From an uncultured Candidatus Sumerlaeota bacterium (GTDB lineage: Bacteria; Sumerlaeota; Sumerlaeia; MWCT01; JAGHBZ01): 64,000 bases of DNA. Numbering within the stretch: the stretch's first letter is position 1; the number at the start of each line of letters is the position of its first letter. The notes beneath the pieces are model-generated. The model was not told where the DNA came from. It saw only the letters and a list, made by a program, of their open reading frames with translations, and did not search any database. The translations under genes were made by a program, and so were the position numbers. Location: positions 1,076-65,075 of the forward strand of contig CAZSMK010000003.1 in assembly GCA_964608095.1 (NCBI GenBank), written 5' to 3'. Positions 1-64,000 of the stretch are shown here, piece after piece.

Positions 1-174
1 TGTAAGGGAGTGTATGTGTAAAGGTACCGGGGTAGCCAAAAAAACAATTTGATGAATTCACAGAGTATGTGAATAATTTGATGGTGTTTTAAAGAACAAG
101 CGATATGTCAGAAACAAGAAAGGGAGTATCTGAAAAACTCGAAAGATATCAAGAGATGGGCGCCGGTTCTTCTG

Positions 175-1284
175 TTGGCATTGATTGTATGTTTTGCACT
201 TTCTACCCGCTTGATTTCTCTTATACATCATCGCGCTGAACCGGTTTCCCTTGATACCGAATTTTATTTTCATATTGCGGAGACGTTACGTTCACCATTT
301 GCAACACACGCAAGGGAACCGTTCTTTATCTGGGTATCATGGGCTGTTATAAAACTCTTCTCTCCTGAACCTGTATGGCTTCGTGTGATCAGTTATGTAT
401 TCGGCATCATTGCGGTATGGTTCACCTATTATGTGGGGAAAAGGATTTTTAATAGCTTTATCGGTCTCAGCGCTGCGTTGTTGATGGCGACCAATCCGTC
501 GCTCAGTTACATGAGTATACGAGGGTTGAGATTCGAGCTTCAGCTACTCGTCTTTTCAGGACTGACCGCTTGCCTGTTCCTTATGAAAAAGAAACATCCC
601 TTTCGTAGCGCGCTTATTTATGGTGGTCTGGGAGCGGTATCGCTTCTCTCGTCATTGACATTCCTGGTGCATTATATCGTCATCGGTATAATCATCGCTG
701 TAAAAAACAAGTGGACGTGGCATGCCTTGATCGCGGTTATTATTCCGCTCGTTTTTATTTTGCCGTATTTGTCATATTGTAAAAGGGAGTTCGGCGATCC
801 CTTCTATGCGTTAAACATACATAGCACCTATTACAGGAATCTTGAATTTGCCGGAGAGGATGGATTTATTTCTGCAGAGGATTTTTCGAAAAATCCCTAT
901 GGAGGCGAGAGAGTCTCGTACTTTCGCTATGTATTCGGATTGCATACAGTTCCTGAAGTTATTCGCACTTCGATTAAGGGATTTATTTCCGTGTATTTCG
1001 GCTATTATACCAAAGACATAATTTTCGGTAATTGTATGTTCTTGTTCTTGATGTATATTATGGGCATGGTAACGCTTATAGCACGACGCAGATATTTAAT
1101 CCTTGTTCCTTTTTTTCTATGGGGATTGGGGTTGTCCTTCGTAATAGGGAGTGTAGGGCTTGATTGGCGAATAGTCGTAATTTTTGCGCCGATATCGTAT
1201 TTCATGGCGGGATGGGGACTTTTTCAATTTGTCGAGTTATTCAGGGAGGGTGAAGGGAACGTTAAGCAGAATAGTCAAGAGTGA
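175..1284 (+). CDS. Multi-pass membrane protein, glycosyltransferase family 39 / PMT-like (GT-C fold)
   Basis: Many hydrophobic segments; N-terminal 'SLDTEFYFHIA' acidic loop, 'REPFF' and 'GLSAALLMATNP' resemble ArnT/PMT_2 proteins. Start uncertain: the frame is open upstream and a CTG at 130 follows AAGGGAG. Confidence 0.65.
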   Translation: MALIVCFALSTRLISLIHHRAEPVSLDTEFYFHIAETLRSPFATHAREPFFIWVSWAVIKLFSPEPVWLRVISYVFGIIAVWFTYYVGKRIFNSFIGLSAALLMATNPSLSYMSIRGLRFELQLLVFSGLTACLFLMKKKHPFRSALIYGGLGAVSLLSSLTFLVHYIVIGIIIAVKNKWTWHALIAVIIPLVFILPYLSYCKREFGDPFYALNIHSTYYRNLEFAGEDGFISAEDFSKNPYGGERVSYFRYVFGLHTVPEVIRTSIKGFISVYFGYYTKDIIFGNCMFLFLMYIMGMVTLIARRRYLILVPFFLWGLGLSFVIGSVGLDWRIVVIFAPISYFMAGWGLFQFVELFREGEGNVKQNSQE

Positions 1285-1525
1285 AGATGGATAAGATGTT
1301 GACCGTTCGTACGTTCTCATCGTCGCCGGCAGCGAGAACCTCCCTTACTCTAAAAGTGTTACACATTTCGTGGAAGCGCCTTGCGCTGCCGAGTACGAAG
1401 GGCTGAATGCCGAAGCCTGAGGGAGACAGACCTCGTTGCGAATGTATGAAATCTTTGTTGTTTCACGAAAGGGAATGTGTTTCACTATCTCCATATTTCG
1501 GCACACATCCTATGGAGGTTCTTTT

Positions 1526-3091
1526 ATGATGAAACTGGCAAAATATTCGTTTCTGATCGTCGTACTCCTTGCCGTGTTTACCCTGTCTGTCTATGCGGAG
1601 AGCATCAGCGGCATCGTCTTCCACGACAAAAACAAAAATCAAGTCCTCGATAAAGGCGAGAAGGGCATCAAAGGGGTGCTTGTCTCAAACGAGCGCGACG
1701 TGGTAAAGACCGATCGCAAAGGGCGTTACACCCTCGAGGTGAATGATGAAACCATTATCTTCATCACCAAACCCGCCGGGTATATGACGCCCTTAAATGA
1801 TGTTAATCTGCCGCAATTCTATTATATACATTACCCGAAAGGTTCGCCGGAACTTAGATTCGGTGGGATCGAGCCGACGGGACCCTTTCCCGACAGTGTA
1901 AATTTTCCACTCTACAAAACGAAAGAACCAAAAGAATTAAAATTTCTCGCACTTGGAGATCCCCAACCGCGCAATAGAGGGGAGGTCGATTATTTCCGCG
2001 ACGATGTCCTGCCAGAGTTAATCGTCACTGACGCAGCCTTCGCAATACCTATGGGCGATATTGTGTTCGATGACCTCTCCATCTATGATTACCATAATGC
2101 TACGATCGCTGAGATCGGTATCCCTCTGTATAATGTTCCCGGCAACCACGACATGAACTACGACGCAGAAGACGACCATTATGCGCTCGAGACGTTCAAG
2201 CGCATATTCGGTCCTCCACAATATTCGTTCGACTACGGCAAGGTGCATTTTGTCGTGCTGGACGATATCGTGTATCTGGGTAAAAACGAACAAGGCAATC
2301 CCCACTATGCGGAAAGACTCGGTCCGGCACAGCTTGAATGGCTGAAGAACGATCTTGCCTTGGTGCCGCGGAACAAACTTATTGTCCTCTGCATGCACGC
2401 ACCACTTGCTTCACTTCGCTCAGGTGCAGCAGGTAAAAAAACGGACACTCTCTATGCACTGCTCGACGAATTCGATCATGTCCTGGTGTTCGCTGCGCAT
2501 ACCCATACCACCGGACATATCTTCCACGGGAAAGAGCATGGACGCAACAACCCGACACCTGTTCATCATTATGTCTGCGGAGCGATGTGCGGGAGCTGGT
2601 GGATGGGACCCAAAGATGAACGAGGCATACCAATCGCGGACCAACGCGACGGTGTACCGAACGGATGGAATATGGTCGTGGTAGATGACGTCTCGTACAA
2701 GATATGTTTCAAAGCAGCGAGATTCGATGCAGATTACCAGCTCGATATTTCGTACCCGCGCGGCACAGTTACGACGGATGACCTGAAAGGCAAGGACGTG
2801 ATAGTCAATGTATTCGCCGGCAGCGAACGTTCGAGGGTCAAGTGCGCGATTGATAGGGGAGAACCGGTCGAGATGCGGCGCGTTCAATTAAAGGACCCTT
2901 ACACCGTGGCATTATTCGAGAGATACAAAGATGAATTTAAGTGGGCTAATCCAGTGGTGACGGGACATCTCTGGTCAGTGCCGCTTCCGGCTGATCTTGC
3001 GCCAGGTCACCATACCATAGTGGCGACCACCACGGACGAATACGGCGATACGTATAGCATTGCCCGTACGTTTACCATAAAGGCGCAGTAA
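1526..3091 (+). CDS. Secreted calcineurin-like metallophosphoesterase with N- and C-terminal accessory domains
   Basis: Signal peptide; motifs GDPQ, MGD, PGNHD, MH, AHTH; 'GSWW...DGVPNG'. Start moved to ATG 1526 after GGAGG. Confidence 0.85.
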   Translation: MMKLAKYSFLIVVLLAVFTLSVYAESISGIVFHDKNKNQVLDKGEKGIKGVLVSNERDVVKTDRKGRYTLEVNDETIIFITKPAGYMTPLNDVNLPQFYYIHYPKGSPELRFGGIEPTGPFPDSVNFPLYKTKEPKELKFLALGDPQPRNRGEVDYFRDDVLPELIVTDAAFAIPMGDIVFDDLSIYDYHNATIAEIGIPLYNVPGNHDMNYDAEDDHYALETFKRIFGPPQYSFDYGKVHFVVLDDIVYLGKNEQGNPHYAERLGPAQLEWLKNDLALVPRNKLIVLCMHAPLASLRSGAAGKKTDTLYALLDEFDHVLVFAAHTHTTGHIFHGKEHGRNNPTPVHHYVCGAMCGSWWMGPKDERGIPIADQRDGVPNGWNMVVVDDVSYKICFKAARFDADYQLDISYPRGTVTTDDLKGKDVIVNVFAGSERSRVKCAIDRGEPVEMRRVQLKDPYTVALFERYKDEFKWANPVVTGHLWSVPLPADLAPGHHTIVATTTDEYGDTYSIARTFTIKAQ

Positions 3092-3129
3092 TTATAATCA
3101 TAATATGAATTTTGGTTTGAACTGTTGCC

Positions 3130-3157
3130 GGGGGGCGTTCGGGCCGAACAACCCTAC
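3130..3157 (-). repeat. GTAG-type REP-like palindrome, possible terminator of the phosphoesterase gene
   Basis: Minus strand reads GTAGGGTTGTTCGGCCCGAACGCCCC: GTAG followed by an imperfect GC-rich hairpin. Confidence 0.45.
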
Positions 3158-3235
3158 TTCGCATTGAATAAAAAGGGATTAGTAGATAAGTAAAAATAGG
3201 TGGTCCTTGGACACTTTTTCTTTATAGATACGTCG

Positions 3236-3312
3236 ACGAAGAGTTCGCAGAGAGAACTACACGCTGATATAAAAAATACTTTGCGTTCTTCGTGTCTTCT
3301 GTCTCCTCTGAG
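3236..3312. repeat. Degenerate inverted array of ~9-bp units
   Basis: ACGAAGAG/TCGCAGAG on the left face CTTTGCG/CTTCGTG/CCTCTGAG on the right, between convergent genes. Confidence 0.35.
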
Positions 3313-3444
3313 TTAAGATAATAAAAATTCCCTTAGGTGAGGGTGGAGAAGAGTACAGCGCAGTTAGGGAGAGAAAAATCATAAATGCCGTAAGTGGGAA
3401 GAAGAACACGAGGAAAAAGTAGAAGGAATTCTATGATGATCTTA

Positions 3445-3819
3445 TCAGGTGTTTTGATCGGGTTTGTAGTGGGAATCGTTGGGATGTTCGGTGCGAGAGG
3501 CGGCAAGGTAGAAGCGGATGTAGAGCCTGGATAAAATGATCCCGGCAATAACGGCAACAGCCAAGAAAAGGGCAAGGTTGATAAGGAGTGCGACAACGCT
3601 GTCGAGGCCGAAGACATTTTCGATAGCATTATAAACAATCCAGAGGATCAAATTGAGAGGACCTGCGATTGCAACAGCGATGAGCCAGAGGCGCATCACC
3701 GGCGATAGGTTTTTTCCTCTCATTAAGAGGAAGTAAACGCCTACCCCTGCAGGCGTCAGTAACGCCAGGATAATAAAAAGGTAGAGGATGAATCGTTCGT
3801 TTAATATCAGGTTAAGCAT
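3445..3819 (-). CDS. Small hypothetical membrane protein (about 3 TM helices)
   Basis: 124-aa ORF with three hydrophobic stretches; no family recognised. Confidence 0.6.
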   Translation of the reverse strand: MLNLILNERFILYLFIILALLTPAGVGVYFLLMRGKNLSPVMRLWLIAVAIAGPLNLILWIVYNAIENVFGLDSVVALLINLALFLAVAVIAGIILSRLYIRFYLAASRTEHPNDSHYKPDQNT

Positions 3820-3862
3820 GAAGATACTATTGTTGCGGCGATGACTAAAATCAACAAAAAAA

Positions 3863-3982
3863 ACCAGGGTCAGACCTTCAGTTTACAGTTTTACCTGCAA
3901 GACGATGGTGTTGATGACGGAAAGTAAAAAAATAAACAAACACTGTTATACTTAAACTGTAAACTGAAGGTCTGACCCCGGT
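3863..3982 (+). mobile_element. ~120-bp MITE/REPIN-like element, copy 1
   Basis: Inverted arms GGGTCAGACCTTCAGTTTACAGTTT ... AAACTGTAAACTGAAGGTCTGACCC around an A-rich core; recurs at 5658 and 20788; overlaps the mvhA 3' end. Confidence 0.85.
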
Positions 3983-5448
3983 AGGGTTTTTATAAGGTTT
4001 CCGTCTGCATCCCTGATGTTCGCAACCAACGGCATGTCGCCCGGTAAGGAATGTGTAGCGCAACCGAAACAGGGATCGTAGGCACGAAACGCCATCTCTA
4101 TCATGTTCAAAATAGGTTCGGTAACTTCCTTGCCTTTTTCGATAAAGGTTTCGGCTGCCTTTCGGATCGAAAGATTAAGCGCACCGTAATTGTTCGTAGT
4201 CCCGACGAGGAGATTCGCCTTTTTTACGATTCCGTTTTCATCGGTCACATAATGATGAGTGAGCGTTCCCCGTGGCGCTTCAACGATTCCCACTCCCTCA
4301 GATGGTATCTCGGTGGGAATGGTGCGAATCTTATCGCTGGTGATTTCGGGGTCCGTGGCAAGTTCGAGCATACGTTCGCTGGCGTATAAGAGCTCAACCA
4401 ATCGAGCCCAGTGAGTGGCAAGGGTATGGTGAACCATTTTTTTACCGCTGGAATCACCGGTGATAGTCTGGAAAAATTCTTCATAGGCTTCCTGGGCGCG
4501 GGGTGTTGCCATCCCATCGGCGACGTTCAGCCGCGACAAGGGTGTCGCCCGGTAAATGCCGCTTTCCTTCCCATCCTTGAATCCTTGCCAGCCTATCTTT
4601 TTAAGGAACGGGAACTTGAGAAAGCTCCATGACTCGACATGTTCTGCAATGTGGTTGGTGTATTCGTCAGACGAGTAGGTGCAAAATTCGTGTCCTTCCG
4701 GGTCAACCACGCGTATCTTTCCGTCGTAAAAGTTGACTTTGTTATGACCATCCACCAATCCCATGTAATAGGTCTCATGGTAGTATGTGTCGCTGAGGAT
4801 GAGGTCTTTATAGCGAGGAATTGCCAGTACAAGGTCTTTGAAAGTCTGGATGCTGAAGAGAGAGAACTCAATAGCCCATCGAGCGATTTGCTCGACTTCG
4901 TCGCGTTCATCCTTGTTAAGTCCTTTCGACACGCCCCCGGGAAGGACACAAATGGGGTGACACTGTCGCGCCGCGAGTAGCTCGACAACGTGGTTGCATT
5001 TTTTTCGCATTTCGATAATGCGTGAGCCGGTCTCGACGCCGACCTTTTTTATAAGACCGAGGATGTTACGCTCGGCAACGGGTGCGTCAGCGCCGACAAT
5101 AAAATCCGGTGCCGCAAGGATATAAAAATGGGTCGTATGGTCGCTTGCGAAGAAGGCGGAGTAAGGGAGTTCGCGCAACTTTTTTGCGGCGGGAGGCGGA
5201 TCGACCTTGAAGACTGCGTCGACAGCTTTACCGGAAGCAATGTGATGAGCTTCCGGGCAGACGCCGCAGATGCGAGGTGTAATATGCGGGAGTTCCTCAA
5301 CGGGTCTGCCCTCGGCGAACTTTTCAAAGCCCCTGAGCTCGGGGATCTGGAAATAGGCGTTGGCAACCTCGCCTTCGTCGTCGAGAAAAATTTCAATTTT
5401 CCCGTGACCTTCGAGTCGTGTAACCGGATCGATAGATATCTTATGCAT
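3952..5448 (-). CDS. mvhA: [NiFe]-hydrogenase large subunit, group 3c (MvhA-like)
   Basis: TRLEGHGK; L1 motif RICGVC; EAPRG; L2 motif RAYDPCFGCATH followed by a cleavable C-terminal tail; mvhD/mvhG/hdr context. Confidence 0.93.
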   Translation of the reverse strand: MHKISIDPVTRLEGHGKIEIFLDDEGEVANAYFQIPELRGFEKFAEGRPVEELPHITPRICGVCPEAHHIASGKAVDAVFKVDPPPAAKKLRELPYSAFFASDHTTHFYILAAPDFIVGADAPVAERNILGLIKKVGVETGSRIIEMRKKCNHVVELLAARQCHPICVLPGGVSKGLNKDERDEVEQIARWAIEFSLFSIQTFKDLVLAIPRYKDLILSDTYYHETYYMGLVDGHNKVNFYDGKIRVVDPEGHEFCTYSSDEYTNHIAEHVESWSFLKFPFLKKIGWQGFKDGKESGIYRATPLSRLNVADGMATPRAQEAYEEFFQTITGDSSGKKMVHHTLATHWARLVELLYASERMLELATDPEITSDKIRTIPTEIPSEGVGIVEAPRGTLTHHYVTDENGIVKKANLLVGTTNNYGALNLSIRKAAETFIEKGKEVTEPILNMIEMAFRAYDPCFGCATHSLPGDMPLVANIRDADGNLIKTLPGSDLQFTV

Positions 5449-5657
5449 AACGAGTCCTCCGGGAAATGCAGCGGCGCATGAAAAAAAGAAATATATTGTG
5501 TAATGCAGAAAAAGAATATGCCATTAGTATCTTTCCCGAAAAAGATGCCTGGCTTTTAATACTGCCAATGCCCATAGCGATTATTAATTGCTGTGCGCAA
5601 TACATATTTTTCTTGTACTCTTCTGTCAGGGCGTAGTCAAAGACAAAGCCAGAAAAA

Positions 5658-5777
5658 AAGGGGGTCAGACCTTCAGTTTACAGTTTTACCTGCAAGACGA
5701 AGATGTTTATGAAAGAAAGCAAAAAAATTAACAAACAGTGTTATACCCAAACTGTAAACTGAAGGTCTGACCCCGGT
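5658..5777 (+). mobile_element. ~120-bp MITE/REPIN-like element, copy 2
   Basis: Same 25-bp arms and related core; ends 4 bp from the stop codon of the PDZ gene. Confidence 0.85.
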
Positions 5778-5781
5778 AGGT

Positions 5782-8142
5782 TTATGGCATCTTGAGATCG
5801 ACGACGCGGCTTTTTCCCATGGTCTGTATCTGGAGCGAGACCTTTTCCTTTTCCGATTCCTGTGCGGCATTGATCTTCTGCTCGAAATCTTGCGCGCCTT
5901 TAAGTGGCTCGTTGTCAAGGCTTGTTATAATTTCATAGGGCTTTATTCCTGCAACAGAAGCAGGGGTTCCCGTTTCTACCTTGTCAACGACAACGCCTGA
6001 AACCTCCGGCGCCACTTTCATAGCAGCACGCACCTCGTACGTGAGGTCTTTGACTGTCAAGCCGATGTCGTCGTCTTTAAATTTTGCAGCGCTGTCGAAA
6101 TCGGGCGGTGCGGTTTCTACAACTACTTTTTTCGACTCGCCTTTCCCGTCGGAATAATAATTCAACGTAATCTCGGTTCCCTCGCCGAGGGTATCCAGTA
6201 GACCGGTAAGATAATTTTTTCTTGTTCGCCACGGTTTCTTTTCCGGCATTGAAAGCCCGAATGCTTCAAGCGCTTTGGGAATTTGTCCCTGTCCCATATC
6301 GAATTCCTCGAATTCATTTTGTGGAGGACGCAGTTCGATAGGATATCGTTTCTTCTTTTTCTCGATACTGAGCAGAATATCGCCGGGCTTCAATGGAATT
6401 TTCTCAGCGGGTGAACCGGCATACACCTGGCTGATAGTCAAACCGATCTCGCCGTCTTTAGTAGGTTTTTCGACTTCGAGGTTCTTTGCAAGTTCGCGGT
6501 TCATGGGTGAATACTCGATCCCGAGCCAGAGCTTTTGTTTCTCTTCTTCTTTTGTGAGAGGTTTAATACGAGGGTCGAGAGATTCATCCGGCTGAAGGAT
6601 TGCCTCTTTGACATCTACCAGGGAGACAAGGTCATCGTACCCGCCGGGTCTGAACCATTTCTCTTTCTCGAACATTTCCGAGCCATAATCGTCACGTTGA
6701 CCAAGGTATTGTTTTATCTCTTCGTCTTCTTTGCGAGTTTTGAGAAAAAGCCCAATAATTTTACCCTCCGTATTGAGGACAAAATCGCCTCTCATTATTT
6801 CGCCGTAGAGATTCCACGTATACTTATCCTCATAGGATTTAGCCCTGTCATAACAGCGGAAATGGCTGCAAATGACATACTTTTCGCCGAATTTCTTCTC
6901 GGCATGGAGTGAGAAATAGGGTGAAAAAGGTTGGACGGGCTCAAACGTAAGGAGTTCCGCGGCATTGGGAAGCGTGGTGTCATCGTTCACCCGCACAAGA
7001 TATGCGGCGAAATCCTTATAAGTCCCGGCATACGTCCCTTCCACTTCCTCTTCTTCGGAGAGATAGAGGGTAACCGACTTAATCTTGGCTGCTTGCTTTC
7101 TCCCGATGAAGTGGGGTACGAGGAGAGTGTTATGGTTTATAGCCAGCCCGTAATGTTCGATATCTTCGAACTTTTCGCCGCCATAGCCGAACATGCGATA
7201 CAGTGAACCCCAGACGCCGCCCTCGTCCTCGGAATCGGTTCCCTGGCGAAGTTCTATTTTGACGCGATAAAGAAAGGGTTCGAACCGTTTCTTCATGTCG
7301 TTGAGATATGAGAAATACTCGTCGCGAGAGATTTTCCAGGCGTTTTTGAGCGACTCACCTTTCCAGATAACATTTCGTTCGTTCCAGTCGATAAAGGACG
7401 ATGACGCCACACCTACAGGTGAGTATTCTGAATCAAGCACAGCAGAGAGCGAGAAGAGCGTGTTAAGCATGGAATGATAGTAACCGGAGACCAGTCCCCA
7501 TATATTCATGGGGACATAAATCTGCACGGTCGGCTGTTCCTCTTCAAAGGGACCGATACCGGGACCAACAAACGACACGTTAAGGAGAGTTTGTTCGAGT
7601 TTTTTGTTGGCGTTCACCGCCGTGAAAAAGAATTGTGATGGAGGGACATCCGGGAGTGTGGTAAAATCGAGCGGTTTAAGCGGTTCAGCTTCCTGGAGAT
7701 TTTTGGGCATAATTAGGAGCACAGGCGCCTTGACCATGATGCCGGCAATTTCTCCCTCGATAGACTTGTCGGAACCGGGAAGGTCAATGGTCACGTGGTC
7801 GAGATGGCGAAGGTCGAAGCAAGGATCGAAGAGCATGCAATGTTTTTGGTCGTCGATGACGAAACCCACGAGGTCGAGTGATGTTTTTTCTTCTGCAAAG
7901 TTACGGTATATTTCCTTTTCGCCGTCCAGTTCGCTGGGTTTATCATCGGGCAAAATTTTCCAGAAAAGATGCACCTTTACCATAGAATTCTGGAGAACGT
8001 CGCGCACATTTTGGATGACCACAGGAGAAGGTGCGGCTAAATCCTGTGCTGGCGCACGCGACGCTACTATGGGTAACCCAATTAAAATCGCCACTACTAT
8101 GCAGATTATGTTTCCCCTCATTTTCCTATTCCTCCTCGTCAT
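5782..8142 (-). CDS. Exported PDZ-domain protein with probable degenerate trypsin-like domains
   Basis: Signal peptide; two PDZ domains (LWLGIEY...GSPAEK...KPGDIL; IGLTVK...GTPASVAGIKPYEII); no GNSGG catalytic motif. Confidence 0.7.
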   Translation of the reverse strand: MTRRNRKMRGNIICIVVAILIGLPIVASRAPAQDLAAPSPVVIQNVRDVLQNSMVKVHLFWKILPDDKPSELDGEKEIYRNFAEEKTSLDLVGFVIDDQKHCMLFDPCFDLRHLDHVTIDLPGSDKSIEGEIAGIMVKAPVLLIMPKNLQEAEPLKPLDFTTLPDVPPSQFFFTAVNANKKLEQTLLNVSFVGPGIGPFEEEQPTVQIYVPMNIWGLVSGYYHSMLNTLFSLSAVLDSEYSPVGVASSSFIDWNERNVIWKGESLKNAWKISRDEYFSYLNDMKKRFEPFLYRVKIELRQGTDSEDEGGVWGSLYRMFGYGGEKFEDIEHYGLAINHNTLLVPHFIGRKQAAKIKSVTLYLSEEEEVEGTYAGTYKDFAAYLVRVNDDTTLPNAAELLTFEPVQPFSPYFSLHAEKKFGEKYVICSHFRCYDRAKSYEDKYTWNLYGEIMRGDFVLNTEGKIIGLFLKTRKEDEEIKQYLGQRDDYGSEMFEKEKWFRPGGYDDLVSLVDVKEAILQPDESLDPRIKPLTKEEEKQKLWLGIEYSPMNRELAKNLEVEKPTKDGEIGLTISQVYAGSPAEKIPLKPGDILLSIEKKKKRYPIELRPPQNEFEEFDMGQGQIPKALEAFGLSMPEKKPWRTRKNYLTGLLDTLGEGTEITLNYYSDGKGESKKVVVETAPPDFDSAAKFKDDDIGLTVKDLTYEVRAAMKVAPEVSGVVVDKVETGTPASVAGIKPYEIITSLDNEPLKGAQDFEQKINAAQESEKEKVSLQIQTMGKSRVVDLKMP

Positions 8143-9586
8143 AGTCTTTGCGGTAATCGAGCACTATCCATTTTTTATAACCGCTTCGCAATAGTTCTAA
8201 AAGAACCTTTTTTTCACGCTTGGTATCTTCCATAATGGTATTGTAGAGAGTTTTGATATCTTCGAGGCTGTTGATTTCCTGTCGGTCGATGCTGAGGATG
8301 ATATCGTTGGTATGCAATCTGGCATTGGCTGCATTGCCGGGATATTTCACCCCCTGAATAAACACGCCCTGTTTCTTGTAAAAAAAGTGTTCGGGATTCT
8401 TGAACTTGTTGATCTCTTTGACAGTCATATCCCATCGCTCGAGGTCGAAATCCTCTCCCTCGACCTTGCCCTTGAGAACGGGCGTAATAGAAAAGCTGGT
8501 TAAGGAATCACCGCGCTGAATATTGAAAATGGAGGGAGAGTCAACAGGCAAATCTGCAAGAAGCCAGCGAATTTGCGGGAGGTCTTCTGCGTACAGACCC
8601 ATAATGGGTGTGTTATTGACGGCGAGGAGTAAATCTCCGGACTTGACGCCTGCTTCCCGTGCAGGTGAATTTTTGTCCACGTCGGAGATCAAGACACCGC
8701 GCTCCGCATCGATAAAGGTGTTCGAATAGAAGTCGTTAAGGGGTTGAAGTTGCAAGCCGGACCAGGCTCGCATTACTTCCTCGTTCTTCTTCAACCGTTC
8801 GACGATATCCCGGACGACATTGGACGGAATGGCAAACCCGATGTTCTCACCGATTATCATCATACCAAGGGTATTGATGCCGACGATTTTGCCTTCGGTA
8901 TTAACGAGTGGGCCGCCGCTGTTGCCCGGATTTATTGCCGCGTCTGTCTGCAACCAGACGTTGTATTTGTAAATGCTTTCGAACCCGAGATAGCGGGTAG
9001 TGTTGGATATAATCCCGAGGGAGATGGAGCGTGTGAAGCCGAACGGTGCGCCGAGCGCCATGACAAACTGCCCCTCCTCGAGGTTGCCTGAATCGGCAAA
9101 TTCAGCGTAGGGAAGAGTCTGGCTTTCCGTCCCGTAATCGAGTTTCAATAACGCCAGGTCGGTCTCAGGGTCTCTGCCTATAAGAGTTGCATCCACCTGC
9201 TTCTTGTTCCACAGCACACAGTTTATGACAAGCGATTTTTCCACCACGTGGTTATTCGTGACTACATAGCCATCCGGACTGATAATCACACCGGAGCCGA
9301 AGACCCTTTGCTTTTTCTTCTCGCCGCTTTCGTATTCTTCCACAATAGGCTTTACGAAGACAAGCGCGGGAAACACTTTGCGCTTTGCGGTTTCAATAAC
9401 TTCCTCGAAGTTTATATTCCGGGGAACCGTTTGAGAGGAAGAAACAAGAACCGTTCTGCTGCATGAAAAGAGAAATAGTGAGACAATGCAAAGACCCATT
9501 ATCGCAGAAAAAGAACGTATGCGGTGTTTGCCTTTACGGTTTTTGAATCTATTGTTGTGCAATGAAATCATAACTTTATCCTTCAT
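8126..9586 (-). CDS. HtrA/DegP-family serine endoprotease with PDZ domains, possible lipoprotein
   Basis: GSGVII, TNNHVV (His), TDLALL (Asp), DAAINPGNSGGPL (Ser); C-terminal PDZ domains; 'LFSC' lipobox-like. Confidence 0.9.
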   Translation of the reverse strand: MKDKVMISLHNNRFKNRKGKHRIRSFSAIMGLCIVSLFLFSCSRTVLVSSSQTVPRNINFEEVIETAKRKVFPALVFVKPIVEEYESGEKKKQRVFGSGVIISPDGYVVTNNHVVEKSLVINCVLWNKKQVDATLIGRDPETDLALLKLDYGTESQTLPYAEFADSGNLEEGQFVMALGAPFGFTRSISLGIISNTTRYLGFESIYKYNVWLQTDAAINPGNSGGPLVNTEGKIVGINTLGMMIIGENIGFAIPSNVVRDIVERLKKNEEVMRAWSGLQLQPLNDFYSNTFIDAERGVLISDVDKNSPAREAGVKSGDLLLAVNNTPIMGLYAEDLPQIRWLLADLPVDSPSIFNIQRGDSLTSFSITPVLKGKVEGEDFDLERWDMTVKEINKFKNPEHFFYKKQGVFIQGVKYPGNAANARLHTNDIILSIDRQEINSLEDIKTLYNTIMEDTKREKKVLLELLRSGYKKWIVLDYRKDYDEEE

Positions 9587-10577
9587 CTTGATTATTGATA
9601 TTGGAATTATCCCCGTTTTTTTTTGCTCGCTTCATAAGGGAGTGTGCGAGCGAAAACCGATAAAAGTATCCGACAGTATCGGGTAGTTCGTCGATAATTT
9701 TTTTAATTTTTTCAGGTTTTTCTTCATCTATAACTGAGGCGAGGGCGGAAAGTATCTTAGCGCCCTGGTCAATGACGCCGTCGGGTGCGCCATAGCATCC
9801 GCGGCAAGGCATATTAGCGCGAAGACAGCGCGCATCGCAGCCGCTCCGCGTGGCGGGACCTGCACAGAAAATGCCCTGTTCGAGAAAACAGATTTCGGGA
9901 TCATGCTCCACTTCATGGATTCGGTGTAATTTTGTTATCTTTTTCTCCCCCTTTTTTCGCGGACATTCATCGCAGACCGTTTTATCGCCGCAACCGATAT
10001 AGGAGCCTTTTGGAGGAAGGGGTTTTCTCTGGATAATGGATTCGAGAACCGCCCAGGTCTGTTCGGGAACAGGTGGGCAGCCGGGGATAAAATAATCGAC
10101 CTCGACGACGTCCGCGAGAGTATAGACGGTGTTATAAAATTGAGGCAAAACAAGCTCGCCTTCCTCGACTTGCGTGTTTGTAAGGGGTATAACCTTGGCG
10201 GGGTTATGGGTCGTTACGGTCTCTTCGTACACGCATTTGAATATACCTTCACGGTCGCTCAGATTCGCTAGGGCGGGGATACATCCTTCTGTCGCGCAAG
10301 AACCATAGGCGATGAGGATTTTCGATTTTTCGCGCAATAGTTTCGCCATGTGTTCCGATTCGGAATTTCTTACCGCGCCGTTAAAGAGACAAAAATCCAG
10401 ATGCTTGTCAGGCATTGCCTCGACATCCTTGTATTTGGCGTCCATAGCAACAGGCCAGAAAAGGATATCCGCATGTTCGGCGAGCGTGAGAATTTTCTCG
10501 TAGATCTCGAGTACCGCTATTTCACAGCCACCGCAGCTCGCTGCCCAGTAGAAGCCGAGTTTCAGCTTGTCCGCCAT
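9576..10577 (-). CDS. mvhG: [NiFe]-hydrogenase small subunit (MvhG-like)
   Basis: SCGGCE, GSCA, PGCPP, VCDECP, CFLEQG...CAGPAT...C...PCRGCYG. Confidence 0.92.
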   Translation of the reverse strand: MADKLKLGFYWAASCGGCEIAVLEIYEKILTLAEHADILFWPVAMDAKYKDVEAMPDKHLDFCLFNGAVRNSESEHMAKLLREKSKILIAYGSCATEGCIPALANLSDREGIFKCVYEETVTTHNPAKVIPLTNTQVEEGELVLPQFYNTVYTLADVVEVDYFIPGCPPVPEQTWAVLESIIQRKPLPPKGSYIGCGDKTVCDECPRKKGEKKITKLHRIHEVEHDPEICFLEQGIFCAGPATRSGCDARCLRANMPCRGCYGAPDGVIDQGAKILSALASVIDEEKPEKIKKIIDELPDTVGYFYRFSLAHSLMKRAKKNGDNSNINNQDEG

Positions 10578-10662
10578 GCTGTCTTCCTCCTTGAAGAGGT
10601 AATAAGTCCTTTATTGTAATAATGATGAAACAAGATTAAAGTTAACGAAAATCAAAGAGCTG

Positions 10663-11088
10663 TTATTTTGATGCCTGCGATTTCATCGGGTGGACAAAGG
10701 GACCGAGTGTTCGTATCTGTTCCGTGAATTCTTTTACCACCTCGGTGTAGCGTTCACCCTCTGATGCGGAGACCCATTCAAGTTTGACGCGCTCGGGTTC
10801 TATTCCGAGTTCTTTGAGCATCTTTTGAAGGAGTATGAAGCGCCGCATTGCATTATAATTGCCGGATTGATAATGACAATCGCCGGGATGACAGCCGCAA
10901 ATCAAGACCCCGTCGGCGCCGGACTCGAGGGCTTTAAGGACAAATGTCGGGTCAATTCGACCGGTGCACATGACCCTGATCACCCTGACGTTGGGCGGAT
11001 ACTTCTTGCGTGCAGTGCCTGCAAGATCAGCGCCCGTATATGAACACCAGTTACATAAAAATCCCACGATTCGTGGTTCGAACGTCAT
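10663..11088 (-). CDS. mvhD: Hydrogenase/Hdr [2Fe-2S] linker subunit MvhD (FlpD family)
   Basis: FLCNWCSYTGADLAG, RVMCTGR, GCHPGDCHY, WVSASEG. Confidence 0.95.
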   Translation of the reverse strand: MTFEPRIVGFLCNWCSYTGADLAGTARKKYPPNVRVIRVMCTGRIDPTFVLKALESGADGVLICGCHPGDCHYQSGNYNAMRRFILLQKMLKELGIEPERVKLEWVSASEGERYTEVVKEFTEQIRTLGPFVHPMKSQASK

Positions 11089-11135
11089 AACGAGAGCCTC
11101 CGGAATTTATATAGAGAACAACCCATTATAAGATA

Positions 11136-12917
11136 TCATACATCTCCTAAAATACCTTTTATTTCAGCGAGAATTTGTTGATCGGTAAAATGTTTGCCCT
11201 TGATACAAGCCTGTGGGCACGCCGCCACACATGTGCCGCACCCTTTACATAGTGCGGCGTTCACACGGGAGACTTTCTTTTCCCGGTCGAACTCGATAGC
11301 GGAATAAGGACAAAGGGCATTGCAGATTCGGCATCCTGAGCAGCGTTCTTCATCGATTTCGGCAACGGCGGCGTCGAGTTCCACGAATCCGCGGCTGATA
11401 AGAGAAAGCACCTGAGCAGCGGCAGCAGCGCCCTGGGCAACGGCATCGGGGATGTCTTTGGGTCCCTGGCAACATCCCGCTATAAACACGCCATCCGTGT
11501 TGGTCGAGACAGGAGCGAGTTTCGGATGGCGTTCAAGGAAAAATCCGTCGGGACTCAAGCCGCATGACACCAAGCGGCTGACTTCTTTTGTGTCGTGACG
11601 GCTTTTAAGCGCTGCACATAACACCACCATATCCACGGGTATGCGTCGAATAGTTCCTGCAAGTGTATCTTCGCATCGTACTATAAGTTTACCCTTCTCA
11701 GCAGGCGTCATGGCGTAATCGGAAATTTCACCTACTTTACCACGGACGAAGCGCACACCCTCGTCAAGAAGCCGATGGTAAAACTCCTCGTACCCTTTGC
11801 CGAAGCAGCGAAGGTCTATATACATGTCATAGACTTCTGCATCGGTCTTATCCTTGAGCAGGTGAGCGTATTTCAGGGCATACATGCAACAGACGCGTGA
11901 ACAATATTCAAAATAATGTTTATCCCTGCTACCCACACAGTGAACAATCGCCACGGACTCAGGTTTCTTTCCATTCGCAAGCAGAATCTTTCCCCCTGTA
12001 GACCCTTCTGCGCAATTCATTCGTTCGAATTCAAGTGCGGTCAAAACGTTGGGATAACGTCCGTACCCGTATTGCTCGATAACGGAGGGGTCAAATTGAT
12101 CGTAACCCGTGGCAATGACGATATTGCCGACGTTGAATGTGACCTCTTCGTCTTTCTGGTCGAAATCAATGGCATCAGCGGGACAAATATCCCGGCAATG
12201 ACCACACCCACCGGTGCGAAGCCGAATGCAATGGCTGGCATCGATAAAGGGGACATTCGGCACTGCCTGGAGAGTGGGCACGCGCACTGCAGTTGCCGGA
12301 CCCAGCTGGATTTCGTCGTGAATAACTTCTCGTTGAGCGATGTCCTCGATCGTAATGGCGCCGGTAGGGCATACGTGAGCACATGCGCCGCATAGTATAC
12401 ACGCCTCAGACTCTTCATTGAAGGGTGTAGTGACTTCACGGGAGCCATCGGAAGTGGCGAATCCGATAGCCGATGCGCCGACTACTTCTTCGCACACTCG
12501 CACGCACAAACCGCAAAGAATGCATTTTTCATCAGGCTCATCCGGGGGAAAAGGGGAATCGATGACACCGTATTCAGCGGCAAGGCGGCGTACCTGCTCG
12601 GAGCCCGGCGCACGGGCAAGAAGCAATTCAAGTATGGTCTTTCGAATTTCATGTACTCGTTCGTTGGAGGTATGTATGATCATATCCGTCATAATGGGGT
12701 AGTTACATGCGGTAACAATACGCCGACGTTTGCCCCGCACCACCTCGACAGAACAAACGCGGCAGGAGGCGTAGGGTTCTATGAGGTTACTGTGGCAGAG
12801 CGTGGGAATCCTGATGCCGAGTTTATCGGCTGCTTCAACCACCGTGGTTCCGCGCTCAACTTGAAGCTCATAACCATCAATAACGACGTTGACCTTGTTC
12901 ACGTCATTGGCGCCCAT
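11136..12917 (-). CDS. Fusion: NuoG-like N-terminal [2Fe-2S]+2x[4Fe-4S] module joined to the C-terminal half of HdrA
   Basis: IPTLC...CRVC...TAC; CILCGLCVRVC; CILCGACAHVCP; then HdrA motifs QAVP, IVIATG, LEFERM, HCVGSRD, YCSRVCCMYALK, GCCQGPKDIP and a C-terminal 2x[4Fe-4S] domain. Confidence 0.88.
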   Translation of the reverse strand: MGANDVNKVNVVIDGYELQVERGTTVVEAADKLGIRIPTLCHSNLIEPYASCRVCSVEVVRGKRRRIVTACNYPIMTDMIIHTSNERVHEIRKTILELLLARAPGSEQVRRLAAEYGVIDSPFPPDEPDEKCILCGLCVRVCEEVVGASAIGFATSDGSREVTTPFNEESEACILCGACAHVCPTGAITIEDIAQREVIHDEIQLGPATAVRVPTLQAVPNVPFIDASHCIRLRTGGCGHCRDICPADAIDFDQKDEEVTFNVGNIVIATGYDQFDPSVIEQYGYGRYPNVLTALEFERMNCAEGSTGGKILLANGKKPESVAIVHCVGSRDKHYFEYCSRVCCMYALKYAHLLKDKTDAEVYDMYIDLRCFGKGYEEFYHRLLDEGVRFVRGKVGEISDYAMTPAEKGKLIVRCEDTLAGTIRRIPVDMVVLCAALKSRHDTKEVSRLVSCGLSPDGFFLERHPKLAPVSTNTDGVFIAGCCQGPKDIPDAVAQGAAAAAQVLSLISRGFVELDAAVAEIDEERCSGCRICNALCPYSAIEFDREKKVSRVNAALCKGCGTCVAACPQACIKGKHFTDQQILAEIKGILGDV

Positions 12918-12997
12918 GACCGCGCTCCTCGCTCTCTTCTTACCTTATCTTTTTGAAACATTGTTGAACCGACTGTTGTATCAAAATACATCTTTCA

Positions 12998-14683
12998 TTA
13001 TCCTGCCCGCATCCGGCAAACGTGAGCGGGGCATTCTTTATCGTTGAGGTGCGATTCGTACTCCTCTTTAAAATAGCGAAAGGTACTCAAAAAAGGAATC
13101 GGTGCGGCGACGCCGAAACCGCAGAGCGACGCATCTCGCATCGTAGACGATAACCGCAGGAGTGTATCTATATCCTTTTGTTCGCCTTTTCCATCACAGA
13201 TACGATGAAGAATGCGTGCCATCTGAAACAAGCCCTCCCTGCATGGGGTACATTTGCCGCATGACTCGTTTTTAAGGGCATCGATGCAGTAACGGGCATA
13301 ATCGACCATGCACACATCCTCGTCAATGACAAGGAGGCTCCCAGAACCAAGCGCCACACCTTTTTCAATAAACCTGTCAAAATCAACGGGTAAATAGAGT
13401 AAATTCTCCGGTATGACGTAGCCGTAAATTCCGCCAAGCTGGACGGCTTTGAAGGCTTTTCCGTCGGTAATACCACCGCCGATGTCGTAAATAATGTCGC
13501 GAAGGGTAACGCCCATAGGAACTTCTATAATGCCGGAATTGAGAACAGCGCCGGCAAGTGAAAAGACCTTTGTCCCGCTGCTCAAATCTGCCGAATAGTC
13601 AAAACCATTCTTCGATGCTGTAGACTTGAACCATTTCGACCCGTGCAGGATTATGCCGGGCACGTTCGCCCATGTCTCGGTACAGTTAATGTTAGTTGGT
13701 TTATCGAATAGACCTTTTTCGATGACGTTTGAATATTCGCTACGCGGCTCAGGTGCTCCGCCCTCGAGAAAGGAAACGAGGGCGGAAGGGTGATTCAACA
13801 TGAGAGCGCCGTTGCTCCGGCGTAGCTCAATATCAAAATTAAACGGGTGCCCCAGAATACCGGTTCCCAGGTATCCTTTTTCACGTGCTTGTTCAATCGC
13901 TTTTTTAATCCGTCCCGGGAGGGCTTTATCATAATCGGGCAGACAGATGAATCCCTTTTGCGCGCCGATAGCAAAGGCGCCTATAATCATTCCCTCGATA
14001 ACACCGTGCGGATTCGATTCTATAAGGGCGAGCCCTATGGATGCAACCGAGCGTCCATCTTCTGTGGTGCAGACAAGGTACCGCTCACCGTTTCCCGCAT
14101 TTCGGCACGCTTCCCATTTAATGGCGGTAGGGAATCCGCCGCCGCCTCGACCGCGCAAGCCGGAGTCTTTAATTTCACGTAACACCGTTTCAGGTGTCAT
14201 CGAGGTTACCGCCCTTGCCAGCGCCTTGTACCCATCATGTGCTATATAATCATCGATAGAATCGGGATTAATATCGTAACAATTCTTCGTCACCACGAGT
14301 TTTTGTTCTTTTAAACTTTCATGGCTCTCGATTTGGAATTTGCCCTTTTCCTGAGTTTCTCCCTGTTTTGTATCCGGCTTGCGGGAAAATGTATCAAGAA
14401 TCTTATCGCTTCCTTTTACATGATACACCGAAGGTGAATATACGCCGGTACGATAGTTGTCCCCGGGTTGAAGTTTAAATGCCTTATAAACGGAAGCAAT
14501 GTGGTAGAGCTTGTTGAGGGGGAGATTCAGTGAAAGGGCAACTTTTTCAAGCGCAGCTCGCGGGAGATATGCAAACTCTTCCTGTATGTCGTACAGGATT
14601 TCTATGAGATAGCGCTCTTTCATTTCCCATTTGTTCAGGATAGAATCGAGAGTTTCCATGTTGAACCCGCTGGCAACACTCAT
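12998..14683 (-). CDS. Degenerate NuoE-NuoF (HydC/HydB-like) fusion flavoprotein
   Basis: NuoE-like N-terminus (LIEILYDIQEEFAYLP); SGLRGRGGGGFPT; ETWANVP; SLBB domain; ESCGKCTPCREG...SLCG [4Fe-4S]; several canonical motifs altered. Confidence 0.85.
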   Translation of the reverse strand: MSVASGFNMETLDSILNKWEMKERYLIEILYDIQEEFAYLPRAALEKVALSLNLPLNKLYHIASVYKAFKLQPGDNYRTGVYSPSVYHVKGSDKILDTFSRKPDTKQGETQEKGKFQIESHESLKEQKLVVTKNCYDINPDSIDDYIAHDGYKALARAVTSMTPETVLREIKDSGLRGRGGGGFPTAIKWEACRNAGNGERYLVCTTEDGRSVASIGLALIESNPHGVIEGMIIGAFAIGAQKGFICLPDYDKALPGRIKKAIEQAREKGYLGTGILGHPFNFDIELRRSNGALMLNHPSALVSFLEGGAPEPRSEYSNVIEKGLFDKPTNINCTETWANVPGIILHGSKWFKSTASKNGFDYSADLSSGTKVFSLAGAVLNSGIIEVPMGVTLRDIIYDIGGGITDGKAFKAVQLGGIYGYVIPENLLYLPVDFDRFIEKGVALGSGSLLVIDEDVCMVDYARYCIDALKNESCGKCTPCREGLFQMARILHRICDGKGEQKDIDTLLRLSSTMRDASLCGFGVAAPIPFLSTFRYFKEEYESHLNDKECPAHVCRMRAG

Positions 14684-14744
14684 GCAAAAAACCTCCTGAT
14701 ACTCTATTCACGCCGATCACAGGCTGGTAAGATTTCGTAGAATA

Positions 14745-15611
14745 TTATTCCGATTTTTTAATCACTTTTCGTCCAAGCCTGACCACTCGTCTTCGGGGTG
14801 TGATGGTAACCGGACATTCGCCCCAGCACATCCCACACCCGGTGCATTTATCTATATCAACGTATCGTGGCTTTTTACGAACCGTTATTTCAAAATTACC
14901 AATAGAGCCGGAGACTTCCGAGACCTCGGAATACGTCATAAGTGCGATATTCTTATTTTTACCGACCGCTACCATTTTGGGTGTCAGGATACAAGCGGCA
15001 CAGTCGAGGGTGGGAAAGGTTTTATCGAACTCCGCCATGTGCCCGCCGATCGAGGGGTCGCGCTCGACAAGATATACTTTTTTACCGGCATCGGCGATAT
15101 CGAGCGCCGCCTGGATTCCCGCAATGCCGCCGCCGATAACGAGCGTAGCGGGATTTATATCAACCTTCATGGTCTCGAGCGGTTCGAGATAGATTGCCTT
15201 GTAAACAGCGGCGCTCAGGATTGACTTGGTTTTCTCGGTTGCTTTATGCGCATCCTCGGTCACCCATGAACAATGTTCGCGAATGTTCGCCTGCTGGAAA
15301 AGGTAGCGGTTCAACCCGGCTTCTTCGACAGCGGCGCGAAAAGTAGGTTCATGCATGAGGGGGGAACACGCCGCCACGACTATCCGGTTGAGTCCTTGTT
15401 CCCTGATGTCCTGTTTTATGAGTTCCTGTCCCGGCTCGGAACACATGAAGTGATAGTCACGCGCCAACGCCACGTGAGGGAGTGTCCGGGCGAACTTGAC
15501 GACGTCATCTATATCGACTACTCCCGCTATGTTGGTGCCGCAATGACATACATATACCCCTATTCGGATGTCATCTGCGGTCTCCTGTTGATGGTTTACA
15601 TCGTCTGCCAT
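14745..15611 (-). CDS. hdrA: Heterodisulfide reductase subunit A, N-terminal half
   Basis: IGVYVCHCGTNI, MCS, AACSP, NIREHCSWV, GGGIAG (FAD), DKTFPTLDC; ends after a single CTGCGMCWGECP motif with a TAA stop. Confidence 0.9.
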   Translation of the reverse strand: MADDVNHQQETADDIRIGVYVCHCGTNIAGVVDIDDVVKFARTLPHVALARDYHFMCSEPGQELIKQDIREQGLNRIVVAACSPLMHEPTFRAAVEEAGLNRYLFQQANIREHCSWVTEDAHKATEKTKSILSAAVYKAIYLEPLETMKVDINPATLVIGGGIAGIQAALDIADAGKKVYLVERDPSIGGHMAEFDKTFPTLDCAACILTPKMVAVGKNKNIALMTYSEVSEVSGSIGNFEITVRKKPRYVDIDKCTGCGMCWGECPVTITPRRRVVRLGRKVIKKSE

Positions 15612-15654
15612 TCAACTTCTCCTGAGACAATAAAGGACGCATATCCGGGATTCG

Positions 15655-16572
15655 TCATCGAGCCTTGACTGATTGGCGCAAGCCATATCGTTCGAGAACG
15701 CGCCTGGCTGATACAGCGAGGTGCTGGAATCCGAGTTTTTTCAGCGGTATGCCCAACGTCAATCCAATGATCTGAGTAAAATATAAAACGGGTAAATTGT
15801 ATTTCACATGAAACCGAGCTTCAACCTTGTGCTGATAGACATCCAGATTGAACTGACAGAGTGGACACGGTGTCATAATACACTCGGCGCCGGCTTCCTT
15901 CGCACAGTCGAGAATATCCTTAATCAGGACTAAGGCGACATCCGGGGAAGAACCGATAAGAGAGGCGCCGCAACATTTCACTTTCATTGGGAACTCGATA
16001 GCCTCGCCTCCCAGAGCGTTTACCATCTTTTCCATCTCGTTCGGCAACTCCAGATGCTCGTATAGTCCGAAAGGTCGCACCATCTGGCATCCATAATAGG
16101 TTGCGATTTTCAGTCCACCGAGATCGCGCTTTTGCGCTTTATTTAGTCCTTCAGTACCCACATCGCTCATAATGGTCTCAAAAAGATGGCGCACCCTGAG
16201 TGTTCCTTTATAGTCAAGTCCCGCCGCTGCAAGTATCGTCTTTAACTTTCGTCTGAGCTCAGGGTATTCCTGAAAGTATTGATTGGTTTTGTGGAGTACA
16301 AGATAACAAGCGCTGCATGGCGTGACCACATCTCGCCCGAACTGTTCAGCCATGGCAAGATTACGGCTCGAGATAGCGAAGGAGACGAGCTCCTTGACGG
16401 ACATGTAGGTCGTTGCACCGCAGCAATTCCAATCGTCGAGCTCTATCAACGTAATGCCCAGTTTTTCAGTGATGGCTTCGATTGATTTTTTATACCCGAT
16501 TCCGGTTGCCTCGAGTGAACATCCGGGATAAAAGGTGTATTCGAGAGGCTTTTTCTCTTTGTCGTTGTTCAT
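15655..16572 (-). CDS. hdrB: Heterodisulfide reductase subunit B
   Basis: Two CCG domains: YPGC...WNCCG...PCSAC and YYGC...CCGA...PCPLC. Confidence 0.93.
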   Translation of the reverse strand: MNNDKEKKPLEYTFYPGCSLEATGIGYKKSIEAITEKLGITLIELDDWNCCGATTYMSVKELVSFAISSRNLAMAEQFGRDVVTPCSACYLVLHKTNQYFQEYPELRRKLKTILAAAGLDYKGTLRVRHLFETIMSDVGTEGLNKAQKRDLGGLKIATYYGCQMVRPFGLYEHLELPNEMEKMVNALGGEAIEFPMKVKCCGASLIGSSPDVALVLIKDILDCAKEAGAECIMTPCPLCQFNLDVYQHKVEARFHVKYNLPVLYFTQIIGLTLGIPLKKLGFQHLAVSARRVLERYGLRQSVKAR

Positions 16573-16577
16573 GCCTT

Positions 16578-17147
16578 CTACTCCATCTGTTGCGCCTTTT
16601 TGATGATGGTTTTCAGTTGTTTCATATTCTTTATCCGTTTGGGCAATCCGGAAATACGGCGTCGTCGTAATAGGTTCAAAGCTACCGTAGAATTATACAG
16701 CATTGCCAGGGGATTGGTTTTGAGCATAAACAAAGTCATGAGAATCATCTCATGGTTTCTGCCGAACATGTTTACTAATCCTGCGAAAATTTTCGACATC
16801 TCCTGCGATTTATGTCCTTTTATATTGTTACCTTCTTCTATGGCGAGCTGTTTGAGGCCATACATAATATCCGTGATTTTTATCTCCTGAGGACATCTGA
16901 CATAACAGGTGTAACAGGATGAACACAGCCAAATGGTTTTGCTTTCGAGCACGCTGGTTTTCATCCCTGCGCGAACCATGGCGAATAACTTGCGCGGAGA
17001 GAAATCCATAAACGGGCTGGTCGGACACGAGCCGGAACAAGACCCGCATTGAATACAGTCCTTTATCTTTTCGCCGCCGGGTAGAGAGAAAACCTTGTGG
17101 ATAAAATTGAGGTCAAGGGCTTCTTCGAGGAGAATAGGGGATTCCAT
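16578..17147 (-). CDS. hdrC: Heterodisulfide reductase subunit C
   Basis: CIQCGSCSGSCP and IWLCSSCYTCYVRCP. Confidence 0.92.
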   Translation of the reverse strand: MESPILLEEALDLNFIHKVFSLPGGEKIKDCIQCGSCSGSCPTSPFMDFSPRKLFAMVRAGMKTSVLESKTIWLCSSCYTCYVRCPQEIKITDIMYGLKQLAIEEGNNIKGHKSQEMSKIFAGLVNMFGRNHEMILMTLFMLKTNPLAMLYNSTVALNLLRRRRISGLPKRIKNMKQLKTIIKKAQQME

Positions 17148-17356
17148 GATAATACTCCAGAATACATCAAATTTTTTTGCGATAAATTAGACGATTATGT
17201 GCGTTTTGTAACGTAATGCCGCTGATAATTTACTTATGTCATGATGTTATACTATTTATATGGTTTCTCGATATCAAGATAAACCTGTTTTCTGTTACGT
17301 GTGAAAACCAGGCGGTTGATGTTTCATAAGGCTATGTGGCTTTCCTTTCATGCAGA

Positions 17357-17386
17357 TTGACCATGACTCACAATTGCCGATATAAT
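17357..17386 (+). promoter_or_regulatory. Putative sigma70 promoter of uvrA
   Basis: TTGACC-N18-TATAAT, 11 bp upstream of the ATG, implying a very short leader. Confidence 0.5.
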
Positions 17387-17397
17387 AGAAAGGAATC

Positions 17398-20175
17398 ATG
17401 TCTAAAAAGACTTTCATAGTCGGTGCAAAAACGCACAATTTGAAGAACGTGCAATGCTCGTTTCCTCACGGGAAGTTGACGGTACTGACGGGTGTGAGCG
17501 GCTCGGGCAAGTCATCACTGGCGTTCGATACTTTGTACGCGGAAGGTCAACGCCGGTATGTCGAGTCGCTCTCGACGTATGCGCGGCGTTTCATCGAGCG
17601 TATGCCGCGCCCACCCGTTGACCATGTCTATAATATTCAACCTGCCATTGCCATCGAGCAGAAAAACAAGGTGAAAAACGCACGTTCAACAGTGGGTACC
17701 GCAACAGAAATCACGGACTACCTCCGCTTGCTTTTCGCAAAGATCGGTACTGTAATGTGCACCGAATGTAACATTCCCGTCATTGAACATACGCCGGAGT
17801 CGGTGGTGGAAAATCTATTTCATATACTCGAACCGGGGGAGCGCTTCTACATTCTGGCGCCCCTCCATCCGGCACAAACCACTTCATTGAAATCTCTCAA
17901 AGAGGAGCTCATTCGAGCCGGGTATTATCGAGTGTTTATTGAGAACCGGATGGTCGATCTCATGGAGGAAGGGTTTCCGCGCAGAAAAAGAAAGGGGAGA
18001 ATCGGGGAAATCGCCGTCGTGGTCGATAGAATGGCGCTGAAGAATAATCAGCGTGCGCGGCTTACCGATTCGTTGCGAACTGCCTTTCAGATCGGTAAAG
18101 GTGTAGTCATTATCCAGCAGGTTGGAAAAAAACCGATGACCTTTCGAGCAGGACTTGTGTGCGACAGGTGCGGCCGGCACTACAAACGACCCGAGCCACT
18201 GGTCTTTTCGTTTTACAGTCCGTTGGGCGCGTGTCCTACGTGCCAGGGTTTCGGTCGTATAATCACCATAGATTATGACAAGGTGATTCCCGACCCGAAT
18301 CTTTCCTTGAACGAGGGAGCAATTGCGCCGTTTAATTTTCCCGCATTCGAGGAGATGTACGATTATATGCGGGACTCCACAAAGAAGGAAAAGATAGCGT
18401 GGGACACACCATGGAGAGACCTTGATGAGAACACCAAAAAACTTATCATCGAGGGAAAAGGCGATTGGTGCGGTATCAAGGGATTCTTTGGATGGCTTGA
18501 GAGTAAACGATATAAGGTACACTATCGGGTGATGTTATCGCGTTTCCGTGGGTATGTGCCTTGTCCGGATTGTGGAGGAACACGTCTGATAGCAGAAGCC
18601 CGGTCAGTGACCGTGGGTGGTAAGAACATCTCCGTTCTTTCTTCAATGAACATAAAGGATTTGCGAAAATGGTTTCAGGACTTCAAGCCAACGCGCGAAG
18701 AGAAGGCAACCGCCCAACGAATTCTTATAGAGATCCAAAACCGACTGAAATATCTCGATGACATCGGGCTCGGGTACCTGACACTGGAACGTCAAACGAG
18801 GACGCTCAGCGGGGGTGAGGCGCAACGCATTAACCTCGCTACAGCGCTTGGCAGTTCTTTAACAGACACCCTTTACGTGCTCGATGAACCCACGATAGGA
18901 TTACATCCCAGAGATACGGAGCGACTGCTTCGCGTGCTGAAACAGTTGAAAAAAATCGGCAACACGGTCGTGGTCGTGGAACACGATCCTGTCATAATCA
19001 GGGGCTCAGACAGGATAATCGATCTTGGACCGGGTGCAGGCGAACACGGCGGGAATATCGTCTATGAAGGAACAGTCAATAAGCTCAAAGAGTGCCGCAA
19101 CTCGATAACCGCACAATATCTCGATCATGCCCATCCGAAAACGTTACGTAAGACCGTGCGCAGGCCGCGAGGGTTTATCAATATTCAGGGAGCGCACGAG
19201 CATAACCTGCAAAGGATAAATGTCGACATCCCCCTGGGAGTATTCTGCTGCCTGACGGGCGTCAGCGGTTCCGGAAAATCCACGCTTGCCGAAGATATTC
19301 TATACGCCTCGTTTAGCAGGTATCGGCGTCAAGAACCGGTAGAGATGGGAGGGTGCGACGATGTCCGGGGGCTCGAGCAGGTTGACGACATGATCCTGGT
19401 GAATCAGAGTCCTTTAGGACGTTCCGCGCGTTCGAATCCGGCGACCTACACGAAAGCGTATGATGCGATTCGAAAATTGATGGCACAGACGCCGGAGGCA
19501 CGACGGCACAATATCACTCCATCCCACTTTTCTTTTAACGTTCCCGGCGGCAGATGCGAGGAATGTAAAGGTACGGGCACTATCACCATCGAGATGCAGT
19601 TTCTTGCCGATGTAGAGGTGGAATGTGAGAAGTGCGAGGGAAAACGGTTTAAAAAGAAAGTGCTCGATATTCTGTATAACGGGAAAAACATTCACGACAT
19701 CTTGAACATGACAGTTACGGAATCTATGGCGTTTTTTCAGAATTCCGGGGAAGTGGTGAAGGCATTAAGCCCACTGGTGGAGGTAGGGCTCGGTTATCTT
19801 CGGCTGGGACAAAATACGGCGACACTGAGCGGTGGAGAGGCGCAACGGCTGAAACTCGCCAGCTTTCTTATCCGCGCACTTTCTAACCGACAGTCACCAC
19901 ATGATTTCTTGATCTTCGATGAGCCTACTACAGGGCTTCACCCGGCTGACATTGACACACTCGTCAGGGTGTTGCATCTTCTGGTCGACAATGGTTACTC
20001 TATTCTCGTCATCGAACACAACCTCGATCTTATCGTTCACGCCGATTGGATAATCGACCTTGGACCCGAAGGAGGTGACGAGGGAGGAGAGGTCGTGTTC
20101 ACGGGCATTCCGCGTAAACTTCTCGATGTTCCTGCATCGTATACCGCCGAATACCTTTGCGAGGCGATTCAATAA
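17398..20175 (+). CDS. uvrA: Excinuclease ABC subunit A
   Basis: Two Walker A motifs (GVSGSGKS), two LSGGEAQR signatures, zinc fingers, 'AEGQRRYVESLS'. Confidence 0.95.
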   Translation: MSKKTFIVGAKTHNLKNVQCSFPHGKLTVLTGVSGSGKSSLAFDTLYAEGQRRYVESLSTYARRFIERMPRPPVDHVYNIQPAIAIEQKNKVKNARSTVGTATEITDYLRLLFAKIGTVMCTECNIPVIEHTPESVVENLFHILEPGERFYILAPLHPAQTTSLKSLKEELIRAGYYRVFIENRMVDLMEEGFPRRKRKGRIGEIAVVVDRMALKNNQRARLTDSLRTAFQIGKGVVIIQQVGKKPMTFRAGLVCDRCGRHYKRPEPLVFSFYSPLGACPTCQGFGRIITIDYDKVIPDPNLSLNEGAIAPFNFPAFEEMYDYMRDSTKKEKIAWDTPWRDLDENTKKLIIEGKGDWCGIKGFFGWLESKRYKVHYRVMLSRFRGYVPCPDCGGTRLIAEARSVTVGGKNISVLSSMNIKDLRKWFQDFKPTREEKATAQRILIEIQNRLKYLDDIGLGYLTLERQTRTLSGGEAQRINLATALGSSLTDTLYVLDEPTIGLHPRDTERLLRVLKQLKKIGNTVVVVEHDPVIIRGSDRIIDLGPGAGEHGGNIVYEGTVNKLKECRNSITAQYLDHAHPKTLRKTVRRPRGFINIQGAHEHNLQRINVDIPLGVFCCLTGVSGSGKSTLAEDILYASFSRYRRQEPVEMGGCDDVRGLEQVDDMILVNQSPLGRSARSNPATYTKAYDAIRKLMAQTPEARRHNITPSHFSFNVPGGRCEECKGTGTITIEMQFLADVEVECEKCEGKRFKKKVLDILYNGKNIHDILNMTVTESMAFFQNSGEVVKALSPLVEVGLGYLRLGQNTATLSGGEAQRLKLASFLIRALSNRQSPHDFLIFDEPTTGLHPADIDTLVRVLHLLVDNGYSILVIEHNLDLIVHADWIIDLGPEGGDEGGEVVFTGIPRKLLDVPASYTAEYLCEAIQ

Positions 20176-20448
20176 ACGCTTCACAGCATAATAAAAAGGC
20201 GGTTCGTCGCTCTGCAAAGATATGGAGAAACGGATCAGAGAGCCAAGGGTGAAGATAAATAATAGCGGGTTTTTTCTTGAGGAATCTTGTTCGAGACGTA
20301 TAAAAAAAGTTTACCCTTATGCACTATTTACTTTTTTTTCGACATTGATTATTGTATGGTGACAGTAAATTAGTTAAAGTTTTCAGAGGAAGCACACGAG
20401 AGGTTGAAGAAAAGAGAGAGAAAAATCCCTTTTTAAAGGAGGAAGACT

Positions 20449-20763
20449 ATGAAAAAGTATGCTCTGATGCTTGCACTCTTTATTGCAGTCGCCTTGTTGG
20501 CTGGATGTGCATCGACGTATCCTATCGGAACGCTGTACACCGAGCTCAAGCTCCCGGTCGACGCAACGTCGAATACGGGACCTGCCACCAAGGTAGGGAC
20601 TTCGGAATGTATGAGTATCCTTACCCTTGTGGCGCTCGGCGACGCGAGTATCGAAACCGCAAAGAAAAACGGCGGTATAACCAAGGTTCATCACGTCGAT
20701 TGGGATGTGGAGAACATCCTGGGCATAATCGGTAAATATAAGGTTACGGTATATGGTGAATAG
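20449..20763 (+). CDS. TRL-like family lipoprotein
   Basis: Lipobox LLAGC; 'GDASIETAKKNGGITKVHHVD...VYGE'; GGAGG RBS. Confidence 0.8.
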   Translation: MKKYALMLALFIAVALLAGCASTYPIGTLYTELKLPVDATSNTGPATKVGTSECMSILTLVALGDASIETAKKNGGITKVHHVDWDVENILGIIGKYKVTVYGE

Positions 20764-20787
20764 CATCCTGCTGAGTTCTTGAAAACT

Positions 20788-20908
20788 ACCGGGGTCAGAC
20801 CTTCAGTTTACAGTTTGGGTACAACACTGTTTGGTTATTTTTTTTGCTTTCTGTCATAATCATAATCGTCTTGCAGGTAAAACTGTAAACTGAAGGTCTG
20901 ACCCCGGT
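20788..20908 (-). mobile_element. ~120-bp MITE/REPIN-like element, copy 3 (inverted relative to copies 1 and 2)
   Basis: 29-bp perfect arms ACCGGGGTCAGACCTTCAGTTTACAGTTT; core is the reverse complement of the other copies' cores. Confidence 0.85.
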
Positions 20909-21232
20909 TTTCTTCCGGATTGACCGCTCGGTAAACCGCAACACCCTCACCCCCATCGCTTCCAATCTCTTTTGCCTCTCCTTATCCTCATCAAATTTAA
21001 AATCATGAGTTATTCCATCGATCTCTATGGCAAGCATTAACTCCTCACAGAAAAAATCAACAATGTACCTGTCAATCGGTTTCTGCCGATGAAAATCATA
21101 CCCATGAAATGGTTTCTTATTTACAGCCTTCCAGAAAAAGACTTCTCCCAGTGTCATTCTTTTTCTCAAGTTTCTCGCAAGGATTTTAAGCTGCGGATCA
21201 TACGGGGGTTTTTTCGCTGGGTCATGATACAA
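20795..21232 (-). CDS. DUF559 (Vsr-like PD-(D/E)xK) endonuclease, C-terminus overwritten by the repeat element
   Basis: ARNLRK.MT..E...W, FHRQKPI..YIVDF, IEIDG.TH, D..RQ..LE..G.RVLRF; the last ~37 aa are read from element copy 3. Confidence 0.8.
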   Translation of the reverse strand: MYHDPAKKPPYDPQLKILARNLRKRMTLGEVFFWKAVNKKPFHGYDFHRQKPIDRYIVDFFCEELMLAIEIDGITHDFKFDEDKERQKRLEAMGVRVLRFTERSIRKKTGVRPSVYSFTCKTIMIMTESKKNNQTVLYPNCKLKV

Positions 21233-21270
21233 GATTTTGGAGATTTAGATTCGAAACATCAATGATTAAT

Positions 21271-21323
21271 ACACACCCCGTCTGTTCGCCAGGGCGAACA
21301 TCCACCCCTCTCCAAGAGGGGAT
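21271..21323. repeat. Double-hairpin palindromic element upstream of the DUF559 gene
   Basis: TGTTCGCC-AG-GGCGAACA and CCCCTCT-CCA-AGAGGGG. Confidence 0.6.
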
Positions 21324-21434
21324 CTTGAAAAAATGCCCTCGATATGGTATGTTGTACTTAAATGTCTAACTCGCACCCGTCTGATACCTTTTTCAACTCC
21401 CGCACGTGGCATTCAAAAATGCTATGAGTTCCTC

Positions 21435-21463
21435 TTGACTCTTTTTTATACCATATCTACTAT
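21435..21463 (+). promoter_or_regulatory. Putative sigma70 promoter of the hsd operon
   Basis: TTGACT-N17-TACTAT. Confidence 0.55.
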
Positions 21464-21511
21464 GTTTGTATTATTTTTCCATAGGGACGGAAAGGGGGAC
21501 TTTTTCTGGCA

Positions 21512-23089
21512 ATGGCGCGGCGTAAGGGCACGAAAACTCCGAAGAAGAATAGCGGCGCAAACCTTGGTTTTGAAGCCCAGCTCTGGAAAGCGGCGGATGC
21601 GCTTCGGTCCAATATGGACGCTGCCGAGTACAAGCACGTGGTCCTCGGCTTGATCTTCTTGAAGTACATTTCCGACGCGTTTCAGGAGAAGTATGATGCC
21701 CTGAACGCAACGCAGGAAACCGAATTCACCGACCCGGAAGACCGCGACGAATATATGGCGTCAAATATCTTCTGGGTACCAAAGGAAGCGCGCTGGTCGC
21801 ACCTTGTTGCGTCTGCAAAACAACCCGATATAGGCAAGATAGTCGACGACGCCATGCTCGCGATCGAGCGCGACAATCCCACGCTCAAAGGGGTGCTGCC
21901 CAAGGACTATGGGCATCCGCGCCTTGACAAACAGCGCCTGGGTCAGCTCATTGACCTGATTGGTACTATCGGTCTTGGTGACAAGGAGAACCGGTCAAAG
22001 GATATCCTTGGTCGGGTGTACGAATATTTCCTCTCTCAGTTTGCGAGCGCTGAGGGCAAGAAGGGCGGACAGTTCTACACACCCCGCTGTATAGTGCAGC
22101 TCCTGGTCGAGATGCTCTCTCCTTACAAAGGGCGCGTGTTTGATCCCTGTTGCGGTTCCGGTGGCATGTTTGTCCAGTCGGAGAAGTTCGTAGAAGCCCA
22201 CGGCGGACGTGTAGGCGACATCAGCATTTACGGACAGGAATCGAACCATACCACGTGGCGGCTGGCAAAAATGAACCTTGCCCTCCGCGGGATTGACGGC
22301 AATCTCGGGCAGGAGCATGCCGACAGTTTTCACCGTGATCTTCATCCCGACCTCCGGGCTGATTACGTTCTGGCAAATCCTCCGTTCAATGACAGCGACT
22401 GGCGCGGGAATAAACTCACGAGTGACAAACGCTGGAAATTCGGTATCCCGCCGGCGTCAAACGCGAATTTTGCGTGGGTGCAGCATTTTATTCATCACCT
22501 TGCCCCGACTGGCATTGCAGGATTTGTGCTGGCTAACGGTTCGATGAGCAGCAACCAATCTGGCGAAGGTGAGATAAGAAAAAACATCATCGAGGCGGAC
22601 CTGGTGGATTGTATGGTTGCACTTCCGGGACAGCTCTTTTATTCGACGCAGATACCTGTGTGCCTCTGGTTTATTGCGCGAGAGAAAAAGAACAAACGTT
22701 TTGTGGACCGTAGAGGTAAGGTGCTCTTTATAGATGCGCGAAAAATGGGAAGTATGATTGACCGTGTTCACCGTGAGCTGACAGACGATGATATCAGAAA
22801 AATTGCCGACACGTACCATGCATGGCGGGGCGACAAAGACTGTGGAAAGAAATACGAAGACATACCCGGTTTCTGCAAATCCGCCACACTTGATGAGATA
22901 CGCAAGCACAACCATATCCTCACTCCCGGACGCTACGTCGGCGCGCCCGAGATGGAAGACGATGGCGAACCGTTCGAGGAAAAGATGGAACGCCTGACAA
23001 AGCAGCTGACAGAACAATTCGCCGAATCGGCAAGATTGGAGAAGGAGATAAAAAAGAATCTGGAGTCAATAGGGTTTGGAGATCGGTAA
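21512..23089 (+). CDS. hsdM: Type I restriction-modification methyltransferase subunit M
   Basis: [23 protein letters not shown] (SAM binding), ANPPF (m6A catalytic), LTPGRYVG. Confidence 0.96.
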
Positions 23090-24562
23090 ATGGCATTGAA
23101 AGTCTTCATAAGTTCAGTCCAGAAAGAGCTCAAGGAGGAACGTAGGGCTGTAAAAAAATATATTATGTCCGATCCACTTCTGAGTCGTTTTATAAGCGAT
23201 GTGTTTCTTTTTGAAGATATTCCAGCGGGGGATCGAAAAGCGGATGACATTTATCTTTCTGAAGTTGAGGCGCGTGATATTTACATAGCAATCCTTGGTA
23301 ACGAGTACGGGTGGAAAAACAAAGATGGGAAATCACCGACAGAACTCGAGTTTGATCATGCCACTTCAACAAATCGTGAACGCCTTATCTTTGTTAAGAG
23401 TGATGATTACAGGACTCGTGACCCGGATATGGCAAAGTTGATCCAAAAAGTGAGCCGACAACTTACTCGTCGCCGTTTCTCAGATACACTTGAATTGATT
23501 CGCGAGGTATATGCAAGTCTTGTTTACAGTCTCGAGAACAGAGGATTGCTCGGAATCTTGCCTTTTGATGGCAGTATATGTGATAAAGCGACGCTTCGGG
23601 ATATTGAAGAAAAAAAGGTCTTGGACTTCGTGAAAACCGCTGAAGCAGAAGGGCGCTTAAAACTCAAAGGCTCCCGTACACCAAAGGCTATATTGGAACA
23701 CTTCAATTTACTCCGAGACGGTAAACCTACAAATGCTGCCATACTATTATTTGGGAAAAATCCCCACCGTTTTTTCAACAATATTCAAGTGCATTGTTTT
23801 CAATACCATGGAACGGAAAAACATAAGCCAATACCATCTCAGAAACCCTTTGAAGGACGGGTTATGGAAGTCATCGATCAATCCGTGGAATTTGTACTGA
23901 ATAAAATTGACAGCCGGGTTGGCACAAGGGAAAAGAGCGTCAGGGCTCCAATAGAATATGAGGTTCCACGATCGGCTATAACTGAGGCAATCGTAAATGC
24001 GGTTGCACATCGTAACTATCGGCATAATGGATTTGTACAGGTCAATGTTTTCTCTGACCGAATCGAGGTCTGGAATCCCGGAGAACTACCGCCGGGTATG
24101 ACCACTGAGATGCTCCGAGAGCCTCATGGTCCTATTCCCCGAAATCCATTAATTGCCGAACCTCTTTTCAGAACTGCTTATATAGAGAAGGCTGGCACCG
24201 GAACGACTGACATGATCGATGACTGCCGGAAAGCCGGACTGCCGGAACCAGACTTTGAACAGCGTGGACCATATTTCGTTACAACGATTTGGCGCGTCTG
24301 GTTAACGGAGGCTGTGATGGATGAGTTGGATTTAACAGTTCAAGAGCGCAATCTAGTTTCATTACTCAAAGCTCAAGGCAGTATTAGTAATAAGGAATAC
24401 CAGAAAGCTTTTAAAGTGTCAAAATCCACAGCTTCACGACATCTTGATGCACTTGTAGACAAGGGTGTTTTAAGCAGGATTGGGTCAACTGGAAAAGGAA
24501 CATATTATGTAATCACAAATAAAGGGCTCAAAGGACTCATAAAGGGCTCAAAGGACTCATAA
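23090..24562 (+). CDS. DUF4062 + RecG-C/HATPase-like + winged-HTH protein
   Basis: KVFISSVQKEL..ER, YG, T.LEFD.A (DUF4062); EAIVNAVAHRNY, RNPLIA, IEKAGTG (HATPase_c_4); C-terminal HTH (SKSTASRHLDALV). Confidence 0.8.
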   Translation: MALKVFISSVQKELKEERRAVKKYIMSDPLLSRFISDVFLFEDIPAGDRKADDIYLSEVEARDIYIAILGNEYGWKNKDGKSPTELEFDHATSTNRERLIFVKSDDYRTRDPDMAKLIQKVSRQLTRRRFSDTLELIREVYASLVYSLENRGLLGILPFDGSICDKATLRDIEEKKVLDFVKTAEAEGRLKLKGSRTPKAILEHFNLLRDGKPTNAAILLFGKNPHRFFNNIQVHCFQYHGTEKHKPIPSQKPFEGRVMEVIDQSVEFVLNKIDSRVGTREKSVRAPIEYEVPRSAITEAIVNAVAHRNYRHNGFVQVNVFSDRIEVWNPGELPPGMTTEMLREPHGPIPRNPLIAEPLFRTAYIEKAGTGTTDMIDDCRKAGLPEPDFEQRGPYFVTTIWRVWLTEAVMDELDLTVQERNLVSLLKAQGSISNKEYQKAFKVSKSTASRHLDALVDKGVLSRIGSTGKGTYYVITNKGLKGLIKGSKDS

Positions 24563-24590
24563 AGGACTCAAAAAGGGCTCATAGGGCTCA
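24521..24590 (+). repeat. Seven tandem 9-11-bp units with core GG(G/A)CTCA
   Basis: AAAGGGCTCA AAGGACTCAT AAAGGGCTCA AAGGACTCAT AAAGGACTCA AAAAGGGCTC ATAGGGCTCA; spans the stop codon at 24562. Confidence 0.85.
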
Positions 24591-24840
24591 GGATCAAGGG
24601 TAAAGGAGATTAAATCGGAAGAGAAATTATAAATCCGCAGTCTATCAGCGAAAGAGGGCATTATGCATAATCTATCATTGATCTATAATCAAGATGTGAT
24701 AATCTATCAAATGAGAAGATATATAGCAGCGTTTTTTATACGAAAATCGACTCGTAATCGGCTGAGATTCTTTCAGTATCTACCGATATTCTGTAGTAAT
24801 CTTCCGATTTCTTAATTCTGGACCACGGGTAACGACCATT

Positions 24841-24924
24841 GAAGAAATTAAAGAATCGGAGAGGTTGGAGAATGAGATAAGAAAGAATCTGGAGAGTTTG
24901 GGATGGGAGATTGAAAAAAAGTAA
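24841..24924 (+). pseudogene. Remnant 3' end of a second hsdM allele
   Basis: Translates EEIKESERLENEIRKNLESLGWEIEKK*, versus the HsdM C-terminus [25 protein letters not shown]; no ATG after the upstream in-frame stop. Confidence 0.75.
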
Positions 24925-24940
24925 TAGGATCAATAAATTC

Positions 24941-26236
24941 ATGGCTTTAAAAGATTGTACATTAGACGATCTTGCGGTTTTTCAAAATGGTAAGAGTTTG
25001 TCTCCATCTATGTATATCTCATCTGGAAAATATCCTGTTTGGGGAGCAAATGGTCAGATAGCGAGAACAGATAAACCTTTATTTGCTCAACCAGTTATAG
25101 TCGTTGGTAGAGTAGGAGCTAACTGTGGTTCTGTCTATTTTATCAAAGAGCCTTCATGGATTTCTGATAATGCAATTGTAGCAACACCCAAAAAAAATGT
25201 AGATTGTCGATTTCTTTATTATCTTATGAAATCTCTTAATCTCGATAGAACATCAATAGGAAGTGCCCAGCCTCTTATTACTCAGGGTGGATTGAAGGTT
25301 GTAAACACAAGTGCTCCAGATATTCCTACTCAAAAAGCCATTGCCCATATCCTCGGTACGCTTGACGACAAAATCGAGTTGACCCGGCGGATGAATAAGA
25401 CGCTGGAAGAGATGGCGCGTGCGATTTTCAAGAGCTGGTTCGTTGACTTCGACCCTGTCATAGATAATGCCCTTGCAGCCGGAAATCCCATCCCCGACAA
25501 GTTCAGAAAAAGAGCAGAAGAACGAAAAAAGAAACAACAACGCAAACCCCTTCCAGCATCCATACAAAAACTCTTCCCCGACTCCTTTCAGGATTCCGAA
25601 TTAGGACCAATCCCCAAAGGGTGGAAGGTGATTAGACTTAACAACATAGCGTCTTTACAACAAAAATCTGTCAAACCAATGAATGAGCCAAATAAACTTT
25701 GGGAACATTACAGCATCCCAGCATTTGATTCTGGAAGAATACCGCTTATAGAAAAGGGATCTGAAATAAAAAGCAATAAATATATGGTACCGATATCAAG
25801 TGTCTTGATGTCGAAGTTAAATCCTAAAACTCCACGGGTATGGATGCCAAATGTCATGAAACCTGAATCAGCCATCTGTTCTACTGAATTTCTGCCGTTT
25901 GTGCCAAAGTATGAAAATTGGCGTCCTTTTCTTTATGAATTATTTAATTCAGATGCGGTTCAACAAGGGATTCTTGCTATAGTAACAGGTAGTACTGGAA
26001 GTCGGCAACGGGTAAAACCCAAGGATGTTAAGTTAATGGAAGTAGTCAACCCATATAAAAATATGATTGAACTTTTTTCTTATCTACTCAATCCAATTTA
26101 TGACAAAATTCTTTTTAATATTCAAGCGTCCCAAAAATTTGCTACAATCCGTGACACCCTCCTCCCCAAGCTCATCTCCGGTGAGATAAGGGTGAAGGAA
26201 GCGGAGCACATTGTAGAGAGGAGCGTATGCTGGTAA
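24941..26236 (+). CDS. hsdS: Type I restriction-modification specificity subunit S
   Basis: Two AT-rich TRDs separated by the conserved spacer QKAIAHILGTLDDKIE...SELGPIPKGW; C-terminal RDTLLPKLISGE. Start moved to ATG 24941. Confidence 0.93.
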   Translation: MALKDCTLDDLAVFQNGKSLSPSMYISSGKYPVWGANGQIARTDKPLFAQPVIVVGRVGANCGSVYFIKEPSWISDNAIVATPKKNVDCRFLYYLMKSLNLDRTSIGSAQPLITQGGLKVVNTSAPDIPTQKAIAHILGTLDDKIELTRRMNKTLEEMARAIFKSWFVDFDPVIDNALAAGNPIPDKFRKRAEERKKKQQRKPLPASIQKLFPDSFQDSELGPIPKGWKVIRLNNIASLQQKSVKPMNEPNKLWEHYSIPAFDSGRIPLIEKGSEIKSNKYMVPISSVLMSKLNPKTPRVWMPNVMKPESAICSTEFLPFVPKYENWRPFLYELFNSDAVQQGILAIVTGSTGSRQRVKPKDVKLMEVVNPYKNMIELFSYLLNPIYDKILFNIQASQKFATIRDTLLPKLISGEIRVKEAEHIVERSVCW

Positions 26237-26928
26237 GGCGAAATGATAATCGCGTGGAGCGGGAATCATTGATTCCCAAACACGGCGGGTATCGGAAGCT
26301 CAAGAGTTTTCAGCTGGCGCAGCTTGTGTATGATGTCACGGTACGGTTCTGTGACCGGTATATTGACAAGCGTAGCCGTACGCATGACCAGATGGTACAA
26401 GGGGCGCGTTCGGGTGTGCAGAACATAGCCGAGGGGAGTCAGGCTTCGGGCACCTCGAAGAAGATGGAGTTGAAGCTAACGAACGTTGCGCGTGCGAGCC
26501 TCGAGGAGTTGAGGCTGGATTATGAAGATTTTCTGCGGCAGCATGGGATGATTCTCCTTCCTCCGGACCATCCGGCGCTGATGCGCTTCAAGCAGAAACG
26601 CTGCTCAACCCTCGATGAGGTTTATGCCCGGGTGGAAGAGGAACAGCAGATTGCACAGAAGAACCACAAAACGACTCACAGACACACACGGACTGCTACT
26701 GACAATCCCGATGATTTGAATAAAGATCCGTCCGTGTCGGTCGGTGGTCGTCAGTGTCAGTCCCTGACTTCTTCAGCGCTCGAGGCTAATGCTGCGTTGT
26801 CGCTGCTCAATATATGCTGCTATCTTCTCGATCGCCAGATCGCGGCTCAGGCGGAATCGTTCGAGAAACAGGGCGGGTTCACCGAACGGTTATACCGAAC
26901 ACGAACATCGAGGAGACGGGATGAATGA
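26227..26928 (+). CDS. Four-helix-bundle (23S rRNA IVP-like) suffix-domain protein
   Basis: [55 protein letters not shown]. Confidence 0.85.
26677..26766. repeat. In-frame inverted array of 10-bp-phased heptamers
   Basis: CACAGAC/CACGGAC/TACTGAC at 26677/26687/26697 versus GTCCGTG/GTCGGTG/GTCAGTG/GTCCCTG at 26730/26740/26750/26760. Confidence 0.75.
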
Positions 26929-29900
26929 GGGTTCTGGGTTTTACAGAGTCAACGGTTGAAGAAGCTGCGTTAGGGTGGCTCGAGGAATTGGGCTATTCAA
27001 TTCTTCACGGTCCTGATATTGCACCGGAAGAGGCGGCGGCTGAACGTGCTACCTACGAGCAGGTAGTGTTCGAGAAGCGTCTGAAACAGGCATTGCAGAG
27101 ATTGAATCCCGAAGTGCCTGCGGATGCAATCGAAGAAGCGTTCAGGAAATTGACCCGACCCGATACCCCATCACTGGTCAGTAATAATCATAGCTTCCAC
27201 CGGTATCTGATTGAAGGGGTGCCGGTTGAGTACAAGAGGGAGAGCGGCATAATCCGAGGCGACCTTGTGCGGGTGATAGACTTCGAGAATCCCGAAGAGA
27301 ACGAGTTTCTTGCAGTCAATCAATTCACAGTAGTTGAGGATAAACACGACCGACGGCCCGACATCGTGGTCTTTGTGAACGGTCTGCCGCTGGGCGTAAT
27401 CGAGCTCAAGAACCCGGCTGATGAGAACGCGACCATCTGGACGGCATTTAATCAGATGCAGACGTATAAGCAACAGATTCCGTCGCTTTTCGTATACAAT
27501 GAAGCCATGGTCGTTTCCGACGGAGTAGAGGCGAGGATAGGGACGCTTACCTCGCCACGTGAATGGTTTCTGCCGTGGAAAACCATCGAGGGAGAGAGCG
27601 TAGCGGATACCACGTTGCCGCAGCTCCAGGTGATGTTACAGGGTGTGTTTGACCGCCGCCGGTTTCTGGACTTGGTTCGCTACTTCATCGTGTTCGAGGA
27701 CGTCGGTGGCGGCACGCTTGTCAAGAAGATGGCGGGATATCATCAGTATCATGCCGTAAACGCAGCAGTACAAGAGACCATTCGTGCAATGCCTGAAGGA
27801 AAGGGTCAGGTAAGCGAGGAGGGTAGTGGCTATGCTACGCGAAGTTCGAGGGAATGGGAGCCTGCAGGCGAGCCGGGCGACCGTCGCGTGGGCGTGATAT
27901 GGCATACGCAAGGGGCGGGCAAGAGCCTGACCATGGCGTTTTATGCAGGACGTATCGTGCTGCATCCCGCAATGGAGAATCCGACGCTGGTCGTGATAAC
28001 CGACCGGATAGATCTCGATAACCAGCTTTTCGGCGTGTTTTGCCGTTGTAACGAGTTGCTGCGGCAGCAACCAATCCAGGCGGAGAACCGGGCGGACCTG
28101 CGTGCAAAGCTGCAGGTTGCGTCCGGCGGTGTGATATTTACGACGGTGCAAAAATTTTTCCCCCTGGAGGGAGAGGACCAGCATCCGCTTCTATCGGACA
28201 GGCGCAACATTGTCGTCATAGCGGATGAGGCGCACCGGAGCCAGTACGATTTCATCGACGGGTTTGCTCGTCACATGCGCGACGCGCTGCCCCGCGCAAC
28301 CTTTATCGGCTTTACCGGCACACCTATTGAACTGACCGATAAAAACACCCGCGCCGTGTTCGGTGATTACATTAGCATATACGATATCGAACAAGCGGTG
28401 CAGGATGGAGCCACTGTTTCTATTTATTACGAGAGCAGATTGGCACAGCTCGAGCTCGACGAAGATGAACGTCCCAGAATCGATGAAGAGTTCGAGGAAG
28501 TTACCGAGGGTGAAGAGGTCGAGCATAAGGAGAGATTGAAAACGAAATGGGCGGCATTGGAAGCCCTGGTTGGTACGGATAAGCGTTTGAACCTGATCGC
28601 CGAGGATCTGGTTAAGCATTTCGAGCAGCGGCTGGATGTAATGGACGGCAAGGCGATGGTGGTCTGTATGAGCCGCCGGATTTGTGTCGATCTCTACAAT
28701 GCTATTATGAAGATAAGGCCGGAGTGGCATCATGATGACGACGATAAGGGGATGATAAAGATTGTTATGACGGGTTCGGCTTCCGACCCGTTATCGTGGC
28801 AGGAACATATCCGCAATAAGCACCGGCGGGAAGGGCTCGCAAAAAGATTCAAGGATGAGCGCGACCCGTTCAAGGTTGTTATTGTCCGCGATATGTGGTT
28901 GACGGGATTCGACGTGCCGTGTCTGCATACTATGTATGTTGACAAACCTATGCGGGGACACGGATTGATGCAGTCAATATCACGCGTTAATCGGGTGTTC
29001 AAGGATAAGCCGGGCGGGTTGGTCGTGGACTATATCGGGCTTGCCTATGACCTCAAGCAGGCGTTGGCTATCTATACGAACAGCGGCGGGACAGGACGCA
29101 CCGCAATCGATCAGGCTGAAGCCGTTGCGGTTATGCTCGAGAAATACGAGATATGCTGCGGATTGTTTCATGGCTTCGATTGGTCGGCGTTCAAGACCGG
29201 TGGAGCGCAGGAACGATTGGCTGTGCTGCCCGCGGCACAGGAACATATACTCCAGCAAGAAGATGGGAAGGCGCGGTTGATCAGGGCCGTAACAGAGTTA
29301 TCAGGGGCGTTCGCGCTGTCTGTGCCGCATGAGAAGGCGCTCGAGATTCGTGATGATGTCGCCTTCTTCCAGGCGGTGAAAGCGGTGCTGGTCAAGCGTC
29401 CGGGAGATGAGGGGCGAAGCCGTGACGAAATCGAGCAGGCAATTCGGCAAATTGTGTCACGGGCAGTGGCATCGGATGAAGTCATCGACATTTTTGCGGC
29501 GGCGGGTTTGAAGAAACCTGATATCTCTATCCTGTCGGATGAATTCCTGGCTGAAGTGCGCGGGATGAAACAGCGTAACCTTGCAGTTGAGATGCTCGAA
29601 AAACTTTTGAAAGACGAGATAAAGACTCGCAGCAAGAAAAACGTGGTGCAGAGCCGGTCGTTCCTCGAATTACTGGAAAATTCGATTCGAAAATACCAGA
29701 ACCGCGCCATCGAGGCGGCTAAGGTAATCGAGGAACTTATACATCTGGCAAAGGATATGCGGGAGGCGGGAAAACGCGGTGAGCGGCTCGGGCTGAATGA
29801 CGACGAAGTCGCCTTCTATGACGCGCTTGCGGATAACAAAAGCGCACGGGATGTTATGGGCGACGAGAGACTCAGAGTTCTCGCAAAGGAGCTGGTTGGG

Positions 29901-30083
29901 CGCGTGCGAAAAAGCGTGACCATTGATTGGCAAATCAGGGAAAACGTCAGGGCAAAAATCCGCGTTATGGTAAAACGCATCTTGCGCAAATACGGATACC
30001 CGCCCGATATGCAACAACGCGCCACCGAGCTGGTCTTGGAACAAGCCGAAGTCCTGTGCGACGAATGGGTAGTATATGAATAA
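26925..30083 (+). CDS. hsdR: Type I restriction endonuclease subunit R
   Basis: RPD..IELK nuclease motif; WHTQGAGKS; DEAHRSQ; FTGTP; MWLTGFD; RVNR. Confidence 0.96.
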
Positions 30084-30249
30084 AAGTAGAGAAAGGAAAA
30101 AGGATTAATATCGGACAAGAAAAGAAGTTCTGCTTCAGGAGTCAAGAGAGTTTTACGCCTTAAAAATACTTTACGGTTTGGGCTCTTTGATAGTGGTATA
30201 TTTTAACCCGGAGTATGCATACACTTTTTGGAATAAGGAAATAACACCT

Positions 30250-30435
30250 TCCCTGAAAGGGAATAAGGTGAGTGGCCGCGCGTTGAAACCTACGGTCTTC
30301 TTCCCTCCATGTCACAGCCCAGAATTGGGTTGAACTATCCGTTTTTGTACAACCCGCATCGGGGTTGGATCTGAAATTTATCCTCTTTTGTAGGTTGAAA
30401 CCTTCGGCTACTCATGGTTGATCCCCTTGCGGGGA
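30250..30435. repeat. Composite degenerate inverted-repeat element with nested hairpins (REP-like)
   Basis: Left TCCCTGAAAGGGA..GAGTGGCCG..GTTGAAACCTAC resembles the reverse complement of right GTAGGTTGAAACC..CGGCTACTC..TCCCCTTGCGGGGA; inner hairpin CAACCC..GGGTTG. Confidence 0.6.
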
Positions 30436-30644
30436 TAAAGTCTGCTTCGGCAGATTTACCGGCAACAGGGTGCCTTTCATATCGCATCATGGTATAACCC
30501 GGAAATACAATCCCATAAAAATATTCCTGTCAGCTGCCCATTGCCTATGAATTTTTTATGAATAATCCGGGTGAGGTTCAAGCAAAGATGCGAAAATGTT
30601 GTGGGGGGATTCAGCTGAAACATCGAGGAGGCGGTAAGTGTTGG

Positions 30645-32060
30645 TCAGGCTTTGAAGAGGACGTTGAAGCCGGCGTGGGCTTTCCTCAAAAATTCCCCTG
30701 GCGTTCTTACTTTCACGACCTGCCTGAGGATGTGTTTCCAGCGGAAATAGAATTTTTTATATGCCAGCATGAGGAGTTCGATGAGTTCGTCGCGTGTAAG
30801 ATTTTCCTCCCAGAAGGGTGGGACAAAATCTTTCTGCGGATTTGCGGCGAACTCGCGCCAGCAGTCGTGGTCGATCACTCCCTGCTCGAGGGCGAGGCGG
30901 TAAAGATCGGTTCCCGGAAATGGCGTCGTAATTGAAAAATGGACATAGTCCGCGTCGAGGTTAAGAGCGAAGTCGATGGTGCGCATAATGTGTTCGCGTG
31001 TTTCAGTGGGGTTCCCGATCATGAAATAGCCGAGTGCGGTGATGCCGGCGCGCTGTGTCGCATGGAAGACTTCTTTCGCCTTGTCGAGGTCTATGTCTTT
31101 ACGAAGCACCTTGACGATTTCGTCGGTACCGGCTTCGACGCCATAATGGATGCGACGGCATCCTGCCCGTGCCATTTTTCGAATAACCTCGGGCGTCATC
31201 ACGTCGACTCGAGCTCGAACGTCCCATGTGACGTCGATCTTTTCGTCCACGATAAGGTCGCAGAGTGCGATGATGCGGTTTTTGTCGATATTGAAGGTGT
31301 CGTCATAGAAAAAAATTTCCCTGATACCCATACGTGTGCATTCTTTGATTTCATTGACGATGTTCTGGGGGCTTCGTGCGCGCCATTTCTTTCCGAGGTG
31401 CGGTCTGTCGCAAAAGAGGCAGCGATATGGACACCCGCGACTACTCATCATGGTAGTGATCGGGGTATGTTGTGCAAGGAGCGAATAATAGTTTTTGTAG
31501 GGCAGGAGGTGTCGCGGCGGAATAGGCAAGGTGTCAAGGTCGGCTATCAAGGGAGGCAAGGGAGTTCTTACTATCTCGCCATCCTTTCGATAGACAAGTC
31601 CGGGAACCGTGCTAAGGTCTGTTCCTTTTTCAAAGCAATCGAGAAAAGGTACGATGTTCTGTTCGCCTTCACCAATAAAGACAAAATCAACGACAGGAAG
31701 GTTGATGGTTTCCTCAGGAAAGAGAAATGTATGGGGACCACCAATGGCGACCGGAACGTCGGGATGAGTCCTTTTACAGATTGCGGCTATATTCGCAACG
31801 TCAATAAGGGTGAACGAGGTTGCCTGGATACCGAAAAGGTCAGCCCGACGTTGAGCGATTTCGCGCTCGATTTTTTCGTAGTCGAGGTTTTGAACGTGAC
31901 AATCCAGAATCTCGACGGTATGGCGTCCCGCAGCGAGGATACTCCCTGCAACATAAAGCAATCCGAGGGGCGGATATTTCCCTGTCTCCATGTCCACGAA
32001 ATCAGGGACGTTGGTGGGGAGCATATTAGTTTCCGGTGGATTTATAAGTAAGACGCGCAT
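30645..32060 (-). CDS. B12-binding-domain radical SAM protein
   Basis: PPLGLLYVA, GGPH, GEGE (cobalamin domain); SRGCPYRCLFC (CxxxCxxC); PFPGT. Confidence 0.92.
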   Translation of the reverse strand: MRVLLINPPETNMLPTNVPDFVDMETGKYPPLGLLYVAGSILAAGRHTVEILDCHVQNLDYEKIEREIAQRRADLFGIQATSFTLIDVANIAAICKRTHPDVPVAIGGPHTFLFPEETINLPVVDFVFIGEGEQNIVPFLDCFEKGTDLSTVPGLVYRKDGEIVRTPLPPLIADLDTLPIPPRHLLPYKNYYSLLAQHTPITTMMSSRGCPYRCLFCDRPHLGKKWRARSPQNIVNEIKECTRMGIREIFFYDDTFNIDKNRIIALCDLIVDEKIDVTWDVRARVDVMTPEVIRKMARAGCRRIHYGVEAGTDEIVKVLRKDIDLDKAKEVFHATQRAGITALGYFMIGNPTETREHIMRTIDFALNLDADYVHFSITTPFPGTDLYRLALEQGVIDHDCWREFAANPQKDFVPPFWEENLTRDELIELLMLAYKKFYFRWKHILRQVVKVRTPGEFLRKAHAGFNVLFKA

Positions 32061-32102
32061 CAGTTACATCGTCTAAAGAGCAAAAACCGTGCGATCAAAG
32101 AG

Positions 32103-33353
32103 TTACGGATATATCCCGAGTGTCTGTGTGGCGTTGGCAACTTTTTCGACCGCAATCACATAAGCAGCGGTTCGCATGTCGCACCATATCTCTTTGGTCT
32201 TTGAATAGACGTTTTCAAACGCTTTGGTCATTACTCTTTCCAGGTTTTTATTGACTTCCTCTTCGCTCCAGAAAAAGGATTGCAAGCCCTGAACCCATTC
32301 GAAATAGGATACCGTAACCCCGCCTGCGTTTGCAAGAATATCGGGTATGACCACGATATTCCGTCGAGAGAAGACCTCGTCGGCGTCGGGGGTAAGGGGT
32401 GCGTTCGCTCCTTCTGCGATAATGCGTGTGTCCAGACGCTCGGCGATTTCTGCCGTCACGTAGTCGCTCAAGGCAGAGGGAACGAAGACATCGGACTTGA
32501 CGGAAAGAAAATCATCTTCACTGATGGTATCGGCATCAGGGAAATCAATCACACTTTTGGTTTTATCTTTATGTTCTTTAAGGAGGTGAGGATTAAGTCC
32601 ATTTTTGCTATATACGGCGCCTCGAGAATCGCTTGCTGCGACAATACGCGCGCCCATATCATACATGATGGTTGCCAGATTATAGCCGACGTTGCCATAT
32701 CCCTGAACCACGACACGAGCGCCGTCAAGGGGCATGTTCAATTTTTTAGCGGCTTCTTTGATACAAATGACACACCCGCGAGAAGTAGCCTCATTGCGGC
32801 CGTGTGAGCCCCCGAGTTCAATGGGTTTCCCCGTGACCACGCTCAGCACCCTATGCCCGATATTCATGCTATAGGTATCCATGATCCATGCCATCACCTG
32901 TTCGTTCGTGTTCACGTCGGGAGCAGGGATATCGAAGTTTGGTCCGATGATGGGAGTGATCTCGGTAGTGTATCGCCGCGTCATACTTTCAATCTCGTGA
33001 GGTGACATCTCTTTGGGATTGCAGATAATACCGCCTTTAGCGCCGCCATAAGGGATGCCCACCACCGCGCATTTCCACGTCATCAGCATTGCAAATGCCT
33101 TGATCTCGTCAAGAGAAACCTCGGGATGATAGCGTATTCCGCCTTTAAAAGGACCGCGTGAGTTATTGTGTTGCACGCGAAATCCGGTAAATGTTTGGAT
33201 AGAGCCATCGTCCATTCGTGTAGGAATACTCACTTCAAGCGCTCTGTTGCACTTACATAAAAAATCCCGCCAGCTTTTATCCAATTTGAGTAAATCAGCT
33301 GCGCGGTTGAAAAGGAAGATACAATCTTGAAGTGTTTTTGTGCCTTTCTCCAT
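32103..33353 (-). CDS. gdhA: Glu/Leu/Phe/Val dehydrogenase (glutamate dehydrogenase)
   Basis: GPFKGGIRY, MTWKCA, GGAKGG, DIPAPD, GYGNVG, NAGGVTVSYFEW. Confidence 0.93.
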   Translation of the reverse strand: MEKGTKTLQDCIFLFNRAADLLKLDKSWRDFLCKCNRALEVSIPTRMDDGSIQTFTGFRVQHNNSRGPFKGGIRYHPEVSLDEIKAFAMLMTWKCAVVGIPYGGAKGGIICNPKEMSPHEIESMTRRYTTEITPIIGPNFDIPAPDVNTNEQVMAWIMDTYSMNIGHRVLSVVTGKPIELGGSHGRNEATSRGCVICIKEAAKKLNMPLDGARVVVQGYGNVGYNLATIMYDMGARIVAASDSRGAVYSKNGLNPHLLKEHKDKTKSVIDFPDADTISEDDFLSVKSDVFVPSALSDYVTAEIAERLDTRIIAEGANAPLTPDADEVFSRRNIVVIPDILANAGGVTVSYFEWVQGLQSFFWSEEEVNKNLERVMTKAFENVYSKTKEIWCDMRTAAYVIAVEKVANATQTLGIYP

Positions 33354-33377
33354 AATTTATTCTCCTTATTTAAAGTG

Positions 33378-34037
33378 TCAGAAATTAAGAGGACCGAGAG
33401 TCCCGGGACGGAGCCCTTCTTTCCAATGTTCGTTGTCGATAATGACCCGGCGACCTTCGATTTTTACCTTCCCCTGCGAAATCAGTTCGAGTGCGTGGGG
33501 ATAGATTTGGTGTTCATAGGTAAGGATTCTGGCTGATAGTGTTTCTTCATCATCGGTATCCAGCACCGGCACCACTGCCTGTAAAATTATGGGACCGGTA
33601 TCGACCCCCGGATCAACGAAGTGAACGGTGCATCCGGAAACCTTAACGCCATACTCGAGAGCCTGTTTCTGGGCATGGAGTCCCGGGAAAGAAGGGAGGA
33701 GTGCAGGATGGATATTGATAATTTTATTATGATATGCGTCGAGTAAGACGCGACTTATCAAGCGCATAAAACCGGCAAGGCAAATAAACTCCACTTTATA
33801 ATGTTTAAGGATTTTGAGAACCTCGCGGTCGTAGCCTTCTCTATCTTTTTTGAAGGGCATTGGTTGCACAACAGCGGTTGGTACCCCGAACTGCCCGGCG
33901 ATGTCCAAACCCGGTGCATCGGGATTATCAGATACAACCACGGCAAAGGTTACGTTTTTCAATCCTCCTTGTTGTTGTGCGTTCAACAGGGCGTGCAGAT
34001 TACTGCCCCGCCCGGAAATGAAAACCGCTGCTCTCAT
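33378..34037 (-). CDS. purN: Phosphoribosylglycinamide formyltransferase
   Basis: SGRGSNL, LAGFMR, NIHPALLPSF, GCTVHFV, DTGPII. Confidence 0.96.
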   Translation of the reverse strand: MRAAVFISGRGSNLHALLNAQQQGGLKNVTFAVVVSDNPDAPGLDIAGQFGVPTAVVQPMPFKKDREGYDREVLKILKHYKVEFICLAGFMRLISRVLLDAYHNKIINIHPALLPSFPGLHAQKQALEYGVKVSGCTVHFVDPGVDTGPIILQAVVPVLDTDDEETLSARILTYEHQIYPHALELISQGKVKIEGRRVIIDNEHWKEGLRPGTLGPLNF

Positions 34038-34072
34038 GTATTACTCCTTACAGGAAATCATAATCGAGGAAC

Positions 34073-35098
34073 TCATCCGCGAAGGATAACGTTGCCGGCG
34101 CCCCTGACAATAGAGCCGATTATGAAGGCTTTATATCCCTTTTTGTCACAAAAATCTATGATGCGTTCCGGCAGCATGGTATCGACCACAAGAATCATCC
34201 CCACACCCATGTTGAAAGTGCGGTACATTTCTTCAATGTCAACGGGGCCCAACTTTTGAATCATATTAAAGATGGGGGGGACATCCCATGAATCGATATA
34301 AATCTCGGCATCGACCCGGTAAGGAAGAATACGTGCCAGATTACCTCTTATACCGCCCCCTGTGATGTGAGCGATTCCTTTTATATCGAAGTTTTTTACC
34401 AGGTCGAGCATTATTTTTGTATAAATGATAGTTGGCTTGAGCAGACTCTCGCCCAACGTCTCCTCGATTTCTTCGTATTCCTCTTCAGGGTCGAGTTTAT
34501 GTTTATCGAGAAGAATCTTGCGGGCAAGCGAATAGCCGTTGCTATGTAACCCGTTGGAAGATATGCCAATCAGGACGTCATTGGTTTTAATGCGCTTCCC
34601 GTCAACGAGTTTAGCCCTGCTGGCTATTCCAACGCCGAAGCCGGCAAGGTCAAATTGCCCTACTTCGTAAAGGCCGGGTAGTTCTGCGGTCTCGCCACCA
34701 AGAAGCATACACTTCGCCCTTCGGCATCCTTCAATAATACCGGTGATGATTTCCTCGGCGCGGTCTACTTTCAATTTACCGGTAGCGTAATAATCCAGAA
34801 AAAAGAGGGGTTCTGCACCGTAGACCACGAGGTCATTGACTACCATTGCCACCAAATCTATTCCAATAGTGCTGTACTCGTTCATTAATTCGCAAATAAG
34901 GAGTTTTGTACCGACACCATCGGTTGTGGCAACAAGAACGGGGTCACGATACTCATCCAATTTTAGGGGGAACGTACCGCTGAAACCGCCTATATAAGGT
35001 AATTTCTCCTTGATTTTCTCAATAAAACGGTCGCCTTCATCAATATCTACACCGGCATTTTTATACGTAATGGGTTGAAATTTTCTGCGCTTGCCCAT
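34073..35098 (-). CDS. purM: AIR synthetase
   Basis: Y..AGVD, DGVGTK, GGETAE, HSNGYSL, HITGGG, TFNMGVG. Confidence 0.96.
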   Translation of the reverse strand: MGKRRKFQPITYKNAGVDIDEGDRFIEKIKEKLPYIGGFSGTFPLKLDEYRDPVLVATTDGVGTKLLICELMNEYSTIGIDLVAMVVNDLVVYGAEPLFFLDYYATGKLKVDRAEEIITGIIEGCRRAKCMLLGGETAELPGLYEVGQFDLAGFGVGIASRAKLVDGKRIKTNDVLIGISSNGLHSNGYSLARKILLDKHKLDPEEEYEEIEETLGESLLKPTIIYTKIMLDLVKNFDIKGIAHITGGGIRGNLARILPYRVDAEIYIDSWDVPPIFNMIQKLGPVDIEEMYRTFNMGVGMILVVDTMLPERIIDFCDKKGYKAFIIGSIVRGAGNVILRG

Positions 35099-35157
35099 TA
35101 TTTTTCCTCCACTAACTTCATAGTCTAATATGTAATATCCTTAAAAAAAAGGTCAGG

Positions 35158-36561
35158 TCAACTTCTTTTTAGAAACGTCGATTGTTCAAGGCTGTCTTTA
35201 GTACAATCCTCGGGACGTCCGCCCGGATATTTTCCTTCAAAGCATGCGAAACAATACCCCGTGGTTCGTGGAATGACTTTTTTCAATCCATCGAGGCTGA
35301 GGTAGCCTAAGGAATCGGCGCCGATCTTTTTACAAATTTCCTCAACGGAATTGCTGCTTGCAATGAGCTCCTCCTTACTCGGTGTATCGATACCGAAAAA
35401 GCAGGGATGACGCCATGGTGGGCAGCTCACACGGAAATGTACTTCTTTCGCGCCCGCGTCCCGTACCATTTTTACGATCTTTCCACTGGTGGTTCCTCTA
35501 ACGATTGAATCGTCGACAACGACCACACGCTTACCGCGAATCAGACACTTCACGGTGTTGTATTTGAGCCTTGCGCCGAAATCGCGAATATGTTGTCTGG
35601 GCTCGATAAAGGTTCTTCCGACATAGTGGCTTCTTATCAAGCCTAATTCGAAGGGTATTCCGGATTGTTGCGAGAAGCCGAGGGCGGCTGCATTGGAAGA
35701 GTCGGGTACCGGTATCACGATATCTGCCTCAGCGGGCTGTTCCTGCGCGAGTTGACGACCGAGCATCTCCCTGATGGTATGGACACATTTACCCCCGACA
35801 ATACTGTCAGGACGCGCATAATAGACGTACTCAAAGACGCAAAAGCTCGGTTCCATTTCAGCGAAGGGATGAAAATTCCTGATTCCCTCAGGAGAGAATT
35901 CAAGTATCTCGCCGGGTTTCAATTCGCGAAGCAGCTGAGCATCAACAATATCCAGCGCGCATGATTCGGAGGCAACGAAATAAGCGTTGTCGCCCCTGGA
36001 ACCGACGCATAAAGGTCTGAAACCGTGTGGGTCGCGGAGAGCGAACATACGCTGAGGACGCAAGAGAAGGAGTGAATAAGCGCCTTTCAACCTCATGAGA
36101 GAGGGCATCAAAGATTCAAGAAAATCGTTGCTGCTTTGCTGAGCAATGAGATGTATCAATATTTCGCTATCGGTAGTAGTTTGAAAGATAGCACCGCGAT
36201 TTTCCAATTCCCGCCTGAGTGAAAGTGCATTGGTCAGGTTCCCATTGTGAACCACCGCGAGAGTTCCACCGCGATAGTTCGAAACAATGGGTTGTGCATT
36301 TTCGATTTGAGACGAGCCGGTGGTGGAATATCTAACATGTCCGATAGCCATGGTGCCTTTGAGGCGTTCGAGTGAAGCCTCGTCAAAGACATCGGAGACA
36401 AGACCGAGACCGCGGTGCATGTAAAGATGCTTCCCATCGCTTGAACATATACCGGCGCTCTCTTGACCTCTATGCTGAAGGGCATATAAGCCAAGGTAGA
36501 CTAATTTTGCGGCTTCCGGGTGATTGAACACACCCATAATTCCGCAGTTCTCTTTTATCAT
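35158..36561 (-). CDS. purF: Amidophosphoribosyltransferase
   Basis: N-terminal CG, LQHRGQESAG, GHVRYST, HNGN, VVVDDSIVRGTT, C-terminal CFAC. Confidence 0.96.
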   Translation of the reverse strand: MIKENCGIMGVFNHPEAAKLVYLGLYALQHRGQESAGICSSDGKHLYMHRGLGLVSDVFDEASLERLKGTMAIGHVRYSTTGSSQIENAQPIVSNYRGGTLAVVHNGNLTNALSLRRELENRGAIFQTTTDSEILIHLIAQQSSNDFLESLMPSLMRLKGAYSLLLLRPQRMFALRDPHGFRPLCVGSRGDNAYFVASESCALDIVDAQLLRELKPGEILEFSPEGIRNFHPFAEMEPSFCVFEYVYYARPDSIVGGKCVHTIREMLGRQLAQEQPAEADIVIPVPDSSNAAALGFSQQSGIPFELGLIRSHYVGRTFIEPRQHIRDFGARLKYNTVKCLIRGKRVVVVDDSIVRGTTSGKIVKMVRDAGAKEVHFRVSCPPWRHPCFFGIDTPSKEELIASSNSVEEICKKIGADSLGYLSLDGLKKVIPRTTGYCFACFEGKYPGGRPEDCTKDSLEQSTFLKRS

Positions 36562-36626
36562 GATGTCTTATTCACTCCTGACCGGTAATTTTGGGGGAAA
36601 CAGTTCAGATCTTGAACACGTGACCG

Positions 36627-38855
36627 TTATTTTTTCCCTTCTGTTTTCTGTTCCCATGGAGAAGTGACATACCATTGTAACATTTCATTTTTTGAAATGT
36701 CAACGAGACTCTGGATGACGAATCTCCCATCGAGTGTAACCTCGCCAAGAACGGTTGCACTAAAAGCCGCCTCATCACATACACGGGAAATTTGTCGGAC
36801 ATGCTCTCCTGAACAGCTGACGAGTATTCTCGATTGCGCCTCGTTGAACAGTTCAATATCATCCCGGGTACGTCGAGGGAGTGTGACAGCAACCCCCGCT
36901 TGAGGAGAACCCTTCATGAAGGATTCAGCAAGAGCGACAGCCAGTCCTCCCTCGCTCAAGTCGGTAGCGGATTTCAAGAGATGCTGTTTTGTCAGCTTCA
37001 AACAGAGTTCGACAAGACTTGCTGCAGTATTTAGATCGAGATTCGGGCAAGGACCCATAATGGCGTTGTGCACATATTCAAGATAATGGGTTCCGCCGAG
37101 ATGGAGTTCCACATCTCTGGGCTCAATAAGAAGTATGGCATCGCCTGCGTCCTTGAAGCCGGACGTCATAAGGTCATGGAGAGAAGGAACCTGCCCGATC
37201 ATACCGATAACGGGGGTTGGATAAACCGCCTTGCCTTCATACTCGTTATAAAAGCTGACATTGCCGCCGGTAACGGGTGTATTAAAAGCCCGGCACGCAT
37301 CGCCCATACCTTTTACACTTTGCTCGAACTGCCAGAAGATATCCGGTTTTTCGGGATTCCCGAAATTAAGACAGTTGGTGATCGCCATGGGTTTGGCGCC
37401 CACAACAGCGAGGTTACGTGCGGCTTCCGCGACCGCAATCGCCGCACCCTTATAAGGATCAAGATAACAATAAAGACCGTTGCAATCGGCTGTAATGGCA
37501 AGCAGTTTCTCAGAACCCCTGATTCGGAGGACGCCTGCATTCTCTCCAGGGGGCAAAACCGTGTTTGTTTGAACCATGTGATCGTACTGCTGGAAAATCC
37601 AACGTTTCGATGCAATAGAGGGTGAGCCGAGTAGAGTAAGAAGCGTTGATTTATAATCACCCGGCGGGTCGACGTTCTCCGGCGAGAAGACTGGAATCTC
37701 TTCGATATATGAGGGCTTCTGAGCCGTTCTGATACAAGAAGGCGAATCGGATGATATTTTATCAGCGGGAATTTCAGCCACAGTCATGCCGTGTTGCTTT
37801 ACGCGCATTATGCCATCGTCTGTAATTTCCCCGATTATGGTGGGTTCGACTTCCCATTTGTTGAGAATGTTGAGCGCCTTATCCTTTTCCTTTTGTGGGA
37901 TAATGGCGACCATCCGCTCCTGCGATTCAGAGAGCATGAGTTCGTAGGGAGACATATTAGCCGCGCGTTGTGGGACTTTATCGAGCTCGATTTCAATACC
38001 GAGCCCGCCCCGTCCAGCGAGTTCACAGGTTGAACAGGTAAGACCTGCGGCGCCCATATCCTGCATTGCCTCGACAATGCCGGCTTCAATCAATTCAAGA
38101 GAGGCTTCGAGTATTTTTTTGCCCATGAAAGGGTCTCCGACCTGAACCGCGGGTCGTTTGCTTGCAGCCTCATCATCGAGTTCTTCGGAGGCAAAGGTGG
38201 CGCCATGGATTCCATCTCTGCCGGTTGCATTGCCGAAATAGACCACAAGGCTGCCGGCTTGACGCGCTTTGGCAAGGGTGAGGTTTTCTTTTTTCATCAA
38301 GCCGACACACATCACGTTAATCAGGGGGTTTCCGTTATAGGCGGGGGAGAAGTACACGTCGCCCCCGACAGTGGGCACACCGACACAATTGCCATAATCG
38401 GCGATTCCTGCGACAACGCCTTCAGCAATAAAGCGATTCCGAACCTGTGCGGGGTCGCCGAACCTGAGAGGATCTACAAGGGCGATAGGACGTGCACCCA
38501 TGGTAAAAATATCGCGGAGAATTCCTCCTATACCGGTAGCGGCGCCTTGAAAGGGTTCTATAGCGGATGGATGGTTATGCGATTCGATTTTGAATGCAAT
38601 GGCAAAGCCGTCGGAGAAATCGATGACGCCTGCATTCTCTCCGGGTCCCTGAAGTATATGTTCACCCTCGGTAGGCAATGTCTTGAGGAGATTTTTCGAG
38701 CTTTTATAACAGCAATGTTCGCTCCACATGACGGAAAAAATGCCCAGTTCGGTGAAGGTGGGTTTCCGTCCCAGGATTATCATAATTTGATTATATTCAT
38801 CCTCGGAAAGCCCATGTGCTTCGATCAGTTCCGATGTTATTTCCGGTTCTTTCAT
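36627..38855 (-). CDS. purL: FGAM synthase subunit PurL (small type)
   Basis: [44 protein letters not shown]. Confidence 0.96.
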
Positions 38856-39012
38856 ACGACTCTTTCCTGTCTGAGAAATGCTCGAGGAAGGTTGTAGTAT
38901 TAAAAAATAAACGAACGAAAGTATCTTTAAATCATAGAATAAAACTTTGCAAGAGGTAAATGCAAAGACGACTTAGATAACAATCTTTGTTTGCTCCGGC
39001 GCTGTCAGGATG

Positions 39013-40302
39013 TCAGGACGGCTTCTTAACAAGGCGTACTTGTCCGATTCTCAATCCGTCCATTGATATTATTTCGAGGCGTACATTGTCCACGTCGATC
39101 GTTTGTCCCTGGCTGGGAATCTCGCCGAGTTTTCTCTGGATCAATCCACCGAGGGTCTCATAGCCCTCCTTAGGTAATGATAAGCCAAGGCGGTGATTGA
39201 GATCGTCCAGATCGATCACTGCTTCCATGACATACGTGTGCTCCGCTTCTTCTATTATATCGATGTGTATACGGTCGAATTCATCTTCTATTTCGCCGAC
39301 CACCTCTTCTATGACATCCTCAAGAGTAATCCACCCGCTGCATGCGCCGAATTCATCAACCACGATAGCCATCTGTTCTCCTCGTTTGAGAAATTGTTCA
39401 AGCAGATCGTCAAGGGGTTTTGTCTCCGGCACATAGTATGCCTTGCAAATGAAGTCTTCGAGACGTTTGTCGGTCAGGTCTGAACGCAACAGGTGATAGA
39501 TATCGACATATCCGATTAAATTGATTACCTTATCTTTGTAAACAGGGAAGCGGGAGAAACCAGTCTTTCCCGCAAGCTCAATGACGCTATTTACGGTTTC
39601 CTTACCGAGCCGAATGGCAATAACATCATTTATGGGTTTCATCCCTTCACGTGTTAGAGTCTTTTCAAGTCCGAAGATTCTTCTTATCATGTCGCGCTCG
39701 GATGGTTTGCCATTCTCGGGTTCTTTGCCCGTCTCGGAGCCTATCATGCGCAATAAATCATCTTTGGTAAACGTGACGGGTTGAGGTTGTCGACGTATTC
39801 CGAATGGAGAAAAAAGGATTATGGTTATGGCGTTGAATATTTTAATGATGGGAAGAAAAATGATTTCAAAGAAGTGCAAGGGTTTTCCCAGCAAGAGCAG
39901 CATCTTTGTGGATTTCTGTCGAAAAATTTGTTTAGGCAAGATTTCGGCAAAAATGAGAAAGAGAGGAGTCAAGATAACGAGGTTGATCACCTCTTTGCTG
40001 GTGACTGTGCCCCAGAGGAAGGTGGCGGTGGACTCGGGAAGCAAAAGGGTGAAGAATTTTCTGCCGAAGAGAGACGCCAGAACCAGGCAAATATTATTTC
40101 CGACGAGTACGACGGCGATAACGTGTTGAATATCGCTTATCATTTTAAGAATTTCCGCAGCCCGCTCGTTTCCCTTCATCTCGAGATGCTGAAGACGTGC
40201 CTTATTTGCCGATATGGACGCAGTCTCCATACCTGAAAAGAAGGCGGAAAGGATGAGAAACACCAGTACGCCGATTATGTATGTGATAGCGATGAACGAC
40301 AT
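39013..40302 (-). CDS. CNNM/hemolysin-family (DUF21-CBS-CorC) membrane protein
   Basis: FFSGMETA, GNN, AEILPK, SRFPV, VVDEFG...TLEDVIEE.VGEI.DE. Confidence 0.9.
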   Translation of the reverse strand: MSFIAITYIIGVLVFLILSAFFSGMETASISANKARLQHLEMKGNERAAEILKMISDIQHVIAVVLVGNNICLVLASLFGRKFFTLLLPESTATFLWGTVTSKEVINLVILTPLFLIFAEILPKQIFRQKSTKMLLLLGKPLHFFEIIFLPIIKIFNAITIILFSPFGIRRQPQPVTFTKDDLLRMIGSETGKEPENGKPSERDMIRRIFGLEKTLTREGMKPINDVIAIRLGKETVNSVIELAGKTGFSRFPVYKDKVINLIGYVDIYHLLRSDLTDKRLEDFICKAYYVPETKPLDDLLEQFLKRGEQMAIVVDEFGACSGWITLEDVIEEVVGEIEDEFDRIHIDIIEEAEHTYVMEAVIDLDDLNHRLGLSLPKEGYETLGGLIQRKLGEIPSQGQTIDVDNVRLEIISMDGLRIGQVRLVKKPS

Positions 40303-40305
40303 TGA

Positions 40306-41760
40306 TTATTTATCCGATTGCTCGATGTTGTTTTTGGCCTCGTTGGGTAGGGAATGAATTATTATTTTTATCTGGGTCAAGCGGCGTTTAGTCTTCTGTA
40401 CTACAATGAATTCGACACCATTCACCGTGAGCGCTTCATCTTTTTCAGGGATTCTTTCGAGGGTATTAATGACAAAGCCTGCGATTGTCTGGGCAATCTT
40501 TTCAGAAAGGTTAAGCCCCAGTTCCTCGTTTATTCGCCATACTTCAGTACTTCCGGAGACCAGGTATTCATTCTCCGCGGTCTTTTGTATAAATGTGAGC
40601 CTTCGTGCCGAAGTCTCTTCGAGTTCTGAGACGATCTCCTCGAGCACGTCCTGAAGTGTCACCACCCCGGCAATGCCTCCATATTCATCCACTACTATGG
40701 AGAGATGGGAATGATGTTGCTGAAAATCACGTAACAAAGCTATGAGTGGTTGTGTCGGTGGTGCGATAACGGGTTCCCGTAACAGTTCTTCAAGAGGCTT
40801 GTCAGGGTTGAGAAAAAGATCCTTGGCGTGAAGGACACCCACTACATTATCTATTTGATTCTTATAGATAATCACGCGGTTGTGGTTTCCCTCCTTGAGT
40901 GCAGCAAGCAGTTTTGTACGGTCAAGGTCGATCGGGTATGCTTCAATTTCCATACGAGGCGTCATCACCTCTTCGACGATGGTATCACCCAGCTCCAGCA
41001 CGCCTTCTATCATTTCTTGTTCATCTTCGGGAAGGATGTTGGTGACCTCGCTGGTAGCAAGCAGAATTTTTATTTCTTCCTCGCTCAAGGTCGCGGTCTG
41101 CAGTGCCGGTTCCACGTGTAAGATTTTTAACACCGAGTCGGTGAAAATATGTATGAGCTCGCGAAAGGGCACGATGAGATAGTGCCAGAAGAGGAGAGGG
41201 AATCCGACAAGGAGTGCGAAAGACTCGGCATGGCTTATTCCTATTGTTTTCGGTGTAATTTCTCCGACAATGAGAATGACAATGGCGACCGCAACAGCAC
41301 CAATGATAAAGGATAGAACGGGTGAATGCTGAATATACCGTTCAGCAAGGATGCCGGCACATAGAGCCGCCGCTATATTGACAATCGTGTTGCCGAGCAA
41401 AATGGTGGTAAGAGTTTCATTAGGAGATTGAAGCATTTTCAAAACAGGTCGAGATAGATGCGGGTGGCGTTGCGAGAGAGTGTTTAACCGCATCTTATCC
41501 AGCGAAAACAACGCGGTCTCTGAACCCGAGAAGAGAGCTGAGAGTAGCAGGAAGAAGAGAAGAAGAATGAAAAGAGGAAGAAGGGAATAAGAAGAGGGTG
41601 ATGAGGAAGCAGCAGCAACCATCGCCCGGACACAATCGACCGAGTCAAGGCTCGAAAACACCTCTATGTTATCTATAAATGACGTCGAGTCCAACGTTAT
41701 AGCCTTCACACCGATACAATGTATTACACCCATTATAACGATCAATTGAGCCTCTGGCAA
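40306..41760 (-). CDS. CNNM/hemolysin-family (DUF21-CBS-CorC) membrane protein
   Basis: FSGSETALFSL, GN, GEITPK, VMTPR, VDEYGG...TLQDVLEEIV. True start probably downstream of 41760. Confidence 0.88.
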   Translation of the reverse strand: MPEAQLIVIMGVIHCIGVKAITLDSTSFIDNIEVFSSLDSVDCVRAMVAAASSSPSSYSLLPLFILLLFFLLLSALFSGSETALFSLDKMRLNTLSQRHPHLSRPVLKMLQSPNETLTTILLGNTIVNIAAALCAGILAERYIQHSPVLSFIIGAVAVAIVILIVGEITPKTIGISHAESFALLVGFPLLFWHYLIVPFRELIHIFTDSVLKILHVEPALQTATLSEEEIKILLATSEVTNILPEDEQEMIEGVLELGDTIVEEVMTPRMEIEAYPIDLDRTKLLAALKEGNHNRVIIYKNQIDNVVGVLHAKDLFLNPDKPLEELLREPVIAPPTQPLIALLRDFQQHHSHLSIVVDEYGGIAGVVTLQDVLEEIVSELEETSARRLTFIQKTAENEYLVSGSTEVWRINEELGLNLSEKIAQTIAGFVINTLERIPEKDEALTVNGVEFIVVQKTKRRLTQIKIIIHSLPNEAKNNIEQSDK

Positions 41761-41855
41761 CTTATTTATTGTAAATTATCCTTGATTACTAAACTTATAT
41801 TGTATTAAATCTTATCCACATTCGTAAACTAAAAGAAGAGAGAAAGGGAATAACA

Positions 41856-42287
41856 ATGCAAGCCTGGCTTATATGGATAATATTCGCTGCGATCCTTCTG
41901 GTTGCCGAGATTTTCACGGCGGGTTTTTTTCTCATGTGGTTTTCGGTCGCCGCCGGGGTTGCCGGTTTACTTGCACTGGCAGGCTTAGGTCTCGCCGTTC
42001 AATGGGCGGCATTTGTCGTCTTGTCCGTAGTGCTTGTCATTGCCTCCCGTCCACTCGCGGATAAAATGGCGGGGAAACAACCCCCGGGTGTCGGCGCTGA
42101 CCGGTATATAGATTGTGCCGGCATCGTCATCGAGCAAATCGACCCGGAGAAAGGAACGGGACTTGTTCGAGTAAAGGGAGATGAATGGCGTGCAGAAAGC
42201 TCCGATGGCACTACGCTTCCGGAGGGGACAAAAATTCAAGTCATTGCAGTCGACGGAACGCGATTGGTTGTACGTAGAAAAATATAA
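41856..42287 (+). CDS. NfeD-family membrane protein
   Basis: Three TM helices then OB-fold motif G.V.V.GDEW.A; precedes an SPFH gene. Confidence 0.88.
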   Translation: MQAWLIWIIFAAILLVAEIFTAGFFLMWFSVAAGVAGLLALAGLGLAVQWAAFVVLSVVLVIASRPLADKMAGKQPPGVGADRYIDCAGIVIEQIDPEKGTGLVRVKGDEWRAESSDGTTLPEGTKIQVIAVDGTRLVVRRKI

Positions 42288-42336
42288 TAGTATATGTACG
42301 TGAAAAAAATCTTTGCACATACAGAGGAGGAATCTC

Positions 42337-43275
42337 ATGGATTCAGCAATAGTGGTCTTTTTTGTCATTGCAGGTATTGCAATCTTTATTATTGCCTCGC
42401 AAGCGTTAAAGATCGTTCGTCCGTGGGAACGAGGCTTGATCGAACGGCTGGGCAGGTATAAACGTACGGTCGACAGCGGACTTAAGGTGTTAGTGCCCTT
42501 TTTAGAGCACATTCTGCGAGTAGATATGCGCGAACAAGTCGTTGATGTTCCTCCCCAGGATGTCATAACCCAGGATAACGTAGTCGTCAAAGTCGATGCC
42601 GTGGTGTATTTCGAGGTCACGGACCCCGTAAAGGTCACCTACAATGTTGCCAACTTTTATCTTGCCGCGATTAAACTCGCCCAGACCAACTTACGTAACC
42701 TCGTCGGTGATATGGAGCTCGATAAGTCGCTCACCTCGCGTGAAGTGATCAACACGAAGCTTCGGCAGATTCTGGACGATGCGACAGACCGGTGGGGAGT
42801 TAAAGTAACGCGTGTCGAGCTGCAGCGAATCGAACCCCCAGCAGATGTGACGCAGGCAATGCATCGCCAGATGAAGGCGGAGCGAGATCGGCGTGCCGCC
42901 ATCCTGGAAGCGGAAGGGCTCAAACAAGCCGCCATCCTCAAAGCCGAAGGACAGAGGCAAGCGTACATTCTCGAGGCGGAAGGCAAAGCCGAAGCGGTCA
43001 AGAAAGTAGCTGACGCGGAAAAATACAAGCGCATCACCGTAGCGTTGGGTGAAGCTGACGCGGTAAAGACGGTGTATAACGCCATTCACGAAGGTGCTCC
43101 CACCAATGATCTTATTGCGATCAAATATCTTGAGGCATTGCAATCCATCGCCAATGGTAAAGCGACCAAGATCTTTCTTCCTCTCGAAGCATCGGGCGTA
43201 ATGGGGAGCATCGCAGGCGTAGCGGAGCTGTTCAAAGAACAAAAGAGAGGGCGGGAAAGCAGCGAAGAAAAGTAG
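42337..43275 (+). CDS. SPFH/band 7 (stomatin-like, QmcA-type) protein
   Basis: ERLG, VITQDNV, QTNLR, WGVKVTRVE, QMKAER; ATG 42337 after GAGGA. Confidence 0.92.
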   Translation: MDSAIVVFFVIAGIAIFIIASQALKIVRPWERGLIERLGRYKRTVDSGLKVLVPFLEHILRVDMREQVVDVPPQDVITQDNVVVKVDAVVYFEVTDPVKVTYNVANFYLAAIKLAQTNLRNLVGDMELDKSLTSREVINTKLRQILDDATDRWGVKVTRVELQRIEPPADVTQAMHRQMKAERDRRAAILEAEGLKQAAILKAEGQRQAYILEAEGKAEAVKKVADAEKYKRITVALGEADAVKTVYNAIHEGAPTNDLIAIKYLEALQSIANGKATKIFLPLEASGVMGSIAGVAELFKEQKRGRESSEEK

Positions 43276-43347
43276 GGTCTAAGATCAGGGATACCACCAC
43301 GCACTTTGGGATATTCATGACGTTACTTTGCCACCGGATGAAGATTT

Positions 43348-44019
43348 ATGACAAAACCTAAACGCGGGACTTTCTCACTAACGCGGGCAATGACCTACCT
43401 GAGGAAGAAAGCGCAAGAATGGCGCCTGCCAACGGTTACCGAGCATGCGCGGTTTCAAAGAGACCCATTCCGTGTGTTGATATCCACTATACTCAGTTCG
43501 CGCACAAAAGACGAGGTGACAAGGGCTGCGACGCGGCGGCTTTTTGCACGGGCTGCTACACCCGATGATATGCTCTCCATTCCGGAAAAAGAGATCGCCC
43601 GCTTGATTTTTCCCGTAGGATTTTATAATACCAAGGCGCGCATGATTCGGAACACCTGTGCAGCCCTGGTCGCTCATCATGAGGGGAAAGTGCCGGAGGA
43701 AATGAACCAACTTCTTGAACTTCCCGGTGTGGGCAGAAAAACCGCAAACCTGGTGATTACGCTCGGTTTTCGTAAAGCCGGTATTTGCGTCGATACCCAC
43801 GTCCACCGGATAAGCAATCGTTGGGGAATAGTCCGGACAAAGACTCCTCAAAAGACCGAAGAGGCGTTGCGACGAGTCCTCCCACGACGCTACTGGCTCG
43901 AATTTAATTCGCTCCTTGTTGCATTCGGTCAAAATATTTGTACACCCCTTTCGCCACGCTGTTCGGAATGCGGGCTAACGAGTTTTTGCCCGAAAATCGG
44001 GGTGAACACGCATCGCTAA
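43348..44019 (+). CDS. nth: Endonuclease III
   Basis: HhH LPGVGRKTA, VDTHV.R, C-x6-C-x2-C-x5-C cluster motif. Confidence 0.93.
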   Translation: MTKPKRGTFSLTRAMTYLRKKAQEWRLPTVTEHARFQRDPFRVLISTILSSRTKDEVTRAATRRLFARAATPDDMLSIPEKEIARLIFPVGFYNTKARMIRNTCAALVAHHEGKVPEEMNQLLELPGVGRKTANLVITLGFRKAGICVDTHVHRISNRWGIVRTKTPQKTEEALRRVLPRRYWLEFNSLLVAFGQNICTPLSPRCSECGLTSFCPKIGVNTHR

Positions 44020-44176
44020 AGCGTCCTTTTTATCCAGATAGTTGTTGCTGCTCCTCCGTGTGTCGTTTGGCGTAATGTATGGTTCGGAGAAAAATAACGC
44101 ACAACAATAAAGAACTCCCTTGATTTTTAACCTGAAGTGCAAAATACTTTTCAGATTTCCTTAAGGATAAAAATGT

Positions 44177-44899
44177 ATGCGCCCCTTTATAGGATTAACG
44201 TCTGATTGGCGGGAACCGCCGTTGTATGCCCCCGCTGCAAATGTCTGTGTAAATTTTCTGGACGGGATTATCCGGGCAGGGGGATTTCCTGTTCTTCTCT
44301 CTCCCGTGATGAAAGATGATTTCATCGACGAGGCACTGCATGCTTTGAGTGGTGTTATCGTTGTGGGAGGTCCTGACCTCCATCCGGAAATATTGAACGA
44401 AAACGCGCATCCTATGTCGCAACCCATGAACACGATTCGGCAAGAGTTTGAACTTCCTCTTGTGAGGAAAGCAGTTGCAATGAACAAAGCGGTTCTTGGG
44501 GTATGTCTCGGGATACAGGTAATAAATATTGCCCTCGGGGGTAAGATACACCAGGATGTACCGGACGGTTTCAAGGATTCAGAAACCCGACATCGAAAAA
44601 AGACAGGATGTTCGTTTACCGAACATTCGGTCACAATCGCTGCGGACTCACTCCTTCGCAGAATAATAGGAAAAGATGAGGTGATCGTCAACAGCAGTCA
44701 CCATCAGGCGGTTTCGGTTCCGGCGCCGGGTTTGCGCTCCGTTGCATGGGCGCCGGATGGGGTCATTGAGGCGATCGAATCATCTGGCGACACCCACATT
44801 CTCGGTGTCCAATGGCATCCCGAATATCTCACCGACCGCGAGGAACACTTCAACCTCTTCCGCTGGGTGGTCGACCCATCCACATTTTATCTGCAATAA
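44177..44899 (+). CDS. Gamma-glutamyl-gamma-aminobutyrate hydrolase family (peptidase C26)
   Basis: GGPD, LGVCLG.Q, VNSSHHQ, GVQWHPE. Confidence 0.9.
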   Translation: MRPFIGLTSDWREPPLYAPAANVCVNFLDGIIRAGGFPVLLSPVMKDDFIDEALHALSGVIVVGGPDLHPEILNENAHPMSQPMNTIRQEFELPLVRKAVAMNKAVLGVCLGIQVINIALGGKIHQDVPDGFKDSETRHRKKTGCSFTEHSVTIAADSLLRRIIGKDEVIVNSSHHQAVSVPAPGLRSVAWAPDGVIEAIESSGDTHILGVQWHPEYLTDREEHFNLFRWVVDPSTFYLQ

Positions 44900-45108
44900 T
44901 CTCCATTAAACTTCACTGCCGGCAAGTACCCTAACCCTCGTTTTATTTGACCATATCGTGAGTCATCTCAGAAAAACTACAAAGTGGAAATAGGTAATTA
45001 AAAAGTAGAATCAGGTGATTGTCTTTAGTTTTGGAATCATTTAATTTGAAAGTTAAGCCGTAAGTAAACGCGGAATAAGAAAACAATAAAAAAGGAGGAA
45101 TCTTTAAG

Positions 45109-45675
45109 ATGTATCGAAAGAACATAGGAAAATACCTCTGTATTCTTATTATCGTAATCAGCGGTATAACGACCATCATCGCCCAAAAAAGCGGTGATAT
45201 GGCAAAGGCACATGTAGAACTAATCAATCCCGAAAACGAGAAAGTGGGGACGGTCGACTTGGTGGAGACTGAAAAAGGAGTCAAGGTAAAGCTTACCATA
45301 ACAAATCTGGCACCGGGAGAGCATGCGCTACATATCCATGAATATGGAAAATGCGAACCACCTGACTTTAAATCCGCCGGCGGTCATTTTAATCCTTATG
45401 GCACTGAGCATGGCTTTCTAAATCCCAAAGGACCGCATGCGGGCGATCTTCCGAATTTTACCGTTGAAGAGGACGGCACCGCAAAGTATTCCATTACAAC
45501 CAAACGTGTCACGCTCGAAGACGGGAAAGAAAATTCTCTATTTCGTGAAGGAGGGACCTCAATTGTAATCCATCAAAACCCGGACGATTATCTTACCGAT
45601 CCGGCTGGTGGCGGAGGTGCAAGAATCGCATGTGGAATAATAACAAAAGTAGAGAAGAAAAAGGAGATGGAATAA
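45109..45675 (+). CDS. sodC: Exported Cu/Zn superoxide dismutase
   Basis: Signal peptide; HALHIH, SAGGHFNP, HAGDLPN, VIH, GARIACG. Confidence 0.93.
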   Translation: MYRKNIGKYLCILIIVISGITTIIAQKSGDMAKAHVELINPENEKVGTVDLVETEKGVKVKLTITNLAPGEHALHIHEYGKCEPPDFKSAGGHFNPYGTEHGFLNPKGPHAGDLPNFTVEEDGTAKYSITTKRVTLEDGKENSLFREGGTSIVIHQNPDDYLTDPAGGGGARIACGIITKVEKKKEME

Positions 45676-46044
45676 GTCTCGAAGATTCAAGAAGGCACTA
45701 CGGAAAACTTTACAAAAATCTACATTACGGGTACTAACTGACAGGCAAAAAGAGGTTCTCTGCATCTGGATGATCGGATGTGAGAGCCTCTTTTTTTTAA
45801 TAAAATAGAGCAAGGTGGAAAAAGGTCTATAAAAGGAAGAAACGGCATATTGTTTCTTTTATGTCAGTTATTCAGAATAAGTGGAAATTCAATCGAGGAA
45901 TGTATGTTCTTTATGGAAATTCTTTCATGGATATCGAATTACACGTTCAAAGAACTTATTCACATTTGCATTTTTTTGATTATTTAGAAATAGAACATGG
46001 AGCAGGGATTAAATTTTGAAACGCTGATTAAAAGGAGGAGAATC

Positions 46045-47016
46045 ATGCCACAAGACACAAAATTAGTAGTAATAAAGACAGGTATCCTCTACGGGGCGGA
46101 GAAGTTCGGCAAATTAGATAGCGTCCTTCTACATTCACCTGAAAAATCCTTGAAGCTGGTCAATAGGAAAAATTACCATGATTGGAGGTTTAAAAAGGCG
46201 CCGGATTTGGATAAGCTCTTTGCGGAATTCGAAGAATATCGCGATCTGCTCGATTTCTACGATGTTCAGGTCTATGAACTATCGGATTATGTGAATGAGA
46301 ACAGGCATCTCGTGGATATTTCTCCGAACCTGACCTACTTGCGCGACATATCTTATGTTACACGTAAAGGCGCGATAGTGTCTCAAATGGGGTGTCCGGC
46401 ACGTAAACTCGAACAAAATATTATCAAGGAGAGTTTTGGAAATCTCGGTATACCGATTCTGTATGAGTTTGACGGTTTAGATGACGCATTTGAAGGCTGC
46501 CTGTTCCTGAATAAGGACACTCTCCTCTTGTTAGAAAGCGACCGTTCAAAAAGGTCTTCAATCAGCAGTTTCATTCGCAGGGCAGTTAAGGAATTTGATG
46601 AAGTGGTAGTGGCTTCTGTTCATGATAAAAAACGATTCTTGCATCCGGATACAGTTATCAACAGGGTGACTCCCCATCTTGTCCTTGCGTATTTACCGGC
46701 ATTCGAGAAGACGTTTCTGTTTGGTCAAGGCTACGCTGAAGAGATTAATTTTGTTGAATATCTGAAGAGCAAGTATATCGATGTCATTTCGATCACGGAG
46801 GAAGAACAACAACTCAGGGGGTGCTCATTTGTACCGTACATGAGTGGAATTCTTTTCTATTCCGAAGGAAGCCTGAGCGCGATAACCGAGAAGCAACTTG
46901 CCCGGCACGATGTGGAGCTTATCCCGCTCAAAACAGAAGAACTGCGCGGCATCGGTGGAAGTCTGAGCGCCCACACCCTTGAACTTCATCGCGATTGTTC
47001 TTTTCATATCGGCTAA
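46045..47016 (+). CDS. Arginine deiminase/amidinotransferase-fold protein lacking the catalytic Cys
   Basis: E.G.L.SVLLH.P, NL.Y.RD, FEG, HPDT, EL...GGSLSAHT. Start moved to ATG 46045 after AGGAGG. Confidence 0.75.
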   Translation: MPQDTKLVVIKTGILYGAEKFGKLDSVLLHSPEKSLKLVNRKNYHDWRFKKAPDLDKLFAEFEEYRDLLDFYDVQVYELSDYVNENRHLVDISPNLTYLRDISYVTRKGAIVSQMGCPARKLEQNIIKESFGNLGIPILYEFDGLDDAFEGCLFLNKDTLLLLESDRSKRSSISSFIRRAVKEFDEVVVASVHDKKRFLHPDTVINRVTPHLVLAYLPAFEKTFLFGQGYAEEINFVEYLKSKYIDVISITEEEQQLRGCSFVPYMSGILFYSEGSLSAITEKQLARHDVELIPLKTEELRGIGGSLSAHTLELHRDCSFHIG

Positions 47017-47061
47017 ATGAAGAGCGAACGACTTTAAAAAAAATCGAGAAAGGAGCAAAAT

Positions 47062-47247
47062 ATGCGAGCAAAAGTAGATAGAGAGACTTGCATTGGCAGC
47101 GCTGAATGCACACAAACATGCCCTGAGGTTTTTGAGTTGAAGGAGGGCAAAGCGCACGTCCATGCCGATCCTGTTCCCGAAGGGGTAGAGGACAAATGCC
47201 GGGAAGCCGCAGAAAATTGCCCTGTTGGCGCCATTACACTTGAATAA
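47062..47247 (+). CDS. Single-cluster ferredoxin
   Basis: CIGSAEC...CPEVF...CPVGAI; AAGGAG RBS. Confidence 0.9.
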   Translation: MRAKVDRETCIGSAECTQTCPEVFELKEGKAHVHADPVPEGVEDKCREAAENCPVGAITLE

Positions 47248-47496
47248 TTATTCCGAATTACCGGGCTTTGTAATACTTCCTTTACGCCAGGTATGCAACT
47301 TTCCTTCAAGCCAAAAGCCAAATTTAAGCATCACAAAATTTTGTTTACCGTAATGACGGCGGTTTGGTAGCACGATTCCGATGTGATTTGAAAAACCTCC
47401 CAAAGTCTTTCCCTGCATTTTATTCATAGTAGTTGACCTGCAGTTCTGTACACATTAAAAAGACCTATTACGTACGAAACGAACAAAGATAACGTC

Positions 47497-48120
47497 ATGC
47501 GGAAAGTATCGCTCAAAATAATTATTGTTCTCATGTTCCTCATAGTAGTAGGGGAGGGGCTTTATACCATTTTCAGGATTCAGAAAGCAGGATACGGGAT
47601 AAGCCGTATGCTGATACACCGTGGAAACGAACGACCTCTGGGGGTGCTGCTTTTTTGCTATGAGGATGAGGAGTTCCAATCACTTAAAAAAATCATTTAT
47701 CTCGAGCGCGGCTTTCCCCTCGATTTCAAAAAAATAAAAGTCCCGGGACCTGAAATCCCCGTGTGGAAATTTTCGTGCAGGATTATGGCTTTTTTGAACG
47801 TCGGCGAGGACACGGTTATCGATCAGATGGTCTTCCGCAGCAAAGACGGGTATACGGTGTTTCTTGATGGCAAAAACGTTGCGGACTTTCGTGACAACAC
47901 ATCCTGGGTGCCGAATATAATTCAGGATATTAATTTGAAAGAGGGGCTTCATTCTCTCGAGATACGATTATGGGTGAGGACGTTTGGGGGCTATATGGAT
48001 GTTCAATGGCGAAAGAAAGATGATGCTATGCCGTATTCAATTTCGCTTGACCGTCTTGTCCCCGGCATTCCTGTAAATTTCAGCCATGACCTTTCGAACC
48101 ATGATAAAACGGAAAAGTAA
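47497..48120 (+). CDS. Membrane-anchored PA14-like domain protein
   Basis: N-terminal TM; FRSKDG..VFLDG, LKEGLHSLEI, 'GGYMDVQW'. Confidence 0.6.
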   Translation: MRKVSLKIIIVLMFLIVVGEGLYTIFRIQKAGYGISRMLIHRGNERPLGVLLFCYEDEEFQSLKKIIYLERGFPLDFKKIKVPGPEIPVWKFSCRIMAFLNVGEDTVIDQMVFRSKDGYTVFLDGKNVADFRDNTSWVPNIIQDINLKEGLHSLEIRLWVRTFGGYMDVQWRKKDDAMPYSISLDRLVPGIPVNFSHDLSNHDKTEK

Positions 48121-50167
48121 AATTAAAAACGCAAACATTGTGTATGTGTTGCTGATGGTAGGAGGTTTTTTACTCGGATGGGGATATTATCAACAACACA
48201 AGAATGATTTCAATTACACACAGGCTGTGCACCGGCTCAATCCCTCGGGGTCGACCAATATTGTGCTGTGGCAGTACGAAGGGAAGCCGCTCAAAGCCGG
48301 CGATACATTGCTCATCAAGGCAAGGTCGTTGTATCACGGTCCTCGCGGCAGGGTGAAGATCGTGGTCTATGAAGATACGGATGATGATAACGTTCCGGAT
48401 ACGGAAACCTCTTCGAGCACGATGTTACAATTCCTGGACCACGTATCATGGGGGGAATACCGGTTCAAAGGTGAAAAGCCGTATAAAGAAAATCTTTTCA
48501 TCGGGCTCGAGCGACCATCCGCCGTAGATACATTCTGGGTAGAAAAAGAAGAATGGACCTTCACGCCTTTAAGCGCCCGGGCATTTATACGCAGTCCGGG
48601 TTCGACGGAATTCGTTTCTACTGATTATGCTATGCTTTCAGAGCTCCTTGTTACGATACCCGAAAAAGCACATGCCCGAGCGGTCGATTTATCCATGTTG
48701 CTCTACGTTGCGGGATTTTTGGTCCTGGCGGAATGTATCGTCTTGTCTATAGTAAAAAAGGTAGCGTTGTTCCCGTACATGGCGTTGCTGGTGTTTATCA
48801 TTGTGTGGCGATGGCTTTCTGCAATAGCCCCCACCACGCAACGCTGGAGCGGTTTCTTCTTTCCCAAAATGTCGCCTTTCTGGTTATGGGCAACGACACT
48901 TTCCACTGTGCTTCTATGTGCACCATCAGTTGCCTGCAAGGTTCATGACCGGGTAAGCCGCCTCTTTATTCCTCTCCGTAGATATCCTCGGTGGTTGAAG
49001 CTTGGCGCGGTTTTCATCGTAAGTCTTCTTGCCGGGTGGTTTTTCTGGACGCTTCGAAGTAATGCTATTTACGGCGATGGATTCGGACCTCTCGCGGTGG
49101 GGTATGAATATCACAATCCCCTCGCAGTGGGAACGTTCGATCTTTTCGTGAATGTGATGAACCATATCACTCACGGAAAGTTGAGATTCCAATATTTTCA
49201 AGTACCGCCCTTTTCCGTATTCTGGGGAATTCTGTTCGTGTTGGTTCTGTTTGCGCTTTCGCGGGAATGGGGAAGAAACGTCAGAGAACAATGGCTGATT
49301 TTCTTTTCCATAACGTCTCTACCGGCGTTGATTCAGTTCTTCGGGTATCTCGAGGTTTATTCAGGACCCATAGTCCTTTCGTTGCTTGTCCTGTATTTAT
49401 TCAACCGGTTTTTTCGAAGAGCTGCTTCGGTGGTCGCAGTCTCTACAGCCGCGTTTTTCAACTACCTCTACCATCTTTCCACGGCGCTTCTTCTTCCACT
49501 GGTGATTATAGTATGGATCAAGGAGGCGTTACGAGAAACGGTCGGGATAACTCTAAAACGACTGCTCCTCACTATATTCATAGTATTATTTATCTGGGTG
49601 CAATGCCTGTTTTTGTTGCTTTTACTCCGCTATGATTTCGACCTTAGTCGATATGAGGAACGAGTTCCCGGTAAAGGTGTTGCGTTTTTATACGGGAGTA
49701 CAGGTAAAACAATGCAACACCTCTTTCTTTATAAATCTACTATCCATAGCCCTCACATCTATCCATTGCTTCGCGAGCCTCATCTTAGCCAGACTTTTGC
49801 AGAATGGATGTTTATCGGTCCAATGATTTTACCGTTATTTATCATTCTCCATGTATGCTATTTCAAACGTATCTTTTCAAGCGCACGATGGATAGGATTG
49901 AGTATAACGGGCTGGGTCTTTGTCGCGACGGCGTTTGTTCTCTCACCCCTCTATCCTTACCCGAAAGATTGGGATCTTTTTGCGCTCCATTCGGTGGTAC
50001 TTCAGTTTATAGCGGTGATGTTCGTTATCAGGTTTGTCAGGACTTCAATGAAGAGATATATCCTGTTCACGCTGATCGTACACCAGTTGTTATGGACAAT
50101 CCCCTGGATATATTTCAACCACTTCTGCGGTGTGCCGCTCTCTCAGCGTTTCTTCGGCTTTCATTAA
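48086..50167 (+). CDS. Large membrane protein: extracytoplasmic N-terminal domain plus multi-TM GT-C-like region
   Basis: N-terminal TM, ~170-aa soluble domain, then many TM helices with YGDG, FFGYLEVY and DWDLF loops. Confidence 0.55.
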   Translation: MTFRTMIKRKSKIKNANIVYVLLMVGGFLLGWGYYQQHKNDFNYTQAVHRLNPSGSTNIVLWQYEGKPLKAGDTLLIKARSLYHGPRGRVKIVVYEDTDDDNVPDTETSSSTMLQFLDHVSWGEYRFKGEKPYKENLFIGLERPSAVDTFWVEKEEWTFTPLSARAFIRSPGSTEFVSTDYAMLSELLVTIPEKAHARAVDLSMLLYVAGFLVLAECIVLSIVKKVALFPYMALLVFIIVWRWLSAIAPTTQRWSGFFFPKMSPFWLWATTLSTVLLCAPSVACKVHDRVSRLFIPLRRYPRWLKLGAVFIVSLLAGWFFWTLRSNAIYGDGFGPLAVGYEYHNPLAVGTFDLFVNVMNHITHGKLRFQYFQVPPFSVFWGILFVLVLFALSREWGRNVREQWLIFFSITSLPALIQFFGYLEVYSGPIVLSLLVLYLFNRFFRRAASVVAVSTAAFFNYLYHLSTALLLPLVIIVWIKEALRETVGITLKRLLLTIFIVLFIWVQCLFLLLLLRYDFDLSRYEERVPGKGVAFLYGSTGKTMQHLFLYKSTIHSPHIYPLLREPHLSQTFAEWMFIGPMILPLFIILHVCYFKRIFSSARWIGLSITGWVFVATAFVLSPLYPYPKDWDLFALHSVVLQFIAVMFVIRFVRTSMKRYILFTLIVHQLLWTIPWIYFNHFCGVPLSQRFFGFH

Positions 50168-50540
50168 ATTAAAAAGAAATAGGCTTGACGTCGCCGCACC
50201 TAACTCCGTTCTTCTATGTCACCCTCGCTATCTTGCACCCTATTGAAAGACGATATAATTTTATCCGGGATTGATAGGACAGGATAAGACAGATAGGGCG
50301 ACATTAATGAAGTAAAAAAGATGCTCTACCCGGAAGCCTTCCATACTTTACTCACCTTTTGAGAGTTAAGACCGGACGTTTTTTTATACGTAAAGATAGA
50401 TCGCAAGGGACGTGTTTTCGTATATGTCTCAAGAGTTAGTGAAATGATTTTGTCTGCTTGAAAAGCATGAGGTTAGCCGTGTTTATTGTAAGGGAAGAAT
50501 AAGGGTGGAAACCATGATTTCCTAAAACTACAGGACTTGC

Positions 50541-50588
50541 CTGCTATATGTTGTACCCATATCTCAAGAACCCTACAATATTTAGGAA
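50541..50588. promoter_or_regulatory. Tandem NrdR-box-like operators
   Basis: ctgCtAtATgTtGtac (50541) and ctaCaAtATtTaGgaa (50573) match the conserved core of acaCwAtATaTwGtgt with a 32-bp period. Confidence 0.6.
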
Positions 50589-50612
50589 AAGAAAAAAAAG
50601 GCAATTTAGGTA

Positions 50613-50683
50613 TTGACTTGAGAATAAAAAAAGGGGCAAAATCGTGTCACTTTGTGTTAAAAAGTATAACTTGGTGATTGGTG
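50613..50683 (+). promoter_or_regulatory. Putative dcw promoter with 10-bp-phased MraZ-type repeats
   Basis: TTGACT-N18-CAAAAT, then GTG/GTG/GTA/GTG at 50644, 50654, 50664, 50674. Confidence 0.55.
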
Positions 50684-50687
50684 AACG

Positions 50688-51152
50688 ATGAAACCACAAT
50701 CAACACCAGATAATTTTATCGGACATTTTTCTCTTAATGTCGATTCTAAGAACAGGGTGATTGTACCTCCTCTGTTTCGGGATATCCTTGCGACTCATTA
50801 TGAACAAGATGATAACACCGTAGTCGTGACTATTTCAATGGAAAAGACTATCGCTATTTATCCGAGAAGCTCATACAACAAGATAATGGAAACACTCATG
50901 AAGAAGTCACAATTCAACAGCAAGGTTCGGGCGTTGACGAACGCTATCTCGATGTGTGCATCTGAACAGAGAATCGACAGTGCGGGAAAGGTCGCCCTAA
51001 GCAGTTTTCTCATTTCCACGGCGGGCATCAAGAAAGAGGTTTTTGTCGTCGGGTGCACTGATCATTTCGAGGTATGGCCGCCGGATAAATTCGAGGAATA
51101 TATCGATTCGAACATCCAGATCCTTCCGGAGCTGGGTGACACGATAGAGTAA
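50688..51152 (+). CDS. mraZ: Division/cell wall cluster repressor MraZ
   Basis: FIG...VDSKNRV.VP..FR; IDSAGKV; VG..DHFEVW; position before rsmH. Confidence 0.92.
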   Translation: MKPQSTPDNFIGHFSLNVDSKNRVIVPPLFRDILATHYEQDDNTVVVTISMEKTIAIYPRSSYNKIMETLMKKSQFNSKVRALTNAISMCASEQRIDSAGKVALSSFLISTAGIKKEVFVVGCTDHFEVWPPDKFEEYIDSNIQILPELGDTIE

Positions 51153-51181
51153 ATTTGTTCTTTGTCATTCGAGTGTAATCA

Positions 51182-52105
51182 ATGGGCTCTTCAAAGCATA
51201 TACCCGTGATGGTGGCAGAGGTGGTGGAATGGCTTGACCCTCGCCCCGGGCATTTAGTTGTGGATGGAACAGTGGGTGCAGGTGGGCATTCACGAGCGGT
51301 CCTTCCGAGGATCATGCCCGGTGGATTCTTGATCGGGGTCGACATCGACCCCGAGATGCTTGAATTAGCCCGGGAGAGCCTGGTCGCAACTGAGTTCTGG
51401 CCTGACAACATCAGACTTTTCGTAGCATCTTACATCAGGATTCCAGAACTTATCGCAGAGTGTGGTGGATCAGGAGCAGATGGCATCATCATAGATGCAG
51501 GTTTGAGTGCAGATCAAATCTTATCTCCGGGGCGAGGGTTTAGCTTCTCCGTTTCAGACAAACTGGACGCACGGTTCAACCGGGAAGAATCTCACTATAC
51601 TGCAGCAGATGTGGTGAACAAAAAGACGTGGCAAGAGCTGGTCGACATTTTCCAGCGGTATGGAGACGAACCTCATGCAAAACGTATTGCACGCGCCATT
51701 GTCAACTATCGCCAGAAGAAACCTATCGAGACCACTGACGAGCTTGCGGACATTGTCGTAAAAGCAACGGGGCGACGGCATGGAAGAATCCATGGAGCAA
51801 CAAAGGTGTTCCAGGCGTTGAGAATCGAAGTGAACCGAGAGCTTGCAACTCTTGAAGAGGGAGTCAGAAACGCGATTCGCTCATTGAATCCGTCGGGTCG
51901 CTTCGTGATCTTGAGCTACCACTCGGGCGAGGACAGAATAGCCAAGCATGTGTTTCGCGAAGCGGCGAACGGAATGCTGCCCGAGAGCGAGGAGAAGGAG
52001 TTCAGGGTTCTCACAAAAAAGCCGCTTCGACCGAGCGAAGAAGAAGTCAGGCATAACCCGAAAGCGAGGAGTTGCCGGATGAGGGTGCTCGAACGTGTTA
52101 TGTAA
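51182..52105 (+). CDS. rsmH: 16S rRNA m4C1402 methyltransferase
   Basis: HIPVM, DGTVGAGGHS, RGFSF, FQALRIEVN.EL, SYHSGEDR, NPKARS. Confidence 0.95.
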   Translation: MGSSKHIPVMVAEVVEWLDPRPGHLVVDGTVGAGGHSRAVLPRIMPGGFLIGVDIDPEMLELARESLVATEFWPDNIRLFVASYIRIPELIAECGGSGADGIIIDAGLSADQILSPGRGFSFSVSDKLDARFNREESHYTAADVVNKKTWQELVDIFQRYGDEPHAKRIARAIVNYRQKKPIETTDELADIVVKATGRRHGRIHGATKVFQALRIEVNRELATLEEGVRNAIRSLNPSGRFVILSYHSGEDRIAKHVFREAANGMLPESEEKEFRVLTKKPLRPSEEEVRHNPKARSCRMRVLERVM

Positions 52106-52192
52106 GAGTGAGTCCGAAACAATGAAAGTGTTCGAGAAGGCTAAAGAGGGTTCAAGTGCTTTATTATAAAAATTGGTAAAAAGGATGGAACA

Positions 52193-52672
52193 ATGGCGAA
52201 ACTTACATATTGCCGAATGGTTTCGAAAAAATACCTCCTTTTGAATCGTTATACGGTTATGAAATGTTTATTATGGTTCGGCTTTCTTACCACACTTCTT
52301 ATCGCTCACCTATGGCTGGGATTCAAGATTCGAGATTACAAGATTCAAACCCAGATATTACAACACTATGAGCTACGGATTAAGGACTACAATAAAGGGC
52401 TGAAATCCGAGATCAACAAGCTCGAGAAGGATTGGCGTGTTCGTGAGTTCGCTCGTACTCAGTTGAACATGATGGATACAGAACCATCAGAGCTGGAGTA
52501 CATGACAATTCCAACTTCGTTACTGGCTAAATATAAATCGATAGATACCGGAGTAAGCGTGGCATTGCCAACATTTATTGACACTGCAGAGGATGAAGAT
52601 AAAGGGATAGTTGAGAAGACACTGGACAAGTTAATGCGAACTTCTGTCGCTGAGGAGCCACGGGACAAGTAG
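52193..52672 (+). CDS. FtsL-like cell division protein
   Basis: Single TM followed by coiled coil, 'RV..FAR..L.M'; lies between rsmH and ftsI. Confidence 0.65.
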   Translation: MAKLTYCRMVSKKYLLLNRYTVMKCLLWFGFLTTLLIAHLWLGFKIRDYKIQTQILQHYELRIKDYNKGLKSEINKLEKDWRVREFARTQLNMMDTEPSELEYMTIPTSLLAKYKSIDTGVSVALPTFIDTAEDEDKGIVEKTLDKLMRTSVAEEPRDK

Positions 52673-52748
52673 AATTCATCACGATCCGGGACTTTAAAGA
52701 ACTTGGTTAGCAAAAACATCAAGAATAGAATAGAGAGAGGCGAACGCG

Positions 52749-54794
52749 GTGCTGCGTATTATGACAGCTTACAAACGTCGAGTTATTATTATCGCCTTCC
52801 TGCTCATATTCGGGTTTGGATATGTGACGTTCAAGCTGACCCTCATTCAGTTGAGGGATCATTCGTATTATCTTGCCAAAGCCCTGAAACAGCAGGTGAA
52901 CAAGGTGGTAATAGCGCCGCGGCGCGGAGATATCGTGGACAGGAATGGAGAGGTCTTAGCCACATCCACGATGCTCTCCTCAGTTTACTGTAATCCTACC
53001 CAGGTCGATGAAGAGATCACCGACGAATTAGCCGAACGGCTTGCCTCGATTCTCTACACACCACAAGAGAAGATCAATCAAACCCTTGAACGAGACGATA
53101 GTGAATGTCTTCTTCTTTGCCGTAAAATTGTACCCGAGCAGGTTATGGAAATAGAGAGTGTTGCACGGGATTTTAAACTTCCCAAATACACCCTCTTTTT
53201 CAAGAAAGAGGGGAAAAGAATATATCCGAACAGCGAATTGCTGTCGCCGGTGCTCGGGTATGTGGTTCTTGATAAATACGGCGATAACCGTGGGATGGCG
53301 GGACTTGAATATGAATACAACCAATATCTGCATGGTGGAAATCCGAAGATAATAACCACGCGCGGCGCCGCCCAGATACTGCTCGATTATTTTCCCAAAG
53401 AGACCATGCAGAAATCATGGGGCGCCACCCTTGTCCTCACAATCGATCAATCCATTCAGTACATTGCCGAGAAAGCGTTAAGGGAGTGTCTTGCCCGTGA
53501 AGAGGCTGATATCGGCTGCGTTACCGTCATGGACATTTCTACGGGTGAAATACTTGCCATGGCTTCGTTGCCTTCGTTCAATCCCAACGAATATATGTAC
53601 TATCCCCTGGATTTAAGGCGGAACAACGCTATCCTGTCGCCGGTACAACCCGGGTCGGTGCAAAAAATCTTTACCTTCGCCACGTTACTCGAGTGTGACC
53701 TTATAACGGTTGACGAGATCGTAAATTGTGGTTCGGGCAGGTCGGTTAATTTCAACGGAAGGAATATTCAAGACGCGCCGGGTCATGAAATGGGAGACGT
53801 GCCGGCAAAGTTGGCGTTTCATTTTTCGAGCAATGTAGGAACGGCGCGACTGGCTGAGAAATTAGACAACGAAATCTTTTACCAACACCTTACACAATTC
53901 GGCTTCGGAAGAAAAACCGGCATAGACCTTCCCGGCGAGGGCGATGGTATCCTGCGTCCTGTCAGGGAATGGTCATCGCTCTCGAAGGTCTCGCTGGCTA
54001 TAGGCTACGAGATTGCAGTTACCTCGATACAAGAGGTTCGTGCGGTATCCGCAATAGCCAACAACGGGTACCTGATGAAGCCCTACGTGGTCGAGAAAGT
54101 GGTTGATTCAGAGGGACGAGTGGTTATTCAGAACAAGCCTGAGAGCGAGGGGCGGGTAGTACGACCTGCGGTTTCCGCACAGATGCTCGAGCTGATGGAA
54201 GGTGTGGTTCTTCATGGAACCGGGACGAAAGCACAGATTCCGGGATACCGTGTGGGGGGTAAAACGGGTACGTCAAGAAAGGTTCCTTATAGTGAGAGGA
54301 AATATATCGCCTCATTTGTGGGAGTGGTGCCCGTCGATGCGCCGCGTCTTTGCATTCACGTCTGGGTGGATAATCCACGTCGCCATCATTACGGCGGCGA
54401 TGTCGCTGCACCGGTGTTCAAAGAAGTGGCGGAGACCGCGCTTAAAGTTCTTCGTATTCCCCCGACGGAACCGATTATCGAGCCGGAACCCACGCCGATT
54501 ATTCCCCTGATAACGCAACTCACAAGGACTGAAACGGATGATAATTACGAAGTTCAACGCTCGATAGAGGAACCGACAGGTACAAGAAAAGATGAGATGC
54601 CGGACCTCACCGGACTCACCATGCGTGAGGCGCTGGCAAAACTCTCGGAGTACAATGTGCATCCTCAATTTGTAGGGAGCGGCGCAGTGGTTGACCAGCT
54701 TCCGAAGGCGGGGAAAAAGATAACACCGGGAACGCGGTGTCTTTTGATTTTCAGTAACGAAAAAGAAAAGGCGCTTCAATCAGCGCAACTTTAA
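52749..54794 (+). CDS. ftsI: Class B penicillin-binding protein with C-terminal PASTA domain
   Basis: RG.I.DRNG, GLE, SVQK (SxxK), SSN, KTGT; PASTA-like MPDLTGLT.REA. Confidence 0.92.
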   Translation: MLRIMTAYKRRVIIIAFLLIFGFGYVTFKLTLIQLRDHSYYLAKALKQQVNKVVIAPRRGDIVDRNGEVLATSTMLSSVYCNPTQVDEEITDELAERLASILYTPQEKINQTLERDDSECLLLCRKIVPEQVMEIESVARDFKLPKYTLFFKKEGKRIYPNSELLSPVLGYVVLDKYGDNRGMAGLEYEYNQYLHGGNPKIITTRGAAQILLDYFPKETMQKSWGATLVLTIDQSIQYIAEKALRECLAREEADIGCVTVMDISTGEILAMASLPSFNPNEYMYYPLDLRRNNAILSPVQPGSVQKIFTFATLLECDLITVDEIVNCGSGRSVNFNGRNIQDAPGHEMGDVPAKLAFHFSSNVGTARLAEKLDNEIFYQHLTQFGFGRKTGIDLPGEGDGILRPVREWSSLSKVSLAIGYEIAVTSIQEVRAVSAIANNGYLMKPYVVEKVVDSEGRVVIQNKPESEGRVVRPAVSAQMLELMEGVVLHGTGTKAQIPGYRVGGKTGTSRKVPYSERKYIASFVGVVPVDAPRLCIHVWVDNPRRHHYGGDVAAPVFKEVAETALKVLRIPPTEPIIEPEPTPIIPLITQLTRTETDDNYEVQRSIEEPTGTRKDEMPDLTGLTMREALAKLSEYNVHPQFVGSGAVVDQLPKAGKKITPGTRCLLIFSNEKEKALQSAQL

Positions 54795-54801
54795 CATAAT
54801 T

Positions 54802-56331
54802 ATGGAAGGCGCACAACATCTAAGCGAGATGGTGATAATGGCGGGACTAACAAGAGCAGATACGAGAAGAAGTGAGGGAGTCCACATCATCGGAATCTCG
54901 GAGGATTCCCGCAGCATAGAGCCCGGCTATTGTTTTGTAGCCATCAGGGGTACGAACTCTGATGGGCATAATTTTATAGCCGATGCATTGCGGAGAGGCG
55001 CGGTTGCTCTGGTAATAGAGAAGGGGCGCAGGCTTCCTGCAAGTGTCCCGGCGGAAATTACCGTAATAGAAACGCACGACACGCGTCGTGCGTTGGGAAA
55101 GCTATCGCACGCATTTTACGGCAATCCAGGAAGGGAATGCACGGTTATAGGTGTTACCGGTACAAATGCAAAGACGTCGACAACGTATCTGCTGGAGGCG
55201 CTTCTGAAGGCAGCGGGAAGGAAGCCGGGCGTAATCGGGACGGTCAACTACCGATGCGGGGAGTATATGGAGCGAGCGAAAACCACGACACCATCGGCGT
55301 CGGAGCTGGCACGCCTTATCCGCGTTATGCGGAAACGTGAAGATATGGATCATGTGATAATTGAAGTGTCATCCCACGCCATCGCTCAACACCGGATTGA
55401 GGGTCTCGGATTTCAGCTCGGCATCTACACGAATTTAACGAGAGACCATTTAGATTACCACCGAACGATGGAAGAGTATCGAGAAACAAAGTGGCGATTT
55501 TTCAGGGATTATGTGGCGTCAGAACCAGGCTCAACGGCGATCTTCAACATCGATGATGCCACAGGGTTGGACTTTTACCATCGATATAAGGGTAAAAAAA
55601 TCAGTTTTGGAATAAAAAACAGAGAGGCGCAAATCGTGGCTAAAGAATGGACAACCGACTTGAAAGGAACGCGTGTCAAGGCGAATGTCTTTGGCAGGCT
55701 GGCAGACTTTTCTACCAGGCTAATTGGAGAGTTCAACATTTACAACATCCTTGGCTCGATCAGTGCGGGATGGACGCTTGGGCTTTCCATGGATGAAATG
55801 ATCAGGGGAGTGGAAGCGATACGAGGCATTCCTGGACGGCTTGAAAAGATCGAATGCGGGCAACCGTTTACGGCGCTCGTGGACTATTCGCACACACCTG
55901 ACGCTTTGGAGAAAGCATTGGTCTCCCTGACTCGTTTGAAACGGGGGAAGATAATAACCGTGTTCGGCTGCGGCGGCGACAGAGACAAGGAAAAACGACC
56001 TATGATGGGAAAGGTAGTATCCCGATACAGCGACTACATAATAATAACGAGCGATAATCCGAGGTCGGAAGACGCACTCCGGATCGCACGTGACGCCGAG
56101 CAAGGCATCATTCGGGAACGCTTTCCTTCCGAGCGCTACACGATTATTCTCGATCGCAAAGAGGCTATTTATCATGCGATTCAACTCGCGCAGGAAAACG
56201 ATATTGTGCTTGTCGCCGGTAAGGGACACGAAGACTATCAGATCGTCGGACATGAGGTTCTTCGTTTTGATGACAGGGAGGTAGTACGTGAAGCCGTTAT
56301 TGAACGAGAATCAACTCCTTCGTCTTTTTAA
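54802..56331 (+). CDS. murE: UDP-MurNAc-dipeptide--meso-DAP ligase
   Basis: GVTGTNAKTS, EVSSH, TRDHLDYH, DYSHTPD, DNPR (DAP-type), GKGHE. Confidence 0.95.
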   Translation: MEGAQHLSEMVIMAGLTRADTRRSEGVHIIGISEDSRSIEPGYCFVAIRGTNSDGHNFIADALRRGAVALVIEKGRRLPASVPAEITVIETHDTRRALGKLSHAFYGNPGRECTVIGVTGTNAKTSTTYLLEALLKAAGRKPGVIGTVNYRCGEYMERAKTTTPSASELARLIRVMRKREDMDHVIIEVSSHAIAQHRIEGLGFQLGIYTNLTRDHLDYHRTMEEYRETKWRFFRDYVASEPGSTAIFNIDDATGLDFYHRYKGKKISFGIKNREAQIVAKEWTTDLKGTRVKANVFGRLADFSTRLIGEFNIYNILGSISAGWTLGLSMDEMIRGVEAIRGIPGRLEKIECGQPFTALVDYSHTPDALEKALVSLTRLKRGKIITVFGCGGDRDKEKRPMMGKVVSRYSDYIIITSDNPRSEDALRIARDAEQGIIRERFPSERYTIILDRKEAIYHAIQLAQENDIVLVAGKGHEDYQIVGHEVLRFDDREVVREAVIERESTPSSF

Positions 56332-56336
56332 TTATT

Positions 56337-57794
56337 ATGGAACTACGTTTAAGTGACATATTAAAGCACGTAAGCGACGCAAGGCTTATTCGAGGAGCCG
56401 CGGATGGAATGATCCGGTCGATATCCACCGACACACGCTCTCTGGAGAGCGGCGACGTTTTTGTGGCGTTGCGAGGGGAGAACTTTGATGGCAACGAATA
56501 TATAGATGCAGCGGTTGAGAGTGGCGCCACGGGCATCATCGCATCTGACCGGGGCAGGATTCGCCGTATGGACATTGACGATTCGTCGATCTGGATACTC
56601 GAGACGCAGGATACGCAAAAGATACTGGGCGAGATTGCTTCGTTGTGGAGAAAGCAGATGTGCCCTGAACATGTCGCCGTCATTGCGGGAAGCGCCGGAA
56701 AAACCACGTGTAAAGAAATGATTGGGTCTGTTCTTGGTTATCGTGACGATTGCCTTATAACGGAGAAAAATTATAATAACCTTATAGGCGTGCCGTTGAA
56801 TTTATTTCGGCTTGAGCCGCAGCATACAATTGCAGTGCTCGAAATCGGTATGAATGAACCGGGTGAACTCCGGCACCTTATTCGGATTACCGACCCTACA
56901 ACCGCCCTGCTCGTGAATATCAGCAGGGCGCATATCGGCAAGCTGGGAAGCCTGGACAATTTATTAGCCGCGAAGGGTGAAGTTCTTGACGAGCTCAATC
57001 CGGAGACGACATTTATTTACAACGCAGATTGCCCCTTAACCGCGCAGTTGATATCCAGGAAACGACTTCCCGCGCAGACGCTAACCTTCGGACTCAATTC
57101 TTCTGCAGATGTCAGGGCAACACATATTAAAGCCATAGACCCGCAAGGATACCGATTTCACCTGACAATAGGTGGTAAAAAATCATCTGTACAGTTACAC
57201 GTATTCGGGCGGCACAATATATATAACGCGCTGGCAGCCGCGGCGCTTCTCCATTCCATCGAGATTGACTTGTCGCTGATTATTGAAGGGCTGGAACAGT
57301 TCACCCCATATTCTTTACGCTCCGAAATCGAGCTGTTCGAAGGGATGCATCTAATCAAAGATTGTTATAATGCGTCGCCCGATGCGGTAATAAGCGCGCT
57401 CAAATCTCTCGTGGAATTTTCGCGGGATAAAGGGCGTTGTATCGCTGTTCTTGGCGACATGCGGGAGCTTGGCGAATTTGAAAGGGATCTGCACAGGGAA
57501 GTCGCGCAGGTGTGTTTGGATGAAGGAATCGACACCGTCGTTACAGTGGGTGACGCTGCTGCCAGTATCGTTCAGTATATGATCGAAAAAAAGAGCAATC
57601 TACCCGCCTTTTATTTTCAGGACCGTCATGATGCGGTGAAATTTCTCACCGCCTATACCCGGGAGAATGATTGCATTCTTTTCAAGGCGTCCAGGTTGCT
57701 TACCTTCGAGACGATTATTGAGGAATTCAAGACCAATTATATAGTCAAAGGGTCAAGAGCGCTTTCTAAGGTCAAGAGCGCCGTAACAGAATAG
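56337..57794 (+). CDS. murF: UDP-MurNAc-tripeptide--D-Ala-D-Ala ligase
   Basis: GSAGKTT.KE, NN.IGVP, EIGM, D.YNASP, LGDM.ELG, KASR. Confidence 0.95.
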   Translation: MELRLSDILKHVSDARLIRGAADGMIRSISTDTRSLESGDVFVALRGENFDGNEYIDAAVESGATGIIASDRGRIRRMDIDDSSIWILETQDTQKILGEIASLWRKQMCPEHVAVIAGSAGKTTCKEMIGSVLGYRDDCLITEKNYNNLIGVPLNLFRLEPQHTIAVLEIGMNEPGELRHLIRITDPTTALLVNISRAHIGKLGSLDNLLAAKGEVLDELNPETTFIYNADCPLTAQLISRKRLPAQTLTFGLNSSADVRATHIKAIDPQGYRFHLTIGGKKSSVQLHVFGRHNIYNALAAAALLHSIEIDLSLIIEGLEQFTPYSLRSEIELFEGMHLIKDCYNASPDAVISALKSLVEFSRDKGRCIAVLGDMRELGEFERDLHREVAQVCLDEGIDTVVTVGDAAASIVQYMIEKKSNLPAFYFQDRHDAVKFLTAYTRENDCILFKASRLLTFETIIEEFKTNYIVKGSRALSKVKSAVTE

Positions 57795-57815
57795 AAAGAG
57801 ATATGAAGAGTCGCC

Positions 57816-58952
57816 ATGATCTACTGGTTGTCAAAAATAGTGAGCGATGCGCTCCCTGAACTGAGTTTTTTAAGGATGCTGCGCTACATCTCTGTGCGTG
57901 CTGCGCTTGCTCTTCTTTTGGCATTCCTGATTTCCATCATAATAGGACCGTACATCATTAGCAAACTCAGACAGCTCAAGCTCGGCGACTTGATACGACA
58001 AATCAAGAAACCCGACTGCCCGGACCTGTATGAGATGCACAAGACAAAAGAGGGGACGCCGACAATGGGAGGAGTCATTATTCTTTTCGCCTTACTCGTT
58101 TCCATTATCCTGTGTACACGGATTTTCTCCCCCCTGGTCATTGGCGTTATGATAGTAACCCTGAGCCTTGGTTTGCTTGGCTTTGCGGATGACTACATAA
58201 AGATAGTAAAGAAAAAAAGGAAGGGAATAAAACCGCGTGTGAAGCTTTTTATCCAGATCGTAGTCGGTCTCGGGCTTGGTTTGTTTATGTACGTAACCGA
58301 TTTCGGTACGTTCTATTCCCAGAAAGGGATAGGGGGAAACACGCATCTGTGTTTCCCCTTCTTTAAGGATTTTTATCCTTTTCTCGGGATCTTTTTTATT
58401 CCCTACGTGGCGATAGTGCTTACGGCGACGGCAAACGCAGTAAATTTAACGGATGGACTGGACGGACTGGCAATCGGAATTACGATTGTGGTGAGTTTAT
58501 GTTTCGGTATTGCAGCGTACCTGATAGGACGAACAGACTTTGCGCCCTATTTGATTCTGCCCCATGTTCCGGAAGCAGGCGAAGTAACGATCATACTGGC
58601 AGCGACAGTGGGTGCAGGACTTGGATTCTTGTGGTTCAATGCACATCCGGCGGATGTTTTTATGGGCGATACAGGGTCTCAAGCGCTTGGCGGCGTGGTC
58701 GGCTCGAGTGCCTTGCTTATTAAACAGGAATTCTTGTTGTTCATAATAGGAGGAATTTTCGTCCTCGAGGTGCTCTCGGTCATCATTCAAATTTTCTCGA
58801 TGAAGACGCGCGGGACGCGCGTCTTTCTCATGACGCCATTACACCATCACTTTGAGCGGAAGGGATGGCATGAGTCGAAAATTATTTGCCGCTTCTGGAT
58901 TATTACGGGACTGCTTGCCCTGATCGGACTCAGTACATTGAAGATGAGATAA
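57816..58952 (+). CDS. mraY: Phospho-MurNAc-pentapeptide transferase
   Basis: GTPTMGG, DD, NAVNLTDGLDGL, FMGDTGS, PLHHHFE. Confidence 0.97.
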   Translation: MIYWLSKIVSDALPELSFLRMLRYISVRAALALLLAFLISIIIGPYIISKLRQLKLGDLIRQIKKPDCPDLYEMHKTKEGTPTMGGVIILFALLVSIILCTRIFSPLVIGVMIVTLSLGLLGFADDYIKIVKKKRKGIKPRVKLFIQIVVGLGLGLFMYVTDFGTFYSQKGIGGNTHLCFPFFKDFYPFLGIFFIPYVAIVLTATANAVNLTDGLDGLAIGITIVVSLCFGIAAYLIGRTDFAPYLILPHVPEAGEVTIILAATVGAGLGFLWFNAHPADVFMGDTGSQALGGVVGSSALLIKQEFLLFIIGGIFVLEVLSVIIQIFSMKTRGTRVFLMTPLHHHFERKGWHESKIICRFWIITGLLALIGLSTLKMR

Positions 58953-58960
58953 AAGGGAAG

Positions 58961-60382
58961 ATGAAATTATTGGAAAAAATAAAAGAATCGAAAGTGCTGA
59001 TTTTGGGAGCCGGCTTGAGCGGGATGGGCGCAGCGCGTCTCCTCTCGTCTCAATCTATACCCTGTATTGTGGTAGATGAAGCGATTCCCGAGCGTTTAAC
59101 TTCTCAGAGCGTTGAACTCGAACAACTTGGCGTTCCACTTTTTCATGGTACGGTACCTGAAGATATAATAAATGATATAACCCTAATGGTTCTGAGCCCG
59201 GGGATCCCGAGGTCACACCCATTATGTGCCTACGCTCGAACACACAATATTACCATAATCAGCGAACTGGAGCTGGGATATCAATTTGCTTCAGTACCCC
59301 TCATAGCAGTCAGCGGAACAAACGGCAAGACTACGACGACGTTTCTTATAGGCAAAATACTTCGCGATGCTGGTTATTTTGCAATAGAAGCGGGCAATAT
59401 GGGCAGGGCGCTCTCCGACATCTGTATGAATCCCGGGGCGCAGAATGAAAAAAGTCTTCTGGTGGTCGAGGTCAGCAGCTTTCAGCTGGAATCCATAGTC
59501 GAGTTCGAGCCACGTGCCGCTGTGCTTTTGAACATTACCGCCGACCATCTCGATCGTTACAAGAACGTTACTGACTATGTCGCTGCGAAAAAGAATTTGT
59601 TGAGAAACCTCAAGGAGAACGATGTCCTCATCACGAATGCGGATGATGAGAGATGTGTTGAATTAGCGCGTGAAACATGTGTGGGGGTGATGTCTTTTTC
59701 GAGAAGCGCCGACACGGAATCCATGGTCTGGTATGAGGAGGGAAGAATTCTTGTCCGAGAAAACAAGGAATCATGGGAACTTTGCAAGACGGATGAGTTG
59801 AGATTGAGGGGTATGCACAACGTTGAAAATGTAATGGCAGCGTCGGCTGCCGCATTGGCGCTCGGAGTCGATAGGGATATTCTTCGGAACTCGGTGAAGG
59901 GCTTTTCTCCCCTCGAACACAGGCTCGAGTTCGTTGCATCCTTTGAGGGAGTCGAGTGTTACAACGACTCGAAATCAACGAACCTCGACTCGCTGGCGAA
60001 GGCGTTACATGCATTCGAGAAACCCATTATCCTTATATGCGGCGGAAAGAACAAGAATGAAGATTTCGGCGCGTTGACTTCTCTTGTAGCGCAAAAGGTG
60101 AAGATGGCAATAACAATCGGGGAAATGAGCGCCCACATACTGGATCGATGGTCTGACCGCCTCCTATGCTCGCCGGCAGAATCGATGGAACAGGCGGTCG
60201 GAATTGCTATGAAGTCGGCAGCGAAAGGTGACGTGATAGTGCTTTCGCCGGGGTGTCCGAGCTATGATTGGTACGAGAATTTCGAAGAACGGGGACAAGA
60301 TTTCAAGGATCATGTCATGAGTTATCTTACGCGCAGTATGTGGCAAGAACCGGTGCGCGGAGCGAATAAATCCGGGCAATAG
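58961..60382 (+). CDS. murD: UDP-MurNAc-L-Ala--D-Glu ligase
   Basis: G.G.SG, SPG, GTNGKTTT, EVSSFQLE, DHLDRY, NDSKSTN, LSPG. Start moved to ATG 58961. Confidence 0.95.
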   Translation: MKLLEKIKESKVLILGAGLSGMGAARLLSSQSIPCIVVDEAIPERLTSQSVELEQLGVPLFHGTVPEDIINDITLMVLSPGIPRSHPLCAYARTHNITIISELELGYQFASVPLIAVSGTNGKTTTTFLIGKILRDAGYFAIEAGNMGRALSDICMNPGAQNEKSLLVVEVSSFQLESIVEFEPRAAVLLNITADHLDRYKNVTDYVAAKKNLLRNLKENDVLITNADDERCVELARETCVGVMSFSRSADTESMVWYEEGRILVRENKESWELCKTDELRLRGMHNVENVMAASAAALALGVDRDILRNSVKGFSPLEHRLEFVASFEGVECYNDSKSTNLDSLAKALHAFEKPIILICGGKNKNEDFGALTSLVAQKVKMAITIGEMSAHILDRWSDRLLCSPAESMEQAVGIAMKSAAKGDVIVLSPGCPSYDWYENFEERGQDFKDHVMSYLTRSMWQEPVRGANKSGQ

Positions 60383-60413
60383 ATTTTTAAAAGATAGAGA
60401 GAACGCAGTGTAG

Positions 60414-61610
60414 GTGAACAAGGTGCTTTCGAGATTAAATAACACATTGGCATTATTTGTGATCGCCCTTTGCCTTATGGGTGTCGGGCTTGTCATGGTC
60501 TATAGCACTGCAGCGGCAATGACCGTAAAGGGTTCAATGGCACCCGATTTTAAATCCTTTCCACCTGAATTGCCTTCTCTAAGAAATTCGTTTCATAGCA
60601 CCTATTACCTTGTGCGACAGGCTATGTGGATCGGCGCCGCTATCGCCCTCATTTTACTCTTTTATACATTCAAACAGGAAAGTCTTTTTGCCATAAGCAT
60701 TGTCTTGTTGGGTATTTCTATCGTGATGCTCACACTGGTACTTGTTCCCGGTTTTGGTGTCAGGACTCGTGGAGCGACTCGCTGGTTACGCCTTCCTTTA
60801 GGACTCAGGTTACAGCCTTCCGAGATAGCGAAGGTTGCGGTAGTGTTGTTTACGGCTGTTCAATTGAGCCGTATCAAGCAGGAGAATCTCAACCGGTTGA
60901 CACGAGGTGTCCCTGTTCTGCTTGCTCCGTTGGGGGTGGTTGGCGCTTTGATGTTAAAGGAACCCGATTTCGGAGGCACCCTTGTTATAGGCTTTATTGT
61001 TTTCGCTCTTCTTTATGCAGGTGGGATTAAAATACGACATCTCATTCTGGTAGGTATCGTTGCGGGTTTGCTTGTATCGCCTCTGGTTCTAAGCTCGAGG
61101 TATCGCCGCGAACGTATTCTCGCTTTTGTTTACCCTGAACGATACGAACAACATGCCAATTGGCAGTTGAATCAGTCCTTGATAGCGCTCGGGTCGGGTG
61201 GTGTTTTTGGTCGTGGTCTTGGTGAGAGCGCCCAGAAATACCATTTCCTCAGCGAAGCGCATACCGATTTTATTTTTTCGATCATTGGTGAGGAAATGGG
61301 CTTTACGGGAAGTATGGCGGTGATAATTCTATTCGTGGCTTTTCTGGTCGTTGGTCTTCGGATTGCGTTTACGAGTCCCACTCCCCGAGGGAGCCTGATC
61401 GCATTGGGTATGACGCTTATGATCCTGATTCCTACGCTCATAAACATGATGGTGGCGACGAAGAGCGGTCCCGCAAAAGGACTTGCATTGCCCTTCATTA
61501 GTTACGGTGGTTCTTCGCTTATCGCCAATGCGATTGCAGTGGGCGTTCTCATGAATATTTCAAGGAATTGTGAGTTGATAGGGGCACGTCAAAAGCGGAG
61601 GCGTGCATGA
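60414..61610 (+). CDS. ftsW: SEDS peptidoglycan polymerase FtsW
   Basis: GATRW, QPSE.AK, EPDFG, EAHTDFIF..IGEE.G, LPFISYGGSS. Confidence 0.95.
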   Translation: MNKVLSRLNNTLALFVIALCLMGVGLVMVYSTAAAMTVKGSMAPDFKSFPPELPSLRNSFHSTYYLVRQAMWIGAAIALILLFYTFKQESLFAISIVLLGISIVMLTLVLVPGFGVRTRGATRWLRLPLGLRLQPSEIAKVAVVLFTAVQLSRIKQENLNRLTRGVPVLLAPLGVVGALMLKEPDFGGTLVIGFIVFALLYAGGIKIRHLILVGIVAGLLVSPLVLSSRYRRERILAFVYPERYEQHANWQLNQSLIALGSGGVFGRGLGESAQKYHFLSEAHTDFIFSIIGEEMGFTGSMAVIILFVAFLVVGLRIAFTSPTPRGSLIALGMTLMILIPTLINMMVATKSGPAKGLALPFISYGGSSLIANAIAVGVLMNISRNCELIGARQKRRRA

Positions 61611-61643
61611 TTTTGAATCAAAGAAGGTTTGCGTTAGAACGGA

Positions 61644-62783
61644 ATGGATGATGGTCACAAAGGAAAGAAAGGCATAGTAATCGTGGCAGGAGGAACAGGA
61701 GGACATATAATGCCGGCGATCGCTATCGGTGAAGCGCTGTTGAGACAGAGCCCTTCCGTGCCGTTGTTGTATCTCTGCGGTTCCAAACCGATTGAACGCG
61801 GTATGTATGAACGTTTTGGCATCCAACCGGTTTCCTTGTCCGTAATGCCCTTATACCGAAGTGTGCGCTCGCGGATTGCGGGCGGAGTGCGCCTTATGCA
61901 CTCTTTCGGTCAATCAGTCGGCTTGTTACGAAGAAGAGGTGGAGTTGTTCTGGGAATGGGCAGTTATGTCTCAGCGCCGGTCCTTGCTGCGGCGCGCCTG
62001 CTCCGTATTCCTTACTATGTGCATGAGCAGAATTCGGTGCCGGGCAAAACAAATCGTTTTTTTGCACGCGCTGCACAGACATTCTTTTGCTCCTACAGAA
62101 TGACCGACGAAGCCTTGAATGGTATCAGGACATGCACGGTCGGGGCGCCGGTTCGTTCCTCACTGACAGGGGCAAATCCGCAACAGGGAAGAGCCTTTTT
62201 TGAAATAGCGGAACAAGAAGCGGTGCTTTTAGTGATAGGCGGAAGTCAGGGAGCACAGTTCTTGAATCATTTCACGTTAGCCACGCTCGAGGAAATAAAC
62301 AAGAGCCTCTCGGCTCAAAAGCGACGCGTACACGTAATCTGGAGTACGGGTGGAACAAATGAAGAAGAATGCAGAAAGGAATTAGAAGGAACAGAGTTAG
62401 GGCAGATAAGAGTCAGCCTATTTCCCTTTATAGAGAGGATGGATATGGCGTATGCCGCAGCGGATGTTGCGTTATGCAGGGCGGGAGCATCAACACTGGC
62501 TGAACTTTCAGCAATGCGAGTGCCGGCGGTACTTATACCGTTGCCTTATGCACGGGACAATCATCAATACTACAACGCACGCGCCTATGTGGATGCGGGC
62601 GCCGCTCTTATGTATGAACAATCCTCTGCTGATCCTCATAAAGTGGCAGATACACTGGTGAATTTACTTTTCTCGCCGGAGCGCAGGGCGGAGATGGCTA
62701 AGGGAGCGGCGAGGATGGATAAGCCGGATGCTGCGGAACGAATTGCGAATGCACTCTATCAAGAGATTAAAAATCAGGGGTAG
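61644..62783 (+). CDS. murG: Lipid II GlcNAc transferase
   Basis: GGTGGHI.P, HEQN..PG..N, GGSQGA, RAGAST..E, HQ..NA. Confidence 0.95.
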   Translation: MDDGHKGKKGIVIVAGGTGGHIMPAIAIGEALLRQSPSVPLLYLCGSKPIERGMYERFGIQPVSLSVMPLYRSVRSRIAGGVRLMHSFGQSVGLLRRRGGVVLGMGSYVSAPVLAAARLLRIPYYVHEQNSVPGKTNRFFARAAQTFFCSYRMTDEALNGIRTCTVGAPVRSSLTGANPQQGRAFFEIAEQEAVLLVIGGSQGAQFLNHFTLATLEEINKSLSAQKRRVHVIWSTGGTNEEECRKELEGTELGQIRVSLFPFIERMDMAYAAADVALCRAGASTLAELSAMRVPAVLIPLPYARDNHQYYNARAYVDAGAALMYEQSSADPHKVADTLVNLLFSPERRAEMAKGAARMDKPDAAERIANALYQEIKNQG

Positions 62784-62796
62784 AAAGGAATGACGT

Positions 62797-64000
62797 ATGC
62801 TTTGTTGTGACAGGATTCATTTTATCGGTATCGGAGGCGTAGGAATGAGTGGCCTTGCTTGGGTACTTGCACGGCAGGGAAAGCGAGTCACGGGATCGGA
62901 TATCGCCGAGAATTCTCTAACCCGTCGTTTACTTGACGCCGGCATCAAAGTGTTTATCGGACATGATGCCGCGAATCTTGGTGATGCGGAACTGGTGATC
63001 ATCTCGTCGGCAATCAAGGAGAATAATCCCGAGCTTCGGATAGCGCAGGAAAAGGGAATCCCTATCCGGCATCGGTCGCAACTCCTTGCGGAGATCGTCA
63101 ATGTCAAACGTGGTATCGCCATCAGCGGAACTCATGGCAAAACCACCACTACCTCAATGGTGTCCATGGTTCTCAAGGAGGCGGGTCTCGAGCCGACTAT
63201 TTTTATCGGAGCGGAGCTTGAAGATGTAGGTGGAAATGCAGAGTCGGGAGTGGGTGATTTTGTAATTGCCGAGGCGGATGAAAGTGACGGGTCGCTGCTT
63301 AATCTTGAACCCGAGATTGCGATCATCACGAATATCGAAGCCGAGCATCTCGATTTTTACCGTGACTTTGAACACGAAATCCAGGTCTTTTCACAATTCG
63401 CCGCAAGGGTCAAGGAGGAGGGCGTCATAGTCATTTCGCTCGATGACTATGGGACGTGCCGTATTATCGATTGTGTCGACCGCTGTTTTATCACCTATTC
63501 CGTGCGTGATCCCGAAGCTGACATTCTCGCTGCAGACATCAGGCTGAATCCATGGAGCTCGGAGTATATGTGCGTTTATAAGGGCGAATTATATGGGAAG
63601 GTGCAGTTGTCCGTTCCGGGGCTACATAACGTTTCTAATTCCCTTGCCGCCCTGGGGGTCGGACTGGAACTCGGTCTCGAGTTCGACTCTATTTCAGAGT
63701 CGCTCTATAGGTTTCATGGCGCCTCGAGGCGCTTTCAAATAAAAGGTTCTGCAAGGGGCATAACTATAATCGACGATTATGCACATCATCCGACAGAGGT
63801 ATCAGCGACATTGAAGGCAGCCAGGAGAGTGGCTGCTGCGCAGGGTGGCAGGGTGATTAGTGTGTTTCAGCCGCATCGATTTAGTCGAACACTACATCTC
63901 GGGCAAGAGTTCGGCGCTGCATTTGACCACGCAGACGTCGTGCTCGTCACGGATGTCTATCCCGCCGGTGAACATCCTATTGAAGGAATCACCGGTGAGA
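62797..64000 (+). CDS. murC: UDP-MurNAc--L-Ala ligase (partial, runs off the window)
   Basis: Absent from the ORF track; hand translation gives MLCCDRIHFIGIGGVGMSG, GTHGKTTT, EADESD, DDYAHHPTE, FQPHR. Confidence 0.95.
   Translation, partial: MLCCDRIHFIGIGGVGMSGLAWVLARQGKRVTGSDIAENSLTRRLLDAGIKVFIGHDAANLGDAELVIISSAIKENNPELRIAQEKGIPIRHRSQLLAEIVNVKRGIAISGTHGKTTTTSMVSMVLKEAGLEPTIFIGAELEDVGGNAESGVGDFVIAEADESDGSLLNLEPEIAIITNIEAEHLDFYRDFEHEIQVFSQFAARVKEEGVIVISLDDYGTCRIIDCVDRCFITYSVRDPEADILAADIRLNPWSSEYMCVYKGELYGKVQLSVPGLHNVSNSLAALGVGLELGLEFDSISESLYRFHGASRRFQIKGSARGITIIDDYAHHPTEVSATLKAARRVAAAQGGRVISVFQPHRFSRTLHLGQEFGAAFDHADVVLVTDVYPAGEHPIEGITGE

Follow-up and report, generated by a model that had tools for sequence, protein, structure and literature searches.

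Background and closest described systems

HdrABC-Mvh complexes are dimers. The FlxABCD-HdrABC complex of sulfate reducers joins an NADH-linked module to HdrABC via an MvhD-like protein; the Flx proteins are not known to be HydBC-type, nor the HdrA to be split, and no hydrogenase is known from the complex.

The locus described here is found within the window, that is, the whole 64,000-nucleotide stretch analysed (contig CAZSMK010000003.1 of assembly GCA_964608095.1, from an uncultured Candidatus Sumerlaeota bacterium). It shares with the MvhADG-HdrABC complexes of methanogens (5ODC, 8RVU and others) the HdrA domain set, all cofactor ligands, the FAD-near Glu and Lys, the HdrB CCG domains, HdrC, MvhD and [NiFe] subunits of the group 3c type. 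It differs in that HdrA is composed of two polypeptides with a three-cluster BfuA-type module fused at the break, in the presence of Bfu core genes within the operon and in the displacement of vhuA by two genes; the host, moreover, is bacterial, and nothing indicates that it uses CoM/CoB.

The class II benzoyl-CoA reductase BamBCDEFGHI unites the same kinds of parts in one complex: besides an HdrA-type flavoprotein and an MvhD-like adaptor it has an HdrBC-like subunit and, as BamGHI, a HydABC/Bfu-type module, with two bifurcation modules in series (Schut 2022, PMC9304861; 10.64898/2026.04.10.717634). As presented there, an HdrA dimer fused into one chain makes up BamE, the tungsten enzyme BamBC is reached through the inserted ferredoxin domain, and no hydrogenase is included, whereas the window encodes a [NiFe] hydrogenase. 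BamI (BfuA) is a separate subunit feeding the C-terminal ferredoxin domain, whereas in the window BfuA is covalently part of the inserted one. Within the Bfu family (HydABC, NiFe-HydABCSL, NfnABC, WorABCSL 9MQX), the nearest chain to the N-terminal module of P0003 is WorA/BfuA (9mqx_A), both lacking the His-ligated cluster; where the family has a catalytic C-terminal domain, however, P0003 has half an HdrA, and the BfuBC core of the window is without the cofactor set that defines the family. In the ANME-1 proteins HdrA9-11 an NfnB-like module interrupts the inserted ferredoxin domain (Chadwick 2022, PMC9012536); they share with the window the HdrA insertion site and an NAD(P)H-linked redox module on the low-potential arm; theirs is a single in-chain domain, whereas the window has a broken chain and a multi-subunit graft. 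The same kind of insert (Fer4_20 and Pyr_redox_2, residues 321-711) is present in a bacterial HdrA (L097). The split-HdrA/BfuA-fusion architecture had not been recognised as characterised in the preliminary description, and our literature search likewise found no paper describing it.

Organization of the locus

The genes lie on the minus strand in the order hdrC-hdrB-hdrA(N)-bfuCB*-bfuA(N)::hdrA(C)-mvhD-vhuG-(htrA-pdz)-vhuA (Table 1), and the open reading frames were found exactly where the preliminary description had placed them. The operon encodes a group-3c-type [NiFe] hydrogenase (VhuA/G), MvhD and HdrB/C. Characteristic of group 3c (Mvh/Vhu), the sequences include a small subunit, an MvhD partner and a large subunit in which both metal-binding motifs (RICGVCPEAHH and DPCFGCATH) are intact; the best NCBIfam matches of the hydrogenase parts are VhuA, VhuG and VhuD, none of which reaches its curated cutoff. 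An H2-fed HdrABC-MvhADG set had been proposed: mvhD and vhuG do follow directly downstream, but the large-subunit gene is not adjacent: two genes that look unrelated, and a gap of 333 nt, stand between it and vhuG, and its co-transcription with the rest is putative. The htrA-pdz insertion order is repeated in a relative (G001).

Table 1. Features of the split-HdrA locus (positions in the window)
Feature	Position	Strand	Description
hdrC	16578-17147	-	189 aa; 2x[4Fe-4S] motifs; NCBIfam CoB_CoM_SS_C, E 3.4e-27, below curated cutoff; Pfam Fer4_8
hdrB	15655-16572	-	305 aa; two CCG domains; Pfam CCG, 2 stretches, E 2e-29; NCBIfam HdrB, E 4.8e-61, below cutoff
hdrA N-half (P0001)	14745-15611	-	288 aa; 5ODC_A 3-262; HdrA2 profile 1-259
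Motif A, CTGCGMCWGECP	14811-14846	-	P0001 residues 256-267; aligns with 5ODC_A 245-256; Cys invariant
Relic BfuC-BfuB fusion (P0002)	12998-14683	-	561 aa; between the hdrA halves
BfuA/HydA-N-type Fe-S module	12318-12917	-	P0003 residues 1-200; 9mqx_A; Pfam Fer2_4 and Fer4_Nqo3
hdrA C-half	11136-12317	-	P0003 residues 201-593; 5ODC_A about 263-652; HdrA2 profile 263-640
Motif D, CIRLRTGGCGHCRDICP	12180-12230	-	P0003 residues 230-246; aligns with second motif of 5ODC_A; C230, C238, C241, C245 invariant
mvhD (P0004)	10663-11088	-	141 aa; Pfam FlpD, E 3e-58; HdrA2 profile 647-773
vhuG/mvhG-like [NiFe] hydrogenase small subunit	9576-10577	-	333 aa; NCBIfam VhuG, E 3.4e-67, below cutoff; Pfam Oxidored_q6
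HtrA/DegP-like protease	8126-9586	-	between vhuG and vhuA
PDZ protein	5782-8142	-	786 aa; between vhuG and vhuA
vhuA/mvhA-like [NiFe] hydrogenase large subunit	3952-5448	-	498 aa; NCBIfam VhuA, E 2.5e-114, below cutoff; PF00374

As the genome is a metagenome bin in 144 contigs, the split or the fused nuoEF-like gene could have arisen by misassembly or sequencing error. We consider this scarcely credible. Differently assembled Logan contigs of two runs cover 11065-15088, crossing both junctions, with 0 differences, although both runs are possibly source samples of the assembly itself. The identical split is present in many independent assemblies, and the oddities of P0002 are dozens of point substitutions with no join.

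HdrA is divided within its inserted ferredoxin domain

Alignment of P0001 with the HdrA of PDB 5ODC (E 1.5e-104) and with the NCBIfam HdrA2 profile reveals that it comprises the N-terminal cluster domain, the first part of the FAD/TrxR domain and motif A, and ends in a 21-residue tail beyond that motif. P0003 (593 aa, 11136-12917) corresponds to HdrA from about residue 199, and contains motif D, the remainder of the FAD domain with its Glu/Lys and the CSRVCC cluster site, and the C-terminal 2x[4Fe-4S] ferredoxin domain. HdrA is thus made of two polypeptides, and the cut falls in the loop that links the Cys motifs of the inserted ferredoxin domain, some 20 residues past the first, in agreement with the position originally proposed. 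The halves are complementary, tiling 5ODC without a gap; their sole overlap is an 18-residue motif-level match (5ODC 245-262), given by the last BfuA-type motif, CILCGACAHVCP (P0003 173-184), which resembles the first motif of HdrA.

The cofactor sites are retained. The N-terminal [4Fe-4S] Cys (C22, C24, C57, C82) and the DCxxC Cys (C204, C207) of P0001 align with 5ODC_A and, together with C256, C259, C262 and C266, are invariant among 13 N-half orthologues. The TrxR-like FAD domain is divided over the two chains, its Rossmann part lying at P0001 156-193 and its Glu and Lys in P0003. As had been claimed, the latter (E296/E298 in LEFERM and K349 in CCMYALK) are present, and they are invariant in 14 C-half orthologues, as are the Cys of all P0003 motifs; their flavin-near roles we presume from work on 5ODC. 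All 16 Cys of the two ferredoxin domains are likewise present, but not on one polypeptide, the motifs of the inserted domain being on separate chains (P0001 256-266, P0003 230-245). From these sequences the protein is expected to work like HdrA but as a two-chain variant. The conservation of the two-gene arrangement in many lineages and the existence of one-chain relatives strongly imply the assembly in trans previously suggested: the pieces would reassemble into one HdrA, in which motifs A and D jointly bind both clusters of the inserted domain.

A BfuA-type module precedes the C-terminal half

The second half is fused, as first noted, behind a NuoG-like Fe-S module: the C-terminal HdrA piece carries at its N-terminus a HydA/BfuA-type domain, residues 8-201 of P0003 matching the BfuA/NuoG-like (WorA/BfuA) chain 9mqx_A (E 8e-45). 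One 2Fe-2S (A1) site (C41, C52, C55, C71) and two 4Fe-4S motifs (C132-C142, C173-C183) are found, and all 12 Cys are invariant in the 14 orthologues. Pfam detects Fer2_4 and Fer4_Nqo3 in the module and no NADH-G_4Fe-4S_3; the His-ligated cluster is absent, its HxxxCxxC motif being replaced by LLARAPGSE, as in 9mqx_A. This Bfu subtype occurs in Wor-, Bam- and F420-Bfu.

Between the two halves lies the gene (12998-14683) first called nuoEF-like. The description of a NuoEFG-like module stands for the likeness of the Fe-S part to NuoG, but not for the respiratory type: the NuoG-like part is without N5 and the C-terminal domain, and the best structural relatives of P0002 are HydB/BfuB-type chains (E 1e-133, versus 7e-77 for Nqo1), so that the module is of the HydABC/Bfu type.

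Distribution of the architecture

The fusion is a widespread and conserved architecture of an unnamed family, as judged by homology searches. Among the best matches listed for P0003 were 119 other proteins, all of them fusions and each covering at least 93% of residues 1-330; 117 are 582-597 aa long. A junction-spanning query located the fusion in 9 of the phylum's 75 genomes (that of the window included). It was also found in 8 of 40 other genomes among relatives and in 14 of 79 loci from other phyla, the hosts including Dehalococcoidia, Aminicenantes and Acidobacteriota MAGs. The genome search suggested at the outset recovered the two-gene architecture in many lineages.

By sequence, relatives encode a complete HydBC/BfuBC-type flavo-Fe-S module (NAD(H)- and ferredoxin-reactive, with FMN and six Fe-S clusters) between the hdrA pieces, often with HydS-type regulators. 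BfuC (150-202 aa) and BfuB (594-644 aa) are separate proteins in all 20 other loci with bfuB between the halves. The regulator set, a sensor, kinase and phosphatase which we take to be typical of HydABC operons, was found by Pfam in L020, and L033 and L034 have homologues. The family has the appearance of a tandem Mvh-Hdr-Bfu complex, and H2-dependent NAD+ reduction is plausible in those relatives with intact genes.

Other arrangements occur as well. In L027 a single chain of 831 aa consists of the equivalents of P0001 14-286 (60% identity), a linker and P0003 132-590 (50%), while L051 possesses an HdrA(N)::BfuC fusion. In unsplit relatives the BfuA-type ferredoxin unit is embedded in the inserted domain, flanked by motifs A and D.

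P0002 is a reduced BfuC-BfuB fusion

The BfuBC core of this genome is reduced to one fused protein lacking regulators and nearly all conserved FMN/NAD pocket residues. Residues 1-124 of P0002 correspond to the helical part of BfuC/NuoE without Cys, all those of the BfuC 2Fe-2S (C1) cluster being lost; residues 125-561 constitute a BfuB/NuoF core, closest to HydB/BfuB chains (E 1e-133 to 1e-115), which keeps only the [4Fe-4S] site beside the flavin pocket. The N-terminal 2Fe-2S and C-terminal 2x[4Fe-4S] domains of BfuB are missing. Of 161 columns invariant in 15 BfuB orthologues P0002 retains 102 and has changed or lost 59; the changes include NADEGDPG to TTEDGRSV, GE to NH, NNVET to NCTET and GGPSGG to GGIYGY, as well as all C-terminal ferredoxin Cys. 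The glycine-rich flavin-site loop (GLRGRGGGGFP) is kept, and residual flavin binding is possible. Identity between this genome's BfuB core and the others is 50-57%, compared with 62-77% among those others; HdrA(N) and BfuA::HdrA(C), its BfuA part included, diverge normally. P0002 has no relative built alike (best other match 56% identity at 77% coverage), and neither a second BfuB homologue nor a HydS homologue was found in the genome, which is 96% complete.

The preliminary description had the NuoEF-like protein as a working flavoprotein, with H2 oxidation coupled to reduction of disulfide, ferredoxin and NAD+. The intact frame, the GRGGGGF loop and 4Fe-4S Cys, and the continued detection of Complex1_51K and NADH_4Fe-4S by Pfam speak for such a role, as does a confident predicted interface between P0002 and P0003[1-215] (score 0.85; best of 3 controls 0.00), though the score may stem from likeness to solved complexes. 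Against it, Complex1_51K scores 78 bits compared with 160 in G001, the losses at invariant positions are concentrated in the FMN/NAD motifs, the BfuC cluster Cys and the ferredoxin-reactive and 2Fe-2S domains are gone, and the accelerated evolution is confined to this one gene. We regard that model as quite improbable. The gene is instead a truncated in-frame BfuC-BfuB fusion and appears not to encode a working NADH module, and its decay therefore makes NAD+ coupling unlikely in this organism; the H2-dependent NAD+ reduction claimed for it is not upheld.

P0002 might, alternatively, be a decaying, pseudogene-like remnant outside any complex, leaving only HdrA(N), BfuA::HdrA(C), HdrBC and MvhD/VhuAG to assemble. 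Strong rate acceleration and the loss of cofactor sites and regulators fit such decay, and other lineages have dropped BfuB entirely (L027 and L028 are re-fused HdrAs without bfuCB, and L051 has no bfuB between the halves). The frame is nevertheless open over 561 codons and is probably still translated: in a neutral, substitution-only simulation at 17% extra divergence, indels being ignored, just 31 of 1000 runs were stop-free, a fraction that still allows a young pseudogene. P0002 keeps the parts predicted to contact BfuA and all four Cys of its last 4Fe-4S site, and invariant sites have changed less than average (45 of 147 aligned invariant sites versus about 43% of all sites). On balance we find a free remnant unlikely.

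The predicted contacts with P0003 involve the BfuC-like N-terminal helices and the 4Fe-4S helix bundle, exactly the parts retained; runs agreed in at least 95% of contacts, with a partner pLDDT of at least 81. Of 80 solved complexes, 58 attain the mark used for this score, as do 2 of 110 mismatched pairs; these counts are rough here as our own alignments were used. The score indicates likeness to solved complexes (HydABC and others) and may reflect memory of them, so that binding of P0002 is a prediction.

Taken jointly, the data probably describe an H2:disulfide/ferredoxin bifurcating Mvh-Hdr complex with a two-chain HdrA and an appended Fe-S wire, the BfuA clusters being on the exit arm. The relic P0002 would stay bound as a scaffold or short Fe-S wire, and NAD(H) coupling would be absent.

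Wiring of the BfuA clusters

An extra Fe-S module at the low-potential arm of HdrA was part of the original proposal, and chain topology places it there: the BfuA-type clusters would hang on the exit (inserted ferredoxin) arm. In the sole solved Hdr+Bfu supercomplex, that of BCRII, BamI is reported to feed the C-terminal ferredoxin domain of HdrA, not the inserted one (cryo-EM preprint 10.64898/2026.04.10.717634). The wiring proposed for the window complex would differ from this, because Bfu would be on the HdrA exit arm and the [NiFe] hydrogenase on the input.

[quoted passage not shown] With such wiring the Bfu of the intact family would be an alternative electron donor (NADH and reduced ferredoxin) beside the hydrogenase. 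As HdrABC-Mvh complexes are dimers, a module tethered to one arm could, furthermore, reach the partner protomer. BCRII-like wiring carries a modest chance and is not our preferred reading: the last BfuA-type motif ends (PTG, 184-186) a mere 20 or so residues before the conserved LGP...QAVPNVP stretch leading into motif D, the BfuA-type unit occupies the same place between motifs A and D in unsplit relatives, and other HdrAs host the NfnB-like NAD(P)H module at this very site.

Significance

We tentatively suggest, as a real possibility short of an even chance, that the split hdrA marks a widespread, undescribed class of tandem bifurcating Mvh-Hdr-Bfu supercomplexes, in which the low-potential arm is hard-wired through a two-polypeptide ferredoxin domain into a second bifurcating module, of HydBC type, with H2 oxidation, disulfide reduction and the turnover of NAD(H) and ferredoxin being coupled in one particle with wiring unlike that of BCRII. 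The window genome would then be a core-less derivative. The 2026 preprint on benzoyl-CoA reductase II says of the pairing of two different bifurcation modules within a single complex that it had "not been previously reported" (10.64898/2026.04.10.717634); the split-HdrA family, with hosts among Aminicenantes, Dehalococcoidia, Sumerlaeota-labelled and other uncultured bacteria, would be a second and much more widespread case. It would also indicate that two gene products can together form a 2x[4Fe-4S] ferredoxin fold, and that the inserted-domain loop of HdrA is a hot spot for the grafting of NAD(P)H-linked modules.

Hundreds of the family's proteins currently bear no label beyond "heterodisulfide reductase subunit A" or "4Fe-4S binding protein", and metabolic reconstructions therefore treat the family as plain MvhADG-HdrABC. 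The decayed BfuCB of the window may serve as a natural experiment on the structural parts of the module; a core-less derivative, if that is what this genome encodes, would show which Bfu parts are dispensable.

Gene arrangement in the window

Coordinates of the genes and Cys motifs of the operon.
Feature	Position	Strand	Remark
hdrC	16578-17147	minus	
hdrB	15655-16572	minus	
HdrA N-half (P0001), 288 aa	14745-15611	minus	
NuoE/F-like protein (P0002), 561 aa	12998-14683	minus	
NuoG-like::HdrA C-half fusion (P0003), 593 aa	11136-12917	minus	
mvhD	10663-11088	minus	
VhuG-like small subunit	9576-10577	minus	
HtrA/DegP-like serine protease gene	8126-9586	minus	
PDZ-domain gene, 786 aa	5782-8142	minus	signal-peptide-like start
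[NiFe] large subunit	3952-5448		metal-binding motifs RICGVCPEAHH and DPCFGCATH intact
uvrA	17398-20175		divergent, upstream of operon
Motif A, first Cys motif of inserted ferredoxin domain	P0001 256-267		CTGCGMCWGECP
Motif D, second Cys motif of inserted ferredoxin domain	P0003 230-246		CIRLRTGGCGHCRDICP
Last BfuA-type motif	P0003 173-184		CILCGACAHVCP

The [NiFe] large subunit gene (vhuA) is not adjacent to vhuG; genes for an HtrA-like protease and a PDZ protein (5782-9586, minus strand) intervene, with overlaps with their neighbours of 11 and 17 nt. The same vhuG-htrA-pdz-vhuA order is found in the closest relative (genome G001, locus L020), and mvhD, vhuG, and vhuA are contiguous in loci L033, L034, and L039. 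The vhuG of G001 (L020:4854-5824) consists of two overlapping ORFs corresponding to residues 1-90 and 106-318 of the window protein, which may reflect a frameshift or sequencing error. Scans of 3000-17600 returned 18 promoter-like sites (16.9 expected) and 11 terminator-like sites (17.1 expected), and do not tell the operon limits. No RNA data set is listed among those containing this stretch, which counts neither for nor against expression. Further Hdr clusters of the source genome (G000) lie on other contigs (C32:21788-28902, C94:36394-44836, and C29:37-8520); they comprise a 699-residue unsplit HdrA, two tandem-HdrA genes of ~1500 residues, and, ahead of a second mvhD-vhuG-vhuA set, a double HdrA of 1007 residues.

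Division of HdrA

HdrA is split inside its inserted ferredoxin domain, as the preliminary description had proposed. P0001 aligns with residues 3-262 of the HdrA chain of the solved Mvh-Hdr complex (5ODC_A; E 1.5e-104) and the HdrA part of P0003 with residues ~263 to 652; on the NCBIfam HdrA2 profile the two cover 1-259 and 263-640, with MvhD at 647-773. The halves therefore tile the reference, with neither a substantial overlap nor a large gap. The phmmer alignment of P0003 to HdrA begins at residue 172, ahead of the HdrA part, because the last BfuA-type motif resembles the first motif of HdrA; a duplicated HdrA segment at this position was rejected, the match being at the level of a motif and spanning 18 reference residues. 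Among 13 N-half and 14 C-half orthologues, all Cys of all motifs are invariant, as are E296/E298 (LEFERM) and K349 (CCMYALK), the Glu and Lys whose retention had been remarked upon. Nor is the split an artefact of assembly: a 4024-nt Logan contig spans 11065-15088 with 0 differences, and both gene junctions are bridged in two runs, both flagged as possible sources.

Identity of the associated module

A module of the kind initially called NuoEFG-like is indeed present, but it is of the Bfu (HydABC-type bifurcating) family, in which BfuA, BfuB, and BfuC resemble NuoG, NuoF, and NuoE, and not of the respiratory type. Residues 8-201 of P0003 are closest to 9MQX chain A (E 8e-45), the small subunit, BfuA, of the bifurcating enzyme WorABCSL, and like it carry LLARAPGSE in place of the His-ligated cluster motif of NuoG/HydA; Pfam analysis of P0003 revealed Fer2_4 and Fer4_Nqo3, and no NADH-G_4Fe-4S_3. 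For the core of P0002 the best matches are HydB/BfuB chains from bifurcating hydrogenases and from Nfn/Stn-type enzymes (E 1e-133 to 1e-115), compared with only 7e-77 for respiratory Nqo1.

In G001, hdrA(N) and the fusion gene are separated by genes for, in order, DRTGG, HATPase, a HydS-like protein of [FeFe]-hydrogenase type, DRTGG/HPr-kinase-N, PHP, and HATPase; BfuC (156 aa), a small 2Fe-2S protein resembling thioredoxin, and BfuB come next, the last having 604 residues with a 2Fe-2S domain at its N-terminus and a 2x[4Fe-4S] domain at its C-terminus. L033 and L034 possess homologues of every one of these genes in identical order. A DRTGG/HATPase/HydS/PHP-type regulator set is typical of HydABC operons, and the split-HdrA family looks like such an operon with the C-terminal two thirds of HdrA substituted for the H-cluster domain of HydA. 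According to a study of Hydrogenedentota, [FeFe]-hydrogenase genes of sensory group C and of group A3 usually occur in one cluster.

Distribution and novelty

The architecture is not rare. A fused gene with a separate upstream N-half gene is found in 8 of 40 other genomes among the relatives and in 9 of 75 genomes of the phylum, G000 included, the latter with a query across the fusion junction (P0003 1-260). A one-genome-per-species scan (at least 592 confirmed relatives; 79 loci kept) revealed both genes at 14 loci, the record titles of which name Dehalococcoidia, Anaerolineae, Acidobacteriota, Candidatus Fischerbacteria, "Eubacteriales," and a Bathyarchaeum MAG. Residues 1-330 of P0003 match 1936 proteins at E <= 1e-30 in a collection of 5.8 billion. 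The 119 other proteins listed among these all cover at least 93% of the query, and 117 are 582-597 aa in length; they carry no source name other than "heterodisulfide reductase subunit A," "4Fe-4S binding protein," or "(2Fe-2S)-binding protein," and among their organism labels are Aminicenantes, Calditrichaeota, Neomarinimicrobiota, and Sumerlaeota/Sumerlaeia.

A second, more distant BfuA::HdrA fusion paralogue occurs in three relatives (G002:C374, G016:C180, and G022:C370; ORFs of 588-1091 aa), with 43-49% identity over P0003 6-258. Many Dehalococcoidia possess a two-ORF hdrA broken near residue 206/213 (L041, L042, L044, L046, L048, L050, L058, L061, L067-L069, L075, L078, L099, and L105) and an mvhD broken near residue 65/80; these breaks resemble the effect of in-frame selenocysteine codons more than genuine splits.

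No account of a split HdrA attached to a Bfu/NuoEFG module emerged from a full-text literature search, in agreement with the initial view that the architecture was uncharacterized; the supplementary BfuB clade tables (by neighbourhood) of Schut et al. 2022 and Appel et al. 2021 (BBA 1862:148379) may contain it. Passages of the main text of the Bfu-family paper (PMC9304861) mention HdrA for Bam-Bfu only, and in the genome paper on Sumerlaeota the genes figure as ordinary mvhADG/hdrABC.

One-chain relatives and proposed electron flow

L027 (831 aa) and L028 (915 aa) are located between hdrCB and mvhD-vhuG. The N-terminal part of L027 is equivalent to P0001 14-286 (60% identity, gapless, including the tail after motif A) and is followed by a linker of ~85 residues and the equivalent of P0003 132-590 at 50% identity. 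BLAST runs through linker residues 315-367 against P0003 72-131, a homology on which we do not rely, the identities being few. A single polypeptide thus carries motif A, two BfuA-type 4Fe-4S motifs, and motif D in that order, which provides natural evidence that motifs A and D would belong to one domain with an extra ferredoxin unit between them.

In L051 (L051:8631-11752), a single protein of 430 aa joins HdrA(N) to BfuC (2Fe-2S_thioredx at 282-427, 2Fe-2S Cys intact). The next gene is BfuA::HdrA(C), bfuB being absent from this position, an arrangement with the appearance of one more reduced variant of the Bfu module. The 1161-residue HdrA of L097 possesses an NfnB/GltD-like insert (Fer4_20 and Pyr_redox_2) at the same loop as the split, and an NfnB-like insert at this loop is described for ANME-1 HdrA in a passage of Chadwick et al. 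2022 (PMC9012536). HdrA genes of 1034-1161 aa with a ~450-residue insert at this loop occur in L085, L090, L092, L097, L100, and L103. An unfused Hdr-Bfu neighbourhood, in which an unsplit hdrA lies beside a separate small bfuA (225-241 aa) followed by bfuC and bfuB, is found in L077:325-3167, L094:5661-8495, L095, and the second gene set of L032 and L035; this bfuA retains the His-ligated cluster domain NADH-G_4Fe-4S_3 and is of a different subtype.

For the intact family we propose that, as in methanogens, VhuAG and MvhD would pass electrons from H2 to the FAD of HdrA via its C-terminal ferredoxin domain. From the FAD, a high-potential branch would lead through HdrBC to a disulfide, and a low-potential branch through the two-chain inserted ferredoxin domain and the BfuA clusters to BfuBC, reactive with NAD(H) and ferredoxin; the net direction of flow cannot be read from the sequence. 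Placement of the BfuA clusters on the inserted-ferredoxin arm is a hypothesis from chain topology: ~20 residues separate the last BfuA-type motif from the conserved lead-in to motif D and the same order is present in unsplit relatives. This wiring would differ from that of the benzoyl-CoA reductase II complex, where, according to the part of a preprint dealing with it (10.64898/2026.04.10.717634), BamI feeds the C-terminal ferredoxin domain of BamE, whose inserted domain serves as the low-potential exit toward BamBC.

Decay of the Bfu core in the window

Full-length BfuC and BfuB are encoded by separate genes in 20 of 20 other loci with bfuB between the halves (eight relatives, L030-L039, L043, and L057). 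In P0002, BfuC residues 1-124 are joined in frame to the BfuB core. [quoted passage not shown] The cluster Cys of BfuC have all been replaced (VC.GTAC by VYSPSVY; no CLGCC segment remains). The alignment of 15 BfuB orthologues (omitting L035, L038, L043, and G006 and G016, genus-mates of G008 and G022) has 161 invariant columns, of which 102 are kept and 59 changed or lacking in P0002, including N206T, D208E, E209D, D211R, P212S, G213V, G297N, E298H, N334C, V335T, and GGPSGG to GGIYGY; the four Cys of the 4Fe-4S site beside the flavin pocket and the GRGGGGF loop are kept. The BfuB core of G000 is 50-57% identical to every orthologue (62-77% among themselves) and its BfuC part 34-43% (50-65%). 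HdrA(N) exhibits normal divergence (74-79% to G001/G002), as does the fusion protein (72% to G001), and its BfuA part shows no acceleration.

Among the matches listed, no relative built like P0002 was found; the leading match other than itself shares 56% identity at 77% query coverage, and coverage nowhere exceeds 86%. No second BfuB homologue or HydS homologue was found in G000 (96% complete). PF01512 matches on C96, C75, and C32 were rejected as a replacement, being BfuB-like over ~110 residues only at 26-33% identity; these look RnfC-like.

Possible function of the relic and significance

P0002 is not a pseudogene by frameshift, its ORF being continuous. In a neutral, substitution-only simulation the frame stayed stop-free in 31 of 1000 runs at 17% extra amino-acid divergence and in 121 of 1000 at 10%. 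The predicted complex of P0003[1-215] with P0002 scored 0.85 (best of three controls 0.00), with runs agreeing in at least 95% of contacts and partner pLDDT of at least 81; the mark applied had been attained by 58 of the 80 solved complexes and by 2 of the 110 mismatched pairs used in calibration, counts that hold only roughly since our own alignments were used. As HydABC-type complexes have already been solved, this indicates a preserved likeness of the interface, not binding of P0002. Predicted contacts involve P0002 residues 42-65 (BfuC-like N-terminal helices) and 471-520 (4Fe-4S helix bundle), which are among the retained parts; the preprint describes the N-terminal helical bundle of BamG engaging BamI. 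On balance, we consider it fairly probable that the relic stays as a scaffold or short wire, the less favoured reading being a freely decaying pseudogene.

The H2-fed coupling to NAD+ originally envisaged is not upheld for this organism. Since the NAD(H) site has been lost, along with the ferredoxin-reactive domain and five of the six BfuBC clusters, the window complex would be expected to carry out the plain H2:disulfide/ferredoxin Mvh-Hdr reaction. The Bfu core seems to have been lost more than once (G000, L027/L028, and L051), which suggests that it is dispensable. Tempered by the window copy being a degraded member, the association of a split HdrA with Bfu is of real interest to the bifurcation field.

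Follow-up and report, generated by a model that had tools for sequence, protein, structure and literature searches.

A NuoE-NuoF remnant lacking its FMN/NAD(H) motifs, encoded within a split hdrA in a Sumerlaeota bacterium

Described enzyme systems and the operon

The BfuBC/HydBC module is part of bifurcating hydrogenases such as NiFe-HydABCSL of A. mobile (PDB 7t2r) and HydABC of T. maritima and A. woodii, and PMC9304861 describes the BfuBC core as invariant in its cofactors, FMN and six clusters. One of the metal sites, B2, follows the four-helix bundle and has four Cys and one His as ligands, named as C438, C476, H525, C531 and C536 of A. mobile HydB; it was read as [2Fe-2S] in 7t2r (PMC9304861), and the equivalent site was read as a Zn site in a preprint on BamH (bioRxiv 10.64898/2026.04.10.717634). 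In the non-bifurcating types, NuoEF/Nqo1-2, HoxEF and FdsGB, the B1 (N3) cluster hands electrons to the NuoG-like subunit, and these homologues are given in PMC9304861 as lacking the His/Cys B2 site. A HydBC-type module can also be joined to an HdrA-type protein. According to the same preprint (bioRxiv 10.64898/2026.04.10.717634), the class II benzoyl-CoA reductase BamBCDEFGHI of G. metallireducens is the one characterised enzyme in which BamGH, with the NuoG-like BamI, is joined to the HdrA-type BamE and the MvhD-like BamF, and a role of the NuoE-type helix bundle is described there for BamG.

The DNA analysed here (the window) is a stretch of 64,000 nucleotides from an uncultured Candidatus Sumerlaeota bacterium. 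It carries an operon with the gene order hdrC-hdrB-hdrA(N)-nuoEF*-nuoG'::hdrA(C)-mvhD-mvhG-(degP-pdz)-mvhA, in which the gene designated nuoEF* sits inside a split hdrA and two protease/PDZ genes (degP, pdz) sit between mvhG and mvhA. The features are the following.

16578..17147, minus strand: hdrC, 189 aa
15655..16572, minus strand: hdrB, 305 aa, two CCG domains
14745..15611, minus strand: N-terminal half of hdrA, 288 aa, matching residues 3-262 of the solved HdrA 5odc_A
14692..14697, minus strand: AGGAGG Shine-Dalgarno sequence, 8 nt ahead of the nuoEF* ATG
12998..14683, minus strand: nuoEF*, a NuoE (HydC/BfuC) remnant fused to the three middle domains of NuoF (HydB/BfuB)
11136..12917, minus strand: nuoG'::hdrA(C) fusion, 593 aa, NuoG/BfuA N-terminal [2Fe-2S] and 2x[4Fe-4S] parts followed by the C-terminal half of HdrA
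10663..11088, minus strand: mvhD, 141 aa, FlpD family
9576..10577, minus strand: mvhG/vhuG-like [NiFe]-hydrogenase small subunit, 333 aa
3952..5448, minus strand: mvhA/vhuA-like [NiFe]-hydrogenase large subunit, 498 aa, with RICGVC and DPCFGC motifs

As in the methanogen MvhADG-HdrABC complex (PDB 5odc), HdrB, HdrC, MvhD, MvhG and MvhA are encoded and the two HdrA halves match, thus all components for a complex of this type are present. HdrA(N) breaks off within the inserted ferredoxin domain, past its first Cys motif, and the HdrA(C) part of the fusion matches 5odc_A 245-652. Both NiFe Cys motifs of MvhA are intact, and HdrA, HdrB, HdrC and MvhD are 64-82% identical to their counterparts in the same-family genome G001. 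Judging from these components, the reaction type of MvhADG-HdrABC, H2-dependent disulfide and ferredoxin reduction, is possible for the complex of the source organism. The operon differs from the methanogen system in that it is bacterial, HdrA is encoded by two genes with a Bfu-type module between them, and degP and pdz separate mvhG from mvhA. The intact relatives of this operon share the two-module logic of the Bam enzyme, from which they differ in having HdrBC as output, MvhAG as an extra input, and an HdrA that is split and fused to a NuoG-like domain. Unlike in Bam, the HydBC-type module of the source genome reads as dead. The literature searched contained no account of a split-hdrA/Bfu/Mvh operon, nor of an FMN-less NuoF/HydB.

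Domains and metal sites of the fused protein

The preliminary description of this locus had presented nuoEF* as a NuoE-NuoF fusion of 561 aa without stops, and both the reading frame (zero stops in 561 codons, minus strand) and the Pfam matches agree with this. The NuoE/HydC profile PF01257 (2Fe-2S_thioredx) matches residues 13-122 with 69.0 bits (cut-off 24.8), covering only profile positions 2-111 of 145, and the NuoE part is 41% identical to NuoE of G001 over 124 aa. PF01512 (Complex1_51K) matches residues 171-342 with 77.8 bits (cut-off 31.2), compared to 160.3 bits in the intact G001 orthologue. An SLBB match is present, NADH_4Fe-4S (PF10589) matches residues 461-545 with 104.2 bits, and the NCBIfam model nuoF_fam (TIGR01959) scores 354.8, under its cut-off of 558.65. 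The best sequence match in the PDB is 7t2r_B (E 3e-133), with residues 126-557 of the query aligned to residues 114-537 of the chain, which are exactly the three middle domains of HydB (domain limits from PMC8880783). By these matches the protein is homologous to NuoF/HydB/BfuB across the Rossmann, SLBB and four-helix domains. Its parts are as follows.

14483..14683, minus strand: NuoE N-terminal four-helix bundle, residues 1-67, confidently modelled and within the surface predicted to contact the NuoG-like domain
14315..14482, minus strand: remnant of the NuoE thioredoxin-like [2Fe-2S] domain, residues 68-123, Cys lost, pLDDT below 50
13649..14314, minus strand: Rossmann-type FMN/NADH domain, residues 124-345, motifs destroyed at 205-219, 245-255, 290-305 and 333-337
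13364..13648, minus strand: SLBB domain, residues 346-440, GGPSGG changed to GGIYGY at 417-422
12998..13363, minus strand: four-helix bundle, residues 441-561 and stop, with the B1 and B2/Zn-site ligands

Comparison with HydB-type chains of the PDB (7t2r_B) and 13 close homologues showed that the motif changes quoted in the preliminary description were all correct. CNADEGDPGAF is replaced by C205-TTEDGRSVAS, GAGAFVCGEETAL by S290-NGALMLNHPSAL, NNVET by N333-CTET, and GGPSGG by G417-GIYGY. In the NuoE part VCxGTACHV reads V81-YSPSVYHV; of the four Cys of the NuoE [2Fe-2S] site (C1), two have become Y82 and Y87, S123 stands in place of the third, and the fourth fell within the deletion at the fusion junction, in line with the loss of the second Cys pair reported at first. 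The sites described as intact are intact: the Gly-rich loop at 175-187 (GRGGGGFPT) keeps 10 of 11 conserved columns, the B1 (N3) [4Fe-4S] ligands Cys475, 478, 481 and 521, invariant in 121/121 homologues, are present, and so are the B2/Zn ligands C458, C496, H545, C551 and C556, which by our count on the 7t2r_B alignment correspond to the five HydB residues named above. All nine Cys/His ligands of B1 and B2/Zn are retained.

The losses go beyond the first reading. The protein ends five residues past C556, the C-terminal 2x[4Fe-4S] ferredoxin domain (B3, B4) is absent, and the 80-nt spacer 3' of the gene encodes its Cys motif in no frame. The N-terminal thioredoxin-like [2Fe-2S] domain of HydB (B5) is also missing, leaving residues 1-110 of the G001 NuoF unmatched. 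Relative to NuoE-NuoF fusions about 190 residues are gone (the NuoE C-terminus, an HndB-like part and the HydB N-terminal [2Fe-2S] domain), and four of six Fe-S sites (C1, B5, B3, B4) are lost. The AF2 model is of moderate quality (mean pLDDT 73.6, 100 residues below 50).

Like the BfuBC/HydBC systems, nuoEF* has the B1 [4Fe-4S] ligands and the five B2 ligands and adjoins a NuoG-like (BfuA) domain and a [NiFe] hydrogenase; unlike them, it has no FMN/NAD(H) sites, C1, B5, B3 or B4, and with these missing the known route is closed to it for both NADH oxidation and ferredoxin reduction. With NuoEF/Nqo1-2, HoxEF and FdsGB it shares the lack of B3-B5 and the presence of B1 (N3). nuoEF* has none of the FMN, NADH site and NuoE [2Fe-2S] cluster (N1a) that these enzymes retain, but it does have the His/Cys B2 site.

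As far as can be read from sequence, the FMN/NAD(H) binding motifs of NuoF/HydB/BfuB are gone: in the four motifs CNADEGDPGAF, GAGAFVCGEETAL, NNVET and GGPSGG 24 of 37 invariant columns are replaced. The losses were also counted over the 175 columns in which conservation among 121 canonical homologues reaches 95% or more. nuoEF* departs from the consensus at 45 of these, compared to one each in G001 and G002 and a median of one (maximum 17) in the canonical set. Six motif segments contain 31 losses in 54 invariant columns and the rest of the protein 14 in 121, a count in which two of the six "pocket" segments have to be taken with reservation; one of them, 245-255, was bounded after the data had been seen and is assumed to contact FMN. 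A join-count that does not use segments gave the same picture, with lost invariant columns adjacent 21 times compared to 11.3 +/- 2.5 in 20,000 shuffles (P = 1e-4). In single motifs, the losses amount to 10/13 in CNADEGDPGAFMDR (205-218), 8/12 in GAGAFVCGEETAL and 4/7 in GGPSGG. The Aquifex NuoF residues named for NADH binding in PMC6560083, E95, E97, D103 and E184, correspond to D209, R211, G217 and H298 of nuoEF*, a mapping which, G394 included, follows the motif register and not a computed alignment. The concentration of losses at the nucleotide/flavin pocket, claimed in the preliminary description, is thus borne out by both counts.

Relatives, rate and reading frame

In both same-family genomes, G001 and G002, the gene order is hdrC-hdrB-hdrA(N)-[six regulatory genes]-nuoE(156)-hndB(128)-nuoF(604)-fusion(592)-mvhD-mvhG-degP-pdz-mvhA, with nuoE, hndB and nuoF intact and separate at the matching place. 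The architecture with intact NuoE/NuoF is conserved in many phyla; together with the two same-family genomes this indicates that the degeneration is specific to the source lineage. Among 80 loci, 34 BfuB genes lie beside an HdrA-type gene and the motifs are essentially intact in all 34, although in one (L031) a stretch of the motif consists of X and was left unscored. Milder variants (GDEGDPNCF, GA(H/R)SFVGGE, NNVKT) were seen in two Anaerolineae loci (L083, L057). No second example of a degenerate NuoF-type gene was found in 5.8 billion protein clusters or among the 80 loci, and in those clusters no protein of 30-982 aa was more than 58% identical to nuoEF*. nuoEF* is a singleton, and there is thus no second copy by which the degenerate state could be shown to be conserved. 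The nearest protein to the nuoG'::hdrA(C) fusion, P0123, is 73% identical and lies on a 4281-nt contig; the genome encoding it was not among the 73 of the class, where the best match was the source genome itself. The source genome, a 144-contig draft that is 96% complete, has a single PF10589 match and thus nuoEF* as its only NuoF-type gene, a second locus (L001) tested for Complex1_51K being RnfC-like.

The draft state of the genome and the low depth in two sequencing runs (only about 8-9) could raise the suspicion that the gene comes from a chimeric or error-ridden contig. This explanation is close to refuted. Of the five runs returned for this stretch, two contain it, and no RNA run containing it was among them. 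Logan contigs from the two runs match 11065-15088 with 0 differences and so offer no SNPs to count in nuoEF*, although these runs may be the source sample itself; synteny with G001 holds on both flanks of the gene; and sequencing errors would give frameshifts and stops, not 45 in-frame replacements. Compensated frameshifts were considered as the source of the scrambled motifs and rejected, since nuoEF* aligns with the G001 NuoF in one in-frame tblastn HSP and the other frames do not contain the motifs.

The terminal branch of nuoEF* is 1.92 long, eight times the median of 0.23, and dN on the source branch is 0.30 compared to 0.14-0.17 in neighbouring genes. The rate is raised in every domain of the protein, not in the pocket alone, so the emphasis of the preliminary description on the pocket holds for the clustering of losses and does not extend to the rate. 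Identity of the source protein to that of G001 is 0.52 in the Rossmann, 0.62 in the SLBB and 0.62 in the four-helix domain, compared to 0.78-0.79 between G001 and G002. The thioredoxin-like remnant shows the strongest decay (0.39 and 0.33 to G001 and G002, which share 0.74). The NuoE helix bundle has evolved at a near-normal rate (0.43 and 0.48, compared to 0.55 between the relatives). In the NuoF part, residues of the predicted interface retain identities of 0.72 and 0.66 (0.83 between the relatives), the rest of the NuoF core 0.55 and 0.54 (0.78). The fusion partner has a normal rate (terminal branch 0.21, median 0.18), and its NuoG-like domain is as similar to that of G001 (0.64) as the two relatives are to each other (0.65), with all Cys invariant. 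The sole role of this adjacent [2Fe-2S] domain is to face B1 of nuoEF*, and the constraint on it is not relaxed.

The preliminary description had held that intact nuoE and nuoF in close relatives, with a dN/dS near 1 on this branch, would speak for an incipient pseudogene. The intact genes are there; for dN/dS no usable omega was obtained, as dS is saturated in all pairs of the source, G001 and G002 (NG86 fails, ML gives values above 4). Saturated dS and a branch dN of only 0.30 together imply a mean branch omega well below 1. The fraction of columns changed rises with variability (26%, 39%, 49%); we do not take this gradient as proof of present selection, a uniform extra divergence laid over normal evolution predicts the same.

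It is possible, though we consider it unlikely, that the NADH module has become useless and nuoEF* is an early pseudogene without a role, a relic on its way out. That the genes are intact in the same family, that nuoEF* is a singleton in all databases searched, the long branch, the three separate deletions (two if this lineage never had the regulatory block), the predicted disorder of the thioredoxin-like remnant and the acceleration of all domains fit such a fate. Excess divergence is nearly uniform over the conservation classes (0.25, 0.30 and 0.29; 0.46 in the most variable columns), and release of constraint over the whole protein would also produce this. On such an account the open frame would be luck, or translation would be needed for the downstream nuoG'::hdrA(C), mvhD and mvhG; the open frame could reflect operon polarity or translational coupling instead of a need for the protein. 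Several results are hard to reconcile with a relic. In neutral simulations at the observed excess amino acid divergence (0.23-0.31) 6-8 stops were expected, and the probability of finding none was from 0.005 down to 0 in 3000 replicates, with indels ignored. The gene has a strong Shine-Dalgarno sequence, the losses are clustered and not spread, the nine metal ligands are kept, the contact regions are the least altered, and the [2Fe-2S] domain facing B1 is fully unrelaxed. nuoEF* has none of the disruptions of a pseudogene (stop, frameshift, lost start or translation signal), and with its intact ribosome binding site, pocket-clustered losses, and predicted contact surfaces and neighbours evolving at normal rates it is not a plain pseudogene.

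Predicted docking and possible role

In complex prediction nuoEF* and residues 1-200 of the fusion scored 0.87, the best of three controls 0.41; at the mark used for this score 116 of 157 solved complexes pass, as do 2 of 215 mismatched pairs. The runs agreed in at least 96% of contacts and the partner had a pLDDT of at least 81. It must be noted that such a prediction shows likeness, not that this copy binds, and that, similar HydA-HydB complexes being solved, the predictor may here reproduce known structures.

We think that nuoEF* probably, if by no means certainly, survives as a vestige without catalytic activity, a scaffold or Fe-S subunit in an Mvh-Hdr complex driven by H2. It would descend from the NADH/ferredoxin module BfuC-HndB-BfuB (NuoE/NuoF, HydC/HydB), of which it would be the orthologue and which many anaerobes appear to have inserted in a split hdrA. 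In the source lineage alone, in-frame deletions may have merged the module into a single 561-aa protein, and point substitutions would subsequently have erased its FMN/NAD(H) pocket. The protein would still be produced, relaxed purifying selection keeping it as a non-catalytic subunit, and its NuoE helix bundle and B1-bearing four-helix bundle would still dock on the NuoG-like [2Fe-2S] domain fused to HdrA(C). B1 and the B2/Zn site may chiefly stabilise the fold, a role also ascribed to off-pathway clusters in complex I. The whole complex would be a bifurcating enzyme of the MvhADG-HdrABC type from which the NADH branch is gone; its reaction, like the expression and binding of nuoEF*, is something we infer. 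The operon context suggests H2, through MvhAG, as the remaining electron donor, and nothing points to the "different carrier" proposed in the preliminary description. Its further proposal, a scaffold or Fe-S relay and not random decay, is reasonable in view of the pocket clustering, the open frame and the kept B1 and B2/Zn ligands; it is qualified by the protein-wide acceleration and the lack of a second example in the databases searched.

A new function, in which the remodelled pocket binds a different ligand or the exposed B1/B2 pair exchanges electrons with a new partner, seems improbable to us. The pocket keeps its Gly-rich phosphate loop and gains R211, H298, Y420 and Y422; B1 and B2 would be exposed by the loss of the ferredoxin domain, and the protein would give the Hdr complex a new port through which electrons enter or leave. 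The retained loop, B1 and five B2 ligands are compatible with this, as are the full constraint on the [2Fe-2S] domain opposite B1 and the status of nuoEF* as sole NuoF-type gene; the change in motif 205-218, far over the protein-wide 26%, could be directional. However, the derived residues are common to no second lineage, the operon has gained no neighbour relative to G001 and only lost genes, the acceleration extends to domains far from the pocket, and the data name no ligand or partner.

We regard it as similarly doubtful that nuoEF* is an evolved off-switch and not debris, the NAD(H)/ferredoxin branch having been silenced and the polypeptide retained, together with B1, B2 and the [2Fe-2S] domain opposite, to serve as a docking site, an electron buffer or an insulated stub. 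The ancestral enzyme would then have combined two modules and a [NiFe] hydrogenase, with an FMN module of HydBC type connected to a bifurcating HdrA through the ferredoxin domain inserted in the latter. If true, this would make nuoEF* a natural "FMN-less" variant of the Bfu core, one that separates the parts needed for assembly from those needed for catalysis.

Taken alone, the degenerate gene arose in a single lineage and comes from one metagenome-assembled genome, which limits its general importance. The intact relatives are noteworthy as a widespread operon with a HydBC-type module inside a split HdrA beside MvhDGA. If nuoEF* is retained as we read it, it offers a ready-made dissection of the BfuBC/HydBC module into docking and chemistry, in which docking on the NuoG-like subunit would need the NuoE helix bundle and the B1/B2 bundle.

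The gene row around nuoEF*

The gene nuoEF*, which encodes a 561-aa fusion of NuoE- and NuoF-like (HydC-HydB or BfuC-BfuB) sequences, belongs to the following row.

3952-17147, minus strand: single gene row from hdrC to mvhA, including nuoEF*
16578-17147, minus strand: hdrC
15655-16572, minus strand: hdrB
14745-15611, minus strand: N-terminal half of hdrA, matching residues 3-262 of the solved HdrA 5odc_A
12998-14683, minus strand: nuoEF*, 561 aa
11136-12917, minus strand: NuoG-like [2Fe-2S] plus 2x[4Fe-4S] domain fused to the C-terminal half of hdrA (NuoG'::HdrA(C), 593 aa), the hdrA piece matching 5odc_A 245-652
10663-11088, minus strand: mvhD
9576-10577, minus strand: mvhG-like small subunit
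5782-9586, minus strand: DegP/HtrA-type serine protease (486 aa) and 786-aa PDZ protein, between mvhG and mvhA
3952-5448, minus strand: mvhA-like [NiFe] large subunit

The NuoE/NuoF/NuoG-like genes occupy a cut in hdrA. Because these are the parts of 5odc_A that the two hdrA pieces match, the cut lies just past the first Cys motif of a region which we take to be the inserted ferredoxin domain of HdrA. MvhA has both NiFe cysteine motifs, and HdrA, HdrB, HdrC and MvhD are 64-82% identical to their counterparts in G001, a genome of the same family. The start of the protease gene overlaps the mvhG stop. The DegP and PDZ insertion is also present in G001 (L017 1028-4839); in the other phyla examined mvhG is directly followed by mvhA. 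Between mvhA and the PDZ gene (5662-5777), where depth reaches up to ~60, both sequencing runs contained a short contig with 10 differences within ~100 nt, and the stretch resembles a repeat or strain-variable sequence.

Lost and kept parts of nuoEF*

The preliminary description, a fusion without NuoE [2Fe-2S] ligands and NADH-site motifs but with a kept [4Fe-4S] cluster, was real and accurate. All NuoF motif changes that it quoted were borne out by comparison with PDB HydB-type chains (best match 7t2r_B, E 3e-133) and 13 close homologues.

Table. FMN/NADH motifs of NuoF: canonical form, then nuoEF*
CNADEGDPGAF: CTTEDGRSVAS
GAGAFVCGEETAL: SNGALMLNHPSAL
NNVET: NCTET
GGPSGG: GGIYGY

The cysteine loss noticed in the NuoE part also holds: three ligand positions read Y82, Y87 and S123, and a deletion has removed the fourth. 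Two further losses had been missed. The N-terminal [2Fe-2S] domain of HydB is absent, as is a separate hndB gene from the window operon, and the C-terminal 2x[4Fe-4S] domain is absent as well, the protein stopping five residues past C556. What remains of NuoF aligns to 7t2r_B residues 114-537; PMC8880783 assigns residues 113-536 to three middle domains, a Rossmann fold for FMN/NADH, the SLBB domain and a four-helix bundle with sites B1 and B2. All four B1 cysteines are present. The H..CPAxVC motif, correctly seen as kept, belongs to B2, and all five B2 ligands named in PMC9304861, including C458 and C496, are there. The equivalent of B2 in BamH, the HydB-like subunit of class II benzoyl-CoA reductase, is read as a Zn site in a 2026 preprint (bioRxiv 10.64898/2026.04.10.717634). 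Judging from its ligand residues, the B2 site of nuoEF* is kept, whether Fe-S or Zn. The AF2 model has moderate confidence (mean pLDDT 73.6); in it residues 9-67 form a confident helix bundle, and 68-129 are unstructured.

Measured against the Bfu family core, invariant according to PMC9304861, nuoEF* lacks four of the six clusters and FMN. By homology it is still a member of the NuoF/HydB family, but without its defining flavin site it would work unlike any characterised member. Among characterised two-module enzymes, class II benzoyl-CoA reductase, which joins a HydBC-type module to an HdrA-type module, comes closest. We found no description in the searchable literature of an FMN-less NuoF/HydB member, nor of a split-hdrA/HydBC-type/Mvh operon.

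Relatives and origin

The family's other two genomes, G001 and G002, have the same locus (the DegP and PDZ genes were seen in G001) with intact modules: NuoE of 156 aa, HndB of 128 aa and NuoF of 604 aa. Six regulatory genes, encoding a DRTGG protein, two HATPase proteins, a HydS-like [FeFe] sensory hydrogenase, a PHP protein and a small protein, lie between their hdrA(N) and nuoE; this block was either lost in the lineage of the window or gained on the G001/G002 branch. In G001 the mvhG-like gene (L017 ~4854-5934) shows up as two open frames of 248 and 119 aa (stop-to-stop), as against one 333-aa gene in the window; a frameshift, an assembly error or a recoded stop may account for the split. 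Among the HdrA-type matches in class-level relatives, several (G010:C301:7706-9466, G024:C8, G013:C128, G024:C112) have one in-frame TGA inside a long open frame, a pattern seen in selenocysteine-containing HdrA or MvhD-type proteins.

We examined 28 genome_contigs loci, selected for encoding the full NuoG'::HdrA(C) fusion. A NuoF gene is upstream of the fusion in 27 of them, mvhG and mvhA are downstream on the same strand in at least 15, and the regulatory block separates hdrA(N) from nuoE in 9; some loci have an hdrA(N)-nuoE fusion. Phyla named in the locus records include Ignavibacteriota, Calditrichota, Zixibacteria, Armatimonadota, Acidobacteriota, Verrucomicrobiota, Planctomycetota and Chloroflexota. 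The recurrent layout (window 3952-17147; L017, L018, L027-L103) is hdrC-hdrB-hdrA(N)-[optional DRTGG/HATPase/HydS-like/PHP/HATPase block]-nuoE-[hndB]-nuoF-nuoG'::hdrA(C)-mvhD-mvhG-mvhA, thus the HydBC-type module splits HdrA inside its ferredoxin insert.

Since the FMN/NADH motifs are essentially intact in all 34 BfuB genes adjoining an HdrA-type gene (80 loci; mild variants in two Anaerolineae loci, motif partly X in L031), the degeneration of nuoEF* is, on this sequence comparison, a private event of its lineage. At 175 columns that 121 canonical homologues conserve to 95% or more, nuoEF* departs from the consensus 45 times, G001 and G002 once each (canonical median 1, maximum 17). A tree built from 26 BfuB cores gives nuoEF* a terminal branch of 1.92 changes per column (median 0.23); the terminal branch of the neighbouring fusion gene is normal (0.21, median 0.18). 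The nuoEF* gene would have arisen when roughly 860 nt were deleted in frame, which joined NuoE residue 124 to NuoF residue 111, and when a second deletion took the C-terminal ferredoxin domain, with many point substitutions at a later step.

Relic or retained subunit

It is possible, although we consider it rather unlikely, that nuoEF* is a relic with no kept function. The gene is a singleton, with no protein more than 58% identical among 5.8 billion clusters (lengths 30-982 aa). All domains of its NuoF part are accelerated (identity to G001 0.52, 0.62 and 0.62, versus 0.78-0.79 between G001 and G002), the excess divergence is about equal in three conservation classes (0.25, 0.30, 0.29), and dN/dS is not computable because dS is saturated. 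However, with dS saturated, dN on this branch is only 0.30 (0.14-0.17 for hdrC and the fusion), thus mean omega is far below 1. A neutral simulation, which used the gene's own codons, assigned the excess divergence to a late neutral phase and left indels uncounted, yielded 6-8 stops, P(no stop) lying between 0.005 and 0/3000 replicates; the gene has none. We looked for a hidden frame change and found none, and a strong Shine-Dalgarno sequence precedes the gene. The lost invariant columns are clustered (21 adjacent pairs versus 11.3 +/- 2.5, P = 1e-4), 31 of 54 being lost in six motif segments, of which 245-255 was delimited after the data had been seen, and 14 of 121 elsewhere.

The distribution of the changes also speaks against a relic. 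Identity to G001/G002 is 0.43/0.48 in the NuoE four-helix bundle (0.55 between the relatives), a bundle that in BamG engages the NuoG-like BamI according to the 2026 preprint, and 0.39/0.33 (versus 0.74) in the cofactor-less Trx remnant. In the NuoF part it is 0.72/0.66 (versus 0.83) at the predicted interface and 0.55/0.54 (versus 0.78) in the remaining core, so the parts expected to touch the NuoG-like subunit have changed least. The NuoG-like [2Fe-2S] domain opposite B1 is not accelerated (0.64 versus 0.65) and keeps every cysteine. Complex prediction for nuoEF* and fusion residues 1-200 scored 0.87 (best of three controls 0.41), with at least 96% of contacts common to the runs and partner pLDDT of at least 81; the score mark is reached by 116 of 157 solved complexes and 2 of 215 mismatched pairs. 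The prediction supports canonical docking, and, similar complexes having been solved, it speaks for likeness, not binding.

We are therefore inclined, with some reservation, to regard nuoEF* as a catalytically dead subunit, specific to this lineage, whose frame has been retained. That it has come to serve another ligand or partner as a new port seems improbable to us, and nothing specific supports it. Because the operon is otherwise intact, the enzyme can be read as an H2-driven Mvh-Hdr-type complex whose NAD(H)/ferredoxin module would be silenced, the nuoEF* protein presumably staying on as a structural, Fe-S-holding subunit. nuoEF* is the only NuoF-type gene in its 96%-complete genome (PF10589: 1 match). 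Three other Complex1_51K genes are present (C96, C75 and C32 are listed for the genome), and the one checked, L001, is RnfC-like; NADH-ferredoxin exchange in this organism may thus proceed via Rnf-type complexes. Beyond nuoEF*, the wider point is that many phyla have conserved the Hdr-Bfu-Mvh operon with its modules intact.
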